Below the pieces are notes generated by a model. The model saw only the letters and a program-made list of their open reading frames with translations. It did not search any database and had not been told where the DNA came from. The position numbers and the translations under genes are program-made. From the NCBI GenBank assembly GCA_027310625.1, contig DAIDAM010000014.1, positions 1 to 58,920 on the forward strand: a stretch of DNA of 58,920 bases, in the 5' to 3' direction. The stretch comes from a bacterium. Lineage in GTDB: Bacteria > Patescibacteriota > Minisyncoccia > UBA6257 > 2-01-FULL-56-20. Numbering within the stretch: the first letter of the stretch is position 1; the number at the start of each line of letters is the position of its first letter. This document shows, piece after piece, positions 1 through 58,920 of the stretch.

Positions 1-408
1 GACCTCATCGTTTTTGGGCCGGGCGACCTCTACACGAGCATTATCCCTAATCTTTTGGTTAAAAATGTTCCCCAAGCGATAAAAACAGCCAAGGCGAAAA
101 AAGTTTTTGTCATGAATCTGATGACAAAGTTCGGCGAAACACAGGGATTTTCGGCAAAAGATTTCGTGGGAAAAATCGAAAAATACCTCGGCAAAAATGT
201 TATTGATTACGTAATCGTAAACACCAAAAAACCGAAATCGGCGGTTTTAAAAAGATACAAAAAGGAAAAAGCGGAATTTGTGAATCCGGAGAAATTAAAC
301 GCAAAAGGCAAAAAACCGAAGTACATTTTTGCCGATTTGCTCGATTCCGACGGTCTCATCAGGCACAGCCAGAAAAAACTGGCCAAGGTTATCCTTTCGC
401 TTTTGTAA
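1..408 (+). CDS. YvcK/CofD-family (UPF0052) protein, C-terminal part; 5' end outside window
   Basis: Frame 1 is open from base 1 (DLIVFGPGDLYTSIIPNLLVKNV...), resembling the conserved GPGSLYTS..PNLL core of YvcK-like proteins. Stop TAA at 406-408. Confidence 0.6.
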   Translation, partial: DLIVFGPGDLYTSIIPNLLVKNVPQAIKTAKAKKVFVMNLMTKFGETQGFSAKDFVGKIEKYLGKNVIDYVIVNTKKPKSAVLKRYKKEKAEFVNPEKLNAKGKKPKYIFADLLDSDGLIRHSQKKLAKVILSLL

Positions 409-451
409 AACATCTCGCGTCTATACCCTAAACCCTATACCCCAAATCAAC

Positions 452-2350
452 ATGTGCGGCATCGTCGGTTACATAGGAAAGGAGGAAGCGCTTCCGGTTC
501 TCCTCGAGGGCATAAAAAATCTCGAGTACCGAGGATATGATTCCGCCGGTTTTGCAATTCTCGGTGAAGATGAAAAAGTCAGCGGCGAAAAAGCAGTGGG
601 GAAGATTTCCGCTCTTGCGGAAAAAGTCGGCGGCAGAAAATTCGGCGGGAAAACCGGAATAATCCACTCGCGCTGGGCAACGCACGGCGGCGTGACGGAA
701 GCAAACGCCCATCCGCACTCCGACTGCAAGGGCGTCATCTGGCTCGCGCACAACGGCATCGTCGAGAACTACAAAGAATTGAAAGACGAACTTAATAAAA
801 AAGGACATTCCTTCAAATCCGAAACGGACACGGAAGTAATCGCGCATCTTATAGAAGAGGAATTGAATCCCGTTAGAAGTCGCGCTCCCGCACAAGGCGG
901 GAGTCCTGAGGGGACCGCTGGCGCGGCTACTTCTAACGGGACGTTTTCTAACGCCGTGCGCAATGCGCTCAAAAAAATCAGGGGAACGTACGGCTTGGTT
1001 ATTTTGAAATCGGACGAACCGGACACTTTGGTTGCCGCGCGGAATTTCAGCCCGCTTCTCGTCGGTCTCGGCGAGGGCGAATACATCGTCGCTTCCGACG
1101 CCGCGGCGGTTTTGAAGCATGCGAAAAACGTTCTTTATCTGGACGACGGCGAGATGGCGGTTCTGACAAGAGACGGGCACAGAGTTTTTGATTTGGAAAT
1201 GAGAGAACGCGATAAGGAATCACAAGTCATTGACTGGTCGCCGGAGCGCGCGCAAAAGAATTGCTATCCGCATTTCATGCTCAAGGAAATTTTTGAAGGG
1301 CCGGAAGCGGTGGAGAATTCTGTCAGGGGACGGCTTGTTTTGGAAGAAGGGAATGCTAAGCTCGGGGGACTTGAAAAAGTTATGCCCGCTCTGAGAAACG
1401 CAAAAAGAATTTTGATTTCGGCGTGCGGCACTGCTTATCATGCCGGGCGCGTCGGCGAATATATGCTCGAAGAATACGGCGGGATTCCGGTTGAAACCGA
1501 CATCGCTTCCGAATTCCGCTACAGAAAACCGGTTTTCCGCGAGGGCGACGTGTTTCTGGCGATTTCGCAATCGGGAGAAACGGCGGACACGCTGGCGGCT
1601 TTGCGAGAAGCGAAAGAAAAAGGTGTGCCGGCGCTTGCGGTTGTCAACGTTGTCGGTTCCACAATCGCGCGCTATGCCGACGCCGGCGTTTATCAGCACA
1701 TCGGTCCTGAAATCGGGGTCGCTTCCACAAAAGCGTTCGTCTCACAAGTTTCCATTCTTGCTCTGCTTACATTGCTCATCGGCCGCCAGCGCGAGATGTC
1801 CGTTGTGATGGGCAGGCGCATCGCGAACGAGCTCACGAAAATTCCTGAATTGATGAGAAAAATTTTGAAACAAAGCGATAACGTAGCAACGCTTGCGCGC
1901 AAATACGGCAAATACGGCAACTTTTTGTATCTCGGGAGAAAATACAATCTGCCGGTGGCTTACGAAGGAGCGCTGAAGCTGAAAGAAATTTCCTATGTTC
2001 ATGCCGAAGGGTGCGGGGCGGGGGAGATGAAGCACGGCTCAATAGCGATGATAGACGAAAATTTCCCCTCCGTCTTCATCGCGCCGCAGGATTCGGTTTA
2101 TGAAAAAATGATTTCCAACATTGAGGAAATAAAAGCGCGGCGCGGTCTCGTAATTGCCGTCGCCACCGAGGGCGACAAAAAAATCGCCGACATCGCCGAT
2201 GATGTGATTTATATTCCGAAAACGCTTGAAATGCTCACGCCGCTTCTGTCCGTCGTGCCGCTGCAATTATTCGCGTATCACTTCGGCGTGCTTAGAGGAT
2301 TGGATGTTGACAAACCAAGAAATTTAGCCAAAAGCGTCACGGTAGAGTAA
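452..2350 (+). CDS. glmS: glutamine--fructose-6-phosphate aminotransferase
   Basis: ATG at 452 gives MCGIVGYIG (catalytic Cys2 of class II amidotransferases). Has SIS-domain motifs and the C-terminal KPRNLAKSVTVE. The ORF-track start at 329 overlaps the previous gene and is not the real start. Confidence 0.95.
   Translation: MCGIVGYIGKEEALPVLLEGIKNLEYRGYDSAGFAILGEDEKVSGEKAVGKISALAEKVGGRKFGGKTGIIHSRWATHGGVTEANAHPHSDCKGVIWLAHNGIVENYKELKDELNKKGHSFKSETDTEVIAHLIEEELNPVRSRAPAQGGSPEGTAGAATSNGTFSNAVRNALKKIRGTYGLVILKSDEPDTLVAARNFSPLLVGLGEGEYIVASDAAAVLKHAKNVLYLDDGEMAVLTRDGHRVFDLEMRERDKESQVIDWSPERAQKNCYPHFMLKEIFEGPEAVENSVRGRLVLEEGNAKLGGLEKVMPALRNAKRILISACGTAYHAGRVGEYMLEEYGGIPVETDIASEFRYRKPVFREGDVFLAISQSGETADTLAALREAKEKGVPALAVVNVVGSTIARYADAGVYQHIGPEIGVASTKAFVSQVSILALLTLLIGRQREMSVVMGRRIANELTKIPELMRKILKQSDNVATLARKYGKYGNFLYLGRKYNLPVAYEGALKLKEISYVHAEGCGAGEMKHGSIAMIDENFPSVFIAPQDSVYEKMISNIEEIKARRGLVIAVATEGDKKIADIADDVIYIPKTLEMLTPLLSVVPLQLFAYHFGVLRGLDVDKPRNLAKSVTVE
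869..940. repeat. 72-bp inverted-repeat element inserted in frame in glmS
   Basis: Termini are CCCGTTAGAAG (869-879) and CTTCTAACGGG (930-940), with an internal hairpin ctcccgc/gcgggag. It encodes PVRSRAPAQGGSPEGTAGAATSNG within an otherwise conserved GlmS region. Confidence 0.7.
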
Positions 2351-2577
2351 TTTGTGATTGTTCCTCTATGTTAGAATTTTAATAATGGGAAAACTTGTCG
2401 TCGCCAACTGTCCCACAACTCCTCGCGAAGCGAAGCTAAGTGATTGGAGTTGGCGCGATCCCGCGTATCTCCGAATAAAGACATTCAAACATTTCCATCG
2501 CGAGGAGAACGGGATCCACGCCAATCTAACCTCATCGCTACGCTTTTCGGAGATTGGCGGGAGAAGATGAATCCTTC

Positions 2578-3375
2578 ATGTTGAACAAAAAGCTCATAGT
2601 GGCGAATTGGAAGATGAATCCCGAATCCGTGACCGACGCGATTTCGCTCGCGAAGGAGACGGAAAAGGGGATTCCGAAAAGTTTGAAAGCGGAGGTCGTT
2701 ATCGCTCCGCCGTTTCCGTTTTTGGCAGCGGCGAAGAAAGTGATTAAGCGCGCGGAACTCGGGGCGCAGGATGATTTTTGGGAATTCAAAGGAGCGAGAA
2801 CGGGAGAAGTTTCGCCGACGATGCTCAAAAACTCCGGCGTAAAATATGTTATCGTCGGTCACTCGGAACGACGCGCGCTCGGCGAAACCGATGAGATGAT
2901 AAATAAAAAAATCGAAGCGACGCTGAAAGCGGGATTGAAACCGATTCTTTGCGTCGGCGAGCCATCAGAGCGCGGACTAACGCGGACTCTACGCGGATTT
3001 ACGCGGAATTATGAGATGGCGAAAAATTACATACGAAATCAATTGGAAAAGGATTTGAAAAACATTTCGAACCTCAAACGTCGAACCTCGAACATTATTG
3101 TCGCCTATGAGCCGATTTGGGCAATCGGCACCGGAAAGCCCGATAAACCGGAAGATTCGCTGGAAATGATTCGGTTCATTAAAGGGATATTGAGTTCGAA
3201 GTTCGGAGTTCGAAGTTCGATTGTTCTCTACGGCGGGTCTGTTAATTCACAAAACGCGCGGAGTTTTCTACAATACAAAGAGATAGACGGCGCTTTGGTC
3301 GGCGGCGCCAGCTTGAATGCAAAGGAATTCTCTAAAATAGTAGTAATCGTGAACAATGCGAATGCTGTAAAATAA
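2578..3375 (+). CDS. tpiA: triosephosphate isomerase
   Basis: MLNKKLIVANWKMN start, plus the IVGHSERR and YEPIWAIGTG motifs. The track start at 2554 (TTG) is also possible. Confidence 0.9.
   Translation: MLNKKLIVANWKMNPESVTDAISLAKETEKGIPKSLKAEVVIAPPFPFLAAAKKVIKRAELGAQDDFWEFKGARTGEVSPTMLKNSGVKYVIVGHSERRALGETDEMINKKIEATLKAGLKPILCVGEPSERGLTRTLRGFTRNYEMAKNYIRNQLEKDLKNISNLKRRTSNIIVAYEPIWAIGTGKPDKPEDSLEMIRFIKGILSSKFGVRSSIVLYGGSVNSQNARSFLQYKEIDGALVGGASLNAKEFSKIVVIVNNANAVK
2970..3010. repeat. Four tandem degenerate 10-mers (cgcggacNNN) inside tpiA
   Basis: Sequence is gcgcggactaacgcggactctacgcggatttacgcggaatt, translated as ERGLTRTLRGFTRN. Confidence 0.6.
3064..3096. repeat. ttcgaac/tcgaacc word repeat inside tpiA
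   Basis: Sequence is atttcgaacctcaaacgtcgaacctcgaacatt. It belongs to the same word family as 3192-3224, 11941-12000, 25526-25557 and 37699-37726. Confidence 0.55.
3192..3224. repeat. gttcgaa/gttcgga word repeat inside tpiA
   Basis: Sequence is gagttcgaagttcggagttcgaagttcgattg, translated as SSKFGVRSSI. Confidence 0.55.
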
Positions 3376-3393
3376 TGCGAATAGAACAAAAAA

Positions 3394-3429
3394 ATTCGTA
3401 TATTCGTACAAATTCGTAATTTCGTAACC
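3394..3429. repeat. ttcgta word repeat (intergenic)
   Basis: Sequence is attcgtatattcgtacaaattcgtaatttcgtaacc. It belongs to the same family as 5225-5295. Confidence 0.55.
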
Positions 3430-3432
3430 ATT

Positions 3433-4182
3433 ATGGAAAACAATTACAAAAATTATTTCTGGATTTTGCTCGATATTTTAATAGCGGGAATCGTCGTGAA
3501 TCTTATCTTTTTCGTTATGCCGACGATACAAAGGTTCGGCGATTCGCTGACGCCGGCGCGAACGCTGACCGTAACCGCCGAGGGCAAAACCACCGTTTCT
3601 CCGGATGTCGCCGAAGTTTCGTTTTCGGTTGTTTCGCAGGGAACGAATTCTGAAACCCTCGCCTCCGAAAACAACGACAAGATGTCGGCTGTTGTGGAAA
3701 ATATAAAATCGAACGGCGTTGACGCCAAGGACATCAAAACAACCGGCTATGACCTGCAGCCGAGATACAGCTACGACAAAAACACCGGCAAAAGTTATAT
3801 CTACGGCTACACTTTGACACAAACGGTTTTCGTGAAGGTGAGAGACCTGACGAAAGTCGCGAAAGTCATCGGCGGCGTGACGCCGCTCGGCATCAATCAA
3901 ATCGGAGGCATTTCTTTCGTGGTTGACGACCCTGAAAAAGTTTTGGGCGCGGCGCGCGACGACGCCTTCAAAAAAGCGAAGGCAAAAGCCGAGGAGATAG
4001 CGAAGTCAAGCGGAGTCAGAATAGGAGAAGTTGTGAGCGTGAGCGAGTATCAAAATACGCCGATTCCTTATTTCGCGGAGCGCGCGGCCGTAGGCGGGGC
4101 GGGGGCGGCGTCGGTTCCGACCATTGAGCCCGGAACGCAGGAACTGAAAGTCAACATTACTATCACTTACTCGATAAAATAA
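3433..4182 (+). CDS. SIMPL/DUF541-family protein with N-terminal membrane anchor
   Basis: N-terminal hydrophobic helix, then LTVTAEGKTTVSPDVAEVSFSV and GYDLQPRYSYD, which are typical of SIMPL (YggE-like) proteins. Confidence 0.65.
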   Translation: MENNYKNYFWILLDILIAGIVVNLIFFVMPTIQRFGDSLTPARTLTVTAEGKTTVSPDVAEVSFSVVSQGTNSETLASENNDKMSAVVENIKSNGVDAKDIKTTGYDLQPRYSYDKNTGKSYIYGYTLTQTVFVKVRDLTKVAKVIGGVTPLGINQIGGISFVVDDPEKVLGAARDDAFKKAKAKAEEIAKSSGVRIGEVVSVSEYQNTPIPYFAERAAVGGAGAASVPTIEPGTQELKVNITITYSIK

Positions 4183-4214
4183 ATCGATTCAATTTCATTC
4201 GCCGCACAGTATAA

Positions 4215-4838
4215 ATGACCAGAAAAGATTTATTTCTCTCGCTTCTTATAGGCGGTTTGGTCGGGCTTTTGTTTCAGCCGATAATTTCCAACTTTTCGGC
4301 TGGCATATCGGTTTTGGCGAATATTCCGCTGATTCAACTCCGCGTTGCGATATTTTTTGTTTTTCTCATCGGCGCTCCGGCCGCCCTTTCCGTTTTTTAT
4401 TTCTTCAGCCGATTTATTCCCGTTCTTTATCAATTCGCGAAATTTGCCTCCGTCGGCGTTCTTAACACCACCATTGACTTGGGCGTTTTCAACCTTGAAA
4501 CGTTTTTGTACAGCGGTTTACCCTCAGGATTTGTATTCGCTTTTTTCAAAGCTGTTTCTTTCGTTGTTTCCACGACAAACAGCTTTATTTGGAACAAGTA
4601 CTGGACGTTTGGGGCAAATGCGGCTCCGCAGGCAGGTGAAGTGCTTAAGTTTTATACCATCGCGATTATCGGCGGATTTTTGAACGTCGGCGTGGCGACA
4701 GCCGTCCGCGGGATGAATTTCGGCTTCGTTTCGGAAAACGTTTTGGTGAATCTTCTCGCGCCGATTGCCGGAATACTCGCGACTTTCCTTTGGAATTTTA
4801 TGGGGTATAAGTATGTGGTGTTCAAAAGATTTGACTAA
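4215..4838 (+). CDS. GtrA-family membrane protein
   Basis: Multi-pass hydrophobic protein with FAKFASVGVLNTTIDLGVFN and WNKYWTF, which are GtrA-like signatures. Confidence 0.7.
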   Translation: MTRKDLFLSLLIGGLVGLLFQPIISNFSAGISVLANIPLIQLRVAIFFVFLIGAPAALSVFYFFSRFIPVLYQFAKFASVGVLNTTIDLGVFNLETFLYSGLPSGFVFAFFKAVSFVVSTTNSFIWNKYWTFGANAAPQAGEVLKFYTIAIIGGFLNVGVATAVRGMNFGFVSENVLVNLLAPIAGILATFLWNFMGYKYVVFKRFD

Positions 4839-4851
4839 TTGGGGCTTCATC

Positions 4852-4860
4852 TGCTATAAT
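4852..4860 (+). promoter_or_regulatory. Extended -10 box TGCTATAAT
   Basis: Exact TGnTATAAT immediately after the gtrA stop and ahead of a highly structured 350-nt non-coding stretch. Confidence 0.35.
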
Positions 4861-4866
4861 GCCCGC

Positions 4867-5217
4867 GAATGAGTGTGAGTCCCGTAAGATGCTTTGCACT
4901 TACGGGATGAGTATGCCTCAACGATGATATCGACTGAGGCATGCCCTTCGGTTATGTTTGGCCTGCCCCGACTTCGGTCGGGGTTTGGTTTTAAAAAGGC
5001 AAATATTTTTCACAACACGCGTCGCTCATCCTGCGACTCGCTCGCTCTAGTCCTCGCCGATTGGTCGCCCAAGGCGACACCGTGCCAATCGGCTGCGGAG
5101 GTTGCTCAAGATATTTGCTTTTTTGAACTTTACGCTTGAGTATCCTATTATAGTTTTGGGCGGCCGAAGCGCACTCATTTAAACAAACATAACATTAAGG
5201 AGGTCACCTCGGCCGCT
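4867..5217 (+). other. Highly structured non-coding region (stacked hairpins); either an unassigned ncRNA or a pile-up of palindromic elements
   Basis: Hairpins: cccgtaag/cttacggg (4880-4906), tgcctca/tgaggca (4914-4941), ccccgac-ttcg-gtcgggg plus a T-run (4964-4992), gcaaatat/atatttgc enclosing gccgattgg...ccaatcggc (4999-5118), and gcggccga/tcggccgc (5159-5217). Confidence 0.4.
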
Positions 5218-5224
5218 CAATGAA

Positions 5225-5295
5225 GGTTACGAATTTACGAATCGTTACAGATATACGAATTCGTACATTCGTAAAAATCTGTAAATTCGTAACCC
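5225..5295. repeat. ttcgta/tacgaa word repeat with inverted ends GGTTACGAA...TTCGTAACC
   Basis: Sequence is ggttacgaatttacgaatcgttacagatatacgaattcgtacattcgtaaaaatctgtaaattcgtaacc, directly upstream of murB. Confidence 0.55.
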
Positions 5296-5301
5296 ACATT
5301 C

Positions 5302-6306
5302 ATGTTCCAAGAAAACGTTCCGCTCGCGGGATTTTCAAGCTACAAAATAGGCGGGCCGGCCCGCTATTTTTTTGAGGCGAAAAATATCGAGGAACTTAAA
5401 CGCGCCGTCGAAAAAGCGGGAAAAGAAAATTTGAAAATTTTCATCCTCGGCGGAGGAACAAACGTTCTCTTCGGCGACGAAGGATTCGACGGCCTGGTTT
5501 TGAGACCGGCCTTCGGTTTTATGAAACGCTCCGACGGCAAGGTGTCCGCCGGCGCGGGAGTTTTGATGTCCGATCTCGTGAACTTTGCGATTGAAAACGA
5601 GCTCGGCGGTCTTGAATGGGCGGGTGGCTTGCCGGGGACGCTCGGCGGCGCGATAAGGGGCAATGCCGGCGCTTTCAAGGGAGAAATAAAAGACGTCATT
5701 GAAAGCGTGAAAAGTTTTGACATTCGAACCCTCAACGAAATTGAAAGAAATTTTCAGGAATGTTGTTTCGGATATCGTTCAAGCGTTTTTAAAAACGATT
5801 CCGGAAAAGAAATAATAGTTTCCGCCGTTCTGAATTTTTCCAAGGGAGACAAAAATGAGATAAAAAAGAGCGTTGAAGAAAAAATTTCTTACAGGAAAGA
5901 GCGGCACCCGATGGAAAGCCCGAATGTGGGAAGCATTTTCAAAAACATTCCCGTTTCGCAGATTGACGCGGACATAGAACAGATTGATGCAGATACTATC
6001 CGCGTAAATCCCCGCCTCCGCCCGGCTTCGGACGGGCAGGCGCGCAGCAGTCCGCGATTATCCGCGTTCACCGCGCCGGTGAAGAGCGACCCCTTTCCCG
6101 TGGTTCCCGCAGCTTTCATAATTTCTGAAGCGGGACTGAAAGGAGTAAGGTCGGGTAACGCGATGGTTTCGCCGAAGCATCCGAACTTCATCGTCAATAC
6201 GCTTGATGCGAAGGCGTCGGACGTGAAAAACCTTATAAATCTTGTGAAAAACGAGGTTAAAAAGAAATTTGGGATAGAACTGGAGGAAGAAATAATTTTT
6301 GCTTAA
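5302..6306 (+). CDS. murB: UDP-N-acetylenolpyruvoylglucosamine reductase
   Basis: FAD-binding N-terminal region (YKIGGPARYFFE, ILGGGTNVLF), then GSIFKN and SPKHPNFIVN. It carries a ~40-aa insert at about 5958-6080. Confidence 0.9.
   Translation: MFQENVPLAGFSSYKIGGPARYFFEAKNIEELKRAVEKAGKENLKIFILGGGTNVLFGDEGFDGLVLRPAFGFMKRSDGKVSAGAGVLMSDLVNFAIENELGGLEWAGGLPGTLGGAIRGNAGAFKGEIKDVIESVKSFDIRTLNEIERNFQECCFGYRSSVFKNDSGKEIIVSAVLNFSKGDKNEIKKSVEEKISYRKERHPMESPNVGSIFKNIPVSQIDADIEQIDADTIRVNPRLRPASDGQARSSPRLSAFTAPVKSDPFPVVPAAFIISEAGLKGVRSGNAMVSPKHPNFIVNTLDAKASDVKNLINLVKNEVKKKFGIELEEEIIFA
5958..6080. repeat. Composite insert in murB (tccgcg-word repeats plus GC hairpin)
   Basis: Contains cagattgacgcggac...cagattgatgcagat, atccgcgtaaatcc, the hairpin cccggcttcggacggg, and gtccgcgattatccgcgttcac. 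It encodes IDADIEQIDADTIRVNPRLRPASDGQARSSPRLSAFTAP. Boundaries are approximate. Confidence 0.55.
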
Positions 6307-6366
6307 AGAATTTTTTTCGGCGGTGAAAGTTATCCACAGCTTCCGTGAAATTTTCAGAAATTGATT

Positions 6367-6375
6367 TGTTATAAT
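6367..6375 (+). promoter_or_regulatory. Extended -10 box TGTTATAAT
   Basis: Exact TGnTATAAT about 105 nt upstream of the mini-ORF at 6480. Confidence 0.35.
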
Positions 6376-6479
6376 TTAAGTGAAATAAATTTTCGGGCAT
6401 CAGCGGTCGGGTGAGCTCGCTTGCAAAAAAATTTAAGCGGGCAAAGGTCGAGAAGCCCCAAAATTTCGCCTTATAACAA

Positions 6480-6533
6480 ATGGCAAAAAGAAGAAAGGCC
6501 AAGAAAGCTAAGAAAGCAAGGAGGAGAAGATAG
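6480..6533 (+). CDS. 17-aa extremely basic peptide (MAKRRKAKKAKKARRRR), hypothetical
   Basis: ATG to TAG, followed 20 nt later by a strong intrinsic terminator. It lies just upstream of hpf. There is no clear Shine-Dalgarno site. Confidence 0.3.
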   Translation: MAKRRKAKKAKKARRRR

Positions 6534-6552
6534 GTTTCTTTTCTTTGAGTCG

Positions 6553-6616
6553 CCCCGCCTAACCCTTTGTATCGGCTGTTGAGTTTCCGGCAGGAAGGTT
6601 AGGCGGGGTTTTTGTT
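6553..6616 (+). terminator. Intrinsic terminator
   Basis: Stem ccccgcctaacc (6553-6564) pairs with ggttaggcgggg (6597-6608) and is followed by tttttgtttg. Confidence 0.6.
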
Positions 6617-6667
6617 TGAAATTATTGCCTTTCGGCTGGCGCGGGGGTAAACTTAAGGCCGATTCAT

Positions 6668-6781
6668 CCCGTTAGAAGCAACTATCATGATTACAAGACA
6701 TATTCCACAATTTGCGCAAATGGTCGTTATGCTTGAAATGGCGTGTGTTACGACCGCCCAAGGCGGCCTGCTTCTAACGGG
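6668..6781. repeat. 114-bp element with the same termini as the glmS insert (CCCGTTAGAAG...CTTCTAACGGG)
   Basis: The terminal 11-mers are identical to those at 869-879 and 930-940. The interior differs and contains ccgcccaaggcgg. The element ends 1 nt before the hpf ATG. Confidence 0.65.
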
Positions 6782-7165
6782 ATGAAAATAACAATAGAAT
6801 CGTCCGGAATCGACTTAACGCCCTCGCTCAAAATTTACATTGAAAACAAGCTCGGGACTCTATCTAAAATAATAGAAAAGTTGGAAGGGGGAAAAAGCGA
6901 AGCGGAAATAGTGGCAGAGGTTTCACGGACTACGAAACATCATCATAAAGGGTTTATTTTCCGCGCGGAAGGAAATTTGAAATTCGGCAAAACCCTTCTT
7001 CGCGCGGAGGCGAACGGGGAAGACGTTCGCGCCGCTGTGGATTTTTTGAAAGACGAGTTGAAAAGAGAGATTGTGAATTTCAAGGAGCGATTTTCCGCGT
7101 TGTCCAGGCGAAAAGAGCGCTCGGCGAAAAAAGACATCCGTCTTTCGAAAGAAGCCCGTTTCTAG
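6782..7165 (+). CDS. hpf: ribosome hibernation promoting factor / RaiA (S30AE family)
   Basis: MKITIESSGIDLTPSLKIYIENKLGTL...AEANGEDVRAAVDFLKDELKREI matches the S30AE pattern. The track start at 6743 lies inside the repeat element. Confidence 0.8.
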   Translation: MKITIESSGIDLTPSLKIYIENKLGTLSKIIEKLEGGKSEAEIVAEVSRTTKHHHKGFIFRAEGNLKFGKTLLRAEANGEDVRAAVDFLKDELKREIVNFKERFSALSRRKERSAKKDIRLSKEARF

Positions 7166-7195
7166 CGCATAAATTTTAATTTATCTGTTTTTTCA

Positions 7196-9841
7196 ATGTC
7201 CTTTATCGGAAAAATTTTCGGCGATGCGAATGAACGTTATGTGAAGTCGCTTCATCCGGAAATTGAAAAAATAAATGTCGCGGAGAAAAAATTCGCGGCG
7301 CTTTCCAGCGAAGAACTTAAATCGTCAACCGAGGAATTCAGAAGGCGGCTGAGAGAAGGCGAGGTTTTGGACGACGTTTTACCCGACGCTTTTGCCGCGG
7401 TCCGCGAAGCGGCGAGAAGAACTCTCAGTCAACGCCCTTTTGACGTCCAGCTGTTGGGCGGGATTGTTTTGCATCGCGGCGCCGTTGCGGAAATGGCTAC
7501 GGGCGAAGGAAAAACTCTTGCCGCCGTGGCGCCTTCGTATTTGAACGCGCTTTCAGGAAACAGCGTCCATATTGTGACGGTCAACGAATATTTGGCGCGG
7601 CGCGATACCGTCTGGATGGGGCAAATTTATCACGCGCTTGGAATGAAAGTTTCCTGTCTTGTGCCGAATTCCGCCTTTATTTACGACCCCCTTTATACGC
7701 GGATAAACGCGGATTCATCTGCGCAGATCCGCGCGGATGAAAATCTGCGTGAATCCGCGCTGTTGGATCGCGAACGCGATACAACGGGAGGTTTCTTGGT
7801 TCAGCAGGAGTTTTTGAAGCCGATTTCAAGGCGCGAAGCGTACAAAACGGACATTGTTTACGGCACGAATCACGAGTTTGGTTTTGATTATCTCCGCGAC
7901 AACCTTGCTTACAGAATTGAAGATCAGGTTCAGGGAGAGCGCAATTTCGCGATAATAGACGAGGTGGACAGCATTTTGATAGATGAGGCGAGGACGCCGC
8001 TGATAATTTCTGCGCCTGATACGGGGTCAAGCGAGTTCTACAAGGTCTTTGCAAGAATTGCGGAAAAACTTTCCAAGGACGGTGATTATACGGTTGACGA
8101 GAAATTCAGAACGGTGAGCATTACGCAGGACGGGATAGAGAAGGTGGAAAAGTTAATCGGAGTGAAAAATCTTTATGCCCCGGAAAACCTGCGCCTTGTC
8201 CATTTTTTGGAGGAGAGTTTGAAAGCGAAAGCGATTTTCAGGCGCGACAAGGATTACGTCGTCAAAAACGGCGAGGTGATAATCATTGACGAGTTCACCG
8301 GGCGCATGCTTCACGGCCGCCGCTACAGCGGAGGACTGCATCAGGCGATTGAAGCGAAGGAAGGAGCGGATGTCAAAGAAGAGTCGCGCACTTACGCCAA
8401 AATTTCCATTCAGAATTATTTCCGCCTTTACAAAAAAATTTCCGGAATGACGGGAACAGCGCAAACGTCGGCGGAGGAGTTCCACAAAGTTTACAATCTT
8501 GACGTCACAAGCGTTCCGACGAATAAGCCGGTCGTAAGAACCGATATGCCGGATTTGGTTTACAAAAACGAGGAGGCGAAATGGAACGCCGTAGTGGATG
8601 AAATAAAAGAAAAACAGAAGACGGGGCAGCCGGTGTTAATCGGAACGACATCAATACAGAAAAACGAACTTCTTTCCGAAAAACTTTTGAAAGCCGGCGT
8701 GCGCCACGAAGTTTTGAACGCGAAGAACAACGAACGCGAAGGCGCGATAATAGCGCAGGCGGGGAAACCCGGCGCGGTTACGGTTGCTACGAACATGGCC
8801 GGACGCGGAGTGGACATAATCTTGGGGGGTAACCCGCAAGACCCTGAGCAAAGTCGAAGAGTTCGAGAAACAGGCGGCCTTCACGTCGTCGGCACGGAGC
8901 GTCACGAAGCGCGCCGCATAGACAATCAGCTCCGCGGGCGCTCGGGGCGGCAAGGCGACCCCGGCTCGTCGCAGTTTTTCCTTTCGTTGGAAGACGATTT
9001 GCTTCGGGTTTTCGGCGGAGAAAAAATAAAGAACATGATGGAAACACTTAAAGTTCCCGAAGACCAGCCGATTCAAGCGGGATTTTTGACGAAAATCATC
9101 GCACAAGCGCAGGCAAAAGTGGAAGGTTTCAATTTTGATTTGCGAAAACGTCTTTTGGAATATGATGATGTTTTGAACCGCCAGCGAACGAGCATTTATG
9201 GAGAACGCCAGAAGATTCTCGGAAGTTTAAACAAAGAAGACATAGCAAATCTTATTTTCGAAGCCGCGGGGGGTTTTTTGAAGAACAATTTTTTCGGGGA
9301 GGATTTGCCCTTTCCGGAGGCGCGCGAGGGCGATTTGCGGAAAATTCTTATTGATTGCGGCGCTGCAAAAGAAAGCGACCTTCCGGAGCGGTGCGATTTT
9401 GAAAACGTTTCCGAGCTTTTGAAAAAAAGAAGCGCGGATTCCGCCGAGAATCCGTTTTCCAGAAATTATCTTATAAACGTTTTAGATATGTTATGGATGA
9501 ACCATCTTGAGGATTTGGAAGCGCTCGGCGAGTCGGTTGGGCTTCGCGCCTACGGACAAAGAGACCCCGTCGTTGAGTATCGCCACGAAGCCCATCGTCT
9601 TTTCAAAAGTTTCTGGAACAATTTCAACGAGTGGGTGTTTATGAACGTATTCAAGTTAGCGACCAGCGACAAGCGACAAGCGACAAGCGAAACCAATCAG
9701 CAGGCAACGCGCGTTTCTAATGGCTATACTCTAAGTTCTAACGGCCCTAGAGTAAAAATCGGCCGGAACGACCCCTGCCCGTGCGGAGCAAAATACGAGG
9801 ACGGGCGTCCCATTAAATATAAGAAGTGTCATGGGAAATGA
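7196..9841 (+). CDS. secA: preprotein translocase ATPase SecA
   Basis: Motifs MATGEGKTL, DEVDSILIDEARTPLIIS and TNMAGRGVDI, plus the C-terminal zinc motif CPCGAKYEDGRPIKYKKCHG. Confidence 0.97.
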   Translation: MSFIGKIFGDANERYVKSLHPEIEKINVAEKKFAALSSEELKSSTEEFRRRLREGEVLDDVLPDAFAAVREAARRTLSQRPFDVQLLGGIVLHRGAVAEMATGEGKTLAAVAPSYLNALSGNSVHIVTVNEYLARRDTVWMGQIYHALGMKVSCLVPNSAFIYDPLYTRINADSSAQIRADENLRESALLDRERDTTGGFLVQQEFLKPISRREAYKTDIVYGTNHEFGFDYLRDNLAYRIEDQVQGERNFAIIDEVDSILIDEARTPLIISAPDTGSSEFYKVFARIAEKLSKDGDYTVDEKFRTVSITQDGIEKVEKLIGVKNLYAPENLRLVHFLEESLKAKAIFRRDKDYVVKNGEVIIIDEFTGRMLHGRRYSGGLHQAIEAKEGADVKEESRTYAKISIQNYFRLYKKISGMTGTAQTSAEEFHKVYNLDVTSVPTNKPVVRTDMPDLVYKNEEAKWNAVVDEIKEKQKTGQPVLIGTTSIQKNELLSEKLLKAGVRHEVLNAKNNEREGAIIAQAGKPGAVTVATNMAGRGVDIILGGNPQDPEQSRRVRETGGLHVVGTERHEARRIDNQLRGRSGRQGDPGSSQFFLSLEDDLLRVFGGEKIKNMMETLKVPEDQPIQAGFLTKIIAQAQAKVEGFNFDLRKRLLEYDDVLNRQRTSIYGERQKILGSLNKEDIANLIFEAAGGFLKNNFFGEDLPFPEAREGDLRKILIDCGAAKESDLPERCDFENVSELLKKRSADSAENPFSRNYLINVLDMLWMNHLEDLEALGESVGLRAYGQRDPVVEYRHEAHRLFKSFWNNFNEWVFMNVFKLATSDKRQATSETNQQATRVSNGYTLSSNGPRVKIGRNDPCPCGAKYEDGRPIKYKKCHGK
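7697..7790. repeat. tccgcg/ctgcg word-repeat insert in secA
   Basis: Sequence is cgcggataaacgcggattcatctgcgcagatccgcgcggatgaaaatctgcgtgaatccgcgctg, read as RINADSSAQIRADENLRESAL. Boundaries are approximate. Confidence 0.55.
9658..9695. repeat. gcgacaa word repeat inside the secA C-terminal linker
   Basis: Sequence is agcgaccagcgacaagcgacaagcgacaagcgaaacc, read as ATSDKRQATSET. Confidence 0.55.
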
Positions 9842-9845
9842 AGAT

Positions 9846-10076
9846 ATGACATACAATCCAGAGAAACCATACAAAGAACAAATTCTAAAGTTGATTACGA
9901 AAACGTGGAGAACACCCTATATTTCCGTTCGAGAAGGACTATATCCTGTATTCAAGAAAAAATTTGGTTTTCCCGAGATAGACCATACCGACGGGATAGG
10001 GACGAAAGGAATTTATCACTGGGAAAAGCGCACTTTCAGAAATGCAGTTCTAGCGACGGGATTTCAAGCCGGCTGA
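9846..10076 (+). pseudogene. PurM/AIR-synthase-like N-terminal fragment (probable gene remnant)
   Basis: A 76-aa ORF containing HTDGIGTKGIYHWEKRTF, which is like the DG(V/I)GTK motif. It stops after only the N-terminal part and nothing continues in any frame. Confidence 0.3.
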
Positions 10077-10153
10077 CTTTAGAATATGACAACAGAATTG
10101 TTTGTCAAAACGTTTCGTTAAAACCCAAAAATGTTTTATTATTGATATGAAAA

Positions 10154-10861
10154 ATGAAGAAAAATCAGTTATCTGACGCCGAAATCAAAAATAGAAAAAC
10201 AAGGGCTGCCGAAATAATAAAGACGCTGAAGCGGCTTTTCCCGAACACAAAAATCGCTCTCCGCTACAAAACGCCGTGGGAGCTTTTCGTCGCCGTTGTT
10301 CTTTCGGCGCAGTGCACCGACAAGAAGGTGAACGAGGTCACGGAAAAACTTTTTTCCGCCAAAGGCGCCGCGCCCGCCGTCGGGCAGGGATCCGCCTCGG
10401 GCGGAAAGAAATATAAAACTGTTGATGATTTTGCCAAAGCCGATTTGAAAGCATTGGAGCAAATAATCCGACCTACCGGCTTTTACCATAATAAAGCTAA
10501 AAATATTATCGCGGCTGCTAAAGTATTAAAAGAAAAGTTCGGCGGGAAATTGCCGAGGACAATGGCGGAAACGCTGACATTGCCGGGTGTCGGAAGAAAA
10601 TCGGCAAATGTGATTCTCGGAAACGCTTACGGCGTCATTGAAGGAATAGCGGTTGATACTCACGTCCGCCGCCTTTCGAAAAAACTCGGACTGACAAATC
10701 ACGACGACCCGGTCAAGATTGAACGGGATTTGATGGAAATTGTTCCGAAGAAAGATTGGTTCAATTTCACTTATCTGATGATTGATTACGGCAGAAAATA
10801 TTGCCCGGCTCGCCCCCACACCAAAGAACGTTGTCCTTTGTACAAATTTGAAAAACATTAA
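10154..10861 (+). CDS. nth: endonuclease III
   Basis: Has FVAVVLSAQCTD, the HhH-GPD motif LPGVGRKSANVIL and VDTHVRR. Cysteines are present in the C-terminal region. Confidence 0.9.
   Translation: MKKNQLSDAEIKNRKTRAAEIIKTLKRLFPNTKIALRYKTPWELFVAVVLSAQCTDKKVNEVTEKLFSAKGAAPAVGQGSASGGKKYKTVDDFAKADLKALEQIIRPTGFYHNKAKNIIAAAKVLKEKFGGKLPRTMAETLTLPGVGRKSANVILGNAYGVIEGIAVDTHVRRLSKKLGLTNHDDPVKIERDLMEIVPKKDWFNFTYLMIDYGRKYCPARPHTKERCPLYKFEKH
10355..10405. repeat. 51-bp TCCGCC...GGCGGA palindromic insert in nth
   Basis: Sequence is tccgccaaaggcgccgcgcccgccgtcgggcagggatccgcctcgggcgga. It spans 17 codons and is read as SAKGAAPAVGQGSASGG. Confidence 0.65.
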
Positions 10862-10880
10862 GATTATTGGTTTTGTCGTT

Positions 10881-10918
10881 TACTATGATTATCCAACAAT
10901 TGTGATTATTTCATAGTA
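10881..10918. repeat. 38-bp palindrome family P38 (TACTAT..CAATTGTGAT..ATAGTA), degenerate copy
   Basis: Sequence is tactatgattatccaacaattgtgattatttcatagta. It ends 29 nt upstream of the HAD hydrolase start. Confidence 0.7.
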
Positions 10919-10946
10919 GATCTAGAACACCACAGTTGATTAGAAA

Positions 10947-11654
10947 ATGAGAACTAAGATGAAAACTAAAAAAAGAAAAGTAGCCGTTTTTGACATTGAC
11001 GGCACGGTTTTCCGCTCCAGTTTGCTGATAGAGCTGACGGAAATTTTGATTATCGAAGGAATTTTTCCGAAAAGCGCCCGCAAAGAGTATTTGGAGGAAT
11101 ATGTACGATGGTTGGACAGGAAAGGGGGGTATAAAGAGTACATTGAGGCAGTCATCAAAGCGTTTGATAAACACATAAAGGGTGTCCGCGAGAAAGATTT
11201 GGAGTCCGCCGTTAAAAAAGTTATTCCCGCGCACAAGGACCGGCTTTACCGCTACACGCGCGGCCTCATTCGCGAACTCAAAAATAAAAATTATTATCTT
11301 CTTGCAATTTCGCATTCGCCGATGTACGTTGTCGGTCGGTTTGCAAAGCAATTGGGATTTGACAAGGTCTATGGTCGTCTTCTTGAAACGAACAACAAAA
11401 AGAAGCTTACAGGTGTCCAGCTTTATCCGGAATTGATTTTCGACAAAGCCAAAATTCTCAAGCGCGCGGTTGAAAAAGAAAATCTCACGTTGAAAGGGTC
11501 GGTGGGAGTGGGGGATACGGAATCCGACATCCCGTTTTTGAAAATGGTGGACAAACCGATTTGTTTCAATCCCAACTTTGTACTTTATCGCGCGGCGCGC
11601 AGAAACGGCTGGCGTATAATTGTAGAAAGAAAAAACGTTATTTATAAAATCTAG
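10947..11654 (+). CDS. HAD-superfamily (subfamily IB-like) hydrolase
   Basis: VAVFDIDGTVF (the DxDGT nucleophile motif) and a later GVGDTESDIPFL motif. Confidence 0.75.
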   Translation: MRTKMKTKKRKVAVFDIDGTVFRSSLLIELTEILIIEGIFPKSARKEYLEEYVRWLDRKGGYKEYIEAVIKAFDKHIKGVREKDLESAVKKVIPAHKDRLYRYTRGLIRELKNKNYYLLAISHSPMYVVGRFAKQLGFDKVYGRLLETNNKKKLTGVQLYPELIFDKAKILKRAVEKENLTLKGSVGVGDTESDIPFLKMVDKPICFNPNFVLYRAARRNGWRIIVERKNVIYKI

Positions 11655-11696
11655 AAAATGTTCTCAATGTTCTATAAGTTTTTTACAGGGTAGAGA

Positions 11697-11728
11697 GTAT
11701 TCTAATATTCTTAAGAATATTAGAATAG
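11697..11728. repeat. 32-bp palindrome family P32 (ATTCTAATATTCTTAAGAATATTAGAAT)
   Basis: Sequence is gtattctaatattcttaagaatattagaatag, lying between the HAD gene and tsaC. Confidence 0.85.
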
Positions 11729-11750
11729 ATTTTGTTTCCTTTCTTGCGCA

Positions 11751-12368
11751 ATGAAACGAACAAAAATTTTTAAAAATTTTAACGCCGAGACGGTGAAAAT
11801 AATTTTGCGTGGAGGTATCGGCGTCATTCCGACGGACACGATTTACGGCATCGTTTGCTCGGCTTTTTCAAAAAAGGCGGTGGAACGCGTTTATCGTCTG
11901 CGAAAAAGGAGCCCGAAAAAGCCGGTGATTGTACTTATCAGTTCGAGGTTCGGCGTTCGAATGTTCGGCGCTGACCTCGATCGTCGAACCTCGAACATTT
12001 TGAACAACGTCTGGCCTGGCCCGATAAGCGTTATTTTTCCAGTTTCTGGTCTCCGGTCCCCGGTCTCTAAATTCAGGTATCTTCATCGCGGCAAGAACGC
12101 AATTGCTTTCCGCCTGCCAGCGAAAGCGAGCTTAAGAAAATTTTTGAAAATGACGGGTCCGCTGATTGCCCCCAGCGCGAATTTGGAAGGCAAAAAACCG
12201 GCAAGAACCGCAAAAGAAGCCCAGAAGTATTTCGGAAATAAGATTGATTTTTACGTTGACGGCGGGAAATTGAGGTCGAAACCTTCAACACTTGTCTCAT
12301 TCAAAAATGGGAAATTGCGTGTAATCAGGCCAGGCGCAGCAAAGGTCAAAGGAGCCAACCTATTCTAA
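11751..12368 (+). CDS. tsaC: L-threonylcarbamoyladenylate synthase (YrdC/Sua5 family)
   Basis: VIPTDTIYGIV and LIAPSANLEGKKPA motifs. The stop codon lies inside a P32 palindrome. Confidence 0.85.
   Translation: MKRTKIFKNFNAETVKIILRGGIGVIPTDTIYGIVCSAFSKKAVERVYRLRKRSPKKPVIVLISSRFGVRMFGADLDRRTSNILNNVWPGPISVIFPVSGLRSPVSKFRYLHRGKNAIAFRLPAKASLRKFLKMTGPLIAPSANLEGKKPARTAKEAQKYFGNKIDFYVDGGKLRSKPSTLVSFKNGKLRVIRPGAAKVKGANLF
11941..12000. repeat. gttcga/tcgaac word repeat inside tsaC
   Basis: Sequence is gttcgaggttcggcgttcgaatgttcggcgctgacctcgatcgtcgaacctcgaacattt, read as SRFGVRMFGADLDRRTSNI. Confidence 0.55.
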
Positions 12369-12391
12369 TATTCTTGAGAATATCAGAATAG
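12360..12391. repeat. P32 palindrome, variant copy
   Basis: Sequence is ctattctaatattcttgagaatatcagaatag. It supplies the tsaC stop codon. Confidence 0.8.
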
Positions 12392-12416
12392 ATTATTTGG
12401 TGAAATTAGAATTGAT

Positions 12417-13196
12417 ATGTACCAATTAAACAGCCTAAAAAAGATTCCCAGTTTGGTTCACGGATTTTCCGAGGTGAAGGATGGTAATATGGCTTTTAAG
12501 TGGGGTGATAAAAAATTGGTTTTTGAAAATAGAACGCGATTTCTTTCGGCCCTGGGAATAAAACCGGAACATTGCGTAATTTCCGCCGTCTCACACGGTA
12601 CAAACATCGCAGTCATAAACTCAAAAGACGATGCGGGGATTGAAAATGGTTTTCGCACAGTGAACGCAGACGCGGTTATGACGAACAAGAAAGAAATATT
12701 TCTCGGGATTTTGACCGCGGATTGTCTGCCGGTAATAGCCTACGATAAAACAAGCGGCGCGATCGCCTTGGTTCACTTGAGCAGAATGAACACGCCTAAG
12801 GATTTTATCAGTTTAGTAATTAAAAAAATGAGTTATGAATATAGCACAAGAATTCCTGATTTGATTGTCGGCATTGGTCCCGGAATACGGAAAGAATCCT
12901 ACATATTCACTGACGAAGAACTTAAAATGCGCGTGCCCGACGAAAAAATTTTTAAGGGATTTGTTATTAACTTGCCCGTCGGCCCGCTTCGCCGAAGCGA
13001 AGGCGAGGCGGGCAAAAAAGCGATAGATTTGGTCGGCTACAGCGTAAGCGAATTTGTTTCAGCCGGCGTGTCGGAAAAAAATATAGAAGTGAGCGAGATA
13101 GACACTGCGGCGGACAAAAATTTTTTTTCGCATTACCGCTCGCGCTCAACAGGAGAATTGGAAGGACGGATGCTTACGATTATTGGAATGGTGTAG
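12417..13196 (+). CDS. pgeF: YfiH/PgeF (DUF152, laccase-domain) family protein
   Basis: VHGFSEVKDGNM, LTADCLPV and FFSHYR motifs. It carries a GC-rich hairpin insert at about 12970-13016 (LPVGPLRRSEGEAGKK). Confidence 0.8.
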   Translation: MYQLNSLKKIPSLVHGFSEVKDGNMAFKWGDKKLVFENRTRFLSALGIKPEHCVISAVSHGTNIAVINSKDDAGIENGFRTVNADAVMTNKKEIFLGILTADCLPVIAYDKTSGAIALVHLSRMNTPKDFISLVIKKMSYEYSTRIPDLIVGIGPGIRKESYIFTDEELKMRVPDEKIFKGFVINLPVGPLRRSEGEAGKKAIDLVGYSVSEFVSAGVSEKNIEVSEIDTAADKNFFSHYRSRSTGELEGRMLTIIGMV

Positions 13197-13258
13197 TAGA
13201 GGAGAAAATGGCGGAGGAGAAAAATGTGAAATTTGAGGGTAAATATTATTTTTGTGAA

Positions 13259-13290
13259 CTATTCTAATATTCTTAAGAATATTAGAATAG
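13259..13290. repeat. P32 palindrome, perfect copy
   Basis: Sequence is ctattctaatattcttaagaatattagaatag. It ends 31 nt upstream of the ArsR-like gene. Confidence 0.85.
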
Positions 13291-13320
13291 GTTTTAAGAA
13301 TAAAATGCTATAATAAATGA

Positions 13321-13590
13321 ATGAAGCAAACTAGAAAACTCGAGAGAATAGTAAGGGGTTTTTCTAACCATCGGCGAATCGAAATCCTGGATTTATTAGA
13401 GAGAAAGCCAGAACTTTCGTTATTTGAAATTTCAAGAGAACTGAATGTGAATTTCAAAACAGCATCCGAGCATGCCCGCAGGCTAGCAATTGCCGGCTTG
13501 GTGTTGAAGCGATATGAGGGTAATTCTGTTCGCCATTGCTTGTCGCCGCTTGGCAAGTCCATTCTCAAATTCTTAAGAATATTGGAATAG
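13321..13590 (+). CDS. ArsR/SmtB-like winged-helix transcriptional regulator
   Basis: RRIEILDLLERKPELSLFEISRELNVNFKTASEHARRLAIAGLV is a typical HTH. The last 10 codons and the stop are provided by a P32 copy. Confidence 0.7.
   Translation: MKQTRKLERIVRGFSNHRRIEILDLLERKPELSLFEISRELNVNFKTASEHARRLAIAGLVLKRYEGNSVRHCLSPLGKSILKFLRILE
13559..13590. repeat. P32 palindrome, degenerate copy forming the 3' end of the ArsR-like ORF
   Basis: Sequence is ccattctcaaattcttaagaatattggaatag. Confidence 0.7.
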
Positions 13591-13627
13591 ATTTTTTGTT
13601 TAAGACACATTTAGGGCACCTAAGGAG

Positions 13628-13918
13628 ATGAAAAAACTTCTCAAAGTAAAAGTTTTCGGTGCCGTGCAGGGCGTTTTTTTCAGGCACACGGCGAAAATAA
13701 AAGCGGACGAACTCGGTTTGAGTGGATTTGTAAGGAACGAAGGCGACAGCTCGGTTTACGCCGAGGCGGAAGGAAAAGAAAGAGCGTTAAACGAGTTTCT
13801 TGAGTGGTGCCGGCGCGGCCCGCCCGCGGCGGCGGTTGAAAAGATTGAATTTTCCTTCAATGAGCCGTCCTCGTCGGGCGAGACAAGTGGAAAATTTTTG
13901 GGATTTGGGATAAAATAA
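13628..13918 (+). CDS. acyP: acylphosphatase
   Basis: VFGAVQGVFFRHTAKIKADELGLSGFVRNEGDSSVYAEAEG matches the acylphosphatase signature. Confidence 0.85.
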   Translation: MKKLLKVKVFGAVQGVFFRHTAKIKADELGLSGFVRNEGDSSVYAEAEGKERALNEFLEWCRRGPPAAAVEKIEFSFNEPSSSGETSGKFLGFGIK

Positions 13919-13953
13919 TTCCGAAAGGTCTTTTAATATCGTTATCACTTAAT

Positions 13954-14208
13954 ATGCTTCTTGAGTTTTACGGAACGGAATGCCCGCACTGCCGGCGGAT
14001 GGACGAAAAAGTCGAGCGGCTGGAGAAAGAAACGGGAGCGAAAGTTGAGAAATACGAAGTTTGGCACGACGAGGCGAACTTGAAAAAGATGCGGGAATAC
14101 GACAAGGGACTTTGCGGCGGCGTGCCGTTCTTTTTCAACACCGACACGGGAAAATATGTTTGCGGGGAAACGTCTTACGAGGAGCTGAAAAGTTGGGCGG
14201 GGAAGTAA
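13954..14208 (+). CDS. thioredoxin-fold (glutaredoxin-like) protein
   Basis: CPHC redox motif near the N-terminus and GGVPFF later in the protein. Length is 84 aa. Confidence 0.7.
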   Translation: MLLEFYGTECPHCRRMDEKVERLEKETGAKVEKYEVWHDEANLKKMREYDKGLCGGVPFFFNTDTGKYVCGETSYEELKSWAGK

Positions 14209-14209
14209 T

Positions 14210-14389
14210 ATGGTTATTTCTGTCACCGCCGCATCGGGGAATTTGTACTCTTGTTCGGAGTGCGGGTTTAATTACAGAGACAAAGAAACGGCGGAGAAAT
14301 GCGAGAAGTGGTGCAAAGAACACAAAAGCTGTAACGTGGAAATAATCAAATATGCCGTCAAAGAAAGCGAGCGGGATAAAGAGAGATAA
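14210..14389 (+). CDS. 59-aa Cys-rich (zinc-ribbon-like) protein, hypothetical
   Basis: The ATG lies 2 nt after the thioredoxin stop. The sequence YSCSECGFNYRDKETAEKCEKWCKEHKSC contains CxxC and a further Cys cluster. It is below the ORF-track size cut-off and overlaps the gdh start by 38 nt. Confidence 0.45.
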   Translation: MVISVTAASGNLYSCSECGFNYRDKETAEKCEKWCKEHKSCNVEIIKYAVKESERDKER

Positions 14390-15689
14390 GTTTGGCCCCG
14401 AATATATCGTCGAAGTTTATGACCCGGCACTTGGGATGGAGGGGTTTTTAGTTATTGATAACACCGCGCTCGGCCCGGGCAAGGGCGGGATACGGATGAC
14501 TCCGGATGTGACCGCGGAGGAAATTTTCCGGCTGGCGCGAACGATGACGTGGAAAAACGCTCTTGCGGGAATTCCTTTCGGCGGCGCCAAAGCCGGAATT
14601 GTCTGGCCGCCTCGACGTACTCGAGACAGGAGAGACGGTTCGGATGTCCCTTTTAATTCGGATGGGCGCATTCGCCCGCCCGCCTTGCTTCGCAACGCGA
14701 AGCGGGCAGGCAGCGCGCTTTCGGATGCCCTGAAGAAAAAATTTATCCAAAGTTTCGCGCGGAGAATTTCCGTTTTCACGCCGAGGAAATATATTGCCGG
14801 GCCGGACGTTAATACCGGCGAACGGGAAATGAAATGGTTCGTGGAAGCGACGGGGAACTGGCGGAGCGCCACGGGCAAGCCGGCGAATGTTTGCATAGAA
14901 ACTTTCGGCAGGGGAACCGCCCGCCTTAAAGCGGGCGAGCCTCGCCCCGCCAGCTGGCGGGGCGGGAAATGCGGCATACCGCACGAATTCGGCAGCACCG
15001 GTTTCGGTGTCGTGGAATCAACCGAGGTCGCCGCCGAACTTGCCCTCCCAAGTTTCCGAAGCAGAAATTTGGGAGGGTGGGCCGGGATTCCCCTTGAAAA
15101 CGCGACCGTTGCCATTCACGGCTTCGGTAACGTCGGAACGTTTACCTATGAGTTTTTGAGAGCAAAAGGCGCGAAAGTTGTCGCGCTTGCCGACAAAAGC
15201 GGTGCCGTGTTTTCAAAAAACGGATTCGACAGAAAAACGATTGCGGAAGCGATTGCCCGAAAAAAATCTCTAACCGCCGTTTTTCCGAAGTCCAAAATAA
15301 GCGAGAAAAAATTCTGGGGTTTACCGGTGGACATACTGATTCCCGCTTCCGTTACCGACGTCATCAACGATTCCAACAAAAATTCCATCTGCGCCAAAAT
15401 CATTGTCGAAGCCGGAAATATTCCAATGAGCGAGAAAATCGAAAAAGAACTTTTCCGAAAAGGAATTTTGATCATTCCCGATTTTGTCGCCAACGCCGGC
15501 GGCGTAATTTCGTCCTACGCGGAATACCGAGGATACAATCCCAAAAAGATGTTCGATTTGGTCAGCAGAAAAATCAGGGAAGCGACGCGTCTTGTTTTGG
15601 AGCAAAGCATCAAAGAAAAAAGAAATCCCCGCGACGTCGCGATGGAAATCGCCGGTAAAAAAGTTGAAGAGAGAATGAAAAGAATATAA
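14352..15689 (+). CDS. gdh: Glu/Leu/Phe/Val dehydrogenase family enzyme (probable glutamate dehydrogenase)
   Basis: FLVIDNTALGPGKGGIRM, GGAKAGI, AGPDVNTGE and the Rossmann motif AIHGFGNVG. It is interrupted by three palindromic inserts. Confidence 0.85.
   Translation: MPSKKASGIKRDKFGPEYIVEVYDPALGMEGFLVIDNTALGPGKGGIRMTPDVTAEEIFRLARTMTWKNALAGIPFGGAKAGIVWPPRRTRDRRDGSDVPFNSDGRIRPPALLRNAKRAGSALSDALKKKFIQSFARRISVFTPRKYIAGPDVNTGEREMKWFVEATGNWRSATGKPANVCIETFGRGTARLKAGEPRPASWRGGKCGIPHEFGSTGFGVVESTEVAAELALPSFRSRNLGGWAGIPLENATVAIHGFGNVGTFTYEFLRAKGAKVVALADKSGAVFSKNGFDRKTIAEAIARKKSLTAVFPKSKISEKKFWGLPVDILIPASVTDVINDSNKNSICAKIIVEAGNIPMSEKIEKELFRKGILIIPDFVANAGGVISSYAEYRGYNPKKMFDLVSRKIREATRLVLEQSIKEKRNPRDVAMEIAGKKVEERMKRI
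14608..14725. repeat. Insert 1 in gdh (GC-rich palindromes)
   Basis: Contains ctcgacgtactcgag and cccgccttgcttcgcaacgcgaagcgggcagg, read as RRTRDRRDGSDVPFNSDGRIRPPALLRNAKRAGSALS. Boundaries are approximate. Confidence 0.55.
14910..14995. repeat. Insert 2 in gdh (two GC hairpins)
   Basis: Contains cccgccttaaagcgggc, ccccgccagctggcgggg and tgcggcataccgca, read as GTARLKAGEPRPASWRGGKCGIP. Boundaries are approximate. Confidence 0.55.
15043..15077. repeat. Insert 3 in gdh: CCCTCC..GGAGGG hairpin family
   Basis: Sequence is ccctcccaagtttccgaagcagaaatttgggaggg. It belongs to the same family as 26136-26167 and 57004-57036. Confidence 0.65.
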
Positions 15690-15702
15690 AATTAGATCAA
15701 AA

Positions 15703-16887
15703 ATGAACCACGAGCGAGTCCCGACTGCCCAAGAGAGCAAAGAGGCGTCAAATATCGAGAAAGAGCGCGGCTTCGACATAGAATTTTATGTTACCGACCA
15801 CAGCCCAGATAATCCCGATACCGGAAGTCCGGAAAAGTTAAGAGAGCTTTATACCGATATTAAGCGCGACGGCGTTCAATCAGTGCGTTACGACTGGCAT
15901 TGGAGAAATGTTGAGCCGGAAGCAGGAAAATACAGCGACGAACATTTGGAACGCTATAAAGCGGCGAAAGAAATTATGCAGGAAGTTGGACTGGAGGCGC
16001 CAACCATCATTCTTTCCAATCCGCCGAAGTGGGCAGTGGAACTTTATAAAACCGATAAAGGAAAATTTTATGAGGAATTTCGAAAATACGCGGAGCAGGT
16101 AAGAAATTCACTGGCTCAAGCGGGCGGAGAAAAAATCTCCAAGATACAAATTCTGAATGAATTAAACAACAAAGTTTACACCCCGGTTGAAACGGCAGAT
16201 TTGCCGCGGATGTGCGAGATAGCGCGGGAAGTTTTCCGCGAATATAATCCGGACGCAAAACTGATGGCGACGCTTCTTGCCTCCAATACCACAAAGCTCG
16301 TAGGAACGCCGATTGAACAATATCTCCCGGAGTTCAAAAAAGTAAAAGATAATTTTGACATCATCGCAGTGGATTATTATCCGGGAACATGGCATCTCGA
16401 TATTAAAAATCCAAAGTCATGGAGTCCCAAGGAAATTTTCAAAAATATGGTCAAGCAGATGGGGCTTTTGCGCTCTGTGTTTGAAGAAATTTCCGCTTGG
16501 GGCAAGGAATACGAATTGGGAGAAGTGGGGTTGCCGACGAAATTGCCGTGGGGCGGCGAAAAAAGTCAGAGATACTTTTATGACGCTTTTTTCCGCGCCT
16601 ACAAGCAAATGATGGTTGATTTCCGTTCGAGGGGCAAAAAGTTGCCTTCCCGCGTTGGTTTTTATCAAGCAATAGATGAACCGCCAAGGAGTATTTTAAG
16701 CAGGGTGTTAAGAGCGACAACGCCTTTCCCGGAACATGATTTCGGCGTCAGGAAATCAAGCGGCAGAAGAAAATTTGTGCTTCAAGGCAGTCCTCGTCTT
16801 CCTAAAGACGAAAGAACGAGAGCGCAGTCCCGGTTGAGCAAGATAATAAGCTATCTTCGCGCTCCCATGAAAAAGGAAATAATATGA
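15703..16887 (+). CDS. putative TIM-barrel glycoside hydrolase-like protein
   Basis: WHWRNVEPEAGKYSD and ILNELNN (a candidate NE acid/base motif) resemble clan GH-A enzymes. No signal peptide is evident. Confidence 0.45.
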   Translation: MNHERVPTAQESKEASNIEKERGFDIEFYVTDHSPDNPDTGSPEKLRELYTDIKRDGVQSVRYDWHWRNVEPEAGKYSDEHLERYKAAKEIMQEVGLEAPTIILSNPPKWAVELYKTDKGKFYEEFRKYAEQVRNSLAQAGGEKISKIQILNELNNKVYTPVETADLPRMCEIAREVFREYNPDAKLMATLLASNTTKLVGTPIEQYLPEFKKVKDNFDIIAVDYYPGTWHLDIKNPKSWSPKEIFKNMVKQMGLLRSVFEEISAWGKEYELGEVGLPTKLPWGGEKSQRYFYDAFFRAYKQMMVDFRSRGKKLPSRVGFYQAIDEPPRSILSRVLRATTPFPEHDFGVRKSSGRRKFVLQGSPRLPKDERTRAQSRLSKIISYLRAPMKKEII

Positions 16888-17786
16888 AGAATACAAATAT
16901 AGAAAGCAAATCTTCTTTCAGCGAGAGGGAGAAGGGTCCAGAACTTGAAAATTTTTTGAATTTGTTTGATTTCTCAGTTTTTCAAAAACTTCTCGATGAA
17001 GAGTTTAAGAATGCGCAAGCCGATAAAAAGGCAGAAATGGTTTCCCAAAGCAGAATAGATGGAAATGCAGAACCCTATGGCGACTACCGCCCGAAAGACA
17101 AGTCAATAGGAATTAACATTGAAAGGATAAAAAAGCTCGCAGAGAGGAGCGGGGTGGATTGGGACTTGCTTGCAAAGAAAATATTGATACATGAACAACT
17201 CCACGCCGCAACGGATAGAAGTTGCCCTCAAGGAAAGTGGGAGATTAATGAGCATGTAGGCTATGGGAGAATCAGGCGGATTAAGGGAACGCCTATAGGA
17301 AGTGCTTTGTATATGTTGTGGAATGAAGGCGTTACGGAAACATGGGCTAGAGAATTATTGCGTCTTTACATTTCAAGGATTGGCGATAGAAGCACTAAAG
17401 AAGTAGACGATTTTTTTGAGAGGATTGCAGAAGCTAGAAAAACCGAAGCAGAACATCCATATGAAGATGAGATAGACCTTGTAGAAGCTTTTATAGAACG
17501 CTTGCACAAGGAAACAATGGTAGATAAAAGAATAGTACGTAAAGCTGTTATCCACGGCATGATAAGAGGAGAAGGTTTCACAGAGCCCGAGTTTAAAGAA
17601 CTTGCCGAAGATATTTTTCCTTCAGGGTTCTTGGTAGATTTAGCGCTTGCAGAGAGACATAATACAGTTAGGCGTTTGATAGAGGAATTACGCCGTGGAG
17701 GTTCCGGATCATCGATTGCATCACGCACATGGAAACAGCTTATTGAGGGAATTCTTGAGTCAATGGGCAATGTCTACGGACGATAA
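16884..17786 (+). CDS. hypothetical protein with HExxH (HEQLH) zinc-metalloprotease-like motif
   Basis: ILIHEQLHAATD is followed about 36 aa later by NEGVTE. There is a 4-bp ATGA overlap with the upstream gene. The gene is lower in GC and has no palindromic inserts. Confidence 0.45.
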   Translation: MKNTNIESKSSFSEREKGPELENFLNLFDFSVFQKLLDEEFKNAQADKKAEMVSQSRIDGNAEPYGDYRPKDKSIGINIERIKKLAERSGVDWDLLAKKILIHEQLHAATDRSCPQGKWEINEHVGYGRIRRIKGTPIGSALYMLWNEGVTETWARELLRLYISRIGDRSTKEVDDFFERIAEARKTEAEHPYEDEIDLVEAFIERLHKETMVDKRIVRKAVIHGMIRGEGFTEPEFKELAEDIFPSGFLVDLALAERHNTVRRLIEELRRGGSGSSIASRTWKQLIEGILESMGNVYGR

Positions 17787-17825
17787 GATTGAACCTTTGG
17801 AGGTCTTACTTTAATTGATAAATCT

Positions 17826-18554
17826 TTGCTTAAAAACTATTATGACTTGGTGACCAAACTCTCCCGTTCCAAAATCGATTTGCTCGCCGAATGTCCGCGC
17901 TGTTTCTGGCTGGAAATGAAAAAAGGCGTGAAGCGCCCCCAGCCGTTTCCTTACACCATCAATAACGCCGTTGATTACCTGATGAAGCAGGAGTTTGATA
18001 TTTATCGCGAGAAAGGCGAGCCGCATCCGGTGATGGTTGAAAACGAAATAAACGCCGTTCCTTATCAAAACGAAAAACTGAACGAGTGGCGGCACAATTT
18101 CACGGGCATCAGGCATACGCACGAGCCGAGCGGATTCGAAGTGTTCGGGGCGGTGGACGACATCTGGGTCAATCCCGACGGCGAACTTATTGTCGTCGAT
18201 TACAAAGCGACGGGCGCGAACGAGCACAAAGTTCAAGATTCCTACCGCCGGCAGATGGAAGTTTACCAGTGGCTTTTGCGGAAAAACGGATTCGAAGTTT
18301 CGCCCGTCGGGTATTTCGTTTTTGCGAGAGTTAATAAAGGGAATGGTTTTTCCGCCCAAGGCGGATCCGCCTCTGGCGGAGGCAGGCAAGCCGTTTTACC
18401 CTTCAATTTTTTCATTGAGTCGCACAAAGGCGACGATTCCTGGATCGAAGGGATTTTGTCGAAAGCGCGGGAAGTTTTTGATTCCGACGAAGCTCCGAAT
18501 TCCTCCGCGGCTTGTCAGTACTGCGCCTATCGCGAAGGCGCAAATGGTGTCTAA
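17826..18554 (+). CDS. PD-(D/E)XK nuclease family protein (Cas4/RecB-like fold with Cys cluster)
   Basis: An N-terminal CPRCFW, then GAVDDIW...LIVVDYKATG (the D..DxK core), YRRQMEVYQWLL, and a C-terminal CQYCAYR. Confidence 0.7.
   Translation: MLKNYYDLVTKLSRSKIDLLAECPRCFWLEMKKGVKRPQPFPYTINNAVDYLMKQEFDIYREKGEPHPVMVENEINAVPYQNEKLNEWRHNFTGIRHTHEPSGFEVFGAVDDIWVNPDGELIVVDYKATGANEHKVQDSYRRQMEVYQWLLRKNGFEVSPVGYFVFARVNKGNGFSAQGGSASGGGRQAVLPFNFFIESHKGDDSWIEGILSKAREVFDSDEAPNSSAACQYCAYREGANGV
18351..18383. repeat. 33-bp TCCGCC..GGATCC..GGCGGAGGC insert in the nuclease gene
   Basis: Sequence is tccgcccaaggcggatccgcctctggcggaggc, read as SAQGGSASGGG. Confidence 0.75.
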
Positions 18555-18578
18555 TCTCGAGATGTGTCTTCTGATAAT

Positions 18579-18610
18579 CTATTCTAATATTCTTAAGAAT
18601 ATTAGAATAG
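18579..18610. repeat. P32 palindrome, perfect copy
   Basis: Sequence is ctattctaatattcttaagaatattagaatag. Confidence 0.85.
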
Positions 18611-18667
18611 ATTTTTGATTTAATGCATTGACCGAATCTCCGTTTGTAAACAAAGATGATATAATTT

Positions 18668-18994
18668 TTGTACTCCATGGCTTTTATAAAAAAAGAAAAA
18701 GAGCTTTACTGGACCAGCCACAGCAAGTACAAAATGCGCTTTTACGGTTTATCGGAAAATCGTTTGAAGCGCGTAATCAATCATCCCGAAAGAATCGAGG
18801 AGGGAATTGCGCCGGAAACGGTGGCAATGATGCAGCCGGCCGGCAGTAAAAAACATCCGTACGAAATTTGGATTATGATTCAGGACGAGAAAAAACGAAG
18901 GAAAATAATCAGCGCCTGGCGCTATCCAGGGCGCACCAAGCCCGGTCAGCCGCTTCCGGAAGAAATTTTGAAAGAAATCAGAAGCGCGGTTTGA
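18668..18994 (+). CDS. hypothetical small protein
   Basis: A 108-aa ORF (..YWTSHSKYKMRFYGLSENRLKRVINHPERIEEG..). I cannot recognise the family with confidence. Confidence 0.45.
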   Translation: MYSMAFIKKEKELYWTSHSKYKMRFYGLSENRLKRVINHPERIEEGIAPETVAMMQPAGSKKHPYEIWIMIQDEKKRRKIISAWRYPGRTKPGQPLPEEILKEIRSAV

Positions 18995-19046
18995 AAAACT
19001 GATGTCAGATGACAGCGAGATTGAGAAAACGACATTGATAATGAGT

Positions 19047-19084
19047 TACTATTATTTAGTCACAATTGTGATATAATTATAGTA
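19047..19084. repeat. P38 palindrome
   Basis: Sequence is tactattatttagtcacaattgtgatataattatagta. Confidence 0.8.
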
Positions 19085-19116
19085 AATCATAAAATCAAAT
19101 CCCGCGATTCAAAACA

Positions 19117-19150
19117 CAAAGAGCGCTATGACTAGTCATAGCGCTCTTTG
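19117..19150. terminator. Perfect 34-bp palindrome (P22 family CGCTATGACTAGTCATAGCG); likely bidirectional terminator
   Basis: Sequence is caaagagcgctatgactagtcatagcgctctttg, lying between convergent genes. Confidence 0.6.
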
Positions 19151-19240
19151 ATTGTACTCACCTAAATTCACTACTTTTGTACCGAACTTAGGTGAAGCTT
19201 GGTCGGGCAACTGCTTTCCAGACCAAGCTCTGCTTCCGCC

Positions 19241-19840
19241 TCAGGTGAAGTACAGCCGCGCGGCGGCGAGTGCCCACACGAGCGCAATTCCTCCTCCGAC
19301 CTGCATTTTCCCCTGCGTTTCCAAAGTCCAGCGCTTGCTGAACTTTGCGGCGCCGAGGAAAAAGAATGGCGTTAGCAGGAGAGACATCATGACGATGTCG
19401 AACTTGGACACCGGCGGATTGGTCAGGCCAAAGTAGACCACGCCGAACGTCCAAATCACAGCAACCGCGAATAGCCCGTGAATCCATCCCGCGACGGTTG
19501 TGGTTCCGTCATGCGTGTGCGCCTCCGGCGTTACCTTGCCGCCCTCCTGATACATATAGCCAAGGGCGAGCGACGCGGCCAGCGCAATCGCGAGGATCAC
19601 GAAACTCCATGCCGACGACCAGTCCATGCGGTACTTGCCCATGAAGTAGGCGACCATAGGCGAAATCACAAACACATCTGCCCACATCCCGCCGTGCTCC
19701 ATGAAGGACCAGCCGTTCGTCACGCCGCGCGACTGCATCTGCGCCTGCGTGAGGTAGCCGTCAAGCCATGCCGCAATACCCTGCACGACGACCAGCGCTA
19801 CCCCCACGAGGAGGATTGCGAGGAAGATTTTCCAGTCCAC
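19241..19840 (-). CDS. GC-rich integral membrane protein, unknown function
   Basis: GTG start preceded by AAAGGAG. The product has several hydrophobic, Trp-rich helices. Third codon positions are strongly G/C-biased, unlike the neighbouring genes. Confidence 0.6.
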   Translation of the reverse strand: MDWKIFLAILLVGVALVVVQGIAAWLDGYLTQAQMQSRGVTNGWSFMEHGGMWADVFVISPMVAYFMGKYRMDWSSAWSFVILAIALAASLALGYMYQEGGKVTPEAHTHDGTTTVAGWIHGLFAVAVIWTFGVVYFGLTNPPVSKFDIVMMSLLLTPFFFLGAAKFSKRWTLETQGKMQVGGGIALVWALAAARLYFT

Positions 19841-19922
19841 GACCGACTCCTTTATTCATTTGTTTTTGGCGCTCAGCAAATCGTCACAATGACGAACTGC
19901 CAGCCAAAATAAAGCTAATAAA

Positions 19923-19950
19923 AGTGTACCACGAAATAGAAAAAAGTCAA
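19923..19950 (-). promoter_or_regulatory. Candidate sigma70-type promoter TTGACT-N16-TACACT
   Basis: Minus-strand reading of 19923-19950, upstream of the GC-rich membrane gene. Confidence 0.4.
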
Positions 19951-19986
19951 GGATTCCGGTACAAAGCAAGTGAACCGATTGAGCGT

Positions 19987-20024
19987 TACTATAATATAAT
20001 CACAATTGTGATATAATTATAGTA
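19987..20024. repeat. P38 palindrome between divergent genes
   Basis: Sequence is tactataatataatcacaattgtgatataattatagta. The right arm contains TGATATAAT. Confidence 0.8.
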
Positions 20025-20104
20025 ATTAGTTACTAGTTATCAGTTATCAGGGATTAGCGACTAATAATAAGATAACGGAAACTAAAAGCCGGTGACTATA
20101 AAGA

Positions 20105-20677
20105 ATGAAAAAAACATATTTTCTCTATGTTATAATTTTTCTAATTGCGGTTGCTGTCGGAGTTTCTTTTTTACCCCGGAAAACTTCTTCTCCGGTAACC
20201 TCCATTGAAATTAAAAATCAAACCTCGATGAATATCTCGAGCAAAGAATTTCAAAATGGCGACCCGATTCCGGCGAAGTTCACCTGTCAAGGCGAAAACA
20301 TCAATCCCGAACTGAAAATCGACGGCGTTCCCGCCGAAGCGAAAAGTTTGGCGCTGATTATGGACGACCCCGACGCGACGGGAGGCGTCACGTGGGTTCA
20401 CTGGCTCTTGTGGAATATAAATCCCCAAACTGCTTACATCGGAGAAAACGCTGTTCCGGAAGGAGTGATCGAAGGCAAAACAAGTTTTAACACGACCGGC
20501 TACGGCGGCCCTTGTCCTCCGGCGGGCGGCAAGCCGCACCGGTACTTTTTCAAACTTTACGCGCTGGACGCGGCGCTGGATTTGAAAACCAGCGCGACTA
20601 AAGCGGATATGGAAAAAGCGATGGCCGGACATATCATCGCCGAAACGCAGTTGATGGGAACTTATGTGAAGAAATAA
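20105..20677 (+). CDS. YbhB/YbcL (PEBP/Raf-kinase-inhibitor-like) family protein
   Basis: N-terminal signal/anchor, then ALIMDDPDA, WVHWLLWNI and HRYFFKLYALD. Confidence 0.85.
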   Translation: MKKTYFLYVIIFLIAVAVGVSFLPRKTSSPVTSIEIKNQTSMNISSKEFQNGDPIPAKFTCQGENINPELKIDGVPAEAKSLALIMDDPDATGGVTWVHWLLWNINPQTAYIGENAVPEGVIEGKTSFNTTGYGGPCPPAGGKPHRYFFKLYALDAALDLKTSATKADMEKAMAGHIIAETQLMGTYVKK

Positions 20678-20727
20678 TCATCGGTCTGCAGGATTATTTT
20701 TTATCTAGTGAAATGTGAAAATTTCTG

Positions 20728-20756
20728 CCGCTATGACTAGTCATAGCGGTGTTTTG
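20728..20756 (+). terminator. P22-family hairpin plus T-run
   Basis: Sequence ccgctatgactagtcatagcgg is followed by tgttttg. Confidence 0.6.
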
Positions 20757-20826
20757 ATGCGATTTGTACTACTAAAACTAATAAGATAATAAGAATTGTT
20801 AATAAAAATAATTGTATAATTGGGGT

Positions 20827-22008
20827 ATGCAGAGAGGGATTGCGACATTTACTTTAGACAACGGCCGTTGTCCGCGGTGGCTTTTTGAACGGATGGTCAA
20901 GCTCGGACGCGAGATGACCGACGTTTTGGTCGCCGAACTCGGGCCGGACGAATTCGTCAAACGCATTGCCGACCCGGTTTGGTTTCAGTCGCTCGGGACG
21001 GTGCTCGCGTTCGATTGGAACGCTTCCGGCTTGACGACAATTTTGACGGCGGCGCTAAAAGAAGCGATTCGCGGCAGAGAAAGGGAGCTCGGCATTTTCA
21101 TTTGCGGCGGCAAAGGAAAAACATCGCGGAAGACCCCGGAGGAAATAAAAAATTGGGGTTCACGATTGAGTTTGCCGGGTGGAGTCGTCAGCAATCTCTC
21201 CTACAATTCGCGGATGGCGGCGAAAGTGGACTCCGCTTTAATTCAGGACGGCTTTCAGATTTATCATCACTCGTTTTTCTTTTCGCGTTCTGGCGCATGG
21301 GCTGTTGTCCAGCAGGGAATGAACCAAAACGCCGGCACGGCGCGGCGTTATCACTGGTTTTCGGAAAACGCGAAGGACTTGGTGCGCGAACCGCACAGCG
21401 GCATCGCGTCGCAGACAAACGCAGACCACACCTTGAACATGGTCGCTCTAAAAAGCGAAAACTCCCGCGCCTTGAGCGTGGAACTCGCCAACTCGCCGTA
21501 CACCGGTTTAATGAAAGATATTCAAATCCTCCGCCGCCATTTTTCGCGTTTGAGTCAGATGTTTTCTGCGGGAAACGGGCAGGGAGATTTATTTACCGCG
21601 CTGAATTTGTATCGCGGCGAGTTCAGGCATCATCCGGTTGAAAACGAAGATTTTACTCGCAGTAAATATCTCGAAAAAATTCTTCAGAAAGTTACTTATG
21701 AAAAACCGGCGAATTACGAAAAATTTTTGGCGATGCAGGGCGTCGGACCGAAAACCGTCCGCGCCCTCGCGCTCGTCGGCGAGGTAATTTACGGCGCCGA
21801 GCCGTCGTACGAAGACCCGGCGCGCTACAGCTTCGCGTTCGGCGGCAAAGACGCGACGCCCTATCCCGTGGACAGAACGACATACGACAAAGCGATTTCG
21901 CTGATGCACAAAGCCGCTTGCAGCGAGCTTAGTCGAACCGTGAAAAAATCCAAAATTGATTTTTCGGAAAAGGAAAAAATTGTCAGGCGCTTGGAGAAAA
22001 AGCTTTGA
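20827..22008 (+). CDS. DUF763-like protein
   Basis: MQRGIATFTLDNGRCPRWLFERMVKLGREM...FQSLGTVLAFDWNASGLTT resembles the conserved DUF763 N-terminus. This is from memory and was not searched. Confidence 0.6.
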   Translation: MQRGIATFTLDNGRCPRWLFERMVKLGREMTDVLVAELGPDEFVKRIADPVWFQSLGTVLAFDWNASGLTTILTAALKEAIRGRERELGIFICGGKGKTSRKTPEEIKNWGSRLSLPGGVVSNLSYNSRMAAKVDSALIQDGFQIYHHSFFFSRSGAWAVVQQGMNQNAGTARRYHWFSENAKDLVREPHSGIASQTNADHTLNMVALKSENSRALSVELANSPYTGLMKDIQILRRHFSRLSQMFSAGNGQGDLFTALNLYRGEFRHHPVENEDFTRSKYLEKILQKVTYEKPANYEKFLAMQGVGPKTVRALALVGEVIYGAEPSYEDPARYSFAFGGKDATPYPVDRTTYDKAISLMHKAACSELSRTVKKSKIDFSEKEKIVRRLEKKL

Positions 22009-22040
22009 TTTTTGAGAGTTTCTCTTGTGGATTTTTGGAT

Positions 22041-22069
22041 TTGACCCGATTTATCGGTTGTTTTAGGAT
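22041..22069 (+). promoter_or_regulatory. Candidate promoter TTGACC-N17-TAGGAT
   Basis: Upstream of the GC-rich ORF at 22164. Confidence 0.4.
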
Positions 22070-22163
22070 TTTTTAATCGGACCCAAGGGGTAAGAGTAAT
22101 CACGAGGATACGGTCTGATAGGCAGCTATTTGTCAAAACCCACTGACTGGAAAGGGAACGAAA

Positions 22164-22748
22164 GTGAATAGGATAACGACTCTGGTAGTTGGGCCACTGG
22201 TCGAGCAGAAGGTGAAGGAGCTGGCCGGGCTTTTTCTGAAGGAGGTTCTGAAGAGCGGCGGGAAGCTCGTGTGGCATCCGCGGAAGGTTCTGAAGTACTA
22301 CGACCTCCACCCGTGGAAGAAGATCTGGGAAATGAAAATCGGAGAGAACGAGAAAGGAGAGATCGTTTTATCCGGCGGTCCGATTTACCTCACTGTTGTG
22401 GAGGCAGAAAGACCCGACGCGGTCGTGGATCGTCAAGGTGTTCTCCTTGTGCAGTTCGTCGATATGCGGAAGTCGATCAGTATCGAGAGTGATAGCAACG
22501 GGAATCCCGTGTTGAACATTTCCTTACACGTGAAGCCGTCCCACATGCGGGGCATCGTGCACCAGCTGATCGCCGATCACGTGGTCAACGGGAGGACTGA
22601 AGAGTACATTATGGCCGGCAGGAGAGCGGTTGAGAACGAAAAACGACGAAAGGCCGACGAGGACGAAAAACGGCGAAGGGCCGAGCGGAGGGCGGAGAGA
22701 ACAGAACGGAAACGTGAAGAAGCGAGGCATCGCCTCTACCCCCAGTAG
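22164..22748 (+). CDS. GC-rich hypothetical protein with Lys/Arg/Glu-rich C-terminal tail
   Basis: GTG start. The last ~45 aa are AVENEKRRKADEDEKRRRAERRAERTERKREEARHR. A terminator follows the gene. Confidence 0.5.
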   Translation: MNRITTLVVGPLVEQKVKELAGLFLKEVLKSGGKLVWHPRKVLKYYDLHPWKKIWEMKIGENEKGEIVLSGGPIYLTVVEAERPDAVVDRQGVLLVQFVDMRKSISIESDSNGNPVLNISLHVKPSHMRGIVHQLIADHVVNGRTEEYIMAGRRAVENEKRRKADEDEKRRRAERRAERTERKREEARHRLYPQ

Positions 22749-22765
22749 TTCCGGCAGGGTTCAGC

Positions 22766-22798
22766 AAGGAACCGCAGTTGCGGTTCCTTTCCATTTTT
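22766..22798 (+). terminator. Intrinsic terminator
   Basis: Stem aaggaaccgc, loop agtt, stem gcggttcctt, then tccattttt. Confidence 0.6.
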
Positions 22799-22842
22799 AA
22801 TGCTTTAATTTTTATTTTCTGAAAAATTCTGTGTTTTGACAT

Positions 22843-22880
22843 TACTATGAAATAATCACAATTGTGATATAGTGATAGTA
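22843..22880. repeat. P38 palindrome
   Basis: Sequence is tactatgaaataatcacaattgtgatatagtgatagta. It ends 41 nt upstream of ychF. Confidence 0.8.
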
Positions 22881-22920
22881 AACAAAAAATTCATCAGTTC
22901 TGAAAATTTTTAAAATAAAC

Positions 22921-24027
22921 ATGAAACTTTCTATTGGGATTGTCGGTTTGCCGAATGTCGGCAAATCAACTTTATTTAAAGTTCTCACGAAGCAAAATAT
23001 CAACATCGCCAATTACCCGTTCGCGACCATTGACCCGAACGTCGGTGTCGTGACGGTTCCCGATGAGCGTTTGCAAAGATTAGCCGACATCAGCAAATCC
23101 AAAAAAATTATTCCGGCGGTCGTGGAATTTTACGACATCGCCGGTTTGGTCAAGGGCGCGAACAAAGGCGAGGGACTCGGCAATCAATTTTTGTCGCACA
23201 TCAGGGAAACGCAGGCGATCGTTATTGTAATTAGGATATTTAGAAATTCAGAAATTATACATGTCGAGGGAAATGTAGACCCACTGCGCGACCTCGAGAT
23301 AATAAACAGCGAGCTGGCGCTGAAGGACTTGGAAACAATAGAGAAGCGGCTGAAAAGTTTGGAAGCGGAGAAAAAAAGTGGCGACAAAAAGGCGGCAAAA
23401 AATTTCGAGATTTTGAGTAAAATCCGCGAGGAGTTGGGCGCCGGCAATTTAGCAATGAAATACTTGCCGGAATTGAACACTTCGACTGACGCTCAGGGTT
23501 TCGCGCAAGCGAAAGAAATAATTCGCGAATTGCAATTGCTGACGGCGAAAAAACAGATATACCTTTTGAACGGCTCGCCCTCCGAAATTTTTGCGGGAGC
23601 AAAAACTTGGGAGGGCAAATTCGATGCCCCGCATGCCTTACTCGACAAAATCAAGGAACTCGGTGGCGATTACATCATTGCCGATTTGGCTTCGGCTGAC
23701 GCAGTTCCGGAATTGATTAAAAAATCATACGAAACTCTAGGCTTGATAAGTTTTTTCACTACCGGCGAGGACGAAACGCGCGCCTGGACGATAGAAAAGG
23801 GAACGCTCGCGCCGCAAGCCGCCGGCGTGATTCACACCGATTTCGAAAAGAATTTCATCCGCGCCGAGGTGGTTTCTTATGAGAATTTGATGGCGGCTGC
23901 CCATTCGATAAGCTCAGGGCAAGCCCAGGGGGCTTGGAACCAGGCGAAGCAGAAAGGATTAATCCGTTTGGAGGGGAAAGAGTATGAGGTTAAAGACGGC
24001 GATGTGATGGTTATTAGACACGGGTGA
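22921..24027 (+). CDS. ychF: ribosome-binding ATPase YchF
   Basis: GIVGLPNVGKSTLF, the DIAGLVKGA motif, and a C-terminal TGS-like region ending EGKEYEVKDGDVM. The gene ends with TGA. Confidence 0.92.
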   Translation: MKLSIGIVGLPNVGKSTLFKVLTKQNINIANYPFATIDPNVGVVTVPDERLQRLADISKSKKIIPAVVEFYDIAGLVKGANKGEGLGNQFLSHIRETQAIVIVIRIFRNSEIIHVEGNVDPLRDLEIINSELALKDLETIEKRLKSLEAEKKSGDKKAAKNFEILSKIREELGAGNLAMKYLPELNTSTDAQGFAQAKEIIRELQLLTAKKQIYLLNGSPSEIFAGAKTWEGKFDAPHALLDKIKELGGDYIIADLASADAVPELIKKSYETLGLISFFTTGEDETRAWTIEKGTLAPQAAGVIHTDFEKNFIRAEVVSYENLMAAAHSISSGQAQGAWNQAKQKGLIRLEGKEYEVKDGDVMVIRHG

Positions 24028-24057
24028 CAGACTGACGACGAAAACATCATTTACTGC

Positions 24058-24095
24058 TACTATTATTAAATCACAATTGTGATATAATCATAGTA
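24058..24095. repeat. P38 palindrome
   Basis: Sequence is tactattattaaatcacaattgtgatataatcatagta. TGATATAAT lies at 24080-24088, and the next ATG is at 24131. Confidence 0.8.
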
Positions 24096-24130
24096 GTCGA
24101 AATTTCTCCAATTTTTTATTAAAAATTAAA

Positions 24131-24715
24131 ATGGCGTCAAAATTTGAGTGCGAAGTTAGATTTGAAATAAAAGGTATTGGGGAATATATGAAAAAACTCA
24201 AGGACCTCGGCGGCGAATTGAAATATTCGTACGAATTTACCGATTTTTATTACGAGCCGAAAAATGAAAGGTGGAATCCGGTTGAAAAAAATCTTCGCAT
24301 AAGAGAATGGGTAAATCCAAAAAATCCGACAAAGATATTCTTCGTGAAGAGTGAAATCGTATCGTCGGGAAAAATTCATTTTAAAAGGGCTGTCTATGCT
24401 GAGGGAAAAGTGCCTTTGTATGAAGGGGAAATTAGTTTGTGCAGGTCTTTGCTGGAAGATTTGGGATTTAAAGAATGGCTCGTCGTCAAAAAAGAAAAAG
24501 CTGAATTTTGGTCTTTGCCTAAGCACGGTTTCGATACTGTTTTTGAATATATTGATGACGTCGGCTGGAGCGGCGAGTTGGAATTCGAAGGAGAAAATAT
24601 TGAAGAAGCAGAGGAAAAAATTGTAAAAGCCCTCGGCGTGTTGGGCGTACCGATAAATTCTGCAAACTTTAAGCCGATTTCTGCAATAGTCGCCGAGAAG
24701 CGCGGGATTATTTAA
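24131..24715 (+). CDS. CYTH-domain protein (CyaB/ThTPase-like)
   Basis: The N-terminal ECEVRFEIK matches the ExExK CYTH signature. Size is ~190 aa. Confidence 0.65.
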   Translation: MASKFECEVRFEIKGIGEYMKKLKDLGGELKYSYEFTDFYYEPKNERWNPVEKNLRIREWVNPKNPTKIFFVKSEIVSSGKIHFKRAVYAEGKVPLYEGEISLCRSLLEDLGFKEWLVVKKEKAEFWSLPKHGFDTVFEYIDDVGWSGELEFEGENIEEAEEKIVKALGVLGVPINSANFKPISAIVAEKRGII

Positions 24716-24745
24716 CTCCTTCTTTCCAGCGCGCTACCCAGCGTT

Positions 24746-25330
24746 TTATCGTCCGGCGCGGGTAAATGGATTTTCCATGTCGAAAACCAATTTCGGTTCG
24801 ATGTTTATCCGGTCCGGTTCGATTCCGTATTTCATGTGGTAAACGTTCGTCACGGCGCAGAATAAAGCGTCTTTGTAATTGAAACCGAGCTTTTCTGAAA
24901 CGCGCTTAACTTCTTCTTCAGATTTACCTTCTACTTCGACGAACGGTTCGAGGAACGGCCATTCATCTATCGTTATTTCGGCGCCATCCAATTCCCAAAG
25001 CTCGCGTTTCGTTTCCTGATAATTTTTTCTGATGCAGCCGATGGTCTCCAGAAATTCCACAGTTTCATCAAAATCATTTACTTCAATGTAAGTTTCTTTT
25101 TGGTCGTGTATTTTGTCGCCGTCGCTTGCTTTCAGGCTGAGTGTTATTTTGTTTCCTTCGTCGCGGACGCGCAACCACGAATTTGCCGGCAGTCCTTTTA
25201 TCGGGGGATAAAGGTTTATCCGCCGCTGCAGAAATTCGGGGCGCAAAATCCGCGCGCCGGCTTTTTTCAACCGTTTGCGAACGTCGTCTTTATCCACGTT
25301 TAAAAAAGTGGCTTCGTATTCGATTTTCAT
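24746..25330 (-). CDS. CYTH-domain protein (second, convergent copy)
   Basis: N-terminal KIEYEATF plus alternating acidic/basic beta-strand motifs. Size is ~190 aa. Confidence 0.6.
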   Translation of the reverse strand: MKIEYEATFLNVDKDDVRKRLKKAGARILRPEFLQRRINLYPPIKGLPANSWLRVRDEGNKITLSLKASDGDKIHDQKETYIEVNDFDETVEFLETIGCIRKNYQETKRELWELDGAEITIDEWPFLEPFVEVEGKSEEEVKRVSEKLGFNYKDALFCAVTNVYHMKYGIEPDRINIEPKLVFDMENPFTRAGR

Positions 25331-25335
25331 TTGGC

Positions 25336-25965
25336 TTAGTCGCGCCGCTCCAGCGCGCTTCCGAGCGTTTCGTCGTCGGCAAACTCTATCTCGCCGCCGG
25401 TGGGCAGGCCGCGGCCGAGGCGGCTGATTTTTTTGGCGAATGGCTTCAGTTCCTTTTCAAGAAGCGAGGCGTTGAAATCACCGACGCTTGTAAGATTGAA
25501 GCCGAGAATTATTTCCTCCGCAATGCCGTTCGAAGTTCGAGGTTCGGAGTTCGATACAAGATTTTTTTCAATAAAGTTTTTAAGCCCCTGTAGGCGCAAT
25601 TTCTGCCAGTCCTCCAAAATGCCGCTTTTGGGAATCTCGCCGAGAATAAAATACCTGCCGTTGTATCGTCCCGTATTTTCAAGCGACAGCAAATCGGTTT
25701 CTTTCTCGACGACGGCGATGATGTCCTGATGCCGCGAGGGATTGCCGCAGATATCACAGAGCGCACCGGCGTTTTGGTGCACAAAAAAACAGCGCTCGCA
25801 GATTTTTATTTTTTTCAAGTCGGCGATTCTCTGCGAGAGGGTTTGAACGCTGTTTTGCCCTTCGCGAATAAGGTGAAAAACGAGTCGGATGGCTTGTCGC
25901 GGCCCTATCGAGGGAAGTTCGGTAAGTAAGTCGGCGAGTTTTTGAAAAGAATCCGGAAGACGCAT
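25336..25965 (-). CDS. recR: recombination protein RecR
   Basis: LPSIGPRQAIRLVFHL (HhH), the zinc finger CERCFFVHQNAGALCDIC, and a Toprim region. Confidence 0.9.
   Translation of the reverse strand: MRLPDSFQKLADLLTELPSIGPRQAIRLVFHLIREGQNSVQTLSQRIADLKKIKICERCFFVHQNAGALCDICGNPSRHQDIIAVVEKETDLLSLENTGRYNGRYFILGEIPKSGILEDWQKLRLQGLKNFIEKNLVSNSEPRTSNGIAEEIILGFNLTSVGDFNASLLEKELKPFAKKISRLGRGLPTGGEIEFADDETLGSALERRD
25526..25557. repeat. gttcgaa word repeat inside recR
   Basis: Sequence is ccgttcgaagttcgaggttcggagttcgatac, read on the minus strand as SNSEPRTSNG. Confidence 0.55.
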
Positions 25966-26024
25966 TCAATTAGTATAATCCGATAATGAATTGTTATTCA
26001 AACCGAATACAGGTATGAATTTCT

Positions 26025-26049
26025 GATTGTTGACTTTTTGTCAACAGTC
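26025..26049. repeat. P25 palindrome (TGTTGAC-TTTTT-GTCAACA), T5 orientation
   Basis: Sequence is gattgttgactttttgtcaacagtc. Confidence 0.8.
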
Positions 26050-26063
26050 AGAAGGACGAGAAA

Positions 26064-26135
26064 TAAATCTGCGTAAACCCGCATACAAATCTGTATACAA
26101 ATCCGCATACAAATCTGCGCACAAATCCGCGTTTA
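26064..26135. repeat. About six tandem degenerate 12-mers (aaatcYgcRNAc)
   Basis: Sequence is aaatctgcgtaaacccgcatacaaatctgtatacaaatccgcatacaaatctgcgcacaaatccgcgttta. Confidence 0.7.
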
Positions 26136-26167
26136 CCCTTCTAAATTTCTCCGGAAATTTTGGAGGG
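26136..26167. repeat. CCCTYC..GGAGGG hairpin family
   Basis: Sequence is cccttctaaatttctccggaaattttggaggg, lying just 3' of dnaB. Confidence 0.65.
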
Positions 26168-26200
26168 TGAGTCCGCGCTTTTGCGCAAAGCGCAAAAGAA

Positions 26201-27574
26201 TTAAAAATCCTCCGCGACGCCCGTCATCTCCTCGCTGTAGCGCTTTTCAATCGTTTTGAAGACGACGCGGTCGGGGTCAAATCTCAATTTCACCGAGCCG
26301 ATGGGGCCGTTTCTGTGTTTGGCGATGATTATTTCCGCCATGTTCTGCTCTTCGGTTGCCGCCGCATCGTGCCGGTCGCGGTCTTTTCTGTAAATGAAAA
26401 GAACGACGTCTGCGTCCTGTTCGATGCTGCCGCTTTCGCGGAGGTCGGAAAGACGGGGGATTTTGTGGTCGCGCTGGTCAACCGCGCGGGAGAGCTGAGA
26501 AACCGCAAGGACGGGAACTTTCAGTTCGCGGGCGAGCGACTTCAAGCCGCGCGAAATTTCTGTCACCTGCTGAACCATGCTCTCCGTTCCGATTCTCGGC
26601 ATTATGAGCTGAAGATAGTCAACGATAAGAAGCCCGAGCCCGTGTTCTATCTGCAATCGCCGCGCCATGGAGCGCATCTGAATTATGTTCGGCGAAGGAG
26701 TGTCGTCTATGAAAATGTTTGCCTGTGACAGTCGGTCGAGCGCGGCCTGCATCATTTCAAACTCAACGTCGTTCGTTATCCTGCCGGTGCGCAGTTTCCA
26801 GAGCGGCACCTGCGATTCGGCGGCGATGAAGCGGTCAATGACCTGTTCGCGCGACATTTCAAGCGAGAATACTCCGACCGGAATTTTTGCGTTGAGTGAG
26901 GCGTGACGCGCAATGTCAAGAGCAAAACTCGTTTTGCCGAGCGACGGCCTTGCGCCGAGCACTATCAGGTCGGATGCCTGGAGGCCGGAAAGTAAATTGT
27001 CCAGTTCCGTAAATCCCGTCGGCACTCCGCGGAGAGCGCCTTTGCCCTGATGCAGTTTTTCAATGCGGTCGTAAGCCGGTTTCAGTTCGTCGCGGATATG
27101 GACGAAATTCTGCGGAGACGATTTTTGCGAAATCGCGAGTATTTTTTGTTCTATGCCGTCCAAAATATCGTCAACTTCTTTTGTCGGCTCAAAGGCGTCT
27201 TCGCTTATCTGCGACGATGCTTCGATCAAGTCGCGTAAAACTTTTTTCTCGCGGACGATTTTGGCGTAGTGGTCGAGATGCGAAGCGGTTGTCACCTGAT
27301 TGGTCAGTTCGGCGAGATACGTCGAGCCGCCGACGTCGGCGAGTATTCCTTTTTCCTTCAGGCGGTTCGTTAAACTCATGATGTCTATCGGCTGGTGTTT
27401 GTCAAAAAGTTCCAGAATCGCTTCGTAGATTTTTTCGTGAGCCGGAGCGTAAAAGTCGTCGGACATCAGACGATCGGAAACTCTGAAAATCGCGTTTTTG
27501 TCTATGAGAATGGAACCGAGCACCGCTTGTTCGGCTTCAAGATTCTGCGGCGGAAGTTTTGGTTTTTTTGTCAT
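26201..27574 (-). CDS. dnaB: replicative DNA helicase
   Basis: PPQNLEAEQAVLGSIL at the N-terminus, the Walker A motif GARPSLGKTSF, and RELKVPVLAVSQLSR. Confidence 0.95.
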   Translation of the reverse strand: MTKKPKLPPQNLEAEQAVLGSILIDKNAIFRVSDRLMSDDFYAPAHEKIYEAILELFDKHQPIDIMSLTNRLKEKGILADVGGSTYLAELTNQVTTASHLDHYAKIVREKKVLRDLIEASSQISEDAFEPTKEVDDILDGIEQKILAISQKSSPQNFVHIRDELKPAYDRIEKLHQGKGALRGVPTGFTELDNLLSGLQASDLIVLGARPSLGKTSFALDIARHASLNAKIPVGVFSLEMSREQVIDRFIAAESQVPLWKLRTGRITNDVEFEMMQAALDRLSQANIFIDDTPSPNIIQMRSMARRLQIEHGLGLLIVDYLQLIMPRIGTESMVQQVTEISRGLKSLARELKVPVLAVSQLSRAVDQRDHKIPRLSDLRESGSIEQDADVVLFIYRKDRDRHDAAATEEQNMAEIIIAKHRNGPIGSVKLRFDPDRVVFKTIEKRYSEEMTGVAEDF

Positions 27575-27619
27575 AATCGCGATTCCAATCTACAAATGCA
27601 TCCGAATGATGCGAATAAT

Positions 27620-29026
27620 TTACTTTCTTGCGCGCCTGATTATCGAACCGGTTTCGGTGTCGCGCACCGTATATCCTAATCCTTTGATTTTTTTCCTCAA
27701 GGCGTCCGACTGCACAAATTGTTTATTTCGTCTGCATTCCTCGTATTCTTCCTTCAATTTCCTTACTTCGGGCGTGATTTCGGCGTTGAAAAACTTGATG
27801 CCGAGCGCGTCGGCCATTTTATCTACGCGGGCGCCGGCGTTTTTGAAACCGACCAAGCCGCCCAAAATAGCAAGGGCTTCCGCCGTGTTCAAGTCGTCGT
27901 TCAATGCTTTCAGGAAATATTCTTCTGTATTCACGACATCTCCGGGATTATTCCAGTTGAACCTGGCATCGCTCAAATGTTCCAATCCTGCTTCGGCGGC
28001 CTTCAGCGAGTCGAGCGTGAAATTCATCTGCGTCCGGTAATTCGTTTGCAGAACAAGATATCGGAAAACAATTCCGGCGTCCGAGATTTCTTTTTCCAAA
28101 TCCTTCAGCGTATAAAAATTTCCTTCGCTCTTCGCCATTTTCCTTCCGTTGACCAAAAGATGTTCGCAATGCGACCAATGATTGACGAACGGTTTGTAGA
28201 GCGGCTGGCTTTGGGCGATTTCGTTCGTGTGATGGGGGAAGAGCAAATCCACGCCGCCGGTGTGAATGTCGGTCGGTTCGCCGCGAAAAGCGATTTTATT
28301 TATTACCGAGCATTCAATATGCCAGCCGGGGCGGCCCGCCTGCAACGCCAGCTCTTGCGTGGCGGGCAGGCCCTCGCCGAATTCTTCGTCTTCCCAGAAA
28401 ATATTTCCGTCGGATTCGTCGCGTCCTTTCCAGAGCGCAAAGTCGCTCAAGTTTTCTTTTTCATATTCGTCCACTTTCACGCGCGCGCCGATTTTTTTTC
28501 CTTTCAAAAAGTCCTTGCCGACGAGCGCCCCGTAATCGCCGAATTTTTTCTGATATTTTTCGATGCTGAAATAAACTCCGTCGTCGGTTTTGTAGGCGTA
28601 GCCGAGTTTAATCAGGTCTTTGATGAATTTTTTTATCTCTTCCAGTTCGTCGGAGACGCGGATGAATTTTATGTGTTTGGAATCGGTCGGGACATTCACC
28701 GCCTCCATGTCTTTTTTAAAATCGGCGAAATATTTATCGGTGTATTTCCGCAATTCTTGCGGCGTCGCTTTTTTGCCGTATTCGTCAACCGTGCGCTTGA
28801 TGGTTTTGTCGTCAATGTCGGTGATATTCATCACCCAATTCACTTTGTAGCCGTCGTATTCGAGCGTGCGCCGCAAAACGTCGGCGAAAATGTAGCTCCG
28901 CAGATTGCCGATATGTGCGTTCTCGTAAACCGTCGGCCCGCAAGTGTAGAGATTTACCGCCTTGCTTTTAGGCAACTTAAACTCCTCGATATTGCGCGAG
29001 AGCGTGTTGTAGAGACGAAGATGCAT
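27620..29026 (-). CDS. cysS: cysteine--tRNA ligase
   Basis: TCGPTVYENAHIGNLRSY (HIGH motif), KMAKSEGN (KMSKS motif), and PGWHIECS. Confidence 0.95.
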   Translation of the reverse strand: MHLRLYNTLSRNIEEFKLPKSKAVNLYTCGPTVYENAHIGNLRSYIFADVLRRTLEYDGYKVNWVMNITDIDDKTIKRTVDEYGKKATPQELRKYTDKYFADFKKDMEAVNVPTDSKHIKFIRVSDELEEIKKFIKDLIKLGYAYKTDDGVYFSIEKYQKKFGDYGALVGKDFLKGKKIGARVKVDEYEKENLSDFALWKGRDESDGNIFWEDEEFGEGLPATQELALQAGRPGWHIECSVINKIAFRGEPTDIHTGGVDLLFPHHTNEIAQSQPLYKPFVNHWSHCEHLLVNGRKMAKSEGNFYTLKDLEKEISDAGIVFRYLVLQTNYRTQMNFTLDSLKAAEAGLEHLSDARFNWNNPGDVVNTEEYFLKALNDDLNTAEALAILGGLVGFKNAGARVDKMADALGIKFFNAEITPEVRKLKEEYEECRRNKQFVQSDALRKKIKGLGYTVRDTETGSIIRRARK

Positions 29027-29035
29027 TGGTCCATT

Positions 29036-30427
29036 TTACTTGAAACGCAAGGAGTCCCCCATAGCACTGAAAAGGTTGAGAAATGCATCGGAATCTGGTT
29101 TAATCTCGGCGACAAGTATTAGATCGTAAAGCACCCCTTTGTACCAGAAGACAAGTTCGCTATCTAGTGTCGGAACGCTGAATAGACGAAGCGAATCGTC
29201 CCCGTATAATATTGAATAAGTTTTCATACCGCGGGAAATAAGATACCTGCCTTTTTGTATCGGTACATAGTTGGGGGGAATTACTATGTCTGTTATGTTT
29301 TTCTTGATGTAGGGACCTAAGTAATTCTCCGGTACATTGGGCACGACGACTACTGTAACTATTTCCCGTAAATTATCGAGCACGCCCTCTTGAGGAGAAA
29401 TGAAGCTGACGCTGTAACTTTGGTCGCTTTGTATTGTGCTTGTGAATAAAGTCCATTGGTCGGGATATTTGATGTCGAATCCGGGGAACGAATATGATTG
29501 CGTAAGATATTGGCTTGTGTTTGTCGCGTTCGACGGCGGCGGAGAATAAATTGCTTCACCCGTTAAGTTGTCCAAAAATTCTCTGATAAAACCAGCGGAA
29601 ATAGAAAATGCAAGATTCCCGCCGCTTTCAAATGTCGCCTTAACGGGGATACCGTAATTACAACCTCTCGTGCTTACGACTATTCCCCCAGAATTACCAG
29701 CATTGGCACTCGCCGAAATTTTGGTAAAATCTCCGGAAAATCCGCTCACAACTCCGTCAGTGAGCGTGATGGATTTTCCTCCGGTTTTGGGGTAGCCGAG
29801 AAGATATACTTTCTCGCCGATTTCGATGGTTTTTTGAGGGCATAGCTCTTTGAATGTATCGTAGGGGTTCGGCTTATCCGGCGGAAAGGGGTATGTTTGT
29901 TCAATTCCCAGGAGGGTTGATGACGACAATAGTAGCTGAGCGTAATCGAGCCCATGAATTTTCTCTCCGCCCACAACAGACTCAGATTTGTCATAGGCCC
30001 ACACTTTTTGCACGCTGTAAACCGAGTCATAAAAACTGCCGTCTGGTCTCGGAAAATATACGTTGCACCCGTGAAATTCCCCGTCCTTGCCAATAACTAC
30101 ATGCGCGGCAGTTTCAACCATTGGCGCCCCCGTGTCATCGGTGTAATATAGACCGCTTCCAATTTGCGTTTCTGGTCCTCCTTCAACATCAGAGCATCCG
30201 ACCTGAACAACTGAAGGGAGAATTTTTTGTCTAACTATGGACAATATTTCACTTTCAGAGAGATTTACTTCTTTATACGCCCGATAATAGTAATATCCTC
30301 CAAGCGATAGCAGCAAAATAATACTGATTGCTAACAAAAAAACCTTCCAAGAAAAATTTGGAGTCCTCGGAGGAATAGGTTGGGGTTGTGCGATTTTTAA
30401 TTTTTCCGGGACATCGGGCATATTCAA
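29036..30427 (-). CDS. membrane-anchored trypsin-like serine protease with C-terminal domain of unknown function
   Basis: N-terminal TM helix, TAAHVV (His region) and GNSGGIVV (Ser region). Confidence 0.6.
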   Translation of the reverse strand: MNMPDVPEKLKIAQPQPIPPRTPNFSWKVFLLAISIILLLSLGGYYYYRAYKEVNLSESEILSIVRQKILPSVVQVGCSDVEGGPETQIGSGLYYTDDTGAPMVETAAHVVIGKDGEFHGCNVYFPRPDGSFYDSVYSVQKVWAYDKSESVVGGEKIHGLDYAQLLLSSSTLLGIEQTYPFPPDKPNPYDTFKELCPQKTIEIGEKVYLLGYPKTGGKSITLTDGVVSGFSGDFTKISASANAGNSGGIVVSTRGCNYGIPVKATFESGGNLAFSISAGFIREFLDNLTGEAIYSPPPSNATNTSQYLTQSYSFPGFDIKYPDQWTLFTSTIQSDQSYSVSFISPQEGVLDNLREIVTVVVVPNVPENYLGPYIKKNITDIVIPPNYVPIQKGRYLISRGMKTYSILYGDDSLRLFSVPTLDSELVFWYKGVLYDLILVAEIKPDSDAFLNLFSAMGDSLRFK

Positions 30428-30435
30428 AGTTTAAT

Positions 30436-31350
30436 CTACAGCCAGCGTTTGTTTTTGAAAAAGACAAGCATTGTAAGAACCGCGGCGGTCATCGCGCCGG
30501 CAATCAGCCAAAAGCCGTTCGGGTCGTTTGCGAGCGGCACGCCGCCGACGCGCATCGCAAAAAGCGCGGCGACAAGCACGAGAGGAAATGTCAGAAAAGC
30601 GAGGATGGTGAACATTTTCATCACATTCGTCGTTCTTGCGTTCAAGAGCTGGTTGTTCGTCGCCTCAAAGTCCAGTATTGCTTCGCGGTGGTAATCGAGC
30701 CGCGCGAGAAGTTTCAAATATTTCCCGAGCAAGTCCTCCGTGTAGATTTTGCTCTGCGGCCCCCAGAAACTTTCTCCTCTTTGGATGAAGGAAGAAAAAA
30801 GATGCTGCTGCGGTTTTGCAATCAGCTGATACTCTGAAAGGTCGCGTTTCACGTAGGAAATTTTTTTGAGAAGTTCGTTCTCCTTTCCTTTGAAGAGCTC
30901 CGAGCCGATGGCTTCGGTTTTTTCCTGAATGTGGTTGAGCTGGCGCTGGTTGAAGTTTATGAGGTGGGCGAGTAAGCGGTGGGCGAGCTCGAGCGTCGTT
31001 TCGGGAAAAATCCTTTTGCCTACCCCGAGCCGCATCGAGGGGTCTAATTCCTTCTTGAAATCGGCGAAAACGTTTTCGCTGTCGTAGCGGACGGTCACCA
31101 AGTCCTTTTTAGTAATGATAAAATCGATTTCCGCGCGGCGGGAAATTTTTTCGGCCGGGTCGTATATCGGGAAATGGTAAATAAGATAAAGATAATTGTC
31201 GGAGTACTCCACTCTGCCGTGAATGGAGTGATTCTTAAGTTCGTCTATTACAATCGGATGCAGGCCGAACTTTTTTTGCAGCCATTCAAGGTCTTCGCCC
31301 GCCGGCTTGACTATGTTTATCCACTTTATTTTTCCGCCTTTTATTTCCAT
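30436..31350 (-). CDS. CorA-family divalent cation transporter-like protein (GMN motif replaced by AMR)
   Basis: CorA-like architecture with two C-terminal TM helices and a terminal KNKRWL. The loop motif reads FAMRVGGVP where CorA has YGMNFxxMP. Confidence 0.7.
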   Translation of the reverse strand: MEIKGGKIKWINIVKPAGEDLEWLQKKFGLHPIVIDELKNHSIHGRVEYSDNYLYLIYHFPIYDPAEKISRRAEIDFIITKKDLVTVRYDSENVFADFKKELDPSMRLGVGKRIFPETTLELAHRLLAHLINFNQRQLNHIQEKTEAIGSELFKGKENELLKKISYVKRDLSEYQLIAKPQQHLFSSFIQRGESFWGPQSKIYTEDLLGKYLKLLARLDYHREAILDFEATNNQLLNARTTNVMKMFTILAFLTFPLVLVAALFAMRVGGVPLANDPNGFWLIAGAMTAAVLTMLVFFKNKRWL

Positions 31351-31403
31351 ATTTTATCAATTTTATATCAAGCCGGTTTCTAGGGCAATTTTTACGTAGT
31401 GCT

Positions 31404-31444
31404 AAAAACAGAAAACCCGCCGAAGCAGATTCTCTGCCGGCGGG
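31404..31444 (-). terminator. Intrinsic terminator
   Basis: On the minus strand: cccgccg stem, loop, cggcggg stem, followed by ttttctgttttt. Confidence 0.65.
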
Positions 31445-31447
31445 CAA

Positions 31448-31786
31448 CTAGTTGCCGGACGATTTGCCGAAGCAAATGCTCAGACCTTTGTTGCGGGCGC
31501 CGCATGCGATCGCGAGTTTCGCTGCCTGCGTGTCTGTTGCGTAGACCCTGATTTCCTGGTGCGAGGTGTTGTCTCTCACCGAGAGGAGAATACTTCCTCC
31601 GTCGTCAGTGATTTTCACCCGTCTGCTGCCGTGCACCGAGTGAAGCCCCGCCTTTATGAAACCAGGAGATATTCTTGTAACGCTAGGACACGTGTGCGCG
31701 ATGTCGCATACGACAGCCGCCGCCGGAATGACGGTCGTATGGCCGCCCCCATACTTCCCACCCGACCTTGAGCCCTTGTCGCTCAT
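31448..31786 (-). CDS. GC-rich small protein, possibly DUF2103-like metal-binding protein
   Basis: ATG at 31786 preceded by AAGGAGG. The sequence GGHTTVIPAA...VTRISPGFIK...RRVKITDDGGSILLSVRDNTSHQEIRVY recalls DUF2103. This is from memory and unverified. Confidence 0.45.
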   Translation of the reverse strand: MSDKGSRSGGKYGGGHTTVIPAAAVVCDIAHTCPSVTRISPGFIKAGLHSVHGSRRVKITDDGGSILLSVRDNTSHQEIRVYATDTQAAKLAIACGARNKGLSICFGKSSGN

Positions 31787-31814
31787 AACGCCTCCTTGTT
31801 GTTGACCTGTGCAG

Positions 31815-31843
31815 ATATTACAATCTAATGTAATATTTGTCAA
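31815..31843 (-). promoter_or_regulatory. Candidate promoter TTGACA-N17-TAATAT
   Basis: Minus-strand reading. The -10 ends about 28 nt upstream of the ATG at 31786. Confidence 0.5.
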
Positions 31844-31919
31844 TCGAAGTTTGTGTTGCTGCTACAGTTGCTTTTTCGTCGCATTTCTGTTTATAATCTC
31901 TAGCGTTATTTTTCACCTT

Positions 31920-33047
31920 ATGGAAAACAAAAACTCAAAAACCGCGCTGCTCGAAGCCATCAAGGACGAAATTTCCACCGTTCGTTTCCGCGAGGGCGAA
32001 ATCGTGGAAGCGGAACTGATTCGCAAAACCCCCCGCGGCGCGTTCTTCGATTTGGGCAAACTCGGCACGGGAATCGTCTACGGCGCGGAGCTCTCCAACG
32101 CCCGCGACATCGTAAAAAAATTGAACGTCGGCGACAAAGTTTCCGCGCGCGTCGAGACCATCGACGGCGAAGGCGGCTACGTCGAACTTTCGCTCGCCGA
32201 AGCCGGTAAGCAAAAACTTTGGCAACAGGCGCAGGAACTTCAGGAAAACGGGGAAGTGGTAAAGGTTAAAATAACCGGCGCGAACCAGAGCGGACTTCTC
32301 GCCGACCTGCTCGGCTTGAAGGCGTTCCTGCCGCTTTCGCAGCTCTCGCAGGAGCATTATCCAAAAACGACTCCGACCGAAGCATCGGAGCAAAAAAGTT
32401 CCGATTTCTTGAAGAATTTAATCGGGCAGGAAGTTGGCGTGAAAGTCATCGCCGTCAATCCGCGCGCGAACAAACTGATTATTTCAGAACGTGAAATTCT
32501 CGCGGCGAACGTTAAAGAACTTCTCAATGCTTACAAAGTCGGTCAGGATGTGGACGGCATCGTTTCCGGTATCGCCGATTTCGGAATTTTCGTGAGGTTC
32601 GTTGACAATCCGCAGATTGAGGGGCTCGTCCACATTTCCGAAATTGACCACCGCATTATTGACAATCCGAAAGAAGTCGTCGCCATCGACCAACCGGTGA
32701 AAGTGAGAATCATAGACATCAAAGACGGCCGGGTGTTTCTTTCCATCAAAGCGCTGAAAGAAGACCCGTGGCAGAACGTTTCGGAACGCTACAAAGCCGG
32801 ACAGGAAGTCGGCGGCAAAGTTTACAAATTCAATCCCTTCGGCGCCGTGATAGATCTTGAGGGCGGCTTTCAGGGATTGATTCACATTTCCGAATTCGGC
32901 GGCGCGGAGGAAATGAAAAAAGCGCTGATGCTGAATTCACTCTCCCAACTTTCGCCAGCCGAAAGTTCGGAGAGCAAGCTGCACAAGTTTGTGATTGATT
33001 CCGTCAAACCGGAGGAGAAGAGGATAATACTGAAGATGAAGAAGTGA
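31920..33047 (+). CDS. rpsA: 30S ribosomal protein S1 (short form)
   Basis: Repeated S1 OB-fold motifs (GEIVEAELI, GEVVKVKITG, GQDVDGIVSGIADFGIFVRF, GQEVGGKVYKFNPFGAVIDL). The ATG at 31920 is chosen because the upstream part of the track ORF has no homology. Confidence 0.85.
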   Translation: MENKNSKTALLEAIKDEISTVRFREGEIVEAELIRKTPRGAFFDLGKLGTGIVYGAELSNARDIVKKLNVGDKVSARVETIDGEGGYVELSLAEAGKQKLWQQAQELQENGEVVKVKITGANQSGLLADLLGLKAFLPLSQLSQEHYPKTTPTEASEQKSSDFLKNLIGQEVGVKVIAVNPRANKLIISEREILAANVKELLNAYKVGQDVDGIVSGIADFGIFVRFVDNPQIEGLVHISEIDHRIIDNPKEVVAIDQPVKVRIIDIKDGRVFLSIKALKEDPWQNVSERYKAGQEVGGKVYKFNPFGAVIDLEGGFQGLIHISEFGGAEEMKKALMLNSLSQLSPAESSESKLHKFVIDSVKPEEKRIILKMKK

Positions 33048-33112
33048 TCTGGAAATTAGGCACATAGGCAATTGGGAATTGAAAACGCCGTTTGTTTCGG
33101 TGTTTTTTGCAA

Positions 33113-33141
33113 ACAAAAAACCCGCGTCATATGACTGCGGG
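33113..33141 (-). terminator. Intrinsic terminator
   Basis: On the minus strand: cccgcagtcatatgacgcggg followed by ttttttgtttg. Confidence 0.6.
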
Positions 33142-33182
33142 GAGCAGCTGGTCTGCTCAGTCCTTGTTGCCGTTGCTCTGGG

Positions 33183-33518
33183 TCACGCGGTGATTTTTCT
33201 CGTCGGTATCTCGAATGCGATGTAGACAGCCGAGAACCACAAGAGAACCCCCATGCTCCAGATGAGCATGCCGGGCAAGACACCCCACGTACTCACTGCG
33301 GGCCACGAGGCTGCGTAGAGCGCGAGTCCACCGACCGACAGAGTAGCGGTCATCCACCCGTCGAACGTGCGGAGAGTGAACAGCAAAACAGCGAGTGCCG
33401 TTACCACAGGGGCGAGCGGCTCGATGATCTTGAGGAAGAGAACGAAGATGAACGCCACCGCAGCAACCATGGCCACCACTTGAACGACTTCGAAGCCACG
33501 GCGAATGAACCTCATCAT
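33183..33518 (-). CDS. GC-rich small membrane protein (about 3 TM helices), unknown function
   Basis: A 111-aa hydrophobic ORF with a GGGAGA Shine-Dalgarno site and visibly GC-rich codons. Confidence 0.5.
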   Translation of the reverse strand: MMRFIRRGFEVVQVVAMVAAVAFIFVLFLKIIEPLAPVVTALAVLLFTLRTFDGWMTATLSVGGLALYAASWPAVSTWGVLPGMLIWSMGVLLWFSAVYIAFEIPTRKITA

Positions 33519-33573
33519 GATATGTCTCCCGTTTTGATTGCAGCTGCGGGATTACAGCTGCATTACTTTGGAT

Positions 33574-33602
33574 AAGGTAACATATTTATGAGATTCTGTC
33601 AA
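33574..33602 (-). promoter_or_regulatory. Candidate promoter TTGACA-N17-TACCTT
   Basis: Minus-strand reading, upstream of 33518. Confidence 0.35.
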
Positions 33603-33703
33603 GCGAGTTTAGATTAAGAAAATAAAGGGGCGGACTAGCGTTTTCTTTTTTCGTATTTTCCGCTTAACATTGAAGTATTGAATAAAGTGAAATGGTTCAT
33701 TCG

Positions 33704-33729
33704 CTCATTCGCGCGAATGGTGGAATGAG
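33704..33729. repeat. 26-bp hairpin element CTCATTCGCGCGAATGGTGGAATGAG
   Basis: An identical 26-mer occurs at 58343-58368, and a variant at 44020-44041. Confidence 0.75.
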
Positions 33730-34576
33730 AAAAAGCAAACCAAAATACGTAATCGGTATTGATAAGGTGGGTCGTGCCGCCCCAAAAGGGCGGGCCTCTC
33801 GCCTCGCTGGAGCTAAGGCGAAGCGGACGCCCCGTAAATATGTAATTGGTATCGACGAGGTGGGGCGGGGCGCTCTCGCGGGGCCGGTGGTCGTGGCGGC
33901 GGTTTGTTTTCCGACAAAATTGAGAGTGCGGAACGCGGAACTCGGCGCGTTGAAGGATTCCAAAAAGCTTTCGCCGAAGGCGCGCGAACGCTGGCTCGAA
34001 CATTTTAAAACTGTTCCCGAAATATTATCGCGAACAGCCAGAGTTTATCCGCGAAAAATAGAAAAAATAAACATCTCGCAGGCGGCAAACCGCGCCGCAA
34101 CTTCGGCGCTGGAACGCGTCATCGAATCCGTTTTCGCCAGTAGGACAAAAAAACATTCTAACATTCTGCAGAATGTTAGAATGTTCAAATCTATGCCGGG
34201 AACAAACTATTCTAATATTCTTAAGAATATTAGAATAGATATTTTTCTTGATGGGGGATTGTATTTAACGAATAAAATTAATCCTTCGATAAACTTCCTT
34301 CGACACGGCTCAAGACAAGCAGGGCGAATGATTGTCAAAACAATCATTCGGGGCGACGAGAAAATCGCCGCCATCAAAATCGCTTCCATCATCGCCAAAG
34401 TGCAGAGGGACAAGTATATGAAAAAACTTTCCCGAAAATATCCGCGCTATGACTTTGAGATGCACAAGGGATACGGGACAAAAATGCACCGCAGGGCCAT
34501 CAGAAAACACGGGCCTAGCGAAGTTCATAGATTGACGTTCTTGAAGAAATCCCATAGAATTGCTAATAGCAAATAG
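33725..34576 (+). CDS. rnhB: ribonuclease HII
   Basis: IGIDEVGRGALAGPVV (the catalytic DE motif) and a C-terminal HKGYGTKMHRRAI. The start is uncertain (33692 or 33725). The N-terminal KYVIGID(K/E)VGR is duplicated and the gene contains two P32-type inserts. Confidence 0.85.
   Translation: MRKSKPKYVIGIDKVGRAAPKGRASRLAGAKAKRTPRKYVIGIDEVGRGALAGPVVVAAVCFPTKLRVRNAELGALKDSKKLSPKARERWLEHFKTVPEILSRTARVYPRKIEKINISQAANRAATSALERVIESVFASRTKKHSNILQNVRMFKSMPGTNYSNILKNIRIDIFLDGGLYLTNKINPSINFLRHGSRQAGRMIVKTIIRGDEKIAAIKIASIIAKVQRDKYMKKLSRKYPRYDFEMHKGYGTKMHRRAIRKHGPSEVHRLTFLKKSHRIANSK
34154..34183. repeat. P32 variant (CTGCAG centre) in frame in rnhB
   Basis: Sequence is cattctaacattctgcagaatgttagaatg, read as HSNILQNVRM. 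Confidence 0.75.
34207..34238. repeat. P32 perfect copy in frame in rnhB
   Basis: Sequence is ctattctaatattcttaagaatattagaatag, read as YSNILKNIRID. Confidence 0.85.
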
Positions 34577-34913
34577 CGAAGGGCGAATGGCAAATAGTTA
34601 TGAAATTGTTTCGTAACCATTTGCTACTTGCTATAAGCCATTTGCCAAAACCTTGGGCGGCGTACCAGTAAAACATCATACAAAAGGGAAAGTAGGACGC
34701 AGGCGTTCGCATTTGGCTCTCAAAAAAGCGAAGCTTTTGGTTTGCAAAAATTGCCGCGGCCCGAAGCTTCCGCATAGATTATGCTCACAATGCAACAGGA
34801 AATAACGATAAATTTCAATGAGTATCGATGAATATCAACCAGTATCAGATGATACTTACAGATACTGATAGATATTGATGGATACTGATTATAACTTCGC
34901 ATTTTGAGATTCG

Positions 34914-35357
34914 ATGGCAACCAGACATTTAGTGAGAAGCGTTGTTCTCCAGTCACTTTACGAGTGGGATTTTTATCACCGCAAAAAGGATTTGACGGAA
35001 ATTTTAGAGCGTAATCTTAAAGAGTTCGCTCCCGGGATAGACGAACCGGATTTTGCATGGCGAACGACTAAGGGAATAATTGAACATCTCCCGCAGATAG
35101 ACAAAATCATCGAGCGCGCCGCTCCCGAGTGGCCGCTCGAAAAAATAGCGATGGTGGAGCGGAACATCTTGCGCATCGGACTTTATGAGCTTTTATACGC
35201 CGATAAGGAAGAAGTTCCTCCGAAAGTTGCGATAAACGAGGCGATAGAAGTCGCCAAAAATTACGGCGGCCCGAATTCCATCAAATTCATCAACGGAGTT
35301 TTGGGAACGGTTTACAGAGAAATGGAAGCCGAAAAAAATGAGAATAAAAATGGATAA
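34914..35357 (+). CDS. nusB: transcription antitermination factor NusB
   Basis: [30 protein letters not shown], and [14 protein letters not shown]. Confidence 0.85.
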
Positions 35358-35439
35358 AAATTGAAAAATAATGGAGAAAAATAGAGAGAAATAAAAACGG
35401 CAAATAACAAAAATAAATCACAAAGCAACAAAACCTTGA

Positions 35440-35461
35440 CCACTATGCTATAGCATAGTGG
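35440..35461. repeat. 22-bp palindrome CCACTATGCTATAGCATAGTGG (P22-like variant)
   Basis: A perfect palindrome between nusB and rnc. Confidence 0.5.
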
Positions 35462-35507
35462 CGGGCTAATTGATGATTCTAAACGGACAATAAATTTTGG
35501 ATTAACA

Positions 35508-36203
35508 ATGAATAACGGAAATAATATTGCCGGACTGGAAAAAATAATTGGCTGCGATTTCAAAAATGAGGACTTGATTCTGGAAGCGCTGACACACCGC
35601 TCGTATTTGAACGAGAATTCGGGCTGGCGGTTGCCGCACAATGAGCGTTTGGAGTTTCTCGGCGACGCGGTTTTGGAACTCGCGGTGAGCGAGGAGCTTT
35701 TCAAAAAGTATCCCGACGCGCCGGAAGGCAAGATGACCGTTCTCCGAGCCGCACTTGTCAATTACCAGATGCTCGCCAAAATCGGCGGCGAACTGCGGCT
35801 GGAAGATTTCATTTTGATGTCGCGAGGTGAACGCGCCGGCTCGCCGAAAGCAAAAGAAGTGATTATTGCAAACGCGATGGAGGCGGTCATCGGCGCGCTC
35901 TATCTTGACGCCGGGCTTGCCGCCGCCGAAAATTTTGTGAAGAAATTCATCATGCCGCACCTCAAAGAAGTTTTGGAAACCGGAAGCTACAAGGACGCCA
36001 AGAGCGAGCTGCAGGAAATCGTTCAGGACAAGATGAAAATCACGCCGTCATACCGCGTTTTGGAGGAAACCGGCCCGGCGCACGAGCGACAATTCAAAAT
36101 CGGCGTTTATTTCGGCGACACGCTGATTGCCGAAGGCAGAGGCGAGTCAAAACAGGAGGGCGAACTGGAAGCGGCAAAAGAAGCGCTGAAGGAATTTAAG
36201 TGA
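35508..36203 (+). CDS. rnc: ribonuclease III
   Basis: ALTHRSYLNE, the catalytic signature ERLEFLGDAVL, and a C-terminal dsRBD (GPAHERQFKIGV..GESKQEGELEAAKEAL). Confidence 0.92.
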   Translation: MNNGNNIAGLEKIIGCDFKNEDLILEALTHRSYLNENSGWRLPHNERLEFLGDAVLELAVSEELFKKYPDAPEGKMTVLRAALVNYQMLAKIGGELRLEDFILMSRGERAGSPKAKEVIIANAMEAVIGALYLDAGLAAAENFVKKFIMPHLKEVLETGSYKDAKSELQEIVQDKMKITPSYRVLEETGPAHERQFKIGVYFGDTLIAEGRGESKQEGELEAAKEALKEFK

Positions 36204-36265
36204 TTAGCCAATAGCCATTAGCAATTAGCCATTAGCCATAAGCCATCAGCTATATGCTATAAGCA
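36204..36265. repeat. tagcca/tagcaa word repeat
   Basis: Sequence is ttagccaatagccattagcaattagccattagccataagccatcagctatatgctataagc. Confidence 0.6.
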
Positions 36266-36273
36266 CAAAAATC

Positions 36274-38484
36274 ATGCCTCATTTACTCAAACGTCTGGAA
36301 CTGAACGGTTTCAAATCTTTTGCGCAAAAGACATTGATTGAATTTCCGACGGGCATAACCGCCATCGTCGGGCCGAACGGCTCGGGAAAGTCGAACGTCA
36401 TCGACGCCGTCCGCTGGCTTTTGGGCGAAAGGGAAGCGAAAAACCTCCGCGGAGCCAAAGTCGAGGATTTGATTTTCGCCGGCACGCCCAAGCGCCCGCG
36501 CGTCGGTCAGGCGCAGGCGTCGCTTCATTTCGAAAACGGGAGCAATTTTTTCCCCGCGGAATTTTCGGAAATCGTCGTCACGCGCCAGGTGAGCCGCGAC
36601 GGCGACAACAAATATTTTTTGAACAAAGCGGAAATTCGCCTGAAGGACTTGATTGATTTCTTCGCGAAAGCGCGGCTGGGCACGAAGGGACTCGTCGTCG
36701 TGACCCAGGGCAACAGCGACGTTTTCATTCAGGCGGCGCCGCAGCAAAGAAGAGAAATGCTCGAGGAAATGCTCGGACTCCGCGAATATCAGTTGAAAAA
36801 AAATTCCGCCGAACGCCGCCTCAAAAATACGGAGATAAACATAGAAAAAGTTGACGCGCTGATGAAAGAACTCGCGCCGCATTTGCGCTCTCTTAAACGC
36901 CAAACGAGCCGATGGGAAAAGCGTTCCGCGATGGAACAGGAACTCCGCGAGTCGGAAAATCTTTTTTTCGGAAGCCAGCTCTATGAACTCCGTTCTAAAA
37001 TCGCCGCCGTTGAAAAGGAAATTGAGGCGCGCAAAGAGGAACTGAAAGAAATTGAAAAGGAAAAAGGAAAGGCGGAGGAAAATCTTAAGCATGTAGAGGC
37101 GGGACAGCCGAAAGAGCGGCTGGAACTCGCTGAAATCAAAAAGAAAACGCACGCGCTTCTTGAAAAGAAAAGCGAACTTCAAAAAGAACTCGGACGGCTG
37201 GAATTCCAGCTCGAAATGGAAACTTCGGCTCCGGAGGAAGTTTCGGCAATACCGCAGACAAAACTCCTTCAGCTCGTGAAAAATATCAAAAAAGAACTTT
37301 CCGACGCGATGGAGATGGCGGAATTGAGGGAATTGCGACGGGCGATTTCTGCGGCGCTCTCCGAGATAAACGAGATTCTCGAACGCGAGTCGCCGAAGGA
37401 AGCGGCGAAAAAGGAGAACGGCTCGGCGTTGAAACCGCGACTCGCGGAAATTACGAGGAAACTTTCTGAACTTGAAACCGAAATTTCAAAGCACCGCGAA
37501 GCGGAGGACTCTCTTGAAAAGCACCAGGAGGATTTTTACGGAGAATTCAAGCGCGCGGTCGCGGCGGTGGAAACGGCAAAAGACAAAATCGAGAAATGGG
37601 AAATGAAAAATCAGGAGCGCGTCTTCGAGAAAGAGCGTTTTCAGTTGCGGCTTTCGGAACTGGAGAGGCAAATCGCGCAGGCGGGAAGGGATCCGAAAGA
37701 GTTCGATGGTTCGAATGTTCGAGCTGAAAACGATTTAAGCGCGCTCGAGCGGCGGATTTTCAAGTTGCGCGGAGATTTGGCGAGCATCGGCGAAGTGGAC
37801 GAAGCGATTATGAAAGAAGCGAAAGAAACGGAAACGCGCTACGAATTTTTGGAAAAAGAATCGGCGGATTTGGACAGGGCGCGCGCCGATTTGAAGCACT
37901 TGATAGGCGAGTTGAGCGAAAAAATCAAAGTGGAATTCAAGGAATCGCTCGATAAAATCAACAAAGAATTCGATACGTTTTTCAAGCTGATGTTCGACGG
38001 CGGGCATGCGAAGTTGAAAGTGGTGAGCGAAGCGACTAGAAACCAGAAACCAGAGACCGACGACAAGAGACAAGAGACCGGCGACCAAGGACCGGAGACC
38101 AGAGAGATTGAAGAGAAAGCAAATGGAGATGAAGAAGAAAAAGAACCGGAAGAGGGGATTGAAATCGGCGTCAGTTTGCCGAGAAAGAAAATAAATTCTC
38201 TGGAGACGCTTTCCGGCGGCGAAAGAAGTTTAGTCGGCATCGCGGCGCTGTTCGCGATGATTTCCGTCAGCCCGCCGCCGTTTCTGGTTCTGGACGAAAT
38301 TGACGCCGCCCTCGACGCGAGAAATTCCAAGCGCTTCGCCGATATGCTGAAAGAATTTTCCAAAAAGACGCAGTTTATCATCGTCACCCACAACCGCGCC
38401 GTAATGGAAGCCGCGGACATTCTCTACGGCGTCACCCTCGCCGAAGACGGAACGTCGAAGATATTGTCGCTGAAGTTGGAGTAA
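36274..38484 (+). CDS. smc: SMC-family chromosome segregation ATPase (short, 736 aa)
   Basis: Walker A motif GPNGSGKSN, a long coiled-coil, the signature LSGGERSL, and Walker B FLVLDEIDAALD. Confidence 0.85.
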   Translation: MPHLLKRLELNGFKSFAQKTLIEFPTGITAIVGPNGSGKSNVIDAVRWLLGEREAKNLRGAKVEDLIFAGTPKRPRVGQAQASLHFENGSNFFPAEFSEIVVTRQVSRDGDNKYFLNKAEIRLKDLIDFFAKARLGTKGLVVVTQGNSDVFIQAAPQQRREMLEEMLGLREYQLKKNSAERRLKNTEINIEKVDALMKELAPHLRSLKRQTSRWEKRSAMEQELRESENLFFGSQLYELRSKIAAVEKEIEARKEELKEIEKEKGKAEENLKHVEAGQPKERLELAEIKKKTHALLEKKSELQKELGRLEFQLEMETSAPEEVSAIPQTKLLQLVKNIKKELSDAMEMAELRELRRAISAALSEINEILERESPKEAAKKENGSALKPRLAEITRKLSELETEISKHREAEDSLEKHQEDFYGEFKRAVAAVETAKDKIEKWEMKNQERVFEKERFQLRLSELERQIAQAGRDPKEFDGSNVRAENDLSALERRIFKLRGDLASIGEVDEAIMKEAKETETRYEFLEKESADLDRARADLKHLIGELSEKIKVEFKESLDKINKEFDTFFKLMFDGGHAKLKVVSEATRNQKPETDDKRQETGDQGPETREIEEKANGDEEEKEPEEGIEIGVSLPRKKINSLETLSGGERSLVGIAALFAMISVSPPPFLVLDEIDAALDARNSKRFADMLKEFSKKTQFIIVTHNRAVMEAADILYGVTLAEDGTSKILSLKLE
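37699..37726. repeat. gttcga word repeat inside smc
   Basis: Sequence is gagttcgatggttcgaatgttcgagctg. Confidence 0.5.
38041..38106. repeat. gaccag/gaccgg/gacaag word repeat inside smc
   Basis: Sequence is aaccagaaaccagagaccgacgacaagagacaagagaccggcgaccaaggaccggagaccagagag, read as NQKPETDDKRQETGDQGPETRE. Confidence 0.6.
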
Positions 38485-38493
38485 ATAAAATTT

Positions 38494-38904
38494 ATGAATA
38501 ACGGGTTTAATGAATTCTTAAAGGAAAAACGTGCCTGGTATAAAACAATAGGATCTATTTATTGTCCAATTTTAAATACTAAAATTGTTTTCAACTCTAA
38601 GGGATTTTATCATCTTAGATACGATAGCTTTGGGAAAATGCGAAGCATAAAAGAACAATCTTATAAGTTGGGGTTACTACTACTTGTAATTCCAGTGATT
38701 AAGAACGCGAAGAAAATCCATGAATACAAAAAAGAACAATATTCAAAACCTCTCGGAAAATATTTTGAAATTTGGGAGTTGAGAGAAACTGTAGGAAAAC
38801 AAAATACTACCATTTCGGTTGTACTTAGACGAATTGGTGATGGCAACATAACTTTCCTTAGCGTTTGGAAGAAACGAGAAAGAAACAAAAAAACCATCGA
38901 ATAG
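38494..38904 (+). CDS. low-GC hypothetical protein
   Basis: A 136-aa ORF starting 9 nt after the smc stop. It is AT-rich, has its own hairpin terminator, and shows no recognisable motif. Confidence 0.45.
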   Translation: MNNGFNEFLKEKRAWYKTIGSIYCPILNTKIVFNSKGFYHLRYDSFGKMRSIKEQSYKLGLLLLVIPVIKNAKKIHEYKKEQYSKPLGKYFEIWELRETVGKQNTTISVVLRRIGDGNITFLSVWKKRERNKKTIE

Positions 38905-38918
38905 ATGGTTTTTTTGTT
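38888..38918 (+). terminator. Hairpin overlapping the stop codon
   Basis: Stem aaaaaaccatc, loop gaatag, stem atggttttttt. Confidence 0.5.
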
Positions 38919-39108
38919 GTACTCGCTTTCGGCGTATGCCAATTGGTTTAGCCGAGATAAACCTTGCGGTTCACGAGTACTCTGACATTGTAGCACGATA
39001 AATCAAAAAAAGTCAATTTTATTAACATGGCTATTATTCAAAGTTTTTATTGAAAACAAAGGATTTTTAGGGTATTTAAATTACATTGGCTATTAAATCC
39101 CCCGCGCC

Positions 39109-39126
39109 AAAACAAAAACGCCGCGG
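39109..39126. repeat. 18-bp direct repeat AAAACAAAAACGCCGCGG (left copy)
   Basis: Identical to 39763-39780. It is also part of a GC hairpin followed by a T-run. Confidence 0.8.
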
Positions 39127-39256
39127 GTTTTAGGCAATAAATACTTACAATTTCAGCCCTGTGGATATCGTTGATTTTTAACAACCAATGTGCTATATAT
39201 ATACCTGTATCACCACGGAAAGGCTCCCTTGAGGTTCCGTTCTCCTGGGGCCCTTT

Positions 39257-39745
39257 TCATTTTAAGTACTCAAGTTTGCGCCGAAGAGAACTGACGAATG
39301 AAATATATTTCAAATGTTCGTCGTTGACTTTTTTAAGAAGCGCGGAATATTTAAATTCGTTTGGGATTAACAATTGCTCCAGTTTATCTTTGGATTTTAA
39401 ATAATCGATTAGAGAATAAAAATCTCCGTCGCCGCTGACAATTATTGCTTTATCGTAATTCGGGTACTCGACCATAACTCGCAAAACTAAATCGGCGTCG
39501 CAGTTGCCCTTCGTCGTGCCGTCTTTGTATTTCAATATTGGCTTGAAGACCAGGATGTAATCGAGCTGCTGCAACTTTGTGTACATCGCTTGATTTTCCG
39601 GCATGTAGCCGATGAAAATATATGCTTTTTGAACATCGAATTTTTCTCTAAGAAACCTTCGGAATTTCAAATTATCCAAGCTCCATCAAATTTCTTTCAT
39701 GGACTGATAGAGGTTATTGCTATCTATAAAAGCCGCGTTATTCAT
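39257..39745 (-). pseudogene. NYN-domain (LabA/DUF88-like) gene interrupted by an in-frame TGA
   Basis: Minus-strand reading from the ATG at 39745 gives MNNAAFIDSNNLYQSMKEI-TGA-WSLDNLKFRRFL...GNCDADLVLRVM...IVSGDGDF. The TGA lies at 39686-39688. Confidence 0.6.
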
Positions 39746-39762
39746 TGAATTTATTTTATCAC

Positions 39763-39780
39763 AAAACAAAAACGCCGCGG
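39763..39780. repeat. 18-bp direct repeat AAAACAAAAACGCCGCGG (right copy)
   Basis: Identical to 39109-39126. Confidence 0.8.
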
Positions 39781-39870
39781 CCCCGCGGGCTTATTGTGGT
39801 TAAGCAATAGAAATATAACTGATACGTTTGGTTGAGCGTATGTCTTTACAGAAATAGCTCAGCCAATTAC

Positions 39871-39895
39871 GACTGTTGACTTTTTGTCAACAATC
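39871..39895. repeat. P25 palindrome, T5 orientation
   Basis: Sequence is gactgttgactttttgtcaacaatc. Confidence 0.8.
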
Positions 39896-39941
39896 GAAAT
39901 CCAATACGGATGTTTGAATACGGATGGCGGAAAACAACTGC

Positions 39942-39971
39942 TTGACAACTAATTATGCGGCTTGCTATTAT
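39942..39971 (+). promoter_or_regulatory. Candidate rplJL promoter TTGACA-N18-(TGc)TATTAT
   Basis: A consensus -35 at 39942-39947 and an extended -10 at 39963-39971. Confidence 0.5.
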
Positions 39972-40048
39972 ACTTTAATCCAAAGACAGCGGGCGGTTGC
40001 AAAACGTAGGCCCCGCCGAGGACAAAAGCGGAGAAATCCGCCGACGCG

Positions 40049-40073
40049 CCTGCTTTGGAGAGCAGGTTTTTTT
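40049..40073 (+). terminator. Leader hairpin plus T7 (candidate attenuator in the rplJ leader)
   Basis: Stem cctgct, loop ttggag, stem agcagg, followed by ttttttt. It lies about 110 nt upstream of the rplJ ATG. Confidence 0.5.
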
Positions 40074-40080
40074 ATTAATA

Positions 40081-40177
40081 AACCATAACTCGAATCTACA
40101 AATTTGCGCGAATTTGGCGAATGGTAACAGAAATTTATTCGCCATATTAGCGCGCATTTGCGATATTCGAGTTACGC
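40081..40177. repeat. ~97-bp inverted-repeat element upstream of rplJ (ends ATAACTCGAAT...ATTCGAGTTAC)
   Basis: A sister copy at 40797-40888 upstream of rplL has the same ends and a similar gcgcgaat/gcgaata interior. Confidence 0.7.
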
Positions 40178-40181
40178 CATC

Positions 40182-40706
40182 ATGAAAACAAAAAACCAAA
40201 AACAGACCGAACTCAACGAAGGAAAAAAGCTTTTGGACAAAAGCCAAATTTTGATTTTCACCGATTTCTCCAAAGTCGGCACGGCGGACGTGAGAAAACT
40301 CCGCCAGCAGCTGAAGGAAATCGGCGCGAAGTATTTCGTCATCAAAAAACGTCTTTTGGGATTGCTTTTCAAAGAGAAAGGAATCGAAATTGACACGAAA
40401 GCGCTCGGGCCGCAGCTCGGAACAATTTTTTCGGAGTCGGACATCGAGAAATCGAGTTCGCCGGTTTACAAATTCTTTTACGCTCTCGGCGGCGATTCCA
40501 AAGCGGCGCGCGCCGAAAGCGTCAAAAAAATTCTCGGCGCCTACGACTTGAAGAAAAAGAATTTTATTGACGCGAAAGACGTCGTTTTCATCGGGCAACT
40601 GCCGTCGCGGGAAATTCTTTTGGCGCAACTTTTGGGAATGATGTCCGCACCGATAAGTTCATTTTTATATGTGTTGAGTGAAAAGAGCAAAACCCCCACG
40701 CCATAA
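40182..40706 (+). CDS. rplJ: 50S ribosomal protein L10
   Basis: ATG at 40182. The sequence ...ILIFTDFSKVGTADVRKLRQQLKEIGAKYFVIKKRL is typical of uL10, and the gene sits immediately upstream of rplL. Confidence 0.85.
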   Translation: MKTKNQKQTELNEGKKLLDKSQILIFTDFSKVGTADVRKLRQQLKEIGAKYFVIKKRLLGLLFKEKGIEIDTKALGPQLGTIFSESDIEKSSSPVYKFFYALGGDSKAARAESVKKILGAYDLKKKNFIDAKDVVFIGQLPSREILLAQLLGMMSAPISSFLYVLSEKSKTPTP

Positions 40707-40796
40707 CGTGGCCATTACTGAATCAATGTTTAAATATAAAAATTGGGAGAAACCAGCCACGTTTGGTGTGGGGGAAAAGGTCGTGAGCAAAAAGTG

Positions 40797-40888
40797 AACC
40801 ATAACTCAAATCTACGAATGTGCGCGAATTTAGCGAATAATGTTTAAATTCGTCATATTCGCGCGAATTCGCGTAATTCGAGTTACGC
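40797..40888. repeat. ~92-bp inverted-repeat element upstream of rplL
   Basis: Sequence is aaccataactcaaatctacgaatgtgcgcgaatt...gcgcgaattcgcgtaattcgagttacgc. Confidence 0.7.
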
Positions 40889-40895
40889 ATAAATC

Positions 40896-41255
40896 ATGGA
40901 CAAGCACCAGGACTTAATCACAAAAATAGAATCGTTGACGGCGCTTGAGCTCGCTGAGCTCGTGAAGGCGCTCGAGGAAAAATTCGGCATCAAAGCCGCC
41001 GCGCCCGTCGCTGCCGGAGCAGGAGCCGCCGCCGTCGAGGAAAAAACTTCCTTTAACGTTCTTTTGAAAGCGTCCGGCGACCAGAAAATAAACGTCATCA
41101 AGGTCATTAGAGAAGCGACCGGACTCGGCCTGAAGGAATCGAAGGACATCGTTGATGGCGCGCCGAAAACGGTGAAGGAAGGACTGAAAAAAGAAGAGGC
41201 AGATGAACTAAAGAAGAAATTGGAAGCCGCCGGAGCAGTTGTGGAAATTCAGTAA
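40896..41255 (+). CDS. rplL: 50S ribosomal protein L7/L12
   Basis: [18 protein letters not shown], an Ala-rich hinge, and [28 protein letters not shown]...[10 protein letters not shown]. Confidence 0.95.
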
Positions 41256-41296
41256 GCGACCGGAAGCCGGCGACCAAATATCAGAAACCGGTAACC

Positions 41297-41336
41297 AAAA
41301 CACCGCTATGACAAGTCATAGCGGTGTTTTGGTTTT
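41297..41336 (+). terminator. P22-family hairpin terminator of rplL
   Basis: Sequence aaaacaccgctatgacaagtcatagcggtgtttt is followed by ggtttt. Confidence 0.65.
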
Positions 41337-41425
41337 GATAGCTGGCGCGATGTTTACAGCAAGCGCGAGTTCGGCAGGCAAGAGAGACATGGAGAAATTG
41401 CCGCCGAGCGCGTAGAGAATGAAAT

Positions 41426-41463
41426 TACTATCATCATATCACAATTGTGATTATATGATAGTA
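41426..41463. repeat. P38 palindrome (between convergent genes)
   Basis: Sequence is tactatcatcatatcacaattgtgattatatgatagta. Confidence 0.8.
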
Positions 41464-41587
41464 GAGGTTTTTGTTGTTGGTTGTCGGTTATTCGTCGGTT
41501 GATTGCCGCCGGTTAATTTCCTTAATTTCCGAGATTTCCACGAAAAGAGAGCCAACAACCGCTCCGATTCAATAGTCGCATCGGAAT

Positions 41588-42313
41588 TCATTTCAAACAC
41601 GAACTGTTTCCCCGCAAACCGTTTCCCGATTCGCGCGCACGTTCTTCGGCGGCTTTGAATTCGTTTTGATATTTGTACGGCAGGCGATAGGTATATTCGT
41701 AGGCGTAGCCCTCCTCAATCATAAGCTTGTTGAAATTTATTTCACCCGAAGATGAGTTTGTTGAATCGTCCGTCAGAAAGGCATACGCCAGCAATCGGCC
41801 ATATTTGTCGTAATCTCCCTGCGTCGAGTCTTTTTCCAAATAAATCTTTTGGCTGTTGAGCATAAATTCCGCCTCTTTTTTTGCTTCTTGCGCGAGGCAG
41901 GCGACTTGCGGGCGTTTGTCGTTCAACTCCGGCGAGTCGATGCCGATGAGACGAACTCTCGTCGTCGTGTTGTTCAAAAGAACGTCAATCGTGTCGCCGT
42001 CAATAACCCTGACGACGGAAACAGCATCAACGGCACCGCTATGACTTGTCATAGCAGTGTTCGTTGCGGTGCTTGTCGGCTCAAGATACGCCTTTATCGA
42101 TTGTTGACTTTTTGTCAACAAAGAGGAACCTGTGGCGAGCTTGTCGAGTCCATTGTCGATTACTGCTGCGGTTTGGTTTTTCGCAATCAGTCGGCTCGAT
42201 TGGTTTGAAACCGGCGAATCCGCCGTTCGGCGGTCATAGCCAAGCCGATAAAAAATAACGGCGATTACCATAAAGAGAACTGCCAGCAAAAGTTTTTTCG
42301 GAAAATTTGTCAT
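41588..42313 (-). CDS. secreted/membrane-anchored thermonuclease (SNase-like)
   Basis: N-terminal TM helix, then VVRVIDGDTIDV...VRLIGIDSPE...KYGRLLAYAF...EEGYAYEY. The N-terminal linker contains one P22 copy and one P25 copy in frame. Confidence 0.8.
   Translation of the reverse strand: MTNFPKKLLLAVLFMVIAVIFYRLGYDRRTADSPVSNQSSRLIAKNQTAAVIDNGLDKLATGSSLLTKSQQSIKAYLEPTSTATNTAMTSHSGAVDAVSVVRVIDGDTIDVLLNNTTTRVRLIGIDSPELNDKRPQVACLAQEAKKEAEFMLNSQKIYLEKDSTQGDYDKYGRLLAYAFLTDDSTNSSSGEINFNKLMIEEGYAYEYTYRLPYKYQNEFKAAEERARESGNGLRGNSSCLK
42034..42059. repeat. P22 copy inside the nuclease ORF
   Basis: Sequence is caccgctatgacttgtcatagcagtg, read on the minus strand as TAMTSHSGA. Confidence 0.7.
42099..42123. 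repeat. P25 copy inside the nuclease ORF, T5 orientation on the plus strand
   Basis: Sequence is gattgttgactttttgtcaacaaag, read on the minus strand as LLTKSQQS. Confidence 0.75.
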
Positions 42314-42424
42314 TATTGCGCCGATTTTCAGCGTCTGTTAATATTCTAAACGATCGGCAATCGAAAGCACCTTTAGCTCCTGCCTTCGCATAAAAGCTGC
42401 GGCGGGCAGGCAGTGCAGGGCTTT

Positions 42425-42496
42425 GGGCACATAGCTCAGTGGTAGAGCGCTATCTTCACACGATAGAGGTCCAAGGTTCAATCCCTTGTGTGCCCA
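42425..42496 (+). tRNA. tRNA-Val (anticodon CAC)
   Basis: Acceptor stem gggcaca/tgtgccc, D arm gctcagtggtagagc, anticodon arm ctatc-ttCACac-gatag, and T arm caagg-ttcaatc-ccttg. Confidence 0.9.
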
Positions 42497-42510
42497 CAAA
42501 ACAAACAATT

Positions 42511-42855
42511 ATGGAATACAAAGGCAACGATTTTTATTGTGATGTTGCGCTGAAAAATACATCAGCGCTCAAAAAGGAATACGAGAGCGAGCAAGTGCTT
42601 GCTTATCATCACACAAAACCTCATTGGCCGGTTCACATTATTGTTATTCCGAAGAAACACATTCTCTCATTCACAAATCGAGAAAAAGAAAACGACGTTA
42701 TCGTCAATGAATTGTTCGATGTCGTTAGAATGATTGCGAAAAAAATTGAGGAAGAAAGAGGCGGAGCGCGCATTTTGACCAATTTAGGAAATTATCAGGA
42801 TTCCAAACATTTACATTTTCATGTGAGTAGCGGGGATCCTTTATTGCAATCCTGA
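42511..42855 (+). CDS. HIT-family (histidine triad) protein
   Basis: HWPVHIIVIPKKH and the HLHFHV triad. The track ORF start at 42439 overlaps the tRNA and is rejected. Confidence 0.85.
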   Translation: MEYKGNDFYCDVALKNTSALKKEYESEQVLAYHHTKPHWPVHIIVIPKKHILSFTNREKENDVIVNELFDVVRMIAKKIEEERGGARILTNLGNYQDSKHLHFHVSSGDPLLQS

Positions 42856-42929
42856 TAATCATAATCCTGATGTTGCCTCGGGACTAAAGCAGAACAGAAA
42901 TAATAAAATAACATAAGAAATCCTTGATC

Positions 42930-42967
42930 ACTATGATTATATCACAATTGTGATATAGTAATAGTAA
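42930..42967. repeat. P38 palindrome
   Basis: Sequence is cactatgattatatcacaattgtgatatagtaatagta. It ends 32 nt upstream of the next ATG. Confidence 0.8.
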
Positions 42968-42998
42968 CGTTGTTAACTGGAAAATTCATGGATTTACA

Positions 42999-43907
42999 AT
43001 GCTCTCCGAATTGAATCAGATAAAAACTAAAGACGGGCTGCGGTTGGAAGGACTTTTGTTCAAGGCGCAAGGGAAAGCCCTTCGACGCGGCTCAGGGCGA
43101 GCAATCGCACTTTGGCTGGGCGGTCTCGGCAGCAGGTTTTCAAGTAGTCCGGCGCGCGTTCACGCGATTGCAGGCGAGCTCGCAAAAAAGAAAATCTCTT
43201 TTGCTGTTTTTAACAATCGCGGCTTCGGCGACGTAAACAGCCTAACCATCAAGCACGGTAAAAAGAGTGCCTACAAATACTTCGGCGCGAGTTTCGAAAA
43301 ATTCGAGGACTGCGTTCTCGATATTGAGGCAATGATCCGCTTTTGCCGGAAAAGGGGATACAAAAAGATTTTTCTTTTGGGGTATAGCACGGGCGCTAAC
43401 AAAACTGCTTACTACATTTTAAAAAAACGCGGACGAGGGATTGCCGCCGCCTGCCTTCTCGGGCCAATGAACGATGCTATAGTTATCAAAAAAGAACTCG
43501 GCAGGAAATACAAAAAAGCGCTTGAAACTGCCGGCAAAATGGTCAGGCGTGGTAAAGGAAGTGAATTATTGCCAATGACAATGACCAACGGCATGTTTTG
43601 GACTGCGGCACGTTTTTGGAGCAATGCACGCAAGAGTTCAAATGAAGACCTCTTTCCCTATTACGACCCAAAACGCAAATTTCGCTGGACAAAAAACATC
43701 CGATTGCCGGTCTTGGTTCTAATTGGGTCCAGAGAACAGCACGCCGACCGCCCCGTCCTGGAAATTATGGAAAGATTTCAGCGTGAGATTCCCGCCGAAT
43801 ATTTCTCCGGCAAAATTATCAAAGGCGCTAATCACGGCTTCAGAAAAAAAGAAAAAGAACTCGGCCGCGAGCTGGCGAAATGGATTTCGATGGTATCGCG
43901 CAAATAA
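42999..43907 (+). CDS. alpha/beta-fold hydrolase
   Basis: A GYSTGAN nucleophile elbow (GxSxG), with later Asp and His regions (GSREQHAD, GANHGF). Confidence 0.7.
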   Translation: MLSELNQIKTKDGLRLEGLLFKAQGKALRRGSGRAIALWLGGLGSRFSSSPARVHAIAGELAKKKISFAVFNNRGFGDVNSLTIKHGKKSAYKYFGASFEKFEDCVLDIEAMIRFCRKRGYKKIFLLGYSTGANKTAYYILKKRGRGIAAACLLGPMNDAIVIKKELGRKYKKALETAGKMVRRGKGSELLPMTMTNGMFWTAARFWSNARKSSNEDLFPYYDPKRKFRWTKNIRLPVLVLIGSREQHADRPVLEIMERFQREIPAEYFSGKIIKGANHGFRKKEKELGRELAKWISMVSRK

Positions 43908-43920
43908 CTTGTCGGCCAAT

Positions 43921-43952
43921 CTATTCTCATATTCTTAAGAACATTAGAATAG
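43921..43952. repeat. P32 variant copy
   Basis: Sequence is ctattctcatattcttaagaacattagaatag. Confidence 0.8.
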
Positions 43953-43966
43953 TTTGTTGACAAAAA

Positions 43967-43996
43967 TATTCTCATATTCTGCAGAATGTTGGAATG
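43967..43996. repeat. P32 variant (CTGCAG centre)
   Basis: Sequence is tattctcatattctgcagaatgttggaatg. Confidence 0.75.
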
Positions 43997-44111
43997 TTTC
44001 GTGGTTGCTTTATACCCCTCCCTAATTCGTGCGAATAAGGGATATAAAAATTCGCTTCAAAATTTTTGTTTGTGGCTTTTTCAGCTACAATCAGTATGTT
44101 TGCTAAATCTT

Positions 44112-44138
44112 CGATTGTTGACTTTTTGTCAACAATCG
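44112..44138. repeat. P25 palindrome, T5 orientation, perfect 11-bp arms
   Basis: Sequence is cgattgttgactttttgtcaacaatcg. It lies 210 bp beyond the 3' end of the recombinase gene. Confidence 0.85.
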
Positions 44139-44233
44139 TACCAAACTGACCGTCGGCAATTTGTTGCTTTTGTTGCTTGATTGGCGTCAGTCAGTTTGGT
44201 ATCTTTAACTCGGCCCGTAAGGGCCGCCGCCAG

Positions 44234-44320
44234 ATTCGGTGGGGATAGTTGGCCGAGTTCCTCGGATTCAAAATCCGTAGTAGCTGCAGGCACCAAGTCC
44301 CGTGTACACAACGCACCGAG
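44234..44320 (+). pseudogene. degenerate tRNA-Leu(CAA)-like relic
   Basis: Has acceptor-like pairing tcggtg/caccga, the D-loop motif ttggccgag and an anticodon arm cgga-ttCAAaa-tccg. The T arm is broken (caccaagtcccgtg) and extra bases precede the 3' acceptor strand. Confidence 0.35.
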
Positions 44321-44347
44321 AAGAAGCTCTGGCGGCTTTCCCCTTTT

Positions 44348-45286
44348 TTATTTTCTTCGCCTTCCGTGAAAAGTTTTATGAATCTCGCGCAATTCCTTGT
44401 TGGTGAGGTGAGTGTAAATCTGCGTCGTGGAAATGTTGGAATGGCCGAGGAGCGATTGCACGGAGCGCAAATCGGCGCCGTTCATCAATAAGTCCGTCGC
44501 AAACTGATGGCGCAGCTGGTGGGGCGTAATGTGTTCTGCAATTCCCGCTTTTCTGCCGTAAAAATTCACCAGACGCTGAACGGCGCGGGGAATGATGCGA
44601 CCTATCACTTTGACTGGTCTCTTGTCGCCGGTCGCTTTGGTTAAACTCACGAACAACGCTTCGTCCGCGTCCGTCCGCTTGCCCAGATAATTTTTAATCG
44701 CTTTTTTGGCGCGGTCGGAGAGAAAAACGACGCGCAGTTTGTCGCCTTTGCCGCGGACGGTGATTTCTCCGCGAGCCAAATCAATGTAGCGGCTGAGCGA
44801 ACATAATTCCGAAATGCGGAGGCCGGTTGAAAAAAACGTTTCGAGAATCGCTTTGTCGCGGAGTGAGCGCAAATCCGAGCCGCTCGGCGCCGAAAGCAAG
44901 CGCTCAAGGTCGCCGTATTCGATTATGGAAATCTGGCGGCTCGGCGCTTTCGGCAGTTCGATTTTTTCGGCGGCGAGAGTTTCGATGTCGCGTTTGGTGA
45001 GATATTTTAAAAAATTTCTGATGGCGATGACGTAATAATTCTGCGTGATTTTTTTCAATGGACGGGCTCGCCCTCCCAAGTGTTTTTCCGAAAAATTTGG
45101 GCGGGCGAGCGCGAGGCGGAAATTTCTGACGGCGGCGTCCGTTATGTCGGAAGGAGATTTTATTTTCGCGGCGGATATGAATTCCTTCAGGTAATGCTCA
45201 TAACTTTCCCGCGTCTTCGGCGAGCGGTTTCGTTCAATTTCCAAATAATTCAAATAATCGGTTAAGAATTTTTGTATGTCAGTCAT
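44348..45286 (-). CDS. tyrosine recombinase, XerC/XerD-like
   Basis: N-terminal SAM-like domain (YLEIERNRSPKTRESYEHYL), then RDKAILETFFSTGLRISEL, HQLRHQFATDLL, and LLGHSNISTTQIYTH (the R..HxxR..Y catalytic set). Confidence 0.9.
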   Translation of the reverse strand: MTDIQKFLTDYLNYLEIERNRSPKTRESYEHYLKEFISAAKIKSPSDITDAAVRNFRLALARPNFSEKHLGGRARPLKKITQNYYVIAIRNFLKYLTKRDIETLAAEKIELPKAPSRQISIIEYGDLERLLSAPSGSDLRSLRDKAILETFFSTGLRISELCSLSRYIDLARGEITVRGKGDKLRVVFLSDRAKKAIKNYLGKRTDADEALFVSLTKATGDKRPVKVIGRIIPRAVQRLVNFYGRKAGIAEHITPHQLRHQFATDLLMNGADLRSVQSLLGHSNISTTQIYTHLTNKELREIHKTFHGRRRK

Positions 45287-45327
45287 AAGAATTATGAATT
45301 TGTGGCGCAGGCGAATCGCTATTCGTT

Positions 45328-45352
45328 GACTGTTGACTTTTTGTCAACGATG
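45328..45352. repeat. P25 palindrome, T5 orientation
   Basis: Sequence is gactgttgactttttgtcaacgatg. It begins 42 bp upstream of the recombinase start codon. Confidence 0.8.
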
Positions 45353-45475
45353 AGAAGTTTTTCATTTTAGTTTTAGTTGTTTAGTTTTAGTTGTTGTGTA
45401 ATTTTTTTGATTGTTGCGCATTTTTTTGGTTTATATCTGTATCGTAGCTAAAAAGGGAACAATGGCTAGTTTGGT

Positions 45476-45500
45476 GACTGTTGACAAAAAGTCAACAAAG
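45476..45500. repeat. P25 palindrome, A5 (inverted) orientation
   Basis: Sequence is gactgttgacaaaaagtcaacaaag. It is the only copy in the window with the opposite polarity. Confidence 0.8.
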
Positions 45501-45693
45501 AAAATTTGCGGCTTTTATTAATTTAATGTTTCCCGATTACTTAATTGAATTTGGGGTATATATTAATTTTATAGCATTTTCCAAAGTGTCGCAAAACTAA
45601 TTTTGAACAACATAAAAGATGTTGATGTCGTTCAAAATGAAAATATTGTTGCAACAGATAAATCTATCGCAAAATATTTACTCCGTATTTATG

Positions 45694-45722
45694 TTGACCT
45701 TTTCTATTTTTCATGTTATTTA
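45694..45722 (+). promoter_or_regulatory. Candidate promoter TTGACC-N17-TATTTA
   Basis: Upstream of the GC-rich ORF at 45787. Confidence 0.4.
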
Positions 45723-45786
45723 TTGCTTATGCGGCCGGGGATTGGCTCTGGTCGCAAAACCCGCATGATGCCAAAGGAGGCGCGCG

Positions 45787-46149
45787 ATGGGTAGCAATTT
45801 GTCACATGAACTTCTGGACGCAGAATTCCTCTGTGCGTTTGGCACAGTGGAATATATAAGGGGCTACAAATACTACGTAGGCCGGGGAACGTCGTTAACA
45901 TACGACACTAATAACGGCGTTCTCGCAGTTTACGACGAGGAAGGTCGTCCGTGGGTTACCAAGTTTGTCAATCCCCACAAGAACGATCCCACCGTAATTT
46001 CAGGTTCTGATGAATGGCTGGGGCGACTGTGCAAGGAATACAGGCTCCGCCGCGGGGCGCATGTTCCGCACTCTAACGATGGAGGGCGCTTCATGAATTC
46101 CATCCTTCCTAATCTCCAAAACTTGCCTCTTATAACAGTGCCGCTCTAA
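45787..46149 (+). CDS. GC-rich hypothetical protein
   Basis: A 120-aa ORF with an AAGGAGG Shine-Dalgarno site 6 nt upstream and a terminator downstream. No motif was recognised. Confidence 0.45.
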   Translation: MGSNLSHELLDAEFLCAFGTVEYIRGYKYYVGRGTSLTYDTNNGVLAVYDEEGRPWVTKFVNPHKNDPTVISGSDEWLGRLCKEYRLRRGAHVPHSNDGGRFMNSILPNLQNLPLITVPL

Positions 46150-46174
46150 GGCGACATTATCCGGCAGAATTTCT

Positions 46175-46207
46175 CCCGCCACGCTGAAAGGCTTGGCGGG
46201 TTTTTGC
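46175..46207 (+). terminator. Intrinsic terminator
   Basis: Stem cccgcc, loop, stem ggcggg, followed by tttttgc. Confidence 0.6.
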
Positions 46208-46274
46208 TCTTGAAATAATTATAATTTGCACTTATAATGTAAGCCGATTCCGAGTGGCTAATAATTAATAACCG

Positions 46275-46862
46275 ATGACTGATAACAATAAAGACAAGCA
46301 AAACCCCTCTAGCCAGCCGATTCCGAAGCCGGAACCGTCTCGACAGAGTTCCCGCTCGGAGAGCGAGGTCCGCCCCGCAGGGGCGGCGGGGCAAGCAGGC
46401 TCGGACGAAAAGCTTGCCGCTTGCGAAAAGCAGCGTGACGAATATCTCGCCGGCTGGCAGAGGGCAAAAGCCGATTTTCTGAATTACAGAAAAGACGAGG
46501 CGGCGCGATTTGAGCAAATGATTAGGTTTGCGAACGAAGACCTTTTGGAGGAATTAATAGAAGTTCTGGACAGCTTTGATTTGGGTTTACAGGCGCTCGA
46601 AAAAAAGGGGCCAGTGGAGAAAGGGGTTTACATGATTCGCTCAAAACTGGAGGATGTGATGAAGCAACGCGGCGTTGAGCGCATATCGGTAAAGGTTGGC
46701 GAAAAATTTGACCCCTCTTTAGCGGAAGCGATAGTTGAGGCGGAATCCGAACAGCCGTCGGGAACAATTGTGGAAGTAATTGAAAACGGCTACAAGCTTA
46801 ACGGAAAAATTTTGAGGCCGGCGAGGGTGAAAGTTAGCCGCGGTATGCAAACATCGGCATAA
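46275..46862 (+). CDS. grpE: nucleotide exchange factor GrpE
   Basis: YLAGWQRAKADFLNYRKDE, and a C-terminal FDPSLAEAI...GYKLNGKILRPARVKV. Confidence 0.9.
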   Translation: MTDNNKDKQNPSSQPIPKPEPSRQSSRSESEVRPAGAAGQAGSDEKLAACEKQRDEYLAGWQRAKADFLNYRKDEAARFEQMIRFANEDLLEELIEVLDSFDLGLQALEKKGPVEKGVYMIRSKLEDVMKQRGVERISVKVGEKFDPSLAEAIVEAESEQPSGTIVEVIENGYKLNGKILRPARVKVSRGMQTSA

Positions 46863-47064
46863 ATCAGTTATAATCAGCATTTATCAGCGTTTGTGCTATT
46901 GACTCAGCTTGAACGCTGATTTACCTGCCCGCCACAGCCTTCCAATGAAACCCCGCAATTGCAATCAAAGGTCAATACTTATTTTGAGACTACATCGTAC
47001 CTTTGTTGGTAGACTTTGGCAGGTGGGTACAGATACCTACTGATTAATGCTGATATAAAAATTC

Positions 47065-48993
47065 ATGGCAAAAATTTTAGGCATAGATCTCGGTACGACC
47101 AACTCCGCGATGGCGATTGTTGAGGGGGGCGAGCCGCGCATTCTTGAAAATGCAGAGGGGGCAAGAACGACTCCCTCCGTTGCCGCGATAAGCAAAGCTG
47201 GCGAACGCCTTGTCGGGCTTCTCGCCAAAAGACAGGCGATAACGAATCCCAAAAACACAATCTTTTCCGTGAAGCGTTTGATAGGCAGGAAGTTCGCCGA
47301 CGCCGAAGTGCAGCGCGACAAGGCCTGGCTGCCTTACGACCTTCAGGGAAGCGCGGCCGGCGGCGTGGAAGTGAAAATGTCCGCCCCTGCGGGGCGAGAT
47401 CTCGCCCCCGGAGGGGGCGGAGGCGATAAATGGTACTCGCCGGAGGAAATTTCTTCTTTCATTTTGGCGAAACTCAAAGCCGACGCCGAGGCGAAACTCG
47501 GAGAAAAAATAGAGGAAGTGGTGATTACTGTTCCGGCTTATTTCGACGACTCCCAAAGGCAGGCAACCAAAAACGCGGGCGAAATCGCCGGCTTGAAAGT
47601 GCGCCGGATTATCAACGAACCGACGGCGGCGGCGCTCGCTTACGGTTTGAACAAGCAAAAGAACGAAAAAATAGTCGTTTACGACTTCGGCGGCGGAACT
47701 TTCGACGTTTCCGTTCTGGAAGTCGGCGACGACACTGTTGAAGCGCGCGCCACGGGCGGCGACACGCATCTCGGCGGCGACGACTTTGATAAAAGAATCA
47801 ACGAGTACCTTGTCGCCGAATACAAAAAACAGGAAGGAATAGACATTTTCAAAGACCCGCTTGCGCTCCAGCGTTTGAAAGAAGGAGTGGAACGCGCGAA
47901 ACATGAACTTTCAACGGTTGCCGAAACGGAGGTGAATCTTCCTTATATCACTTCCGATGCTTCCGGTCCGAAACATTTTTTGCTCAAACTTTCGCGCGCG
48001 AAGCTGGAATCGCTCGTTCAGGACTACATTGACCAGTCGATAAAACTGACGGAAGAGACGGTGAAAAGCGCCGGCTTCCAACTTTCTGAAATCAACGAAG
48101 TGATTCTCGTCGGCGGACAAACGAGAATGCCGGCGATGCAGGAAGCGGTCAAGAAACTTTTCGGCAAGGAACCGCACAAAGGAATCAATCCCGACGAAGT
48201 CGTGGCGCTCGGCGCCGCGGTGCAGGCGGGAATTTTGCAGGGGGATGTAAAAGACATCCTTCTTCTTGATGTAACTCCTCTCACTTTGAGCATAGAGACG
48301 CTTGGCTCCATTGCGACGCCGATGATTGTGAAGAATACGACTATCCCCACGTCAAAGACGCAGGTTTTTTCAACTGCAGCCGATAATCAGACCTCCGTTG
48401 AAATTCATGTTCTCCAAGGCGAGCGTCCGATGGCGGCGGACAATAAAACCCTCGCGCGTTTCGTTTTGGACGGCATTCCGCCTTCGCCGCGCGGATTGCC
48501 GCAGATTGAAGTTATGTTCGACATTGACGCGAACGGAATACTGAACGTTTCGGCGAAAGACAAAGCGACGGGAAAATCGCAGTCGGTGAGAATCGAGGCC
48601 TCCACCAGTTTGTCGAAAGACGAAGTTGAGAAATTGAAGAACGAGGCGGCGAAGTACGCTTCGGAAGACCAGAATAAACGCGACCTCGCCGAAGCAAGAA
48701 ATCAGGCGGAAGCCCTGATTTACACGGCCGAAAAAGCCGTCAAAGACCTGTCCGCGCCCACTAGCGCAGGCGGGCAGGCGGGCGCCGGCGACAAACTAGC
48801 TGCCGACGCAAGGTCCGCAATAACGGCAAAAATAGACGCTCTTAAAAAATTGCTTCAGGAAAACAGAGATGCTGACGCAATAAAATCGGGCATCGCCGAG
48901 CTTTCGGCGGAAATTCAGAAAATAGGGCAGAGCGCCTACAGCCCTCAGGACGAGGGAGAAAATAATCCGGAGACAGATAATCAAGCTAAATAA
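47065..48993 (+). CDS. dnaK: molecular chaperone DnaK
   Basis: [33 protein letters not shown] and the substrate-binding domain. It contains a 45-bp palindromic insert. Confidence 0.97.
47380..47424. repeat. 45-bp TCCGCC..AGATCT..GGCGGAGGC insert in dnaK
   Basis: Sequence is tccgcccctgcggggcgagatctcgcccccggagggggcggaggc, read as [15 protein letters not shown]. Confidence 0.75.
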
Positions 48994-49023
48994 TTCGGGA
49001 AGAGGAGTGCTATAATAAAGCGG

Positions 49024-50034
49024 ATGTTAACGGAGTTGGAGAAAACGATAAGAGGGAAGCAAAATTTTCTTGAACAGGTTTCCGCCGGAAGAATAGCAGA
49101 GCCGAAAGGTTTTTATAAAACAATAGGTCTTGATTTTCTAACTGTCGCTTCGGCGGTTTACTTCAGTTATGCCCTCAGTATTTTTTTGAAAACCGGCGCG
49201 GTGACCGGACTCGCGGCAGCCGTATTTCCGTTTCTTATTTTTTCCGCTCTTGAGGTGATTATGATAAAAAACATTATCCGTCGCTTGTCGATTTTACTGA
49301 TTGAAACGTTGGCTATCCTTCTGTTTTTTTACGGCGACCAGTTAAAGTATGTCATCCTTGCCGGCGCTGTTTTTTTTGCGCTTTCATTTTGGGGGGAAAT
49401 CGCAAGCAGAACGGAGATGCTGCATTCAACGGAGATAAAATTTTTGAGATTGACCCTGCCTCTTTTGAAAAAAACTATAACCGCCCTGATACTTTTTGTG
49501 ATAATTCTTTTCTTGCCGCGCTGGAACGATAAAAACGTTTTCATTTCGGAACGCTCTTTCGGAGGAGTTTTCATCTGGTCGGCGGGCATTGCAAACAACT
49601 TTTATCCGGAATTCAACTTCGACTCCACCATTGACGACTTTGCGTCGTCAATAGCGAAATATCAGCTGCGGGGCACGCGTCCTTACGAAGACCTACCGGT
49701 GGCGGCGCAAAAAACCCTTATGGCTCAGGTTATCCCTCAAGTAAGCGACCAGATAAAAAGAATTCTTGGCGGAGAGCTGACGGGAAACGAAAGATTGGGA
49801 GACGCTTTATACAAAGTGATTCTTGCTTCCCTGAATGATTGGAAAGAAAGGTTCGGGATATGGTTTACGGTCGCATGGGTTGCCGTCGTGTTTCTTGTTG
49901 CAAGAACAATAGGCGCGGTGATTCTCTGGATATCGGCGTTTCTTTCGTGGTTGATTTACGAACTTCTTGTTGCGATAAACTTCATCGCCATTCGCGGCGA
50001 GGCGGTTACGAAAGAAGTCATCGTCTTTCCCTGA
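49024..50034 (+). CDS. multi-pass membrane protein, unknown function
   Basis: A 336-aa ORF with about 7 hydrophobic segments. Confidence 0.5.
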   Translation: MLTELEKTIRGKQNFLEQVSAGRIAEPKGFYKTIGLDFLTVASAVYFSYALSIFLKTGAVTGLAAAVFPFLIFSALEVIMIKNIIRRLSILLIETLAILLFFYGDQLKYVILAGAVFFALSFWGEIASRTEMLHSTEIKFLRLTLPLLKKTITALILFVIILFLPRWNDKNVFISERSFGGVFIWSAGIANNFYPEFNFDSTIDDFASSIAKYQLRGTRPYEDLPVAAQKTLMAQVIPQVSDQIKRILGGELTGNERLGDALYKVILASLNDWKERFGIWFTVAWVAVVFLVARTIGAVILWISAFLSWLIYELLVAINFIAIRGEAVTKEVIVFP

Positions 50035-50218
50035 CGCGGCACAGAGGTTTCTCTGAAGAAAACCGAAAAATTTATTTCCAAAACACCGATTCGCATCCCA
50101 CGAAAGATTATCGGAGGTCGGTTGTGGACGTTTATCTGAAATCCAAAAAATGAAAATTTTTGTTATACTATATTCGTAATTCATAATTCTTTATTCATGA
50201 TTCTTAAACCCAAATCAA

Positions 50219-51238
50219 ATGTTTGACGTCATCACAATAGGGAAGGCGACAAGAGACGCTTTTTTCGAAGGGGATTTTCCATTCGTCCGCTGGCCGAAAG
50301 CGGAATCGGGCAAAGCCTACGCCTTTCCCTTTGGAGAAAAATTGGAAGTGAAAAAAGTGTATTTCACCATCGGCGGCAACGCCGCCAACGCCTCGGTGAC
50401 CTTCGCAAAACAAGGATTTGAAACTGCCTGCGTCACAAAAACGGGAGCCGATGTGTCAGGCGAAGAAATAAAACGCCGCCTCAAAAAGGAAGGCGTGGGA
50501 ACAAGATTCATAACGAGCGACCGGAATTTACCGACGGCTTATTCTGTTTTGCTGCTGGAGAAAGGCGAAAGAACGATTTTGAACTATGCCGGCGCGTCCG
50601 GCTCGCTTTCCGCGGGAGATTTCGACATGAAAAAAATAAAGGCGAAGTGGTGGTATGTTTCTCTGCCCGGAGATTTCGGACTGTTCCCCCGAATTGTAAA
50701 TTTCGCGTCCAAAAACGGGATTGCGCTCGCTTTCAATCCCAGCGGCCATCATTTGAAACAAAGGAAAAACGAAATTTTATCCCTGCTCGACAAATTGTCT
50801 TTCGTGGTCATGAACGAAGAAGAAGCATCGCTTTTAACCGGCGTAAGCTTCAGAAAGAAAAACGCCGTTTTTGAAAAATTGTCCCGCCGCGCTTCGGGAA
50901 TCGTTGCGATAACGGACGGAAAAAAGGGCGCGACGGTTTCGTGCGGCAATTTCGTTTATAAAGCGGGGGTTTTCAAGGAAAAGAATCTGATTGACAGAAC
51001 GGGCGCCGGCGACGCTTTCGGCTCGGGTTTCGTGTCGGGTTTGCTCAGCCGCGGCATAACTGCGAAAAATGTCGCTTCCGCAAAACCTTTCGATATCGAA
51101 TACGCCTTGCGTCTTGCGACCGCGAACGCGACATCAGTCGTCGAAAAAATCGGCGCTACCGAGGGAATTTTAAAAAGGAGCGAGTTTGAAAGAAACAAAC
51201 GCTGGCGAAATTTTAAAATAGCGATACACAAAGCATAA
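50219..51238 (+). CDS. PfkB-family carbohydrate kinase
   Basis: An N-terminal GG motif region and a C-terminal DRTGAGDAFGSGF (the ribokinase/PfkB signature). Confidence 0.8.
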   Translation: MFDVITIGKATRDAFFEGDFPFVRWPKAESGKAYAFPFGEKLEVKKVYFTIGGNAANASVTFAKQGFETACVTKTGADVSGEEIKRRLKKEGVGTRFITSDRNLPTAYSVLLLEKGERTILNYAGASGSLSAGDFDMKKIKAKWWYVSLPGDFGLFPRIVNFASKNGIALAFNPSGHHLKQRKNEILSLLDKLSFVVMNEEEASLLTGVSFRKKNAVFEKLSRRASGIVAITDGKKGATVSCGNFVYKAGVFKEKNLIDRTGAGDAFGSGFVSGLLSRGITAKNVASAKPFDIEYALRLATANATSVVEKIGATEGILKRSEFERNKRWRNFKIAIHKA

Positions 51239-51240
51239 AA

Positions 51241-52482
51241 ATGGAAAAAATCGCAAAAATTTTGCGCGCCGACAAACGCCATCTCGCCGAACTGGAAAAA
51301 AGAATGGCCGAAGTGACGGGCAAAAAGGGCGTTTTTGAAAAAATAGACCAGGGAAATAAATCGCTGATGGAAGATCGGCTGCTGACGCTCGGCGTTTCGC
51401 GCGAAGCGGACGCAAAGGAAATATACGACGCGCTCATTTCAAAAATAGAGGCCGACGACCACCGTGTCTCGGAAATTCTCGGAGGGCCGGTGTGTCACAG
51501 CAGAGAGGACTGCGATAAAGTCGCTTCCACCGCGCTGCGTTTAGCCGGAAATCCCAAAGGATTTTTCATCAAACACGAAAAAGCGAGAGAATTTCTTTTG
51601 AAAGAACCGCCGGCGAACACGATGAAATTTCTCGGGTATGACTCCGCTGAAAAAATGCTGGCATCGGAGAATTTGACGGAAATATACGCAAGTTTGCGGT
51701 TCATAGAAGGAAACGAATGGCTCAATTCCAAATTTTTCAAACAATACGAAACGCTGAAGCCCGGAGATTTCGAGGAACGCGAGGTAAGGGTGATTGCCCT
51801 TGACTACAAATGGGCAAAAACCGCGGGTCAGTTTGTTGTAAAGAAAAAACACAACATCAGTCATCTCAAAGAACTGGGAATTGTTTTCATAATACCGGTG
51901 ACGCTCGGGATATCCGGCGAAATTCTCCGCATGTTCGCGCTGATAATGCATTATTTGAATGAAATTCCTTTTTATTCCGACATTGCGAGAAAAATGTCCG
52001 GCGAGAAAAATTTCTCAGAGAAATACATCTCGCTTCTGCGGGGAGACGTTTCGGAAAAAGAGCCGGAAAAGAACGAAAAGGTCTCATGGCTTGTGGTTCA
52101 AAGATATCTTGCAAAGGATGATGAAAACGACTGGCGCTTGTTTTATCCGCATATAAACCCTGAGGCGATACACTGGGAAAAAGCGGAGAAAAGTTTATCG
52201 CTGCTGGGGGCGGGCAAAGACAGCTTCGAAAAGGAGCTTTCTTTCTGGAACGGGTTGAATTGGGTGGGAGATTACTTCCGCGACGAAAGCGGCGTGCCCG
52301 TGCTCGTGAGCTTCGACCTGGTTGACACGGTGATGTCGCTCGTGAAAGAAAAAGAAATGGTAAAATATCTCTATCATCATCAGGAAGCGCTTTGGAACAA
52401 AATTTTCTCGGAATACATGGGTGAGGAAAATCTTGAAAAATACGCGCGCGATTATTTGCTGAAGGGATATTTTGAAGTATAG
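51241..52482 (+). CDS. hypothetical 413-aa protein between pfkB-like kinase and fba
   Basis: Starts 2 nt after the kinase stop. It has long, uninterrupted coding potential, but I could not recognise any motif. Confidence 0.5.
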   Translation: MEKIAKILRADKRHLAELEKRMAEVTGKKGVFEKIDQGNKSLMEDRLLTLGVSREADAKEIYDALISKIEADDHRVSEILGGPVCHSREDCDKVASTALRLAGNPKGFFIKHEKAREFLLKEPPANTMKFLGYDSAEKMLASENLTEIYASLRFIEGNEWLNSKFFKQYETLKPGDFEEREVRVIALDYKWAKTAGQFVVKKKHNISHLKELGIVFIIPVTLGISGEILRMFALIMHYLNEIPFYSDIARKMSGEKNFSEKYISLLRGDVSEKEPEKNEKVSWLVVQRYLAKDDENDWRLFYPHINPEAIHWEKAEKSLSLLGAGKDSFEKELSFWNGLNWVGDYFRDESGVPVLVSFDLVDTVMSLVKEKEMVKYLYHHQEALWNKIFSEYMGEENLEKYARDYLLKGYFEV

Positions 52483-52524
52483 CATCCGAATAGCGCACTA
52501 CGAATGCGCCCATCCGAACGAATC

Positions 52525-53427
52525 ATGAAAACATTAAGAGAAATTATTAAAGAAGCTGATGCCAAGAAAATTGCCGTCGGGCATTTCAATATTTCCGACT
52601 TGGCGGCGCTGAAGACGATTTTCGAGACCGCTCATGAAGCCAACACGCCTGTCATCATCGGCACTTCGGAGGGCGAGCGGGAGTTCGTCGGCCCGAAGCA
52701 GGCGGCGGCGCTGGTGAAAAGCTTGCGCGCCGCTCCTCCGGGGAGCGAGCCACGCCCTAATGGGCGGGAAGAATACCCCATTTTTTTGAACGCCGACCAC
52801 ACGCGCTCGTTTGAAAAGGTCAAAGAGGCGCTCGAGGCCGGCTATGACGCTATTCTCTTCGATGGAAGCAAACTGCCGTTGGAAGAAAACATCAAGCAGA
52901 CAAAAGAAGTTGTTGATTATGTGAAGTCGGTGCGACCGAAAATTTTGGTCGAAGGCGAAATCGGTTACATCGGTTCGTCTTCGGAAATTTTGAAAGAAAT
53001 TCCCGCAGGCGCGGCGCTCAAACCGGAAGAGTTGACTACGCCCGAAGAAGCAAAAGAATTTGTCGAAAAAACCGGCGTTGATTTGCTGGCGCCGGCAGTA
53101 GGCAACATTCACGGCATCGTCGTCCAGCCGGGATTCAAAGAAAAACTCGACATCGATAGAATCAAAGCGATAAAAAAAGCGGTCGCTGTTCCACTTGTGC
53201 TTCACGGCGGTTCGGGATTAAGCGATGACGATTTCCGTGCCGCGATAAAAGCCGGTATAAGCATTATTCACATCAACACCGAAATACGCCAGGCCTGGCG
53301 CCACGGAGTGGAAGAGGGCTTGAAAAAAAATCCCGACGAAATCGCGCCTTACAAAATTTATGTTCAAGCAATGGAGGAAATGAAAAAAGTGATTGCAAAA
53401 AAAATTGCCATTTTCGGCGGCCGCTGA
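52525..53427 (+). CDS. fba: class II fructose/tagatose-bisphosphate aldolase
   Basis: AVGHFNISD, LNADHTRS, GEIGYIGS, VGNIHG and LVLHGGSG, which are class II aldolase metal-site motifs. Confidence 0.85.
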   Translation: MKTLREIIKEADAKKIAVGHFNISDLAALKTIFETAHEANTPVIIGTSEGEREFVGPKQAAALVKSLRAAPPGSEPRPNGREEYPIFLNADHTRSFEKVKEALEAGYDAILFDGSKLPLEENIKQTKEVVDYVKSVRPKILVEGEIGYIGSSSEILKEIPAGAALKPEELTTPEEAKEFVEKTGVDLLAPAVGNIHGIVVQPGFKEKLDIDRIKAIKKAVAVPLVLHGGSGLSDDDFRAAIKAGISIIHINTEIRQAWRHGVEEGLKKNPDEIAPYKIYVQAMEEMKKVIAKKIAIFGGR

Positions 53428-53471
53428 AAACTTCTTGCCTAAGCTTTTGCGCCACCGTATAATAGGGTTGC

Positions 53472-54650
53472 ATGGGTAAAGATTACTACAAAATTCTCGG
53501 CATTGATAAAAGCGCTTCCGATGAAGAAGTAAAAAAAGCCTACCGTCGACTGGCGCATAAATACCATCCCGATAAAGCGGGCGGCAACGAAAGCAAATTC
53601 AAGGAAATAAACGAAGCGTATCAGGTGCTTTCGGACAAATCCAGGCGCGCGAATTACGACCGCTTCGGCGCGGCGGAGCCGTTCTCCGGATTCGGCGGAA
53701 AAAATCCTTTCGAGGGGTTTTCGGTTGATTTCGGGGGTTTTGGAAGCGGTTTCTCCGCCGGAGGCGGACCAGCCTCGGGCTGGGGCGGCGGGCCGGGATT
53801 CAATCAAGATTTTTCTTTTTACAACGCCAGCGACGTGAGCGACATGTTTGAAAACTTTTTTGAAGAACTCGGCGTAAAACCGCGAAGGCGAACCTACGAG
53901 CGCGGCTCCGACATAGAGGTTATTCAGGAAATAACTCTTGAAGAGGCGTTTCGCGGAACGATGCGCGACGTAAGAGTAAATCTTTTTGTCACGTGCAGCG
54001 AATGCAAGGGCAGAGGCGGCGATTTATCCGCCGGAATGAAGACATGCGAAACATGTTCGGGGAAGGGCGAAATACGCGAGAAAAGGCAGACGTTTTTCGG
54101 CAGCTTTTCGCAAATAAAAACCTGTGACAGATGCCGCGGTTCGGGAAAAATACCGAACAAAATTTGCAGAGCGTGCAGCGGCAGCGGAAGAATGCGCGGC
54201 GAAAGAAACGTCAGGATCGAAATTTTGCCCGGCGTCCAGGACAACCAAATAATAAAAGTTAAAGGAGCAGGAGAGGCGGGCGAACTCGGGACGCCCGCGG
54301 GAGATCTTTATGTGCGGTTGAAAATAGCGCCCCACTCCGTTTTTGAACGAAGAGGCGACGACCTTGTTGTAAGGAAAGAATTGAAGATAGTTGACCTTCT
54401 TCTCGGAAAGAAAATTGAAGTGCCGACGATAAGCGGCGGAAAAATTTCGGTTGAAATACCGGCTCACTTCAATTTAAGAGATGATTTGCGGATACCAGGA
54501 GAAGGAATGCCGCACCTCTCCGCCGGAGGCGGATCCGCCTTTGGCGGAGGCAACAGAGGGAACTTGCTCGTGAATTTCGTTATCAAGGCCCCGAAAAAAT
54601 TAAGCCACAAAGCGAAAAAACTTCTTGAAGAATTGGAGAAGGAAGAGTAG
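53472..54650 (+). CDS. dnaJ: molecular chaperone DnaJ
   Basis: J domain (DYYKILGI...HPDK), a G/F region, and four CxxCxGxG zinc motifs. It contains a 33-bp palindromic insert near the C-terminus. Confidence 0.95.
   Translation: MGKDYYKILGIDKSASDEEVKKAYRRLAHKYHPDKAGGNESKFKEINEAYQVLSDKSRRANYDRFGAAEPFSGFGGKNPFEGFSVDFGGFGSGFSAGGGPASGWGGGPGFNQDFSFYNASDVSDMFENFFEELGVKPRRRTYERGSDIEVIQEITLEEAFRGTMRDVRVNLFVTCSECKGRGGDLSAGMKTCETCSGKGEIREKRQTFFGSFSQIKTCDRCRGSGKIPNKICRACSGSGRMRGERNVRIEILPGVQDNQIIKVKGAGEAGELGTPAGDLYVRLKIAPHSVFERRGDDLVVRKELKIVDLLLGKKIEVPTISGGKISVEIPAHFNLRDDLRIPGEGMPHLSAGGGSAFGGGNRGNLLVNFVIKAPKKLSHKAKKLLEELEKEE
54519..54551. repeat. 33-bp TCCGCC..GGATCC..GGCGGAGGC insert in dnaJ
   Basis: Sequence is tccgccggaggcggatccgcctttggcggaggc, read as SAGGGSAFGGG. 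Confidence 0.75.
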
Positions 54651-54676
54651 AATTGGTTCGCTATTCCGCACAGATT

Positions 54677-54699
54677 GCGCCCATAGCTCAATTGGTAGA
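54677..54699 (+). pseudogene. tRNA 5' fragment (acceptor plus D arm only), degenerate duplicate
   Basis: Sequence gcgcccatagctcaattggtaga is identical to 54799-54821. It is followed by unrelated hairpins. Confidence 0.5.
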
Positions 54700-54798
54700 C
54701 CTGCCCACCGTAGCTTTAGCGAAGGAAGGGCAGCCCCCTTTATAAAATTTTAATCACGATTAAAATTTTATCAGTCGGTTCGCTCGCCGAAAATAAAT

Positions 54799-55064
54799 GC
54801 GCCCATAGCTCAATTGGTAGAGCAGCTCCCTTTAGCAATCGTAGATTGCTCAATTGGTTCGTTCGGCTAAAATAAATGTACCAGTAATGCCCCGTTAGCT
54901 CAGTTGGTAGAGCAGCTCCCTTTTAAGGAGAAGGTCGCAGGTTCGAGACCTGCACGGGGTACATTTATTTTACTCCTCACTTTACAATTGTAAGGAGAAG
55001 GTTCCAGGCCTGCTCCGTATAATTGCGAAGCAATTTGTTCGGGGTTCGAGACCTGGTGGGCGCA
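54799..55064 (+). other. disrupted/split tRNA-Lys-like gene in three pieces: 54799-54833, 54991-55008 and 55045-55064
   Basis: Joined together, the three pieces give a perfect cloverleaf: GCGCCCA TA GCTC AATTGGTA GAGC A GCTCC CTTTTAA GGAGA AGGTT CCAGG TTCGAGA CCTGG TGGGCGC A. Confidence 0.5.
54889..54961 (+). tRNA. tRNA-Lys (anticodon TTT)
   Basis: Acceptor stem gccccgt/acggggt, D arm gctcagttggtagagc, anticodon arm gctcc-ctTTTaa-ggaga, and T arm gcagg-ttcgaga-cctgc. Total length is 73 nt. Confidence 0.88.
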
Positions 55065-55092
55065 CACACTTTATAGTTGGTAAAATTTCATC

Positions 55093-55758
55093 ATGGTACG
55101 AGGCGACATTTTGCTTATCTTGGATCCAAGGGTTCTCGCCGTTCCCGTCGAAGACAACGGAGATTTACTGGTCGACCTGAGAGATTTAAAAGAACTGTTG
55201 GTTGATAACAGAAAGAGCAAGGCCTCCAATTCTTTTTCTTACATACGCCAATCCGTCGCATCGAAACTTCTCGAAGCTCAGCGAGCATTGCCAAAGAACA
55301 TGCGCTTGCTAATCATCGAGGGGCACCGGTCGCTTTCCCTGCAAAAACAGTATTTCGACGATTACTCTGATGAACTTAAGAAATTACATTCGGAGTGGTC
55401 GGCTGAAAAAATATATCAAGAAGCAAGTAAGTATGTCGCTTCTCCGGCTATCAATCCGCCCCACTCTACGGGAGGCGCTGTTGATTTGACTCTTGTTGAT
55501 GAAACCGGAAAAGAATTGGATATGGGGACTCGGGTTAACGCCGACCCGGAGGAAAGTCGGAACGCCTGTTTCACTTACGCGGAAAATATTTCGGAAAATG
55601 CGAAAAAAAATCGTAAGATTCTAAATGTCATTATGTCCCGGAACGGATTCGTTAATTATCCAACCGAATGGTGGCACTGGTCCTATGGCGACAGGTATTG
55701 GGCATACAATCAAAATAAGTCGCACGCGATCTTTGACTCGGTGGAAACGCCGCAATAA
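55093..55758 (+). CDS. ddpX: D-alanyl-D-alanine dipeptidase (VanX/DdpX, peptidase M15D)
   Basis: EGHRS, SPHSTGGAVDL (the SxHxxGxAxD motif) and EWWHWSYGD. Confidence 0.85.
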   Translation: MVRGDILLILDPRVLAVPVEDNGDLLVDLRDLKELLVDNRKSKASNSFSYIRQSVASKLLEAQRALPKNMRLLIIEGHRSLSLQKQYFDDYSDELKKLHSEWSAEKIYQEASKYVASPAINPPHSTGGAVDLTLVDETGKELDMGTRVNADPEESRNACFTYAENISENAKKNRKILNVIMSRNGFVNYPTEWWHWSYGDRYWAYNQNKSHAIFDSVETPQ

Positions 55759-55765
55759 TAACTCC

Positions 55766-56653
55766 ATGAAAATACTGATCATTACGGGCGGATCCTCGTC
55801 GGAAAGAAAAATATCTCTAATCTCGGCTCGCGCCGTTAAGAATGCACTGGAAACCAAAGGCCATGATGCGGTTTTGTTCGATTTTAAAAAAGGTTATCCG
55901 GCTATGAAAACTCTTTTAAAAGAATTTGAAATGGTATTTCCAGTAATGCACGGCAAGGAAGGCGAGGATGGAAACTTGTACCGCTTCCTGCGCTCGTTAA
56001 AAAAGCCCTATATTGGTTCCCACCCCGAAGGCGCTAAAGTAGCTTTCAACAAAATCCTCTTCAAAAGATATTGCGGCAGCAAACATATTCCTACGGCGCA
56101 TTGGAAAATCATTAAAACTAAAGGGGATATTATCCGATTCGGTTTCCCGTGCGTTCTTAAAGCCGCTTACGGTGGTTCATCGCACGAGGTGGACGTGCTG
56201 CATTCGAAAAAAGAACTTTCGAGAGCGCAGGTAAAAAAGATACTGGCTCTTCCTCATAGATGTTATGCGGAAAAACTTATCAAGGGTCCTGAAATAACTG
56301 CCGGCGTCCTCCATGGTAAAACGCTTCCGATTGTTGAAATTGTCCCGCCCAAAGGAGGATGGTTTAATTACAAAAATAAATATTCCGGTGAATCTAAAGA
56401 AATTCCCTTTGCGCCCTCGGTGGATAAAAAGGTTCAAAAGCGCGCGCAAAAAATTGCCCTGCGCATTCATAAAGACCTCGACCTCGGCAGCTACTCCCGG
56501 GCCGATTTCATTGTCGAAAACGGCATCCCTTATATTCTTGAAATCAATACGCCGGGAGGCGTAGGGCTCACGTCGGAGAGTTTGCTCCCCAAAGCCGCGA
56601 AGGCAGTGGGTATCACGTTTGAAGAATTAGTGGAGAGGATGCTTGAGCCATAA
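55766..56653 (+). CDS. ddl: D-alanine--D-alanine ligase
   Basis: MKILIITGGSSSERKISL, HGKEGEDG, an ATP-grasp core, NYKNKYSG (the Lys-Tyr pair retained in the omega loop) and ILEINTPGG. Confidence 0.9.
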   Translation: MKILIITGGSSSERKISLISARAVKNALETKGHDAVLFDFKKGYPAMKTLLKEFEMVFPVMHGKEGEDGNLYRFLRSLKKPYIGSHPEGAKVAFNKILFKRYCGSKHIPTAHWKIIKTKGDIIRFGFPCVLKAAYGGSSHEVDVLHSKKELSRAQVKKILALPHRCYAEKLIKGPEITAGVLHGKTLPIVEIVPPKGGWFNYKNKYSGESKEIPFAPSVDKKVQKRAQKIALRIHKDLDLGSYSRADFIVENGIPYILEINTPGGVGLTSESLLPKAAKAVGITFEELVERMLEP

Positions 56654-56768
56654 AAATAAGTATTCCGAGCGAATAGTTGCCCAAGGCGCAAAAACAAAAA
56701 TTTGACTTTTTGTTGTTTTTGTATAATGCTTTATTCGGCAACACCAACAAACCAAATAGAGGAGAGAC

Positions 56769-56948
56769 ATGAAAGAGGAAAAAGTGATCAACGGCCGCGC
56801 TGCGATGACGGCGGAAACAATCCAAAAAATCGTTGCAGGCGAAATCAAGTTGAACCTGCCAGGCGCGGGCCAGCCCAACCGCCACGCCAAAAAAATCCTC
56901 ACAAAGGGGATTAGGCAGGCAAAACACAAGAAACCGATCAGGGTGTAA
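56769..56948 (+). CDS. 59-aa basic hypothetical protein
   Basis: ATG at 56769 is preceded by GGAGAG and the ORF ends at a TAA. A strong terminator follows. It is below the ORF-track cut-off. Confidence 0.4.
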   Translation: MKEEKVINGRAAMTAETIQKIVAGEIKLNLPGAGQPNRHAKKILTKGIRQAKHKKPIRV

Positions 56949-56971
56949 TAAGAATGCGAGGAAAGGAGGGA

Positions 56972-57001
56972 AGGGCGCCGCTTCGGCGGCCCTTTTATTT
57001 T
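56972..57001 (+). terminator. Intrinsic terminator
   Basis: Stem agggcgccg, loop cttc, stem ggcggccct, followed by tttatttt. Confidence 0.65.
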
Positions 57002-57003
57002 CA

Positions 57004-57036
57004 CCCTCCTAAATTTCTTTCAGAAATTTTGGAGGG
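57004..57036. repeat. CCCTCC..GGAGGG hairpin family
   Basis: Sequence is ccctcctaaatttctttcagaaattttggaggg. It is followed at 57037-57080 by ctgcgt/cagcgt/ccgcat word repeats. Confidence 0.65.
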
Positions 57037-57080
57037 TAAATCTGCGTCAGTCAGCGTTAAGTCAGCGTAAGTCCGCATAA

Positions 57081-58280
57081 TTACTTCATCACCTTCCACA
57101 AGAGCGGGTCCTGTTCGCCATCCAGTTTGAAAAACGCGACGCCGCGGAGTCCCATTTTTTTGGCGATGGCTATCGCATTGGCGGCGGAACGCGAGTCGGT
57201 AAACGAAACGAAGCGCGTGTAAAGCCCCTGCGCGCTGGTGGAAGCGATGAAAGCGGGAATGGTTGAGGTTATATTCCACGTCAAGACGGACGACACTCCG
57301 CCGTACTCCTCAATAGAAGTGCTCGTGGCGTAAGCGAAACTCAATTCGCCGGCGCTGTTCGGCATCGGAATCGCGCCGACTTTCACGGCTCTGTCCAAGG
57401 CCTGGAAGAAAGTGTGGCTGCGGAGGCGTTTGTACGTTGTGTAGCCGTCTTTCCAACTTACTTCGTATTCGTAGCCGTAGGTCGGAATCCCGAGCATTAT
57501 TTTTTTCGGGCTGATGTATTTCAGGGCCTCCTGAATTGTTTTCTTCGCCCACTCCGGGTCGGAAACGGGAGCATAGAGCGTTCCGTTGCCCTTTTTGCCG
57601 TCAAGTTTTCCGTCAACGAGCCCCTGGTCGTAAGCCATTATGCGCACCTCGTCGCAGTACTTGTTGAGAATTTTATAATCGTTTGCGACTCTCGTATCGT
57701 CGGGCACGCCGTTGGTCACAACACTGAGAAGGTCATTCAGCGGCGTTCTTGCTTCCACCGTGCAGGAAAGAATTTTTCCGAGCGGACGAAGACGGAGCGA
57801 GAGACCGTAAATGAAAGTTGAAAAATAATCCTTCGTTTCCGGCAGTTTCGATTCGTAATCAATGTCTATGCCGCCAAATTTCATGTCCTTCACAAGTTTC
57901 GCGATGGCGTCCTCGTGGGCGATTCTCTTTTTTTTGTCTTTGAGGAGATTCTGAATCGCCGGACCGTCAAACCAGGCAATCGTGGGAATAATCTTGACCT
58001 TCGCATCTTTCACGGCTTTGAGCCACACGGGCCAAAATCCTTCCGTAAGCTTGAGTTTATCAACCAGGGTTCCATCGGATTTAACCTCATAAGAAAAAGG
58101 GCTTAATTCCTGAAATTTATAAAGATTGCCCGAAATGTCCTGCGCTCCGTCCTGTTTTTTCCAAAACGGCAGCCAACCGGCGTAGTAAAATTGTTGCGTT
58201 GCAGCAAATCCTGTGGACGCAGTTAAAAATGAAATTCCAAAAAGAATGAAAATAAGAATCGCCGCTCGCTTTACAAACAT
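57081..58280 (-). CDS. secreted glycoside hydrolase family 18 (chitinase-like)
   Basis: A signal peptide and FGGIDIDYE (the DxxDxDxE catalytic motif). Confidence 0.8.
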   Translation of the reverse strand: MFVKRAAILIFILFGISFLTASTGFAATQQFYYAGWLPFWKKQDGAQDISGNLYKFQELSPFSYEVKSDGTLVDKLKLTEGFWPVWLKAVKDAKVKIIPTIAWFDGPAIQNLLKDKKKRIAHEDAIAKLVKDMKFGGIDIDYESKLPETKDYFSTFIYGLSLRLRPLGKILSCTVEARTPLNDLLSVVTNGVPDDTRVANDYKILNKYCDEVRIMAYDQGLVDGKLDGKKGNGTLYAPVSDPEWAKKTIQEALKYISPKKIMLGIPTYGYEYEVSWKDGYTTYKRLRSHTFFQALDRAVKVGAIPMPNSAGELSFAYATSTSIEEYGGVSSVLTWNITSTIPAFIASTSAQGLYTRFVSFTDSRSAANAIAIAKKMGLRGVAFFKLDGEQDPLLWKVMK

Positions 58281-58342
58281 ATTTTGTATTATGCCTCTTG
58301 ATGGATATTTATAGCAAGAAGTATCGATTCAAAGTCTATGTC

Positions 58343-58368
58343 CTCATTCGCGCGAATGGTGGAATGAG
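58343..58368. repeat. 26-bp hairpin element CTCATTCGCGCGAATGGTGGAATGAG
   Basis: Identical to 33704-33729. Confidence 0.75.
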
Positions 58369-58410
58369 GAGTACTTGCGATGATGATGAAATAAAGCGGA
58401 AATTTTGCAA

Positions 58411-58472
58411 ATAAAAGGCCACCTCCTTTTTTCGTCTGCCTCTTGTCAGACGCTCTTTCGAGAGAGGTGGCC
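58411..58472 (-). terminator. Long hairpin terminator
   Basis: Stem ggccacctc (58417-58425) pairs with gaggtggcc (58464-58472). On the minus strand the hairpin is followed by ttttat. Confidence 0.45.
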
Positions 58473-58532
58473 TCTTCTTGCTTTACCGGCTATCGGCCGA
58501 CATCGGCCGATGCCGGTGCCCGCGCGCAGCGG

Positions 58533-58691
58533 CTAGGCGGTGTTGCCCTGGTTGTTGTCGCCCGAGGCGCCGATCTGGTCGGTGATCGAATTGACGTTGA
58601 CGATCAAACCCTCCTGAGTCTGCGGCTTGCCCGGATTGCCGGCGAGTTGGGCGTTGATGTCCTTCGGGGGTGCTGCGGTGCTCCGTTTCAT
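58533..58691 (-). CDS. GC-rich 52-aa hypothetical peptide
   Basis: ATG at 58691 preceded by AAGGAG. The product is MKRSTAAPPKDINAQLAGNPGKPQTQEGLIVNVNSITDQIGASGDNNQGNTA. The two longer overlapping track ORFs are in other frames and lack start signals. Confidence 0.35.
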   Translation of the reverse strand: MKRSTAAPPKDINAQLAGNPGKPQTQEGLIVNVNSITDQIGASGDNNQGNTA

Positions 58692-58745
58692 GACGGCTCC
58701 TTTCTGGTTGAGCGCCCCATGCCGCTACTTCAGGGTGCTGGCGCC

Positions 58746-58774
58746 ATAGTAACATATACCAGCAAATAATGCAA
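58746..58774 (-). promoter_or_regulatory. Candidate promoter TTGCAT-N17-TACTAT
   Basis: Minus-strand reading, upstream of 58691. Confidence 0.4.
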
Positions 58775-58823
58775 ATCATCGTTATGGTTCAATAGCTTGG
58801 AAACACCCATCATCGTTTAGACT

Positions 58824-58920
58824 ATGAAAATGGCATATTCAAAAAATCCCTACCTGCCGCGCGTGCGTCGAGACGCAGCGGACCTGGTACGAAGAGGGTG
58901 GGGCGTTAGAAGGGTGGCGA
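58824..58920 (+). CDS. N-terminal fragment of an HTH protein, possibly a transposase (continues beyond window)
   Basis: MKMAYSKNPYLPRVRRDAADLVRRGWGVRRVA resembles the HTH N-termini of IS481/IS3-type transposases. Only 32 codons are visible. Confidence 0.3.
   Translation, partial: MKMAYSKNPYLPRVRRDAADLVRRGWGVRRVA

Follow-up and report, generated by a model that had tools for sequence, protein, structure and literature searches.

Among described elements, the Rickettsia palindromic elements (RPEs) are close in behavior: they are short palindromic selfish repeats, often in frame in housekeeping genes of a reduced genome, where they are translated as surface segments (PMC10969869). The Correia/NEMIS elements of Neisseria and the ERIC, RUP and BOX repeats are likewise small, with terminal inverted repeats, a target duplication, many copies and no transposase gene (PMC10969869, in part). 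We describe here two blocks of the window, by which we mean the whole 58,920-nucleotide stretch that was analyzed, that are very probably copies of a non-autonomous, MITE-like DNA transposon family whose insertion and expression in the host would follow the model set out below.

The likeness to RPEs is functional only. The glmS copy in the window is in frame and would be translated, as RPEs are, but RPE sequences are unrelated by their description, the host group is a different one, and the present family has 12-bp terminal repeats and a 4-bp duplication. In-ORF copies are also a minority here (14/130), and a majority at start codons and promoters is not reported for RPEs in PMC10969869. With the Correia/NEMIS, ERIC, RUP and BOX repeats our family shares the features listed above, and the likeness would extend to their hairpin-forming transcripts and effects on neighboring gene expression (PMC10969869, in part). 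Those repeats are restricted to a genus or family, whereas the present one spans many phylum-level lineages of Patescibacteria with identical tips. It differs further in that a start codon or -35 box is regenerated, orientation is fixed and the small ORF of one subfamily ends at the terminal repeat.

Two further systems invite comparison. The piggyBac element has TTAA followed by CCCTAGAAAG… at its end, and IS1380 elements in ISfinder have CC ends and 4-5 bp repeats. The IS1380 transposases are prokaryotic relatives of piggyBac (PMC10813416). The 4-bp duplication of T..A type and the CC(C)…(G)GG termini of our family recall this group, but an extra base Y precedes CCC, T-N-N-R takes the place of TTAA as the target, and neither an IS1380-like nor any other transposase was found with these ends in the flanks sampled; we treat membership in IS1380/piggyBac as a lead. 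The second system is that of small ORFs coupled to a downstream gene by termination-reinitiation, for example at AUGA. The long CCGCGATCGC subfamily, with a small ORF of ~20 codons whose stop lies 4-5 nt before the host ATG, and the hpf copy, in which TGA overlaps ATG, are similar, but here the putative small ORF rides a mobile element to many unrelated genes.

Inverted-repeat blocks at glmS and hpf

The first-pass annotation had described a 72-bp in-frame block between inverted ends in glmS and a 114-bp sister block at hpf, and had suggested a MITE-like family with recognized or conserved ends. Both blocks are real. The sequence CCCGTTAGAAG has four exact matches in the window, at 869-879(+), 930-940(-), 6668-6678(+) and 6771-6781(-), against an expectation of 0.81 matches with one mismatch allowed, and the paired pattern CCCGTTAGAAG…CTTCTAACGGG is present twice, over the 72 bp of 869-940 and the 114 bp of 6668-6781, with an expectation of 0.00 in 100 shuffles. 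The last base of the second block is 6781 and the hpf ATG occupies 6782-6784. Folding of both is far stronger than that of shuffled sequences (z = -4.3 for the glmS block and -3.8 for the hpf block). The features of the region are collected in Table 1.

Table 1. Element copies, target duplications and host features in the window
Feature	Position	Strand	Remarks
glmS (glutamine--fructose-6-phosphate transaminase)	452..2350	+	Host of the in-frame copy
Left target duplication of the glmS insertion	864..867	+	TGAA; right copy missing
Short GC-rich member	868..941	+	74 bp including the T…A tips, of which 869-940 (72 bp) is the core; in the glmS frame
Mini member	4880..4907	+	T-CCCGTAAGATGCTTTGCACTTACGGG-A; 26-bp core 4881-4906
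Putative -10 box	6648..6653	+	TAAACT; the former +1/ATG position (6662) lies 8 nt downstream; aligned to empty sites
Left duplication position at hpf	6663..6666	+	Now TTCA, the reverse complement of TGAA
Long member	6667..6782	+	116 bp, counting the terminal T and A; core 6668-6781; at the hpf start
Small ORF of the hpf copy	6687..6785	+	32 codons, MITRHIPQFAQMVVMLEMACVTTAQGGLLLTG, then a TGA stop that shares ATGA with the hpf start
hpf / raiA (ribosome hibernation factor, Ribosomal_S30AE)	6782..7165	+	
Right target duplication at hpf	6783..6786	+	TGAA; with the terminal A of the element forms ATGAA

The glmS copy folds into a 12-bp outer stem, a 5-bp second stem and two internal hairpins, with a 3-nt bulge on the 3' side. 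Its 24 codons encode PVRSRAPAQGGSPEGTAGAATSNG between …IAHLIEEELN and TFSNAVRNALKKIRGTYG, and its full length aligns at 89% identity with the copy of another lineage, L068, which sits in a different gene, and at 86% with that of L028. Conservation of the 24 residues in unrelated GlmS proteins, which the annotation had named as evidence against its own reading, is not seen: the insert is absent in 118/120 of the best orthologues. An AlphaFold model of GlmS gives insert residues 143-162 a pLDDT <50 and places them between helices 127-138 and 165-175; on the strength of this model the copy probably adds 24 residues of low-confidence, disordered surface loop. The empty site of the syntenic relative L124 reads GAG ATG AAA ACA GGG ACT TTT, which gives a target A/TGAA/A; the in-silico empty allele is GAATTGAAAAC. 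The net gain at the site is 66 nt, or 74 + 4 - 12, which would match a loss of 12 nt between AACGGG and AACAGGG after the insertion.

Flanking direct repeats together with a stable hairpin bring to mind phage T4 gene 60 and its take-off and landing sites, and one could imagine that the block is removed before or during translation, by intron-like excision or by ribosomal bypass from one repeated codon to another, to give a GlmS without the 24 residues. We judge this extremely improbable. The glmS copy lacks a flanking repeat, the termini of the block contain stops in the other two frames, and the 14 in-ORF copies of the family, among which both orientations to the host gene occur, are all 3n long and open in frame 0; removal would not require lengths of 3n or freedom from stops. 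When an element and one repeat were deleted in silico in search of long ORFs thereby restored, candidates for an intron or bypass (L018, L052, L079 and others) proved to be junk upstream frames, and no real gene interrupted by a stop-containing copy was found among the candidates.

At hpf, the terminal A of the copy is the A of the ATG, and the inverted repeat reaches 18 bp (6663-6680 / 6769-6786), taking in ATGAA of the start codon. The empty sites read …aaaggcaATGAAAATAACC in L124 and …caagcaATGAAAATAACA in L122, both syntenic relatives, and the in-silico empty allele is …AAGGCCGA-TGAA-AATAAC…. To judge from the sequence, the change of TGAA to TTCA in the left duplication may reflect either two substitutions or templated palindrome correction; with this change the upstream ATG was lost and the stem lengthened to 18 bp. 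The -10 box has counterparts at the empty sites, TAAGAT (L124) and TAAAAT (L122), which precede the hpf ATG by 7 and 6 nt, respectively; a consensus promoter scanner made no call at hpf, and the assignment is that of the alignment with the empty sites. The small ORF does not exist in the flipped copy and is possibly translated, like the putative one of the CCGCGATCGC subfamily. A member of the family likewise lies at the hpf start of another lineage (L093). Both other public contigs with this hpf are filled, and no empty hpf allele was found among metagenome contigs. The read sets SRR5161795 and SRR5161788 contain this hpf locus.

The mini copy is flanked by TGAG on both sides (4876-4879 and 4908-4911) and lies ~10 nt into a small conserved transcript; L124 and L122 have an empty site, ATGAGTGTGAGTATACC, and the in-silico empty allele is …GTGAGTG-TGAG-TATGCC…. 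It brings the number of family copies within the 59-kb window to three. This copy, the small ORF of the hpf copy and the superphylum-wide breadth of the family go beyond what the first-pass annotation had noticed.

Ends, target duplication and breadth of the family

Copies with exact ends are present in at least 119 genome stretches, from Nomura-, Kaiser-, Yanofsky-, Falkow-, Moran-, Doudna- and Saccharibacteria and others, and the left end of one subfamily in at least 120 metagenome contigs. The worry that no other copies exist is thus removed by hundreds of them. The stretches and contigs are mostly from Patescibacteria (CPR), and some of the other labels may be binning errors. Because sampling was by exact ends and from MAGs, the copy counts are not genome-wide. 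Up to three copies occur in one 8-kb locus; as for carriage by phages, a single contig of a viral collection has the element.

Among 130 copies, lengths range from 48 to 129 bp; the mini forms measure 26 bp. Of the 130, 72 have T…A tips and 50 have C…G tips, and the two tips are complementary in 122/130. The core YCCCGTTAGA is invariant, arm positions 10-12 vary with compensation, and the terminal repeat is a perfect 12 bp when the Y…R tips are included. Interiors are unrelated from copy to copy, and the downstream genes belong to 64 unrelated families or clusters. A consensus fold of ten short copies recovered the outer stem; the alignment was not structure-consistent, so folds of individual copies were used.

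An identical 4-mer is found at offset 1 on both sides of 78/130 copies, and a flanking repeat of at least 4 bp accompanies 72% of copies, versus ~10% with shuffled pairing. A clean 4-bp repeat is missing in ~40%, including the glmS copy (the right one), and a few copies have repeats in a shifted register. Four sites, all in one 10-kb syntenic region, are polymorphic among the window and its relatives L122, L124 and L126: (i) glmS, filled in L126 and empty in L124 (GlmS 95% identical; TGAA), (ii) position +9 of the small RNA, filled in the window and empty in L124 and L122 (TGAG), (iii) the -35 box of the small RNA, filled in L122 and empty in L124 and the window (TTGA) and (iv) hpf, filled in the window and empty in L124 and L122. 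Each end of the element includes one further base (T…A or C…G), and insertion makes a 4-bp target duplication, as three filled/empty comparisons attest. Empty sites, which the annotation had proposed to look for in metagenomic reads, exist in syntenic relatives, and its family reading holds, with constant ends, unrelated interiors, 4-bp duplications and filled and empty sites. Small size, no transposase gene, terminal inverted repeats, a duplication of fixed length and dispersed polymorphic copies are all features of MITEs.

The same data bear on two other classes of palindrome. Sites of attC type are imperfect palindromes, 57-141 bp long, that depend on their structure and short conserved ends and not on the interior, with polarity given by asymmetric bulges. 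Lengths of 48-129 bp, conserved ends, a variable center and an asymmetric bulge could suggest that our copies are tyrosine-recombinase sites, either folded single strands like attC or sites of dif/lox type in which 11-bp arms enclose a 6-bp core; GTTAGAA and TTCTAAC are similar to the core sites GTTRRRY and RYYYAAC, and 22 copies have 6-bp flanking repeats. We nevertheless find this very unlikely. The order of the core motifs is inverted relative to attC, with GTT… 5' and …AAC 3' on both strands, and the empty-site comparisons place the exchange points 4 bp apart, giving 4-bp duplications, with the outer bases the element's own. The targets have no arm sequences in common, and the copies are dispersed at gene starts with no cassette arrays seen and no intI; the sole tyrosine recombinase noted in the window looks, from its translation, like an ordinary XerC/D-type enzyme. 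Still less probable is an origin as REP/BIME-like or IS200/IS605-derived palindromes moved single-stranded by an HUH (Y1) transposase. The strong hairpins would fit, as would flanks such as TTGAT, TTTAC and TTGAC, which resemble IS200/IS605 target tetra- and pentanucleotides, but those elements lack a target duplication and have subterminal hairpins and a conserved 5' tetranucleotide, whereas here the terminal repeats run to the tips and 4-bp duplications are present.

Insertion sites, orientation and small ORF

Copies are concentrated at gene starts. An ORF start is abutted by 68/130 copies versus 2% of random positions; for RTG-flanked copies the figure is 68/82, where at most 13.5% is expected, and in the independent metagenome set it is 95/99. 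At least eight copies lie in -35 boxes (8/24 versus 8.5%). The terminal purine and the duplicated TGNN together rebuild ATG or GTG, and -35 boxes are rebuilt likewise. A -10 box stands 4-10 nt upstream of 33/68 gene-start copies, versus 26% of other ORF starts, and SD-like motifs accompany 4/68; the metagenome replicate gave 48/99 and 8/99, respectively. The gene-start excess is greater than sequence preference and survival would give, and targeting or positive selection, as candidates, must contribute too. The extra terminal base pair, the 4-bp duplication, the preference for start codons and -35 boxes and the fixed orientation were not part of the first-pass annotation.

Orientation relative to the gene is 16:1 and 12:0 by two structural signatures and 71:1 in the metagenome set. 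The frame that ends at TAA is open for at least 18 codons in 73/99 copies, versus 12/99 and 16/99 for the other two frames; in the mixed genome set the small ORF is weakly enriched, at 31/68 versus 19/68 for the flipped control. The predicted small-ORF peptide has the form MKxNxxKINN…IAICF. Interiors are A-rich on the gene strand in 35/48 long copies. These site preferences, the orientation bias and the open frames are, like the ends, duplications and empty sites, direct observations.

It is possible, though in our view rather unlikely, that the family is at heart a functional RNA module: a portable 5' leader, made up of hairpin and small ORF, through which leaderless genes would gain stability or translational control. 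That function, and not recognition by a transposase, would then conserve the ends, and mobility would be the means of spread. Strict orientation, the location of copies at the extreme 5' end of transcripts, a small-ORF frame kept despite sequence turnover, the pairing of the hpf start codon in the 18-bp stem and the A-rich long interiors would all be expected of such a module. Copies are also found in -35 boxes, however, where they are untranscribed from that promoter; in-ORF copies take either orientation, presence varies among close relatives at housekeeping genes, and the small ORF is missing in about one-third of its subfamily and weakly enriched overall. Nor is there a match to an Rfam family: the whole window at gathering scores yields two tRNAs and nothing else, and scans of 700-1100 and 4800-6900 at E-values up to 10 and up to 1 gave nothing relevant.

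Search for an enzyme and for earlier descriptions

The ~1.66 Mb of flanks that were sampled, searched for solo ends and long-range end pairs, yielded neither a transposase nor a full-length element with these ends, and no proteins are common to the loci at ≥70% identity, as a transposase might be. A scan of metagenomes with the left end returned MITE-sized copies alone, together with variants that have one extra A in the right arm. The sole longer relative (L219, 508 bp) encodes a 118-aa membrane protein of no Pfam family, which is not a transposase, and inspection by eye of the window ORFs of at least 170 aa revealed none that is transposase-like. The literature searched on CPR MITEs, leaderless-gene MITEs and start-codon inverted repeats of Saccharibacteria holds no description of the family, and a 2024 review of MITEs has no mention of one like it; the family is apparently undescribed.

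A model for insertion and host expression

From these observations we infer a kind of enzyme, a way of finding start sites and a set of consequences for RNA and translation. In the transposon model, the ends Y-CCCGTTAGA…TCTAACGGG-R would form the base of a long hairpin whose interior is free to vary, and an enzyme supplied in trans would insert the element through a 4-bp staggered cut at T-N-N-R targets. Given a purine at the right end and T as the first base of the duplication, insertion at A/TGNN restores ATG or GTG just after the element, and insertion into the TTGA of a -35 box would restore TTGAC. With the start codon or -35 box rebuilt, the gene or promoter is intact and insertions can persist. 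Shine-Dalgarno sequences are scarcely used in the host genomes, and leaderless genes are numerous there, so translation of the host gene should still be able to begin at the AUG by the hairpin's 3' foot.

Translation of the host gene may be aided by the small ORF in one major long subfamily and possibly also in the hpf copy. This ORF would be read through the 3' arm, and a stop located 4-5 nt before the host AUG, or overlapping it, would permit stop-restart coupling, which would account for the fixed orientation. Inside genes, the survivors would be those that are short, stop-free and 3n long, in the frame CCC GTT AGA AG., and they would simply be translated. A more ambitious version, which we think unlikely, is that the element is a mobile expression module for SD-less bacteria, directed to leaderless +1/start codons and -35 boxes, which would bring in a 5' hairpin and a small ORF and, when that ORF terminates, pass the ribosome on to the host start. 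Sites would then be found perhaps through promoter-bound RNA polymerase or melted promoter DNA.

Implications

As a transposon family, these copies mean that very small mobile DNA actively reshapes the compact genomes of Patescibacteria. They also point to a new route to harmlessness, in which a terminal base and the duplicated target together rebuild a start codon or -35 box. Annotation can be affected in three ways: (i) false N-terminal extensions, such as the listing of hpf as a 140-aa GTG ORF, (ii) missed leaderless starts and (iii) 'insertions' in conserved enzymes that are transposon-encoded loops. In uncultivated lineages, the presence or absence of copies can serve as a convenient marker for population genetics at the level of strains. 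Fixed orientation, with a small ORF that ends at the terminal repeat, amounts to a natural experiment on how start codons are found in bacteria that are poor in SD sequences and rich in leaderless genes. If the expression-module version is true, this would be the first known transposon that targets start codons and carries a portable device for translational coupling.

The CCCGTTAGAAG family and its distribution

The window has the terminal repeat CCCGTTAGAAG in exactly four places, which form two inward-facing pairs (see the table). No such paired-end pattern appeared in 100 shuffles, and both enclosed blocks fold far more strongly than shuffled controls. One block, of 72 bp, lies in frame within glmS (452–2350), where it encodes PVRSRAPAQGGSPEGTAGAATSNG between conserved GlmS segments; the other, of 114 bp, ends at 6781, and the hpf ATG begins at 6782. 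These positions, the empty shuffles, the folding and the in-frame and start-codon placements together confirm, as written, the first-pass annotation of two blocks with common 11-bp termini. That annotation had also proposed a MITE-like family, which is borne out: a scan of one genome per species for the two 11-mers 41–101 nt apart matched at least 119 stretches, and short copies contain two internal hairpins whose sequences are unrelated.

Among the matches listed, the Patescibacteria (CPR) hosts comprise Nomura-, Kaiser-, Yanofsky-, Falkow-, Jorgensen-, Moran-, Doudna-, Komeili-, Buchanan- and Levybacteria, with many Saccharibacteria and also Paceibacterota. The few listed MAGs labelled Planctomycetota, Elusimicrobiota, Ratteibacteria, Clostridia or Syntrophobacter may be genuine hosts or may reflect binning errors. 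The lineage of the window is nearest to Candidatus Liptonbacteria. The 130 copies extracted from these matches range from 48 to 129 bp with two modes: short copies (63–80 bp) are mostly GC-rich, and long copies (88–129 bp) have an A/T-rich centre. Further copies with compensatory changes at arm positions 10–12 (…AGAAA/TTTCT…, …AGAGA/TCTCT…, …AGAGG/CCTCT…) reduce the invariant core to CCCGTTAGA.

Element boundaries and target duplications

Of the 130 listed copies, 72 have T…A as their tip bases (before CCCG and after CGGG) and 50 have C…G; in 78, an identical 4-mer lies immediately outside both tips, most commonly TGAA (23), TTTA (12), TTGA (11), TGGA (9) or TGAG (7). A flanking repeat of at least 4 bp is found in 72% of copies, as opposed to ~10% under random pairing of the two flanks. 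Syntenic loci of relatives (L122, L124, and L126) supplied filled and empty versions of four sites; each pair shows a 4-bp duplication, with the Y…R tip bases being part of the element, not of the target. One of these sites holds a third family member in the window, a 26-bp mini form ~10 nt into a small conserved transcript.

Family members, filled and empty sites, and other inserts (window coordinates unless a locus is named)
Feature	Coordinates	Description or filled state	Empty state or remark
Terminal repeat pair 1	869–879 / 930–940	inward-facing	exact CCCGTTAGAAG match
Terminal repeat pair 2	6668–6678 / 6771–6781	inward-facing	exact CCCGTTAGAAG match
glmS loop site		L126: A TGAA C[CCCCACACCTCTGGAGGTGTGGGG]G TGAA A	L124: GAG ATG AAA ACA; GlmS proteins 95% identical
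Small transcript between gtrA and murB	4876–4911	window: G TGAG T[CCCGTAAGATGCTTTGCACTTACGGG]A TGAG T	L124, L122: ATGAGTGTGAGTATACC
-35 box of gtrA–murB transcript promoter		L122: T TTGA T[79-bp member]A TTGA CT	L124 (GTTGACT) and window
hpf start		window	L124 and L122
glmS loop palindrome	L126:3327–3356	26 bp, CCCCCACACC…GGTGTGGGGG	TGAA duplication
Palindrome upstream of hpf promoter	L122:~12700–12790	GTCATTGCGAGCGA…TCGCAATGAC	L122 is the nearest relative; window has the CCCGTTAGAAG element here
Cargo-bearing element	L219:3349–3856	508 bp, C-CCCGTTAGATATT…AATATCTAACGGG-G	CTCA duplication; at GTG start of a short-chain dehydrogenase gene
gtrA–murB interval	~4833–5220	conserved non-coding unit; TTGACT-17-TATAAT promoter; 5' ATGAGTGTGAGT…	terminator near 4967–4990
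Palindrome before murB ATG (5302)	5219–5300	82 bp, near-perfect; 41-nt arms, 78% complementary	TACGAAT-type repeats
murB insert	~5960–6070	27 extra residues (…IDADTIRVNPRLRPASDGQARSSPRLSAF…)	CGCGGAT/ATCCGCG-type palindromes
secA insert	~7700–7765	13 extra residues (…RINADSSAQIRADENLRESA…)	CGCGGAT/ATCCGCG-type palindromes
tpi patch	2554–3375 (gene)	RGLTRTLRGFT	
nth patch	~10365–10410	GAAPAVGQGSASGG	
gdh patch	14352–15689 (gene)		
Further patch	17826–18554		
dnaK patch	47065–48993 (gene)	16-residue stretch	
rnhB	33692–34576	N-terminal KYVIGID(K/E)VGR repeated	~20-residue Ala/Lys/Arg-rich patch between

Insertion at start codons, -35 boxes and in frame

Among the matches listed, 68 of 130 copies directly adjoin the start codon (ATG or GTG) of an ORF at least 60 aa long, against 2% for random positions; the true start insertions number ~64, because four in-ORF copies (L064, L078, L084 and L113) are counted twice, an in-frame ATG or GTG following the element, and the L084 copy is clearly interior to an aminoacyl-tRNA synthetase gene. 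The usual flanks at gene starts are ATGNNY on the left and RTGNN on the right, so that the native start codon remains on the left and the terminal purine plus the duplicated TGNN form a new start on the right. The 68 downstream proteins listed fall into 64 unrelated clusters, including ATP synthase alpha, TyrRS, RuvC, IF-3, trigger factor, TopA, MreB, SSB, L4, L18, L29 and, two times, HPF; the gene-start copies are independent insertions.

An RTG lies directly outside an end in 82 listed copies, 68 of them at true gene starts, whereas a share of at most 13.5% is expected if RTG is hit randomly and only gene starts and non-ORF DNA are tolerant. Gene starts could be reached by sequence preference plus selection, or by real promoter targeting. 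Of the copies away from gene starts, at least eight occupy -35 boxes (TTGAC or TTTAC, a spacer mostly of 17 nt with one of 19, then TANNNT), a share of 8/24 compared with 8.5% for this motif in the rest of the loci; one is confirmed by an empty site (L122 against L124 and the window). The 14 listed copies inside long ORFs are all 3n in length and read in the frame CCC GTT AGA AG., and termini in the other two frames contain a TAG or TAA stop. An intron or bypass element is rejected on this length and frame.

Often leaderless host genes and fixed orientation

A -10-like TANNNT ends 4–10 nt upstream of the left repeat in 33 of the 68 listed gene-start copies, a placement seen at 10% of random positions and 26% of other long-ORF starts in the same loci. 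Shine-Dalgarno-like motifs accompany 4/68 (6% of other starts), and many layouts are clear-cut leaderless ones (TATAAT, 6–7 nt, ATG). Scarce Shine-Dalgarno motifs and close -10 boxes indicate that these genomes use the former little and have many leaderless genes, and the elements appear to be placed at the extreme 5' end of leaderless transcripts.

In gene orientation, 16 copies have a second helix that joins the 5' arm flush and is bulged on the 3' side, versus 1 with the reverse arrangement, and 12 copies have a perfect hairpin next to the 3' arm, whereas no copy has one next to the 5' arm. As a replicate, metagenome contigs were scanned with the left end only of one long subfamily (CCCGTTAGAAGCCGCGATCGC), with no context condition. 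Among the matches listed, 82 distinct complete copies have the gene start after the right end in 71 cases and after the left end in 1. With right-arm variants bearing an extra A included, a start codon follows in 95 of 99 listed copies, with an upstream -10-like hexamer in 48/99 and a Shine-Dalgarno-like motif in 8/99. The extra A (CTTCTAAACGGG), present in many metagenome copies of the CCGCGATCGC subfamily (L128–L247, e.g. L136, L164, L202), produces a bulge in the outer stem and a distance from small-ORF stop to host ATG of 5 nt, not 4.

This small ORF belongs to the long subfamily. The frame closing at TAA within the right terminal repeat (…TGC TTC TAA (A)CGGG ATG) is open for at least 18 codons in 73/99 listed metagenome copies, as against 12/99 and 16/99 for the two alternative frames. 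An ATG-initiated small ORF of 15–29 codons (mode 23), ending 4–5 nt before the host ATG, occurs in 66 copies (e.g. MKINIRKINNLTCQTRELIAICF, MYNRCRKITLETALIAICF, MKIKKTIKERRHKQIAICF). The peptide varies and the frame is retained, with column entropy increasing from codon position 1 to 3, and the AUG falls within the weakly structured A/U-rich apex of a ~20 bp stem. The putative small ORF is consistent with stop-restart coupling to the host start, which would account for the orientation bias. Outside the long subfamily the enrichment is weak (31/68 versus 19/68 for elements flipped in place).

The hpf copy

The empty hpf sites read TAAGAT-aaaggca-ATG (L124) and TAAAAT-caagca-ATG (L122), suggesting a -10 box without space for a leader. 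The aligned window reads TAAACT (6648–6653)-taaggccg-ATTCAT[element]ATGAAAATA. Its left flank, ATTCAT, is the reverse complement of the expected ATGAAT, and the inverted repeat reaches 18 bp, taking in ATGAA of the start codon; the change thus removes the upstream ATG and yields an 18-bp stem pairing with the real start codon. Either two substitutions or a templated 'palindrome correction' would produce it. A 32-codon ORF in the element (6687–6785), whose TGA overlaps the hpf ATG, is absent from the flipped element. A consensus promoter scanner called no promoter at hpf.

Since the 114-bp copy has a 3n length and no stop in the hpf frame near its end, mechanical ORF calling (6743–7165) starts hpf at a GTG inside the element, giving 140 rather than 127 aa. 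The family therefore creates an annotation trap, here a false upstream extension of hpf.

The glmS copy

The proposed comparison with GlmS orthologues found the NPVR…SNG-ended insert only in the window protein and its nearest relative, P0002 (from L122, 81% identity), and missing from 118 of the best 120. P0003 and P0026 carry other short inserts in this position, which likewise begin NP, that of P0026 being 13 residues. The empty site includes the favoured target ATGAAA, and the L126 palindrome fills the same loop. This loop is a hot spot for insertions, and the insertion geometry of the CCCGTTAGAAG family is shared by hairpins of other families.

The window copy retains the left TGAA (864–867) and lacks the right one. 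The net gain of 66 nt (74 + 4 - 12) is consistent with a subsequent loss of 12 nt between AACGGG of the element and the native AACAGGG. Over its full length the copy is 89% identical to one from Parcubacteria GWA2_47_26 that sits in a different gene (L068); its identity to a copy from a Saccharibacteria MAG (L028) is 86%. In L122, the glmS copy is of another short subfamily and is similar to the second copy of that genome; this may reflect separate hits on the site in the two lineages, or homogenisation of copies within a genome. In E. coli GlmS the insert would fall between …NWELK and QGGTLREAV. In the AlphaFold model, residues 143–162 have pLDDT <50 between helices 127–138 and 165–175, so the insert is probably a disordered loop between two helices.

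Other repeats in the window

The gtrA–murB unit is kept in L122 and L124 and had no match in an Rfam search; a downstream conserved block (…GCACTCATTTAAACAAACATAACATTAAGGAGGTCACCTCGGCCGCTCA) is complementary to its 5' end. The palindrome before murB is unrelated to the CCCGTTAGAAG family. The in-frame murB and secA inserts are lineage-specific, orthologues in L122 and L124 being without them, and point to more coding-region palindromic families in this genome. Short GC-rich Gly/Ala/Pro/Arg patches in conserved proteins look like translated palindromic insertions, and the rnhB repeat suggests an insertion with flanking duplications at the RNase HII N-terminus.

Relation to known elements

Rfam returned no family match for the element. 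An attC site is rejected on the inverted motif order and target duplications, REP and IS200/IS605-like elements on the terminal repeats and duplications, and a phage-borne element on its presence in only one viral-collection contig. No transposase or full-length element with the same ends was found in ~1.66 Mb of sampled loci. The L219 element, which has the same tips, is a cargo-bearing relative of the MITEs; its cargo, a co-oriented ORF, encodes a 118-aa membrane protein that belongs to no Pfam family. The 4-bp T..A-type duplication and CCC…GGG tips are reminiscent of IS1380/piggyBac, a lead only. IS1380 transposases are prokaryotic relatives of piggyBac (PMC10813416).

Palindromic elements in frame are already known in Rickettsia (PMC10969869). 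Neither MITEs in the candidate phyla radiation nor MITEs associated with leaderless genes came up in full-text literature searches, which also gave no relevant hit for inverted repeats at the start codons of Saccharibacteria; none of these topics is mentioned in a 2024 review on prokaryotic MITEs (PMC10969869). As far as checked, then, what is new is a superphylum-wide MITE family that inserts on, and rebuilds, start codons and -35 boxes in a fixed orientation, and with it a subfamily carrying a small ORF that ends in the terminal repeat.

Follow-up and report, generated by a model that had tools for sequence, protein, structure and literature searches.

In-frame GC-rich hairpin insertions in a Patescibacteria dehydrogenase gene and their dispersed relatives

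A dehydrogenase gene with three blocks of extra sequence

The window, by which we mean the whole 58,920-nt stretch of DNA analysed here, from an uncultured, ultra-small bacterium of the Patescibacteria (CPR), carries an intact gene for an ELFV dehydrogenase (Table 1) whose product matches PF02812 at 3e-26 and PF00208 at 3e-42 in Pfam and retrieves GDH structures from the PDB. The protein has an N-terminal dimerisation/substrate domain followed by a Rossmann NAD(P) domain, and it carries the motifs KGG, WKN, GGAK, GPDVNT and GFGNVG, that is, the catalytic and substrate lysines and the glycine-rich sequence of ELFV enzymes. It is also the longest of 119 close CPR homologs, at 445 residues against a median of 383, and when it is aligned with these homologs and with T. 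thermophilus GDH the surplus falls at exactly three places: 43 residues where the base loop has 8 (site 1), 25 where it has 10 (site 2) and 21 where it has 8 (site 3). The inserts themselves measure 105 nt (block 1, net), 45 nt (block 2) and 39 nt (block 3), and every insert that we examined is a multiple of three and stop-free in frame. Most of the 119 homologs have no insert at all, and none bears a heavier load than the window enzyme. Site 1 lies only ~6 residues past the catalytic-lysine strand.

The inserts are rich in GC (56-78%, against 47% for the window), and strict GC-rich hairpins, defined by a stem of at least 7, a loop of 3-7 and a stem GC of at least 0.7, are concentrated in this gene: 3 of the 13 in the 58.9-kb window lie within its 1.3 kb, where ~0.3 would be expected. 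Folded as DNA, block 2 (z = -4.06) and block 3 (z = -4.71) are each more stable than all of 200 shuffles, while block 1 in its entirety does not stand out (z = -0.95) and its core at 14652-14711 reaches z = -2.2. The first-pass annotation had described a gene that is intact but for three separate in-frame palindromic insertions, and the alignments, the empty sites described below and these fold z-scores bear that out. Its limits for the three blocks had to be redrawn to those of Table 1, its estimate of ~80 added residues comes down to ~65-70, and one of the palindromes it had listed, tgcggcataccgca, turned out to be native coding sequence outside the insert: C207, G208, P210 and H211 are invariant, and the sequence is also present in insert-free homologs.

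Table 1. Features of the window, with positions counted from its first nucleotide.
Feature	Position	Strand	Remarks
ELFV dehydrogenase gene	14352-15689	+	445 aa, intact, short CPR subfamily; Pfam and PDB GDH matches
Block 1	14608-14729	+	Composite 122-nt insert after Trp85-Pro86, encodes PRRTRDRRDGSDVPFNSDGRIRPPALLRNAKRAGSALSDA; from alignments
Perfect 15-nt palindrome CTCGACGTACTCGAG	14611-14625		Inside block 1; single-copy
TTCGGATG direct repeat	14639-14646, 14657-14664, 14720-14727	+	Native Gly-Ser-Asp codons, three copies; from the sequence
Dispersed-repeat part of block 1	14652-14711		Small hairpin GGGCGCATTCGCCC, then b1 element
b1 element CCCGCCCGCCTTGCTTCGCAACGCGAAGCGGGCAGG	14675-14710		~36-nt imperfect hairpin
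Block 2	14916-14960	+	45-nt insert encoding TARLKAGEPRPASWR; double hairpin
Block 2 hairpins A and B	14918-14937 (A), 14943-14964 (B)		From hairpin search
tgcggcataccgca	14970-14983	+	Native conserved coding sequence K-C-G-I-P-H, outside insert
Block 3	15042-15080	+	Clean 39-nt insert encoding ALPSFRSRNLGGW; 15-bp-stem hairpin at 15043-15077
Block-3 family copy	23578-23615		Inside YchF GTPase gene
Block-3 family copy	26136-26167		Intergenic
Block-3 family variant	32940-32974		CTCTCC/GGAGAG arms; C-terminal tail of ribosomal protein S1
Block-3 family copy	45071-45105		In Xer-type tyrosine recombinase gene, minus strand
Block-3 family copy	57004-57036		Intergenic
30-nt double hairpin TCCGCCnnnGGCGGAnnnGCCnnnGGCnG	54519-54548		Second cross-genome family; in DnaJ
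30-nt double hairpin, other copy	10352-10408		HhH-GPD glycosylase; carries nested hairpin
30-nt double hairpin, other copy	18351-18380		PD-(D/E)XK nuclease
30-nt double hairpin, other copy	53754-53782		DnaJ

The dehydrogenase gene is intact and under purifying selection. The invariant and nearly invariant residues of the 119 homologs are all kept in the window enzyme, including K44, K68, K80, D152 and G257-G262, which are invariant throughout the set; dN/dS is 0.05-0.10, not above that of insert-free relative pairs; and related dehydrogenase genes are intact in 82 of 82 cases, insert carriers included. An AlphaFold model of the enzyme with its inserts has a pLDDT of 86, with a core above 90, and Foldseek aligns it with solved GDH structures at TM 0.75-0.82. 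Apart from the N-terminus, the inserts are the only parts where its pLDDT drops below 50 (in the block 1 loop, at residues 94-122), and the model accordingly places all three blocks in low-confidence, probably disordered loops of a confident GDH fold. The retained residues, the low dN/dS, the confident core, the structural matches and the intact relatives all favour one of the explanations offered by the first-pass annotation, namely that the enzyme tolerates loop insertions. Another was silent inactivation, in effect an early pseudogene whose frame has not been disrupted. The size of the insert load and the closeness of site 1 to the catalytic strand could be taken in that direction, but an enzyme that keeps its invariant residues, evolves like its insert-free relatives, has a confidently predicted core and acquires inserts only in frame and stop-free is a very improbable pseudogene. 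Plain pseudogenisation, which would show in frame-disrupted relatives, finds none among the 82 genes.

Under a further alternative the blocks would be missing from the finished protein, being cut out once the gene has been transcribed or bypassed by the ribosome, as introns, inteins or bypass elements are. GC-rich hairpin inserts that ribosomes skip are known from a yeast mitochondrion. A search for RNA runs covering the window gene, the L003 dehydrogenase gene and a tsaD copy with the b1 element (see below) returned none. In the dehydrogenase gene removal would be unnecessary, because each insert has a length divisible by three and lacks stop codons, properties that removal would not require, and sequences of 30-120 nt fall well below the size of group I/II introns or inteins. 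Analogous hairpin elements inside mitochondrial genes stay in the transcripts (PMC2800124), and we give removal or skipping next to no credence.

Hairpin families within and beyond the gene

Block 1 is polymorphic, being present in some close strains and absent from others. Close strains from the same samples have 17 nt in place of the 122 nt, and in contigs from two runs (X3 and X4) only GTGGCGGCCCGCCGTTG separates 14607 from 14730, such that alleles with and without the block differ by 105 nt, or 35 codons, in frame. We considered an assembly artefact at the repeat, where Logan contigs break, and rejected it: the unique part of the insert runs on into the gene at either end, both sides have a depth of 59, the shared core is only ~48 nt and the junction is in frame. 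The block is a composite. The 15-nt palindrome inside it has no added depth in the metagenome, while word depth over the dispersed-repeat part rises about 10-fold (59 to ~680 in run X1, 41 to ~520 in run X2), and many other contigs match this part at two mismatches or fewer with unrelated flanks. The copies of TTCGGATG flank the inserted modules in an 'X-hairpin-X' arrangement, a like architecture surrounds other copies of the element, and we suggest that these direct repeats are target duplications.

The b1 element within this part is widely dispersed. An exact 29-mer of it is shared by 71 contigs of many metagenomes, where it stands in 48 distinct contexts and likeness stops at the element borders; 40 of these contigs encode proteins like those of named Patescibacteria loci (E <= 1e-20, ~25-80% identity), and the identical 29-mer spans very divergent genomes and habitats. 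None of the six frames of the element holds a stop codon, and all six are used among the 23 of 71 copies that lie inside long ORFs, three of which share one tsaD loop. The b1 contexts have no fixed target-site duplication or target motif that is consistent beyond C/CC before and Y after, and the window holds no further copy of block 1.

Block 3 is a simpler case. It has GCC at both junctions, its empty site is ctt|gcc in all relatives, and the window gene is the only one of the 119 homologs with the insert; the same genome has one more close copy at another location. The first-pass annotation had taken this hairpin family to be intergenic apart from the dehydrogenase copy, which does not hold: four of the window's copies, of which there are at least six, are inside genes, with YchF, ribosomal protein S1 and the Xer-type recombinase as the other hosts. 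The recombinase copy encodes the peptide RPNFSEKHLGG in the same reading frame as in the dehydrogenase, and the family has relatives in three other CPR loci (L009, L115 and L141). Blocks 1 and 3 are thus both multi-copy and dispersed. The 30-nt double hairpin of DnaJ is likewise found in spacers and unrelated genes of several genomes, and GC-rich hairpin blocks also occur in GlmS, MurB, a YfiH-like protein, RNase HII, GrpE, DnaK, DnaJ and aldolase. With the same hairpin families in many genes of this and other CPR genomes, the phenomenon is not peculiar to one dehydrogenase gene.

Hairpins are often nested within the loops of other hairpins, and the presence of inserts is patchy on the dehydrogenase gene tree; relatives carry an insert at a fourth site, again with a clean empty site. 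Across the CPR dehydrogenase subfamily, sites 1 and 2 are hot spots where different sequences have inserted time and again in many lineages, and one relative (L007) shows a tandem duplication. Flanking direct repeats vary from 0-3 nt at sites 1, 3 and 4, through 7-14 nt at the b1 contexts, to ~33 nt in RNase HII. One might expect such repeated hits, tandem duplication and variable repeats, along with a block 2 that is confined to the dehydrogenase gene, if the hairpins formed where they stand, by slippage or palindrome-forming template switching at fragile sites that encode loops, and if their likeness were convergence with no element moving at all. However, exact identity over 29-36 nt of the block-1 core in 48 unrelated contexts is not convergence, and the near-identical copy of block 3 in the same genome and the recurrence of the 30-nt double hairpin in unrelated genes of several genomes also speak against it. 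For blocks 1 and 3 a purely local origin is refuted, and as a general account we find it improbable.

A search for the machinery of movement gave little. Consistent terminal repeats or a fixed-length target duplication were not found, and Pfam, run over ~50 ORFs of a window with roughly 55 genes, detected no transposase, RAYT, IS or other mobilising gene; the window covers 59 kb of the genome. At the Rfam gathering score the whole window yields two tRNAs only and no hairpin or intron family, and a permissive Rfam search of the dehydrogenase gene gave nothing but sub-threshold noise. We also rejected the TIGR stem-loop arrays of CPR as a match, because arrays and box C/D-like motifs are both missing, and what flanks the hairpins is repeat and not spacer sequence.

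Conservation of block 2 and of hairpin stems

Block 2 was seen only in the dehydrogenase gene, where it is common to ~8% of relatives; the rest of the window, 1.16 Mb of CPR loci and, at 80% likeness, the source metagenome yielded no further copy, and what suggests that it was mobile is its architecture. It is strongly conserved: over 51 nt, the genes of the window and of the relatives L002 and L003 show only 1-4 differences from one another, against 23-27% elsewhere in the gene (P 2e-5 to 7e-4), and synonymous sites between genomes sharing the block are saturated (pS 0.63-0.73). Gene conversion was considered as the cause and rejected, with synonymous differences returning within a few bases of the hairpins. 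Arm changes in block 2 are compensatory in two relatives (L154 and L156). The same holds for the hairpin at site 1, where pairing is seen in 87% of cells and the covariation score is 0.26 against 0.16 when shuffled (reached in 4 of 500 shuffles). The diverged dehydrogenase genes of L002 and L004 share the 30-nt double hairpin without a single difference in 30 positions. Stems have been kept paired over long times, whether by selection or by arm-to-arm correction. Such conservation of block 2 and of the 30-nt double hairpin, with compensatory stem changes, is not predicted for a purely selfish, decaying insert, and it could reflect a function at the level of the nucleic acid.

These observations, together with the occurrence of the same 29-mer in very divergent genomes and habitats, are what one might expect if the hairpins were selected functional elements that coding loops merely accommodate, for example by stabilising mRNA or causing pausing, as protein-binding sites, or as DNA-uptake or recombination signals of CPR. 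Such a role has to be set against copies that sit in unrelated genes and spacers, in both orientations and in six frames, and against inserts that are patchy on the gene tree, polymorphic between close strains, missing from most homologs and without a match to any Rfam family. Arm-to-arm correction of quasi-palindromes is, moreover, an established mutational process that can yield paired changes without selection. Taken together, we think it unlikely that selected function accounts for the hairpins, although it deserves more weight than a local origin does.

Invasion by hairpin DNA, its precedents and its meaning

Our preferred explanation, to which we assign a probability of about 0.7, is that the gene was invaded by dispersed miniature GC-rich hairpin DNA, and that the copies retained are those which lie in frame in loops and are translated. 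The dehydrogenase gene would have been hit at least three times by elements of ~30-60 nt, with block 1 alone probably recording two or three invasions, and the elements would be dispersed through Patescibacteria (CPR) genomes and insert into genes and spacers alike. Genic copies that survive selection would be those that keep the frame, are free of stops and fall in a solvent-exposed loop; these would be transcribed and translated as short disordered loops rich in Arg, Gly, Pro and Ala, on an enzyme that still works. Inserts of this kind may be tolerated because GC-rich palindromes are nearly stop-free in six frames and encode small or charged residues. We infer that the inserts are translated, that the elements spread as DNA and that they are selfish rather than useful. 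The variable flanking repeats and the nesting point to structure-directed or template-switch insertion and not to the fixed-length cut of a classical transposase. We speculate further, and only tentatively, that there is a Patescibacteria-wide family of nested GC-rich mini-hairpins which moves within and between genomes in a structure-directed manner so far linked to no transposase, prefers hairpin loops and a few loop-coding sites of conserved proteins, leaves target duplications of variable length and has its stems actively maintained.

Several known classes of repeat bear comparison. REP/BIME elements are extragenic by definition, have a GTAG-type head and co-occur with a RAYT (Y1) transposase gene. 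The present elements resemble them as short (20-40 nt), imperfect, multi-copy and often paired palindromes, but they have no GTAG-type head, no RAYT is found in the 59-kb window, and many copies are intragenic: ORFs hold 23 of the 71 copies of b1 and, in the block-3 family, 4 of 6. MITEs (Correia, ERIC, Nezha) are usually 50-500 bp; as a rule their TIRs match a parent IS, and the length of their target duplications is fixed. They too are non-autonomous, dispersed inverted-repeat elements, in some cases joined in frame to an ORF, but the units described here are 30-40 nt, lack such TIRs, have flanking repeats of anything from 0 to ~33 nt and have no known parent or related autonomous IS. The hairpin and double-hairpin elements and GC clusters of mitochondria (PMC2800124) are GC-rich single, double or multiple hairpins of compact, AT-richer genomes, tandem or nested, with conserved stems and variable loops, that occasionally insert in variable regions of protein and rRNA genes. 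The GC-rich, single-to-multiple, tandem and nested hairpins of this AT-richer genome fit that description, but the mitochondrial elements are organellar, whereas the host here is a CPR bacterium and the present elements occur in free-living or episymbiotic bacteria of many genomes and habitats.

The closest analogue is the palindromic elements (RPEs) inserted in frame into Rickettsia genes (Ogata et al. 2000, reviewed in PMC10969869). In both cases dispersed palindromic repeats lie in frame in unrelated housekeeping genes of a reduced-genome bacterium, encode extra peptides compatible with the host fold and also have copies in spacers. Blocks 1 and 3 share the palindromic, dispersed, multi-copy character of RPEs, single-copy block 2 does not, and all three (105 nt net, 45 nt and 39 nt) are inserted in frame at positions where the predicted fold would admit them (pLDDT below 50). 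RPEs, however, are ~100-150 bp, restricted to Rickettsia and mostly vertical at fixed sites (PMC10969869), whereas the present units are simple, double or nested hairpins of 30-60 nt in Patescibacteria, one of them is identical across very divergent genomes, and the same protein loops are hit repeatedly. By size and host, we regard the present elements as working like RPEs without being members of that family.

The dehydrogenase is one clear case of a lineage-wide insertion of hairpins in CPR that is apparently undescribed; a limited literature search found no publication on such hairpins in CPR, though they may be noted elsewhere. CPR/Patescibacteria proteins are full of unexplained short insertions, which make annotation, alignment, phylogeny and structure prediction harder. 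Should many of these insertions derive from a few mobile hairpin families, they would become recognisable and maskable, and they could be used to trace recent gene flow between uncultured lineages; if the Patescibacteria-wide reading is true, the elements would be a major undescribed source of lineage-specific insertions in CPR proteins. A 36-nt hairpin that is exactly conserved in distant genomes, open in six frames and nested in hairpin loops also points to a new mechanism of mobilisation or maintenance. The elements are, finally, a natural experiment in how protein loops tolerate 10-40 extra disordered residues. Example peptide stretches predicted from the inserts are IRPPALLRNAKRAG and ALPSFRSRNLGGW.

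The dehydrogenase and its three insert sites

The window (58.9 kb, 47% GC) comes from an uncultured member of the Patescibacteria (CPR, Parcubacteria/Paceibacteria-like) in a mine-drainage metagenome. Its Glu/Leu/Phe/Val dehydrogenase finds its best PDB matches among hexameric GDHs and its nearest relatives in a CPR subfamily of short proteins (median 383 aa); it is the longest of 119 sequences, with the extra length at three places only. The first-pass annotation, which reported three palindromic insertions in this gene, was correct and had picked a clear example, except that a fourth palindrome it listed, tgcggcataccgca (14970-14983), is native coding sequence for the invariant C-G-I-P-H. 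Around site 2 (window 14892-14985, residues 181-211), Cys181, Cys207 and His211 are invariant in the CPR subfamily (C...CGIPHE), and a further Cys pair, GDCEGGICRKCG, is present in some homologs (comparison loci L049, L050, L068). This Cys/His set may form a metal-binding knuckle; we know of none in classical GDHs.

Coordinates of the dehydrogenase, its insert sites and blocks, and copies of the block 3 family
Feature	Position	Strand	Description
Glu/Leu/Phe/Val dehydrogenase	14352-15689	+	445 aa; Pfam PF02812 + PF00208
Site 1			after GGAKAGIVW-P; window loop 43 residues, base loop 8; insert in 20/119 homologs
Site 2			between Cys181 and Cys207; window loop 25 residues, base loop 10; insert in 33/119 homologs
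Site 3			between helix and GFGNVG strand; window loop 21 residues, base loop 8; insert in window alone
Block 1	14608-14729		DNA limits
Block 1, perfect palindrome	14611-14625		15 nt
Block 1, small hairpin	14664-14677		
Block 1, larger imperfect hairpin	14675-14710		
Block 2	14916-14960		DNA limits
Block 3	15042-15080		DNA limits
Block 3 family copy	15043		dehydrogenase gene
Block 3 family copy	23578		YchF gene
Block 3 family copy	26136		spacer
Block 3 family copy	32940		ribosomal protein S1 gene
Block 3 family copy	45071		Xer-type recombinase gene; reading frame as in dehydrogenase
Block 3 family copy	57004		spacer

The enzyme retains every invariant residue. An AlphaFold model built with 119 sequences reaches pLDDT 86 and pTM 0.84, its confidence dropping under 50 at the N-terminus and within the three blocks but nowhere else, and it superposes on solved GDHs with TM 0.75-0.82 and rmsd ~2.5 Å. 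Its dN/dS against relatives (0.05-0.10) equals that of insert-free gene pairs, and none of 82 related dehydrogenase genes has a disrupted frame. Because the inserts are in frame and free of stops, we infer that they are translated, presumably as disordered segments. A search for RNA runs with the window gene, the L003 dehydrogenase gene and a tsaD copy bearing the b1 hairpin (described below) returned none. As DNA, blocks 2 and 3 fold far better than chance (z = -4.06 and -4.71; 0/200 shuffles fold equally well in either case), and block 1 taken entire is unexceptional (z = -0.95). This 1.3-kb gene holds three of the 13 hairpins in the window that satisfy a strict GC-rich definition.

Dispersal of the hairpins

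Block 1 is a recent, polymorphic feature, since close-strain contigs from two runs have 17 nt in place of its 122 nt, an in-frame difference of 35 codons, and are identical downstream through blocks 2 and 3. In the source runs, which hold the window genome, word depth over 14652-14711 climbs from 59 to ~680, and this stretch is common to many other contigs with unrelated flanks. An exact-match scan of contigs from public metagenomes with the 29-mer CCGCCCGCCTTGCTTCGCAACGCGAAGCG from b1, the ~36-nt hairpin at the core of block 1, returned 71 contigs from many habitats in 48 distinct contexts, with likeness ending at the edges of the unit; 40 of the 71 code for proteins that resemble those from named Patescibacteria loci, and one shares the NusB-RNase III-SMC gene order with the window. 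All six frames of the unit are free of stops, and 23 copies lie within long ORFs, where every one of these frames and both orientations are used. Identical b1 hairpins with flanking 7-mer repeats occupy the same tsaD loop in three independent contigs (L100, L104, L131) and are also present in the RNase HII gene of a genome related to that of the window (L117/L140). Copies frequently sit between direct repeats of 7-14 nt or within another hairpin's loop, and block 1 is likewise "X-hairpin-X", with the native Gly-Ser-Asp codons TTCGGATG three times (14639, 14657, 14720). Similar AT-rich 7-mer repeats flank b1 in L093, L100, L117, L120 and L131, and b1-type hairpins also stand in tandems of two or three, some with AT-rich spacers between (L143 ~8250-8380, L097, L113).

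Block 3 is a 39-nt insertion found in the window only; a DNA alignment with eight relatives gives a clean empty site, gaactt followed directly by gccggg. Its family, of the form CCCTCCnAAnTTT...AAAnTTnGGAGGG, had been described as otherwise intergenic, a description that does not hold for the window, where three further genes carry copies (see table). The window genome has a second close copy, matching 15039-15079, on another contig of equal depth in the source runs, and other CPR loci hold relatives with compensated arms. Islands of short oligomer repeats (for example, CAAATCYGYRYA-like and AGTCAGCGT-like units) adjoin hairpins at 26080-26135, 57037-57075, 5156-5300, 40099-40160 and 40815-40871.

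The phenomenon is genome-wide and lineage-wide, and the dehydrogenase gene is mainly of value as a way in. L002 and L004 carry identical copies of a 30-nt double hairpin, TCCGCCnnnGGCGGAnnnGCCnnnGGCnG, in their dehydrogenase genes; the element turns up again in five further loci, both in spacers and in other genes, and occurs four times in the window (DnaJ twice, a PD-(D/E)XK nuclease and an HhH-GPD glycosylase once each); within the glycosylase copy (10352-10408) a GC hairpin, CCGCGCCCGCCGTCGGGCAGG, is nested. In L094, L109, L110, L128, L141 and L153, b1 is nested in a like manner, within the second loop of double hairpins of this type. GC-rich hairpin blocks also interrupt the genes for GlmS, MurB, a YfiH-like protein, RNase HII, GrpE, DnaK and a class-II aldolase. 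At the RNase HII N-terminus (33692-33860), a native coding stretch of ~33 nt (KYVIGIDxVGR) is duplicated either side of a ~60-nt GC-rich hairpin block, the upstream copy having lost the catalytic Glu; the arrangement resembles a long target duplication generated when the block inserted.

Conservation of block 2 and the nature of the hairpins

The double hairpin of block 2 has no further copy in the window, 1.16 Mb of CPR loci or the source metagenome. It is common to the window, L002 and L003, and at the protein level to ~8% of relatives. Among the three DNAs 1-4 of 51 positions differ, versus 23-27% in the remaining gene (P 2e-5 to 7e-4), whose synonymous sites are saturated (pS 0.63-0.73). 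Two distant carriers, L154 and L156, keep the stems by paired changes (CGCCCCGCC/GGCGGGGCG to CGCCACGCC/GGCGTGGCG) and have acquired extra hairpins between or within the two of block 2. Simple selfish decay does not account for such strong nucleotide conservation and paired arm changes; on a rival, less likely reading, the hairpins would have a function at the nucleic-acid level. Covariation in the site-1 hairpin is modest (87% of cells paired, double changes in 3/7 pairs, score 0.26 versus 0.16 shuffled). On a neighbour-joining tree, non-carriers are interspersed with carriers of each of three inserts: block 2, the 30-nt double hairpin at site 4 (a further insert position in relatives) and the site-1 hairpin, also 30 nt. 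The same loops have thus been either repeatedly hit or repeatedly cleaned out.

The best-supported reading is that the hairpins are miniature dispersed DNA elements. They would enter genes and spacers alike, persist within genes only where the frame is kept and the loop tolerant, and there be translated as disordered segments. Pfam identified no transposase among the window genes. That the flanking repeats vary and that elements nest within the loops of hairpins suggests insertion by a structure-directed or template-switch process. The elements work like Rickettsia palindromic elements (PMC10969869) but differ in size and taxon and are not members of that class; nor do they belong to the mitochondrial hairpin and double-hairpin elements, which they also resemble in behavior and which remain in transcripts (PMC2800124). 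They are not REPs, as many copies are intragenic, the GTAG-type head is absent and no RAYT gene is seen in the window, and not MITEs, as they have neither fixed target duplications nor a parent IS. A search confined to one literature collection found no description of such elements in CPR/Patescibacteria.

Other palindromes and gene calls

Two AT-rich palindromes recur where chance would give none. Six copies of ATCACAATTGTGAT lie at 19059, 19999, 22855, 24070, 41438 and 42941, those labelled I3-I5, I8 and I22 each within a longer ~40-nt palindrome, and their spacing looks like that of a shared operator or promoter motif. Seven copies of TTCTAATATTCTTAAGAATATTAGAA, the majority apparently intergenic, lie at 11700, 12363, 13262, 13562, 18582, 34210 and 43924. 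By first-start-codon calls, ORFs for a VanY/M15 D-Ala-D-Ala peptidase (55093-55758) and a D-Ala-D-Ala ligase (55625-56653) overlap by ~130 nt; the ligase probably starts further downstream than called.

Follow-up and report, generated by a model that had tools for sequence, protein, structure and literature searches.

Probable horizontal acquisition of single-gene units, some of them GC-rich, by a Patescibacteria lineage

Five of six small open reading frames (ORFs) found among the genes of an ultra-small Patescibacteria bacterium are probably single-gene units that this species' lineage acquired horizontally from a Patescibacteria accessory gene pool. The ORFs lie in a window of 58,920 nucleotides, by which we mean the whole stretch analyzed (contig DAIDAM010000014.1 of assembly GCA_027310625.1), and their neighbors are housekeeping genes, e.g. 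rpsA (S1), RNase HII, CorA, YchF and GrpE. Each unit would come with a sigma-70-type promoter, a Shine-Dalgarno site and an intrinsic terminator of its own. Its place of insertion would be an intergenic slot, in a backbone otherwise collinear with that of relatives. The promoter-to-terminator block, demonstrated as the transferring unit for cassette 4 and presumed for the others, would be expressible wherever it is inserted. The window thus offers a clean, nucleotide-resolved case of streamlined symbiotic-type bacteria with genomes of ~0.8 Mb that still gain genes. They would do so as expression-ready single-gene units that enter intergenic slots, and sister species differ at one and the same slot.

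Six ORFs with their own expression signals

A preliminary description of the window had reported six ORFs, each behind a -35/-10 pair. All of them, ORFs and promoters alike, were present at exactly the positions reported. The features are as follows, with ORF1 to ORF6 numbered after their cassettes:

19241-19840, minus: ORF of cassette 1 (ORF1), 199 aa, six-helix membrane protein (predicted) with conserved His and Asp
19923-19950, minus: promoter of cassette 1, TTGACT, N16, TG-extended TACACT
within 19838-19853: Shine-Dalgarno site of cassette 1, AAGGAG
19110-19150, minus: terminator hairpin of cassette 1, one copy of CGCTATGACTAGTCATAGCG, a palindrome specific to this genome
22041-22798, plus: cassette 2 (promoter 22041-22069, ORF 22164-22748, terminator 22766-22798)
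31404-31843, minus: cassette 3 (promoter 31815-31843, Shine-Dalgarno site AAGGAGG, ORF 31448-31786, terminator 31404-31445)
33090-33605, minus: cassette 4, whole conserved unit with promoter-to-terminator nucleotide homology to copies elsewhere
parts of cassette 4: promoter 33574-33602, ORF 33183-33518, hairpin 33142-33158, terminator 33114-33142
45694-46206, plus: cassette 5 (promoter 45694-45722, Shine-Dalgarno site AAGGAGG, ORF 45787-46149, terminator 46175-46206)
58413-58774, minus: cassette 6 (promoter 58746-58774, Shine-Dalgarno site AAGGAG, candidate ORF 58533-58691, terminator 58413-58473)

The promoter pattern, defined as TTGAC(A/C/T) or TTGCAT, N16-17 and TAnnnT, is rare: the two strands of the 766-kb genome together contain just 65 instances, and no more than 22 of 779 ORFs have one 15–160 nt upstream. 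ORFs with a third-position GC content (GC3) of at least 0.70 are enriched in it, as it precedes 5 of 20, compared with 17 of the 759 others (Fisher p = 1.3e-4). The Shine-Dalgarno sites that had been described are also present; cassettes 1, 3, 5 and 6 have strong ones, whereas those of cassettes 2 and 4 are weaker. The intrinsic terminators were found as hairpins with a T-run. Non-coding RNA instead of protein was considered and rejected: at gathering score, Rfam detected only two tRNAs in the window, and a search of the cassette 6 region (58250-58920) gave no match at E ≤ 1. Codon positions 1, 2 and 3 had 54, 38 and 122 substitutions, respectively, which we counted as support for real genes.

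Third-position composition and codon choice

As a baseline, GC3 was taken from ORFs of at least 150 aa in the 766-kb genome (mean 0.550, sd 0.080), and the z-scores of ORF GC3 were corrected for amino-acid composition. All six ORFs had been thought rich in G/C at third codon positions. This is so for ORF1 (GC3 0.78, z 5.0, fourth from the top in the genome), ORF2 (0.70, z 4.4), ORF4 (0.74, z 2.9) and ORF6 (0.85, z 4.0, at a length of merely 52 aa); ORF3 is only mildly GC-rich (0.68, z 2.1), and ORF5 is not GC-rich at all (0.545, z -0.9). Since ORF5 is accessory yet not GC-rich, the notion of six uniform cassettes was an overstatement. Two other genes in the same stretch that are confined to this genome, 24131-24715 and 29036-30427, are GC-poor.

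GC-ending codons could also be the genome's own translational bias in native, highly expressed genes. GC3 is raised to 0.66–0.70 in long native genes (GroEL, CTP synthase), and the strong promoters and Shine-Dalgarno sites of the cassettes would suit such an explanation, but the codons themselves speak against it. Bulk genes and native long high-GC3 genes, GroEL and CTP synthase among them, use ~65–70% AAA/GAA for Lys/Glu, and native high-GC3 genes have 27% ATA. In the cassettes these preferences are inverted, with 64–80% AAG/GAG and avoidance of ATA (7–10%); ORF2, for example, has 25 AAG+GAG against 13 AAA+GAA codons (p = 8e-6). Judged by the codon usage of the genome itself, ORF2 and ORF4 have low per-codon likelihoods (18th and 7th percentile, respectively). 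The choice of AAG/GAG, and of the Ile codon, in place of native AAA/GAA therefore rules out native expression bias as the cause. As the cassettes are also missing from 40 of 40 relatives and empty sites exist, we regard a native origin as extremely improbable.

Absence from relatives and empty insertion sites

We compared the window with 40 relatives, comprising 4 same-genus, 20 same-family and 16 same-order genomes. None of the six ORFs was found in them apart from two hits: G003 has a homologue of ORF2 at the equivalent slot (28–31% identity), and one of the same-order genomes has a homologue of ORF5. The latter is 49% identical to the 120-aa ORF5 and has a GC3 of 0.70 in a host of ~0.5. The cassette 6 region, which adjoins an insertion-sequence copy beginning at 58780, was missing from the 40 relatives in the search. 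For cassettes 5 and 6, absence was established by search alone.

Around cassettes 1–4 the backbone is collinear with same-genus genomes at 55–90% amino-acid identity, and these genomes have clean empty sites for cassettes 1, 3 and 4. The genes flanking cassette 1 are separated by 0–7 bp in G004 and G002 compared with 1110 bp here, and the site of cassette 4 is empty in the same two genomes. The site of cassette 3 is empty in G001, and in G004 it holds an identical terminator with an unrelated ORF. The slot of cassette 2 is variable among relatives. At the CorA/S1 slot, each of four genomes has a different unit, a terminator is common to two of them, and G001 is empty. Together, absence from 40 relatives, collinear backbone, empty sites and deviant codon choice bear out the earlier suggestion that the cassettes are accessory and acquired, not native.

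A chimeric assembly, or contaminant fragments joined into the contig, might leave a similar picture. The assembly is of the metagenome type and broken into 21 contigs, and a 40-bp repeat, of a kind that can mislead assemblers, stands on either side of cassette 1. Against this, three independent Logan assemblies, each from a separate run, are 100% identical to the contig over 32490-34177, which covers cassette 4, both junctions and both flanking genes. Moreover, the terminator of cassette 3 is common to the equivalent slot in a sister genome, and a chimera would need two false junctions per cassette. The P38 and CGCTATGACTAGTCATAGCG repeats are genome-specific, so the cassette 1 segment belongs to this genome. 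An assembly artefact is thus hardly credible.

Palindromic repeats and the route of insertion

The two P38 palindromes reported to bound cassette 1 were located at 19045-19085 (left) and 19985-20025 (right). The genome carries P38 18 times, exclusively between genes, and the CGCTATGACTAGTCATAGCG palindrome 11 times; neither is present in the sister loci, and P38 is also missing from every homologue locus elsewhere. P38 and the cassette 1 terminator cannot count as imported cassette parts, since both repeats are native to the genome in which they stand. P38 was also rejected as a cassette boundary or recombination site, as it is genome-specific and missing from all other loci.

An integron-like, site-specific capture, with P38 or shared terminators as recombination sites, would draw on the position of these repeats. 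P38 is present at two of the six cassettes, on both sides of cassette 1 and after cassette 2, and each of the four copies in the part of the window compared with sister genomes sits at a point where backbone gives way to strain-specific DNA. The varying content of the CorA/S1 slot over four genomes and the terminator common to two of them would point the same way. By a rough count, however, the junction placement has a probability of ~0.09 by chance; cassettes 3 to 6 are devoid of P38, which is missing from sister genomes and from all homologue loci, and the cassettes have their own promoters. An integron integrase was not found: the tyrosine recombinase at 44348-45286 is Xer-like, with best matches to XerC and XerA, and it scores 113.7 bits against the integron family TIGR02249, well under the cut-off of 265. 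Site-specific capture is thus very unlikely.

For the cassettes in the window, we detected no mobility gene, no attachment site or tRNA target, and neither terminal repeats nor duplications of the target. With neither a recombinase nor such repeats or duplications found, we infer that the acquired units would have entered by DNA uptake, followed by illegitimate or homology-assisted recombination at insertion-tolerant intergenic slots.

Cassette 4 recurs as a promoter-to-terminator block

The families of ORF1 and ORF4 both have homologues in distant lineages and in unrelated contexts. ORF4 is a small membrane protein of 111 aa with several hydrophobic segments, and cassette 4 recurs in unrelated contexts as a promoter-to-terminator block of ~0.5–0.6 kb. 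Copies of ORF4 have only this block in common (~590 bp), and the 6 kb to either side are unrelated. No relatives of ORF4 were found in viral contigs.

The GC3 of ORF4 family genes does not track that of their hosts. It is ~0.8 in 5 of 7 hosts, each of which has a GC3 of at most 0.59, and none of the 7 host contexts matches a gene GC3 of ~0.8. With no composition-matched host, a GC-rich donor of ORF4 is therefore either unsampled or nonexistent, and the GC-richness of this family may have nothing to do with a donor.

The ORF1 membrane protein family

ORF1 had been described as a Trp-rich multi-pass membrane protein, and indeed 10 of its 199 residues are Trp and six membrane helices are predicted by AlphaFold2 (pLDDT 97.3). 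The model has no fold match in the PDB (Foldseek, best E = 1.3, TM-score below 0.35), and a sequence profile search of the PDB found nothing. We collected 64 homologues with 40–62% identity, in which Q20, D27, G28, H49, G51, H110, G118, F167 and W171 are invariant. The cluster of invariant His, Asp and Gln residues suggests a metal-binding membrane enzyme or transporter. The Thermoanaerobaculia homologues lie within open frames of 405–409 aa, although the long frame may be an artefact. A fusion partner as a clue to function was discarded, as the N-terminal half of these copies has no Pfam match.

The family is sparsely distributed. It occurs in 12 of ~185,000 species genomes, labeled Saccharibacteria, Paceibacterota, Taylorbacteria and Thermoanaerobaculia, and in none of 400 further genomes sampled across the phylum. 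No relatives were found in viral contigs, phages or plasmids, and exact-protein look-ups of ORF1 and its neighbor returned no further contigs. Homologues in other genomes have their own promoters with a TG-extended -10. The neighbors mostly differ between loci, and one homologue island (L005) adjoins a tRNA-like sequence, as judged by eye. The homologues L053 and L054 are syntenic, with neighbors 45–74% identical, and were probably inherited vertically; both have an excess GC3 of 0.12–0.17.

As in the ORF4 family, the GC3 of the gene does not track that of the host (slope 0.27, r 0.36, n = 19). It lies above that of AT-rich hosts (0.69 vs. 0.27 and 0.75 vs. 0.28) and below that of GC-rich hosts (0.50 vs. 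0.75 and 0.53 vs. 0.79). The genomes that match the composition of the genes are Patescibacteria-like MAGs of 53–58% GC.

Products of the remaining cassettes

The products of the cassettes are mostly small envelope proteins. None had been assigned a recognizable function, which stands for five of them, as these have no family match. The exception is ORF3 (112 aa), which matches DUF2103 (PF09876) with 40.7 bits over profile positions 4–86 of 98 (cut-off 22.4) and is thus a putative DUF2103 metal-binding protein. This domain occurs in 12 of 301 genomes of the phylum and also in two archaeal control genomes (Haloferax, Methanosarcina). Apart from this match, searches of the products against Pfam, NCBIfam, PHROGs and PADLOC yielded nothing. 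ORF2, ORF5 and ORF6 are near-orphans: ORF2, a 194-aa protein with a charged K/R/E tail, has only three remote homologues (27–31% identity) among 1.8 billion representative proteins, and no homologues of the candidate ORF6 were found. The analysis flags two uncharacterized membrane-protein families, one of which combines a fold predicted with very high confidence, and unmatched in the PDB, with an invariant cluster of His and Asp residues.

Origin of the GC-richness

The GC-rich codons most likely reflect a GC-richer donor within the phylum and a stay too short for drift to the composition of the host. For the ORF1 family alone, a GC-richer Patescibacteria donor is plausible and a reasonable fit; for the other families it is unproven. 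Of the high-GC donor or host that had been proposed, the donor is thus retained for the ORF1 family, now placed within the phylum, whereas a host organism as the source is not, and the ORF4 family has no match. The family trees are poorly resolved with long end branches, so that donors and the direction of transfer cannot be named, and they were given up as a basis for donor inference.

Alternatively, the GC-richness could be intrinsic to mobile or accessory units and be kept wherever these reside, i.e. it would not mark a donor. Possible causes are GC-biased gene conversion in often-recombining genes, or selection for stable, well-translated mRNA transcribed from insulated units with strong promoters. 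The GC3 of ~0.8 in the ORF4 family with no matching host argues for this explanation, as do the values of 0.5–0.78 in the ORF1 family across hosts ranging from 0.22 to 0.79, with synonymous sites of the ORF1 copies near saturation. The canonical -35 motif, rare in the genome and enriched upstream of GC-rich ORFs, is also in favor. Furthermore, the excess is kept in syntenic pairs, in which ~45–50% of synonymous codons have changed; the slot cassette common to G004 and G002 also keeps its GC3 excess. Since syntenic pairs keep it, the excess can last long, yet their divergence is still compatible with slow drift to host composition. On the other side, some family members have a GC3 that has come close to that of their host or moved far toward it (L027, 0.27 vs. 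0.24; L051, 0.52 vs. 0.47; L025, 0.41 vs. 0.22). As members have drifted fully or largely to host composition, a GC excess is not obligatory, and for ORF1 GC-matched hosts do exist. We therefore hold intrinsic GC-richness to be unlikely, though a serious contender. A broader version, in which a pool of insulated single-gene units, each made up of a canonical -35/-10 promoter, a Shine-Dalgarno site, an ORF for a small envelope protein and a terminator, circulates in the Patescibacteria, maintains its GC-richness by either of these causes and recolonizes permissive slots without a dedicated recombinase, appears doubtful. The testable question raised by acquired units of this kind is whether their host-independent GC-richness indicates that they arrived recently or is a property that they maintain.

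Comparison with known systems

In the amelioration model of Lawrence and Ochman, foreign genes have not yet drifted to the composition of their host. The cassettes resemble such genes in that their third-position composition is off that of the host and that family members span the range from far-off to fully adjusted. Since no matched donor has been sampled for ORF4 and pairs that were probably inherited vertically keep their excess, the GC-richness may require more than recent arrival as an explanation.

The phage moron, a concept of Hendrix and Juhala, consists of a gene with its promoter and terminator that has entered between conserved genes of a phage. The cassettes are likewise autonomous promoter-gene-terminator units between genes that are adjacent in relatives, and they differ in composition from the neighboring genes. 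Unlike morons, they lie outside prophage, among housekeeping genes, and their products have no PHROG match.

Integron cassettes and CALINs are similar as small single-gene units with variable content at a fixed slot and a palindromic sequence 3′ of some units. In contrast to the cassettes described here, integron cassettes have no promoters of their own and depend on a common one. Here, moreover, no attC-like site is common to families or genomes, there is no integron integrase, and the units are dispersed and not arrayed.

The closest likeness is to the genomic islets of Patescibacteria (mSystems 2025, PMC12455944), which are horizontally gained single genes, mostly exchanged within the Patescibacteria and recognized by atypical composition and patchy distribution. 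Individually transferred genes have been reported there, with 83% of events within the phylum (PMC12455944). The horizontal transfer that we describe is of this already reported kind and, as an instance, not surprising. It differs from the islets in that the unit is delimited at the nucleotide level, from promoter to terminator (~0.5–0.6 kb), that the same intergenic slots hold different units across one genus, and that two families show a host-independent GC excess.

Composition and codon choice of the six ORFs

The source genome comprises 766 kb in 21 contigs with a GC content of about 48%, and the window is its contig C14. The labels carried by homologues fit a source among the Patescibacteria (CPR). 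Gene calls were approximated by a greedy set of the longest non-overlapping ORFs, and the GC3 of ORFs of at least 150 aa was 0.550 ± 0.080 genome-wide. For the z-scores, the effect of amino-acid composition was removed by sampling every codon from the codon usage of the genome itself. All six small ORFs named in the preliminary description are present:

ORF1, 19241-19840, minus strand: GC3 0.78, z 5.0; clear outlier, GC3 rank 4 in the genome
ORF2, 22164-22748, plus strand: GC3 0.70, z 4.4; clear outlier
ORF3, 31448-31786, minus strand: GC3 0.68, z 2.1; mild rise only
ORF4, 33183-33518, minus strand: GC3 0.74, z 2.9; high
ORF5, 45787-46149, plus strand: GC3 0.545, z -0.9; not GC-rich
ORF6, 58533-58691, minus strand, 52 aa: GC3 0.85, z 4.0; high

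The claim that all six are GC-rich therefore holds for ORF1, ORF2, ORF4 and ORF6, applies mildly to ORF3 and fails for ORF5. Long housekeeping genes such as those for GroEL and CTP synthase reach GC3 values of 0.66-0.70. These genes retain about 65-70% AAA/GAA, and ATA makes up 27% of their Ile codons, whereas the cassettes (promoter, ORF and terminator) use 64-80% AAG/GAG and 7-10% ATA, as do about seven comparable ORFs in other parts of the genome. The Lys/Glu contrast is already seen singly in the two ORFs with enough such codons (p = 8e-6 for ORF2, p = 0.0045 for ORF1). Since the Lys, Glu and Ile choice is inverted relative to native high-GC3 genes, a stronger native codon bias was ruled out.

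Five more ORFs fall into the compositional class of cassettes 1 and 2 (C10:74940-75785, C21:3923-4507, C21:16661-17086, C19:3259-4113 and C16:10792-11520, on other contigs of the source genome), with GC3 of 0.72-0.85 and 63-87% AAG/GAG. Several of them carry signal-peptide-like or membrane segments, and none of the five matched Pfam.

The six -35/-10 promoter-like pairs lie exactly where they had been described, and the Shine-Dalgarno sites and hairpin/T-run terminators are present as well. The same promoter pattern is rare, with 65 occurrences genome-wide on both strands; 22 of 779 ORFs have it upstream, and ORFs with GC3 of at least 0.70 are enriched in it (5/20 versus 17/759, p = 1.3e-4).

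Accessory status and insertion slots

We searched 4 same-genus, 20 same-family and 16 same-order genomes at the protein or DNA level. None of the six ORFs had a match in these 40 relatives, except for an ORF2 homologue in the same-genus genome G003 (28-31% identity) and an ORF5 homologue in one same-order genome (49% identity), which is GC-rich for its own host. Among 1.8 billion representative proteins, ORF2 has three remote relatives only.

Syntenic regions were compared across the four same-genus genomes (G001-G004). Between the PD-(D/E)XK nuclease gene and a point past RNase HII, the backbone is collinear, with 55-90% amino-acid identity. At the cassette 1 site, the distance from a 108-aa gene to the PEBP-family gene is 0-7 bp in G004 and G002 versus 1110 bp in the window; at the cassette 4 site, about 100 bp separate S1 (rpsA) from RNase HII in the same two genomes versus 645 bp in the window. 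Cassette 3 occupies an intergenic slot between CorA and S1, in front of rpsA (window 31350-31809; sister regions L012, L013, L014 and L015). G001 has nothing in this slot, and the window, G004, G002 and G003 each have a different single-gene unit there. The window and G004 have in common a terminator of about 45 nt, AAAACAGAAAnCCCGCCGAAGCAGATT..., but their ORFs are unrelated, which suggests that the payload was swapped beside a retained terminator. Cassette 2 lies in the slot between DUF763 and YchF, where G003 has its distant homologue and G004 and G002 have another, somewhat GC-rich unit. In this sister cassette (L012:6462-7089 and L016:7895-8485) a TTGACA...TATAGT promoter is conserved, as is a leader of about 130 nt, which may be regulatory, before a fast-evolving 144-aa ORF with 63% amino-acid identity versus 76-92% for the backbone.

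Genes unique to the source genome in the compared stretch also include GC-poor ones, at 24131-24715 (GC3 0.41) and 29036-30427 (GC3 0.44). The variable DNA here includes parts poorer and parts richer in GC than the backbone, and the preliminary description had picked its GC-rich portion. Together, 24131-25330 and 29036-30427 contain three GC-poor or average ORFs without counterpart in the sister syntenic regions (GC3 0.41, 0.51 and 0.44); the one at 24746-25330 has weak similarity to CYTH / class IV adenylate cyclase.

A sparse membrane protein family with shifting composition

We found 64 homologues of ORF1, all of about 200 aa and 40-62% identical; the few with informative names belong to Paceibacterota or Patescibacteria. 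The alignment shows invariant Q20, D27, G28, H49, G51, H110, G118, F167 and W171 and the motifs EHGGMWAD, PEAHTHDG and GWIHG. Substitutions at codon positions 1/2/3 number 54/38/122, a pattern that carries the signature of a protein under purifying selection. AlphaFold2 with the family alignment predicted six helices (pLDDT 97.3), and neither a sequence profile search nor Foldseek found relatives in the PDB. Judged from the order of the helices, the conserved His, Asp and Gln residues are placed in loops 1, 3 and 5 and at the ends of helices, which would put them on one side of the membrane; from this we infer a putative metal-binding site in a membrane enzyme or transporter.

This very rare family was found in 12 of about 185,000 species genomes and in 0/400 other Patescibacteria genomes sampled evenly over the phylum. 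Wherever the contig extended far enough to show the surroundings, the copies are solitary, each with its own TG-extended -10 promoter and terminator, and the neighbouring genes mostly differ between loci.

Over 19 loci, gene GC3 was 0.62 ± 0.13 in hosts ranging from 0.22 to 0.79, and its regression on host GC3 gave a slope of 0.27 (r = 0.36). The gene lies far above AT-rich hosts (0.69 versus 0.27 at locus L005, 0.75 versus 0.28 at L006) and below both Thermoanaerobaculia hosts (0.50 versus 0.75, 0.53 versus 0.79). A few copies have shifted to host composition, fully at L027 (0.27 versus 0.24) and partly at L025. Such a pattern would result if the gene had repeatedly been passed on horizontally, each copy then slowly approaching the composition of its host. 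Gene GC3 matches the host level in MAGs of 53-58% GC, which are probably GC-richer Patescibacteria because their flanking proteins are 45-65% identical to source-genome proteins. A GC-richer donor of ORF1 is thereby given a plausible identity within the phylum.

On the Thermoanaerobaculia MAG contigs (L021:489-1706 and L023:5425-6654) the homologues form lower-GC islands of GC3 0.50-0.55, and the remaining ORFs have GC3 of 0.66-0.91. This suggests that the family moved from Patescibacteria into Acidobacteriota, with mis-binned chimeric contigs as the alternative. On an AT-rich CPR contig (L005:9220-10720) the homologue sits inside a GC-rich island of about 1.5 kb, which includes a second GC-rich stretch with its own terminator and, by eye, adjoins an apparent tRNA gene 3' end on the opposite strand.

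The transferred unit and the origin of its GC-richness

ORF4 homologues form four protein clusters only (57-69% identity), and seven genomic contexts were recovered. Nucleotide conservation runs from the -35 box (GCTTGAC) through a TG-extended -10, a Shine-Dalgarno site, the ORF and the hairpin GAGCAGACCAnCTGCTC to the terminator CCCCGC...GCGGGTTTTTT. Two copies (L047 and L029) are similar over about 590 bp, and the 6 kb on each side are unrelated. This directly shows that the whole transcription unit is what is transferred; in the window it spans:

about 33090-33605, minus strand: transferred ORF4 unit

Gene GC3 was 0.81, 0.81, 0.85, 0.80 and 0.74 where host GC3 was about 0.35, 0.46, 0.34, 0.59 and 0.55, respectively, and two further copies had lower values (0.59 versus 0.25 for the host, and 0.52 versus 0.47). 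No host matched the gene in composition among the seven contexts sampled. Mainly for this reason we retain the alternative that GC-richness is intrinsic to the units and is not the mark of a donor, though we consider it unlikely. GC excess can also last. The ORF1 homologues L053 and L054, in related neighbourhoods with neighbours 45-74% identical, both have a GC3 excess of 0.12-0.17. The slot cassette common to G004 and G002 has changed about half of its synonymous codons, like the backbone, and has GC3 of 0.62 and 0.66 versus 0.45-0.54 for the backbone. Such persistence is compatible with slow adjustment to the host and with maintenance alike.

Other products

ORF3 is a DUF2103 protein. Members of that family were found in 12/301 Patescibacteria genomes of a sample and in two control genomes, Haloferax and Methanosarcina; homologues of ORF3 from other Patescibacteria show no GC enrichment. 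No relatives of ORF6 were found, and it is putatively coding, judged solely by its strong frame-specific GC3, Shine-Dalgarno site and terminator. ORF6 adjoins an insertion-sequence copy, where the contig stops: 58780-58920 covers the initial 141 bp of an insertion sequence that is present in several copies and has an ORF beginning with MAYSKNPYLPRVRRDAADLVRRGW. Contigs C2, C9, C10 and C18 also have this sequence at their ends, a further copy lies within C16 (34790-34918), and the element is where the assembly breaks. A second common end, ...EYIPYYNGKRLH, closes several other contigs.

Repeats, assembly and mobility

The two P38 palindromes (repeats of about 40 bp) reported around cassette 1 were located at 19045-19085 and 19985-20025. 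All 18 copies of P38 are intergenic, and most are located 3' of genes; its sequence is TTACTATnAT..ATCACAATTGTGAT.., with TGnTATAAT on both strands. The terminator-like hairpin CGCTATGACTAGTCATAGCG has 11 copies, one of which is the "terminator" of cassette 1. Neither repeat occurs in the syntenic regions of the four same-genus genomes or in the homologue loci; they are REP-like residents native to the source genome and were rejected as cassette ends. At the following places the two lie 66-165 bp from each other and make up a composite REP-like module:

window 19045-19150: P38 + CGCTATGACTAGTCATAGCG module
window 41306-41450: P38 + CGCTATGACTAGTCATAGCG module
C16:23065-23143: P38 + CGCTATGACTAGTCATAGCG module
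C20:7144-7325: P38 + CGCTATGACTAGTCATAGCG module

The genome-specific repeats around cassette 1 and the cassette 3 terminator common to a sister genome argue against contamination. In three separate runs, Logan contigs match 32490-34177 with 100% identity, covering cassette 4 and both neighbouring genes.

We identified no mobility gene or recombination site for the cassettes. ORF1 and ORF4, the two families searched against such collections, had no relatives in them (viral contigs, phages and plasmids for ORF1, viral contigs for ORF4), and none of the cassette families matched a PHROG or PADLOC model.

Comparison with known systems

The reading of the cassettes as acquired is largely right as to acquisition; the donor is unproven, and ORF5 does not belong among the GC-rich ORFs. 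The defining tests for integron cassettes were negative for the window cassettes, and the tyrosine recombinase beside cassette 5 best matches XerC and XerA, far under the integron-integrase cut-off. Phage morons are alike in architecture, but the cassettes do not lie in a prophage. Patescibacteria are documented to gain individual genes horizontally, mostly from other Patescibacteria (PMC12455944).
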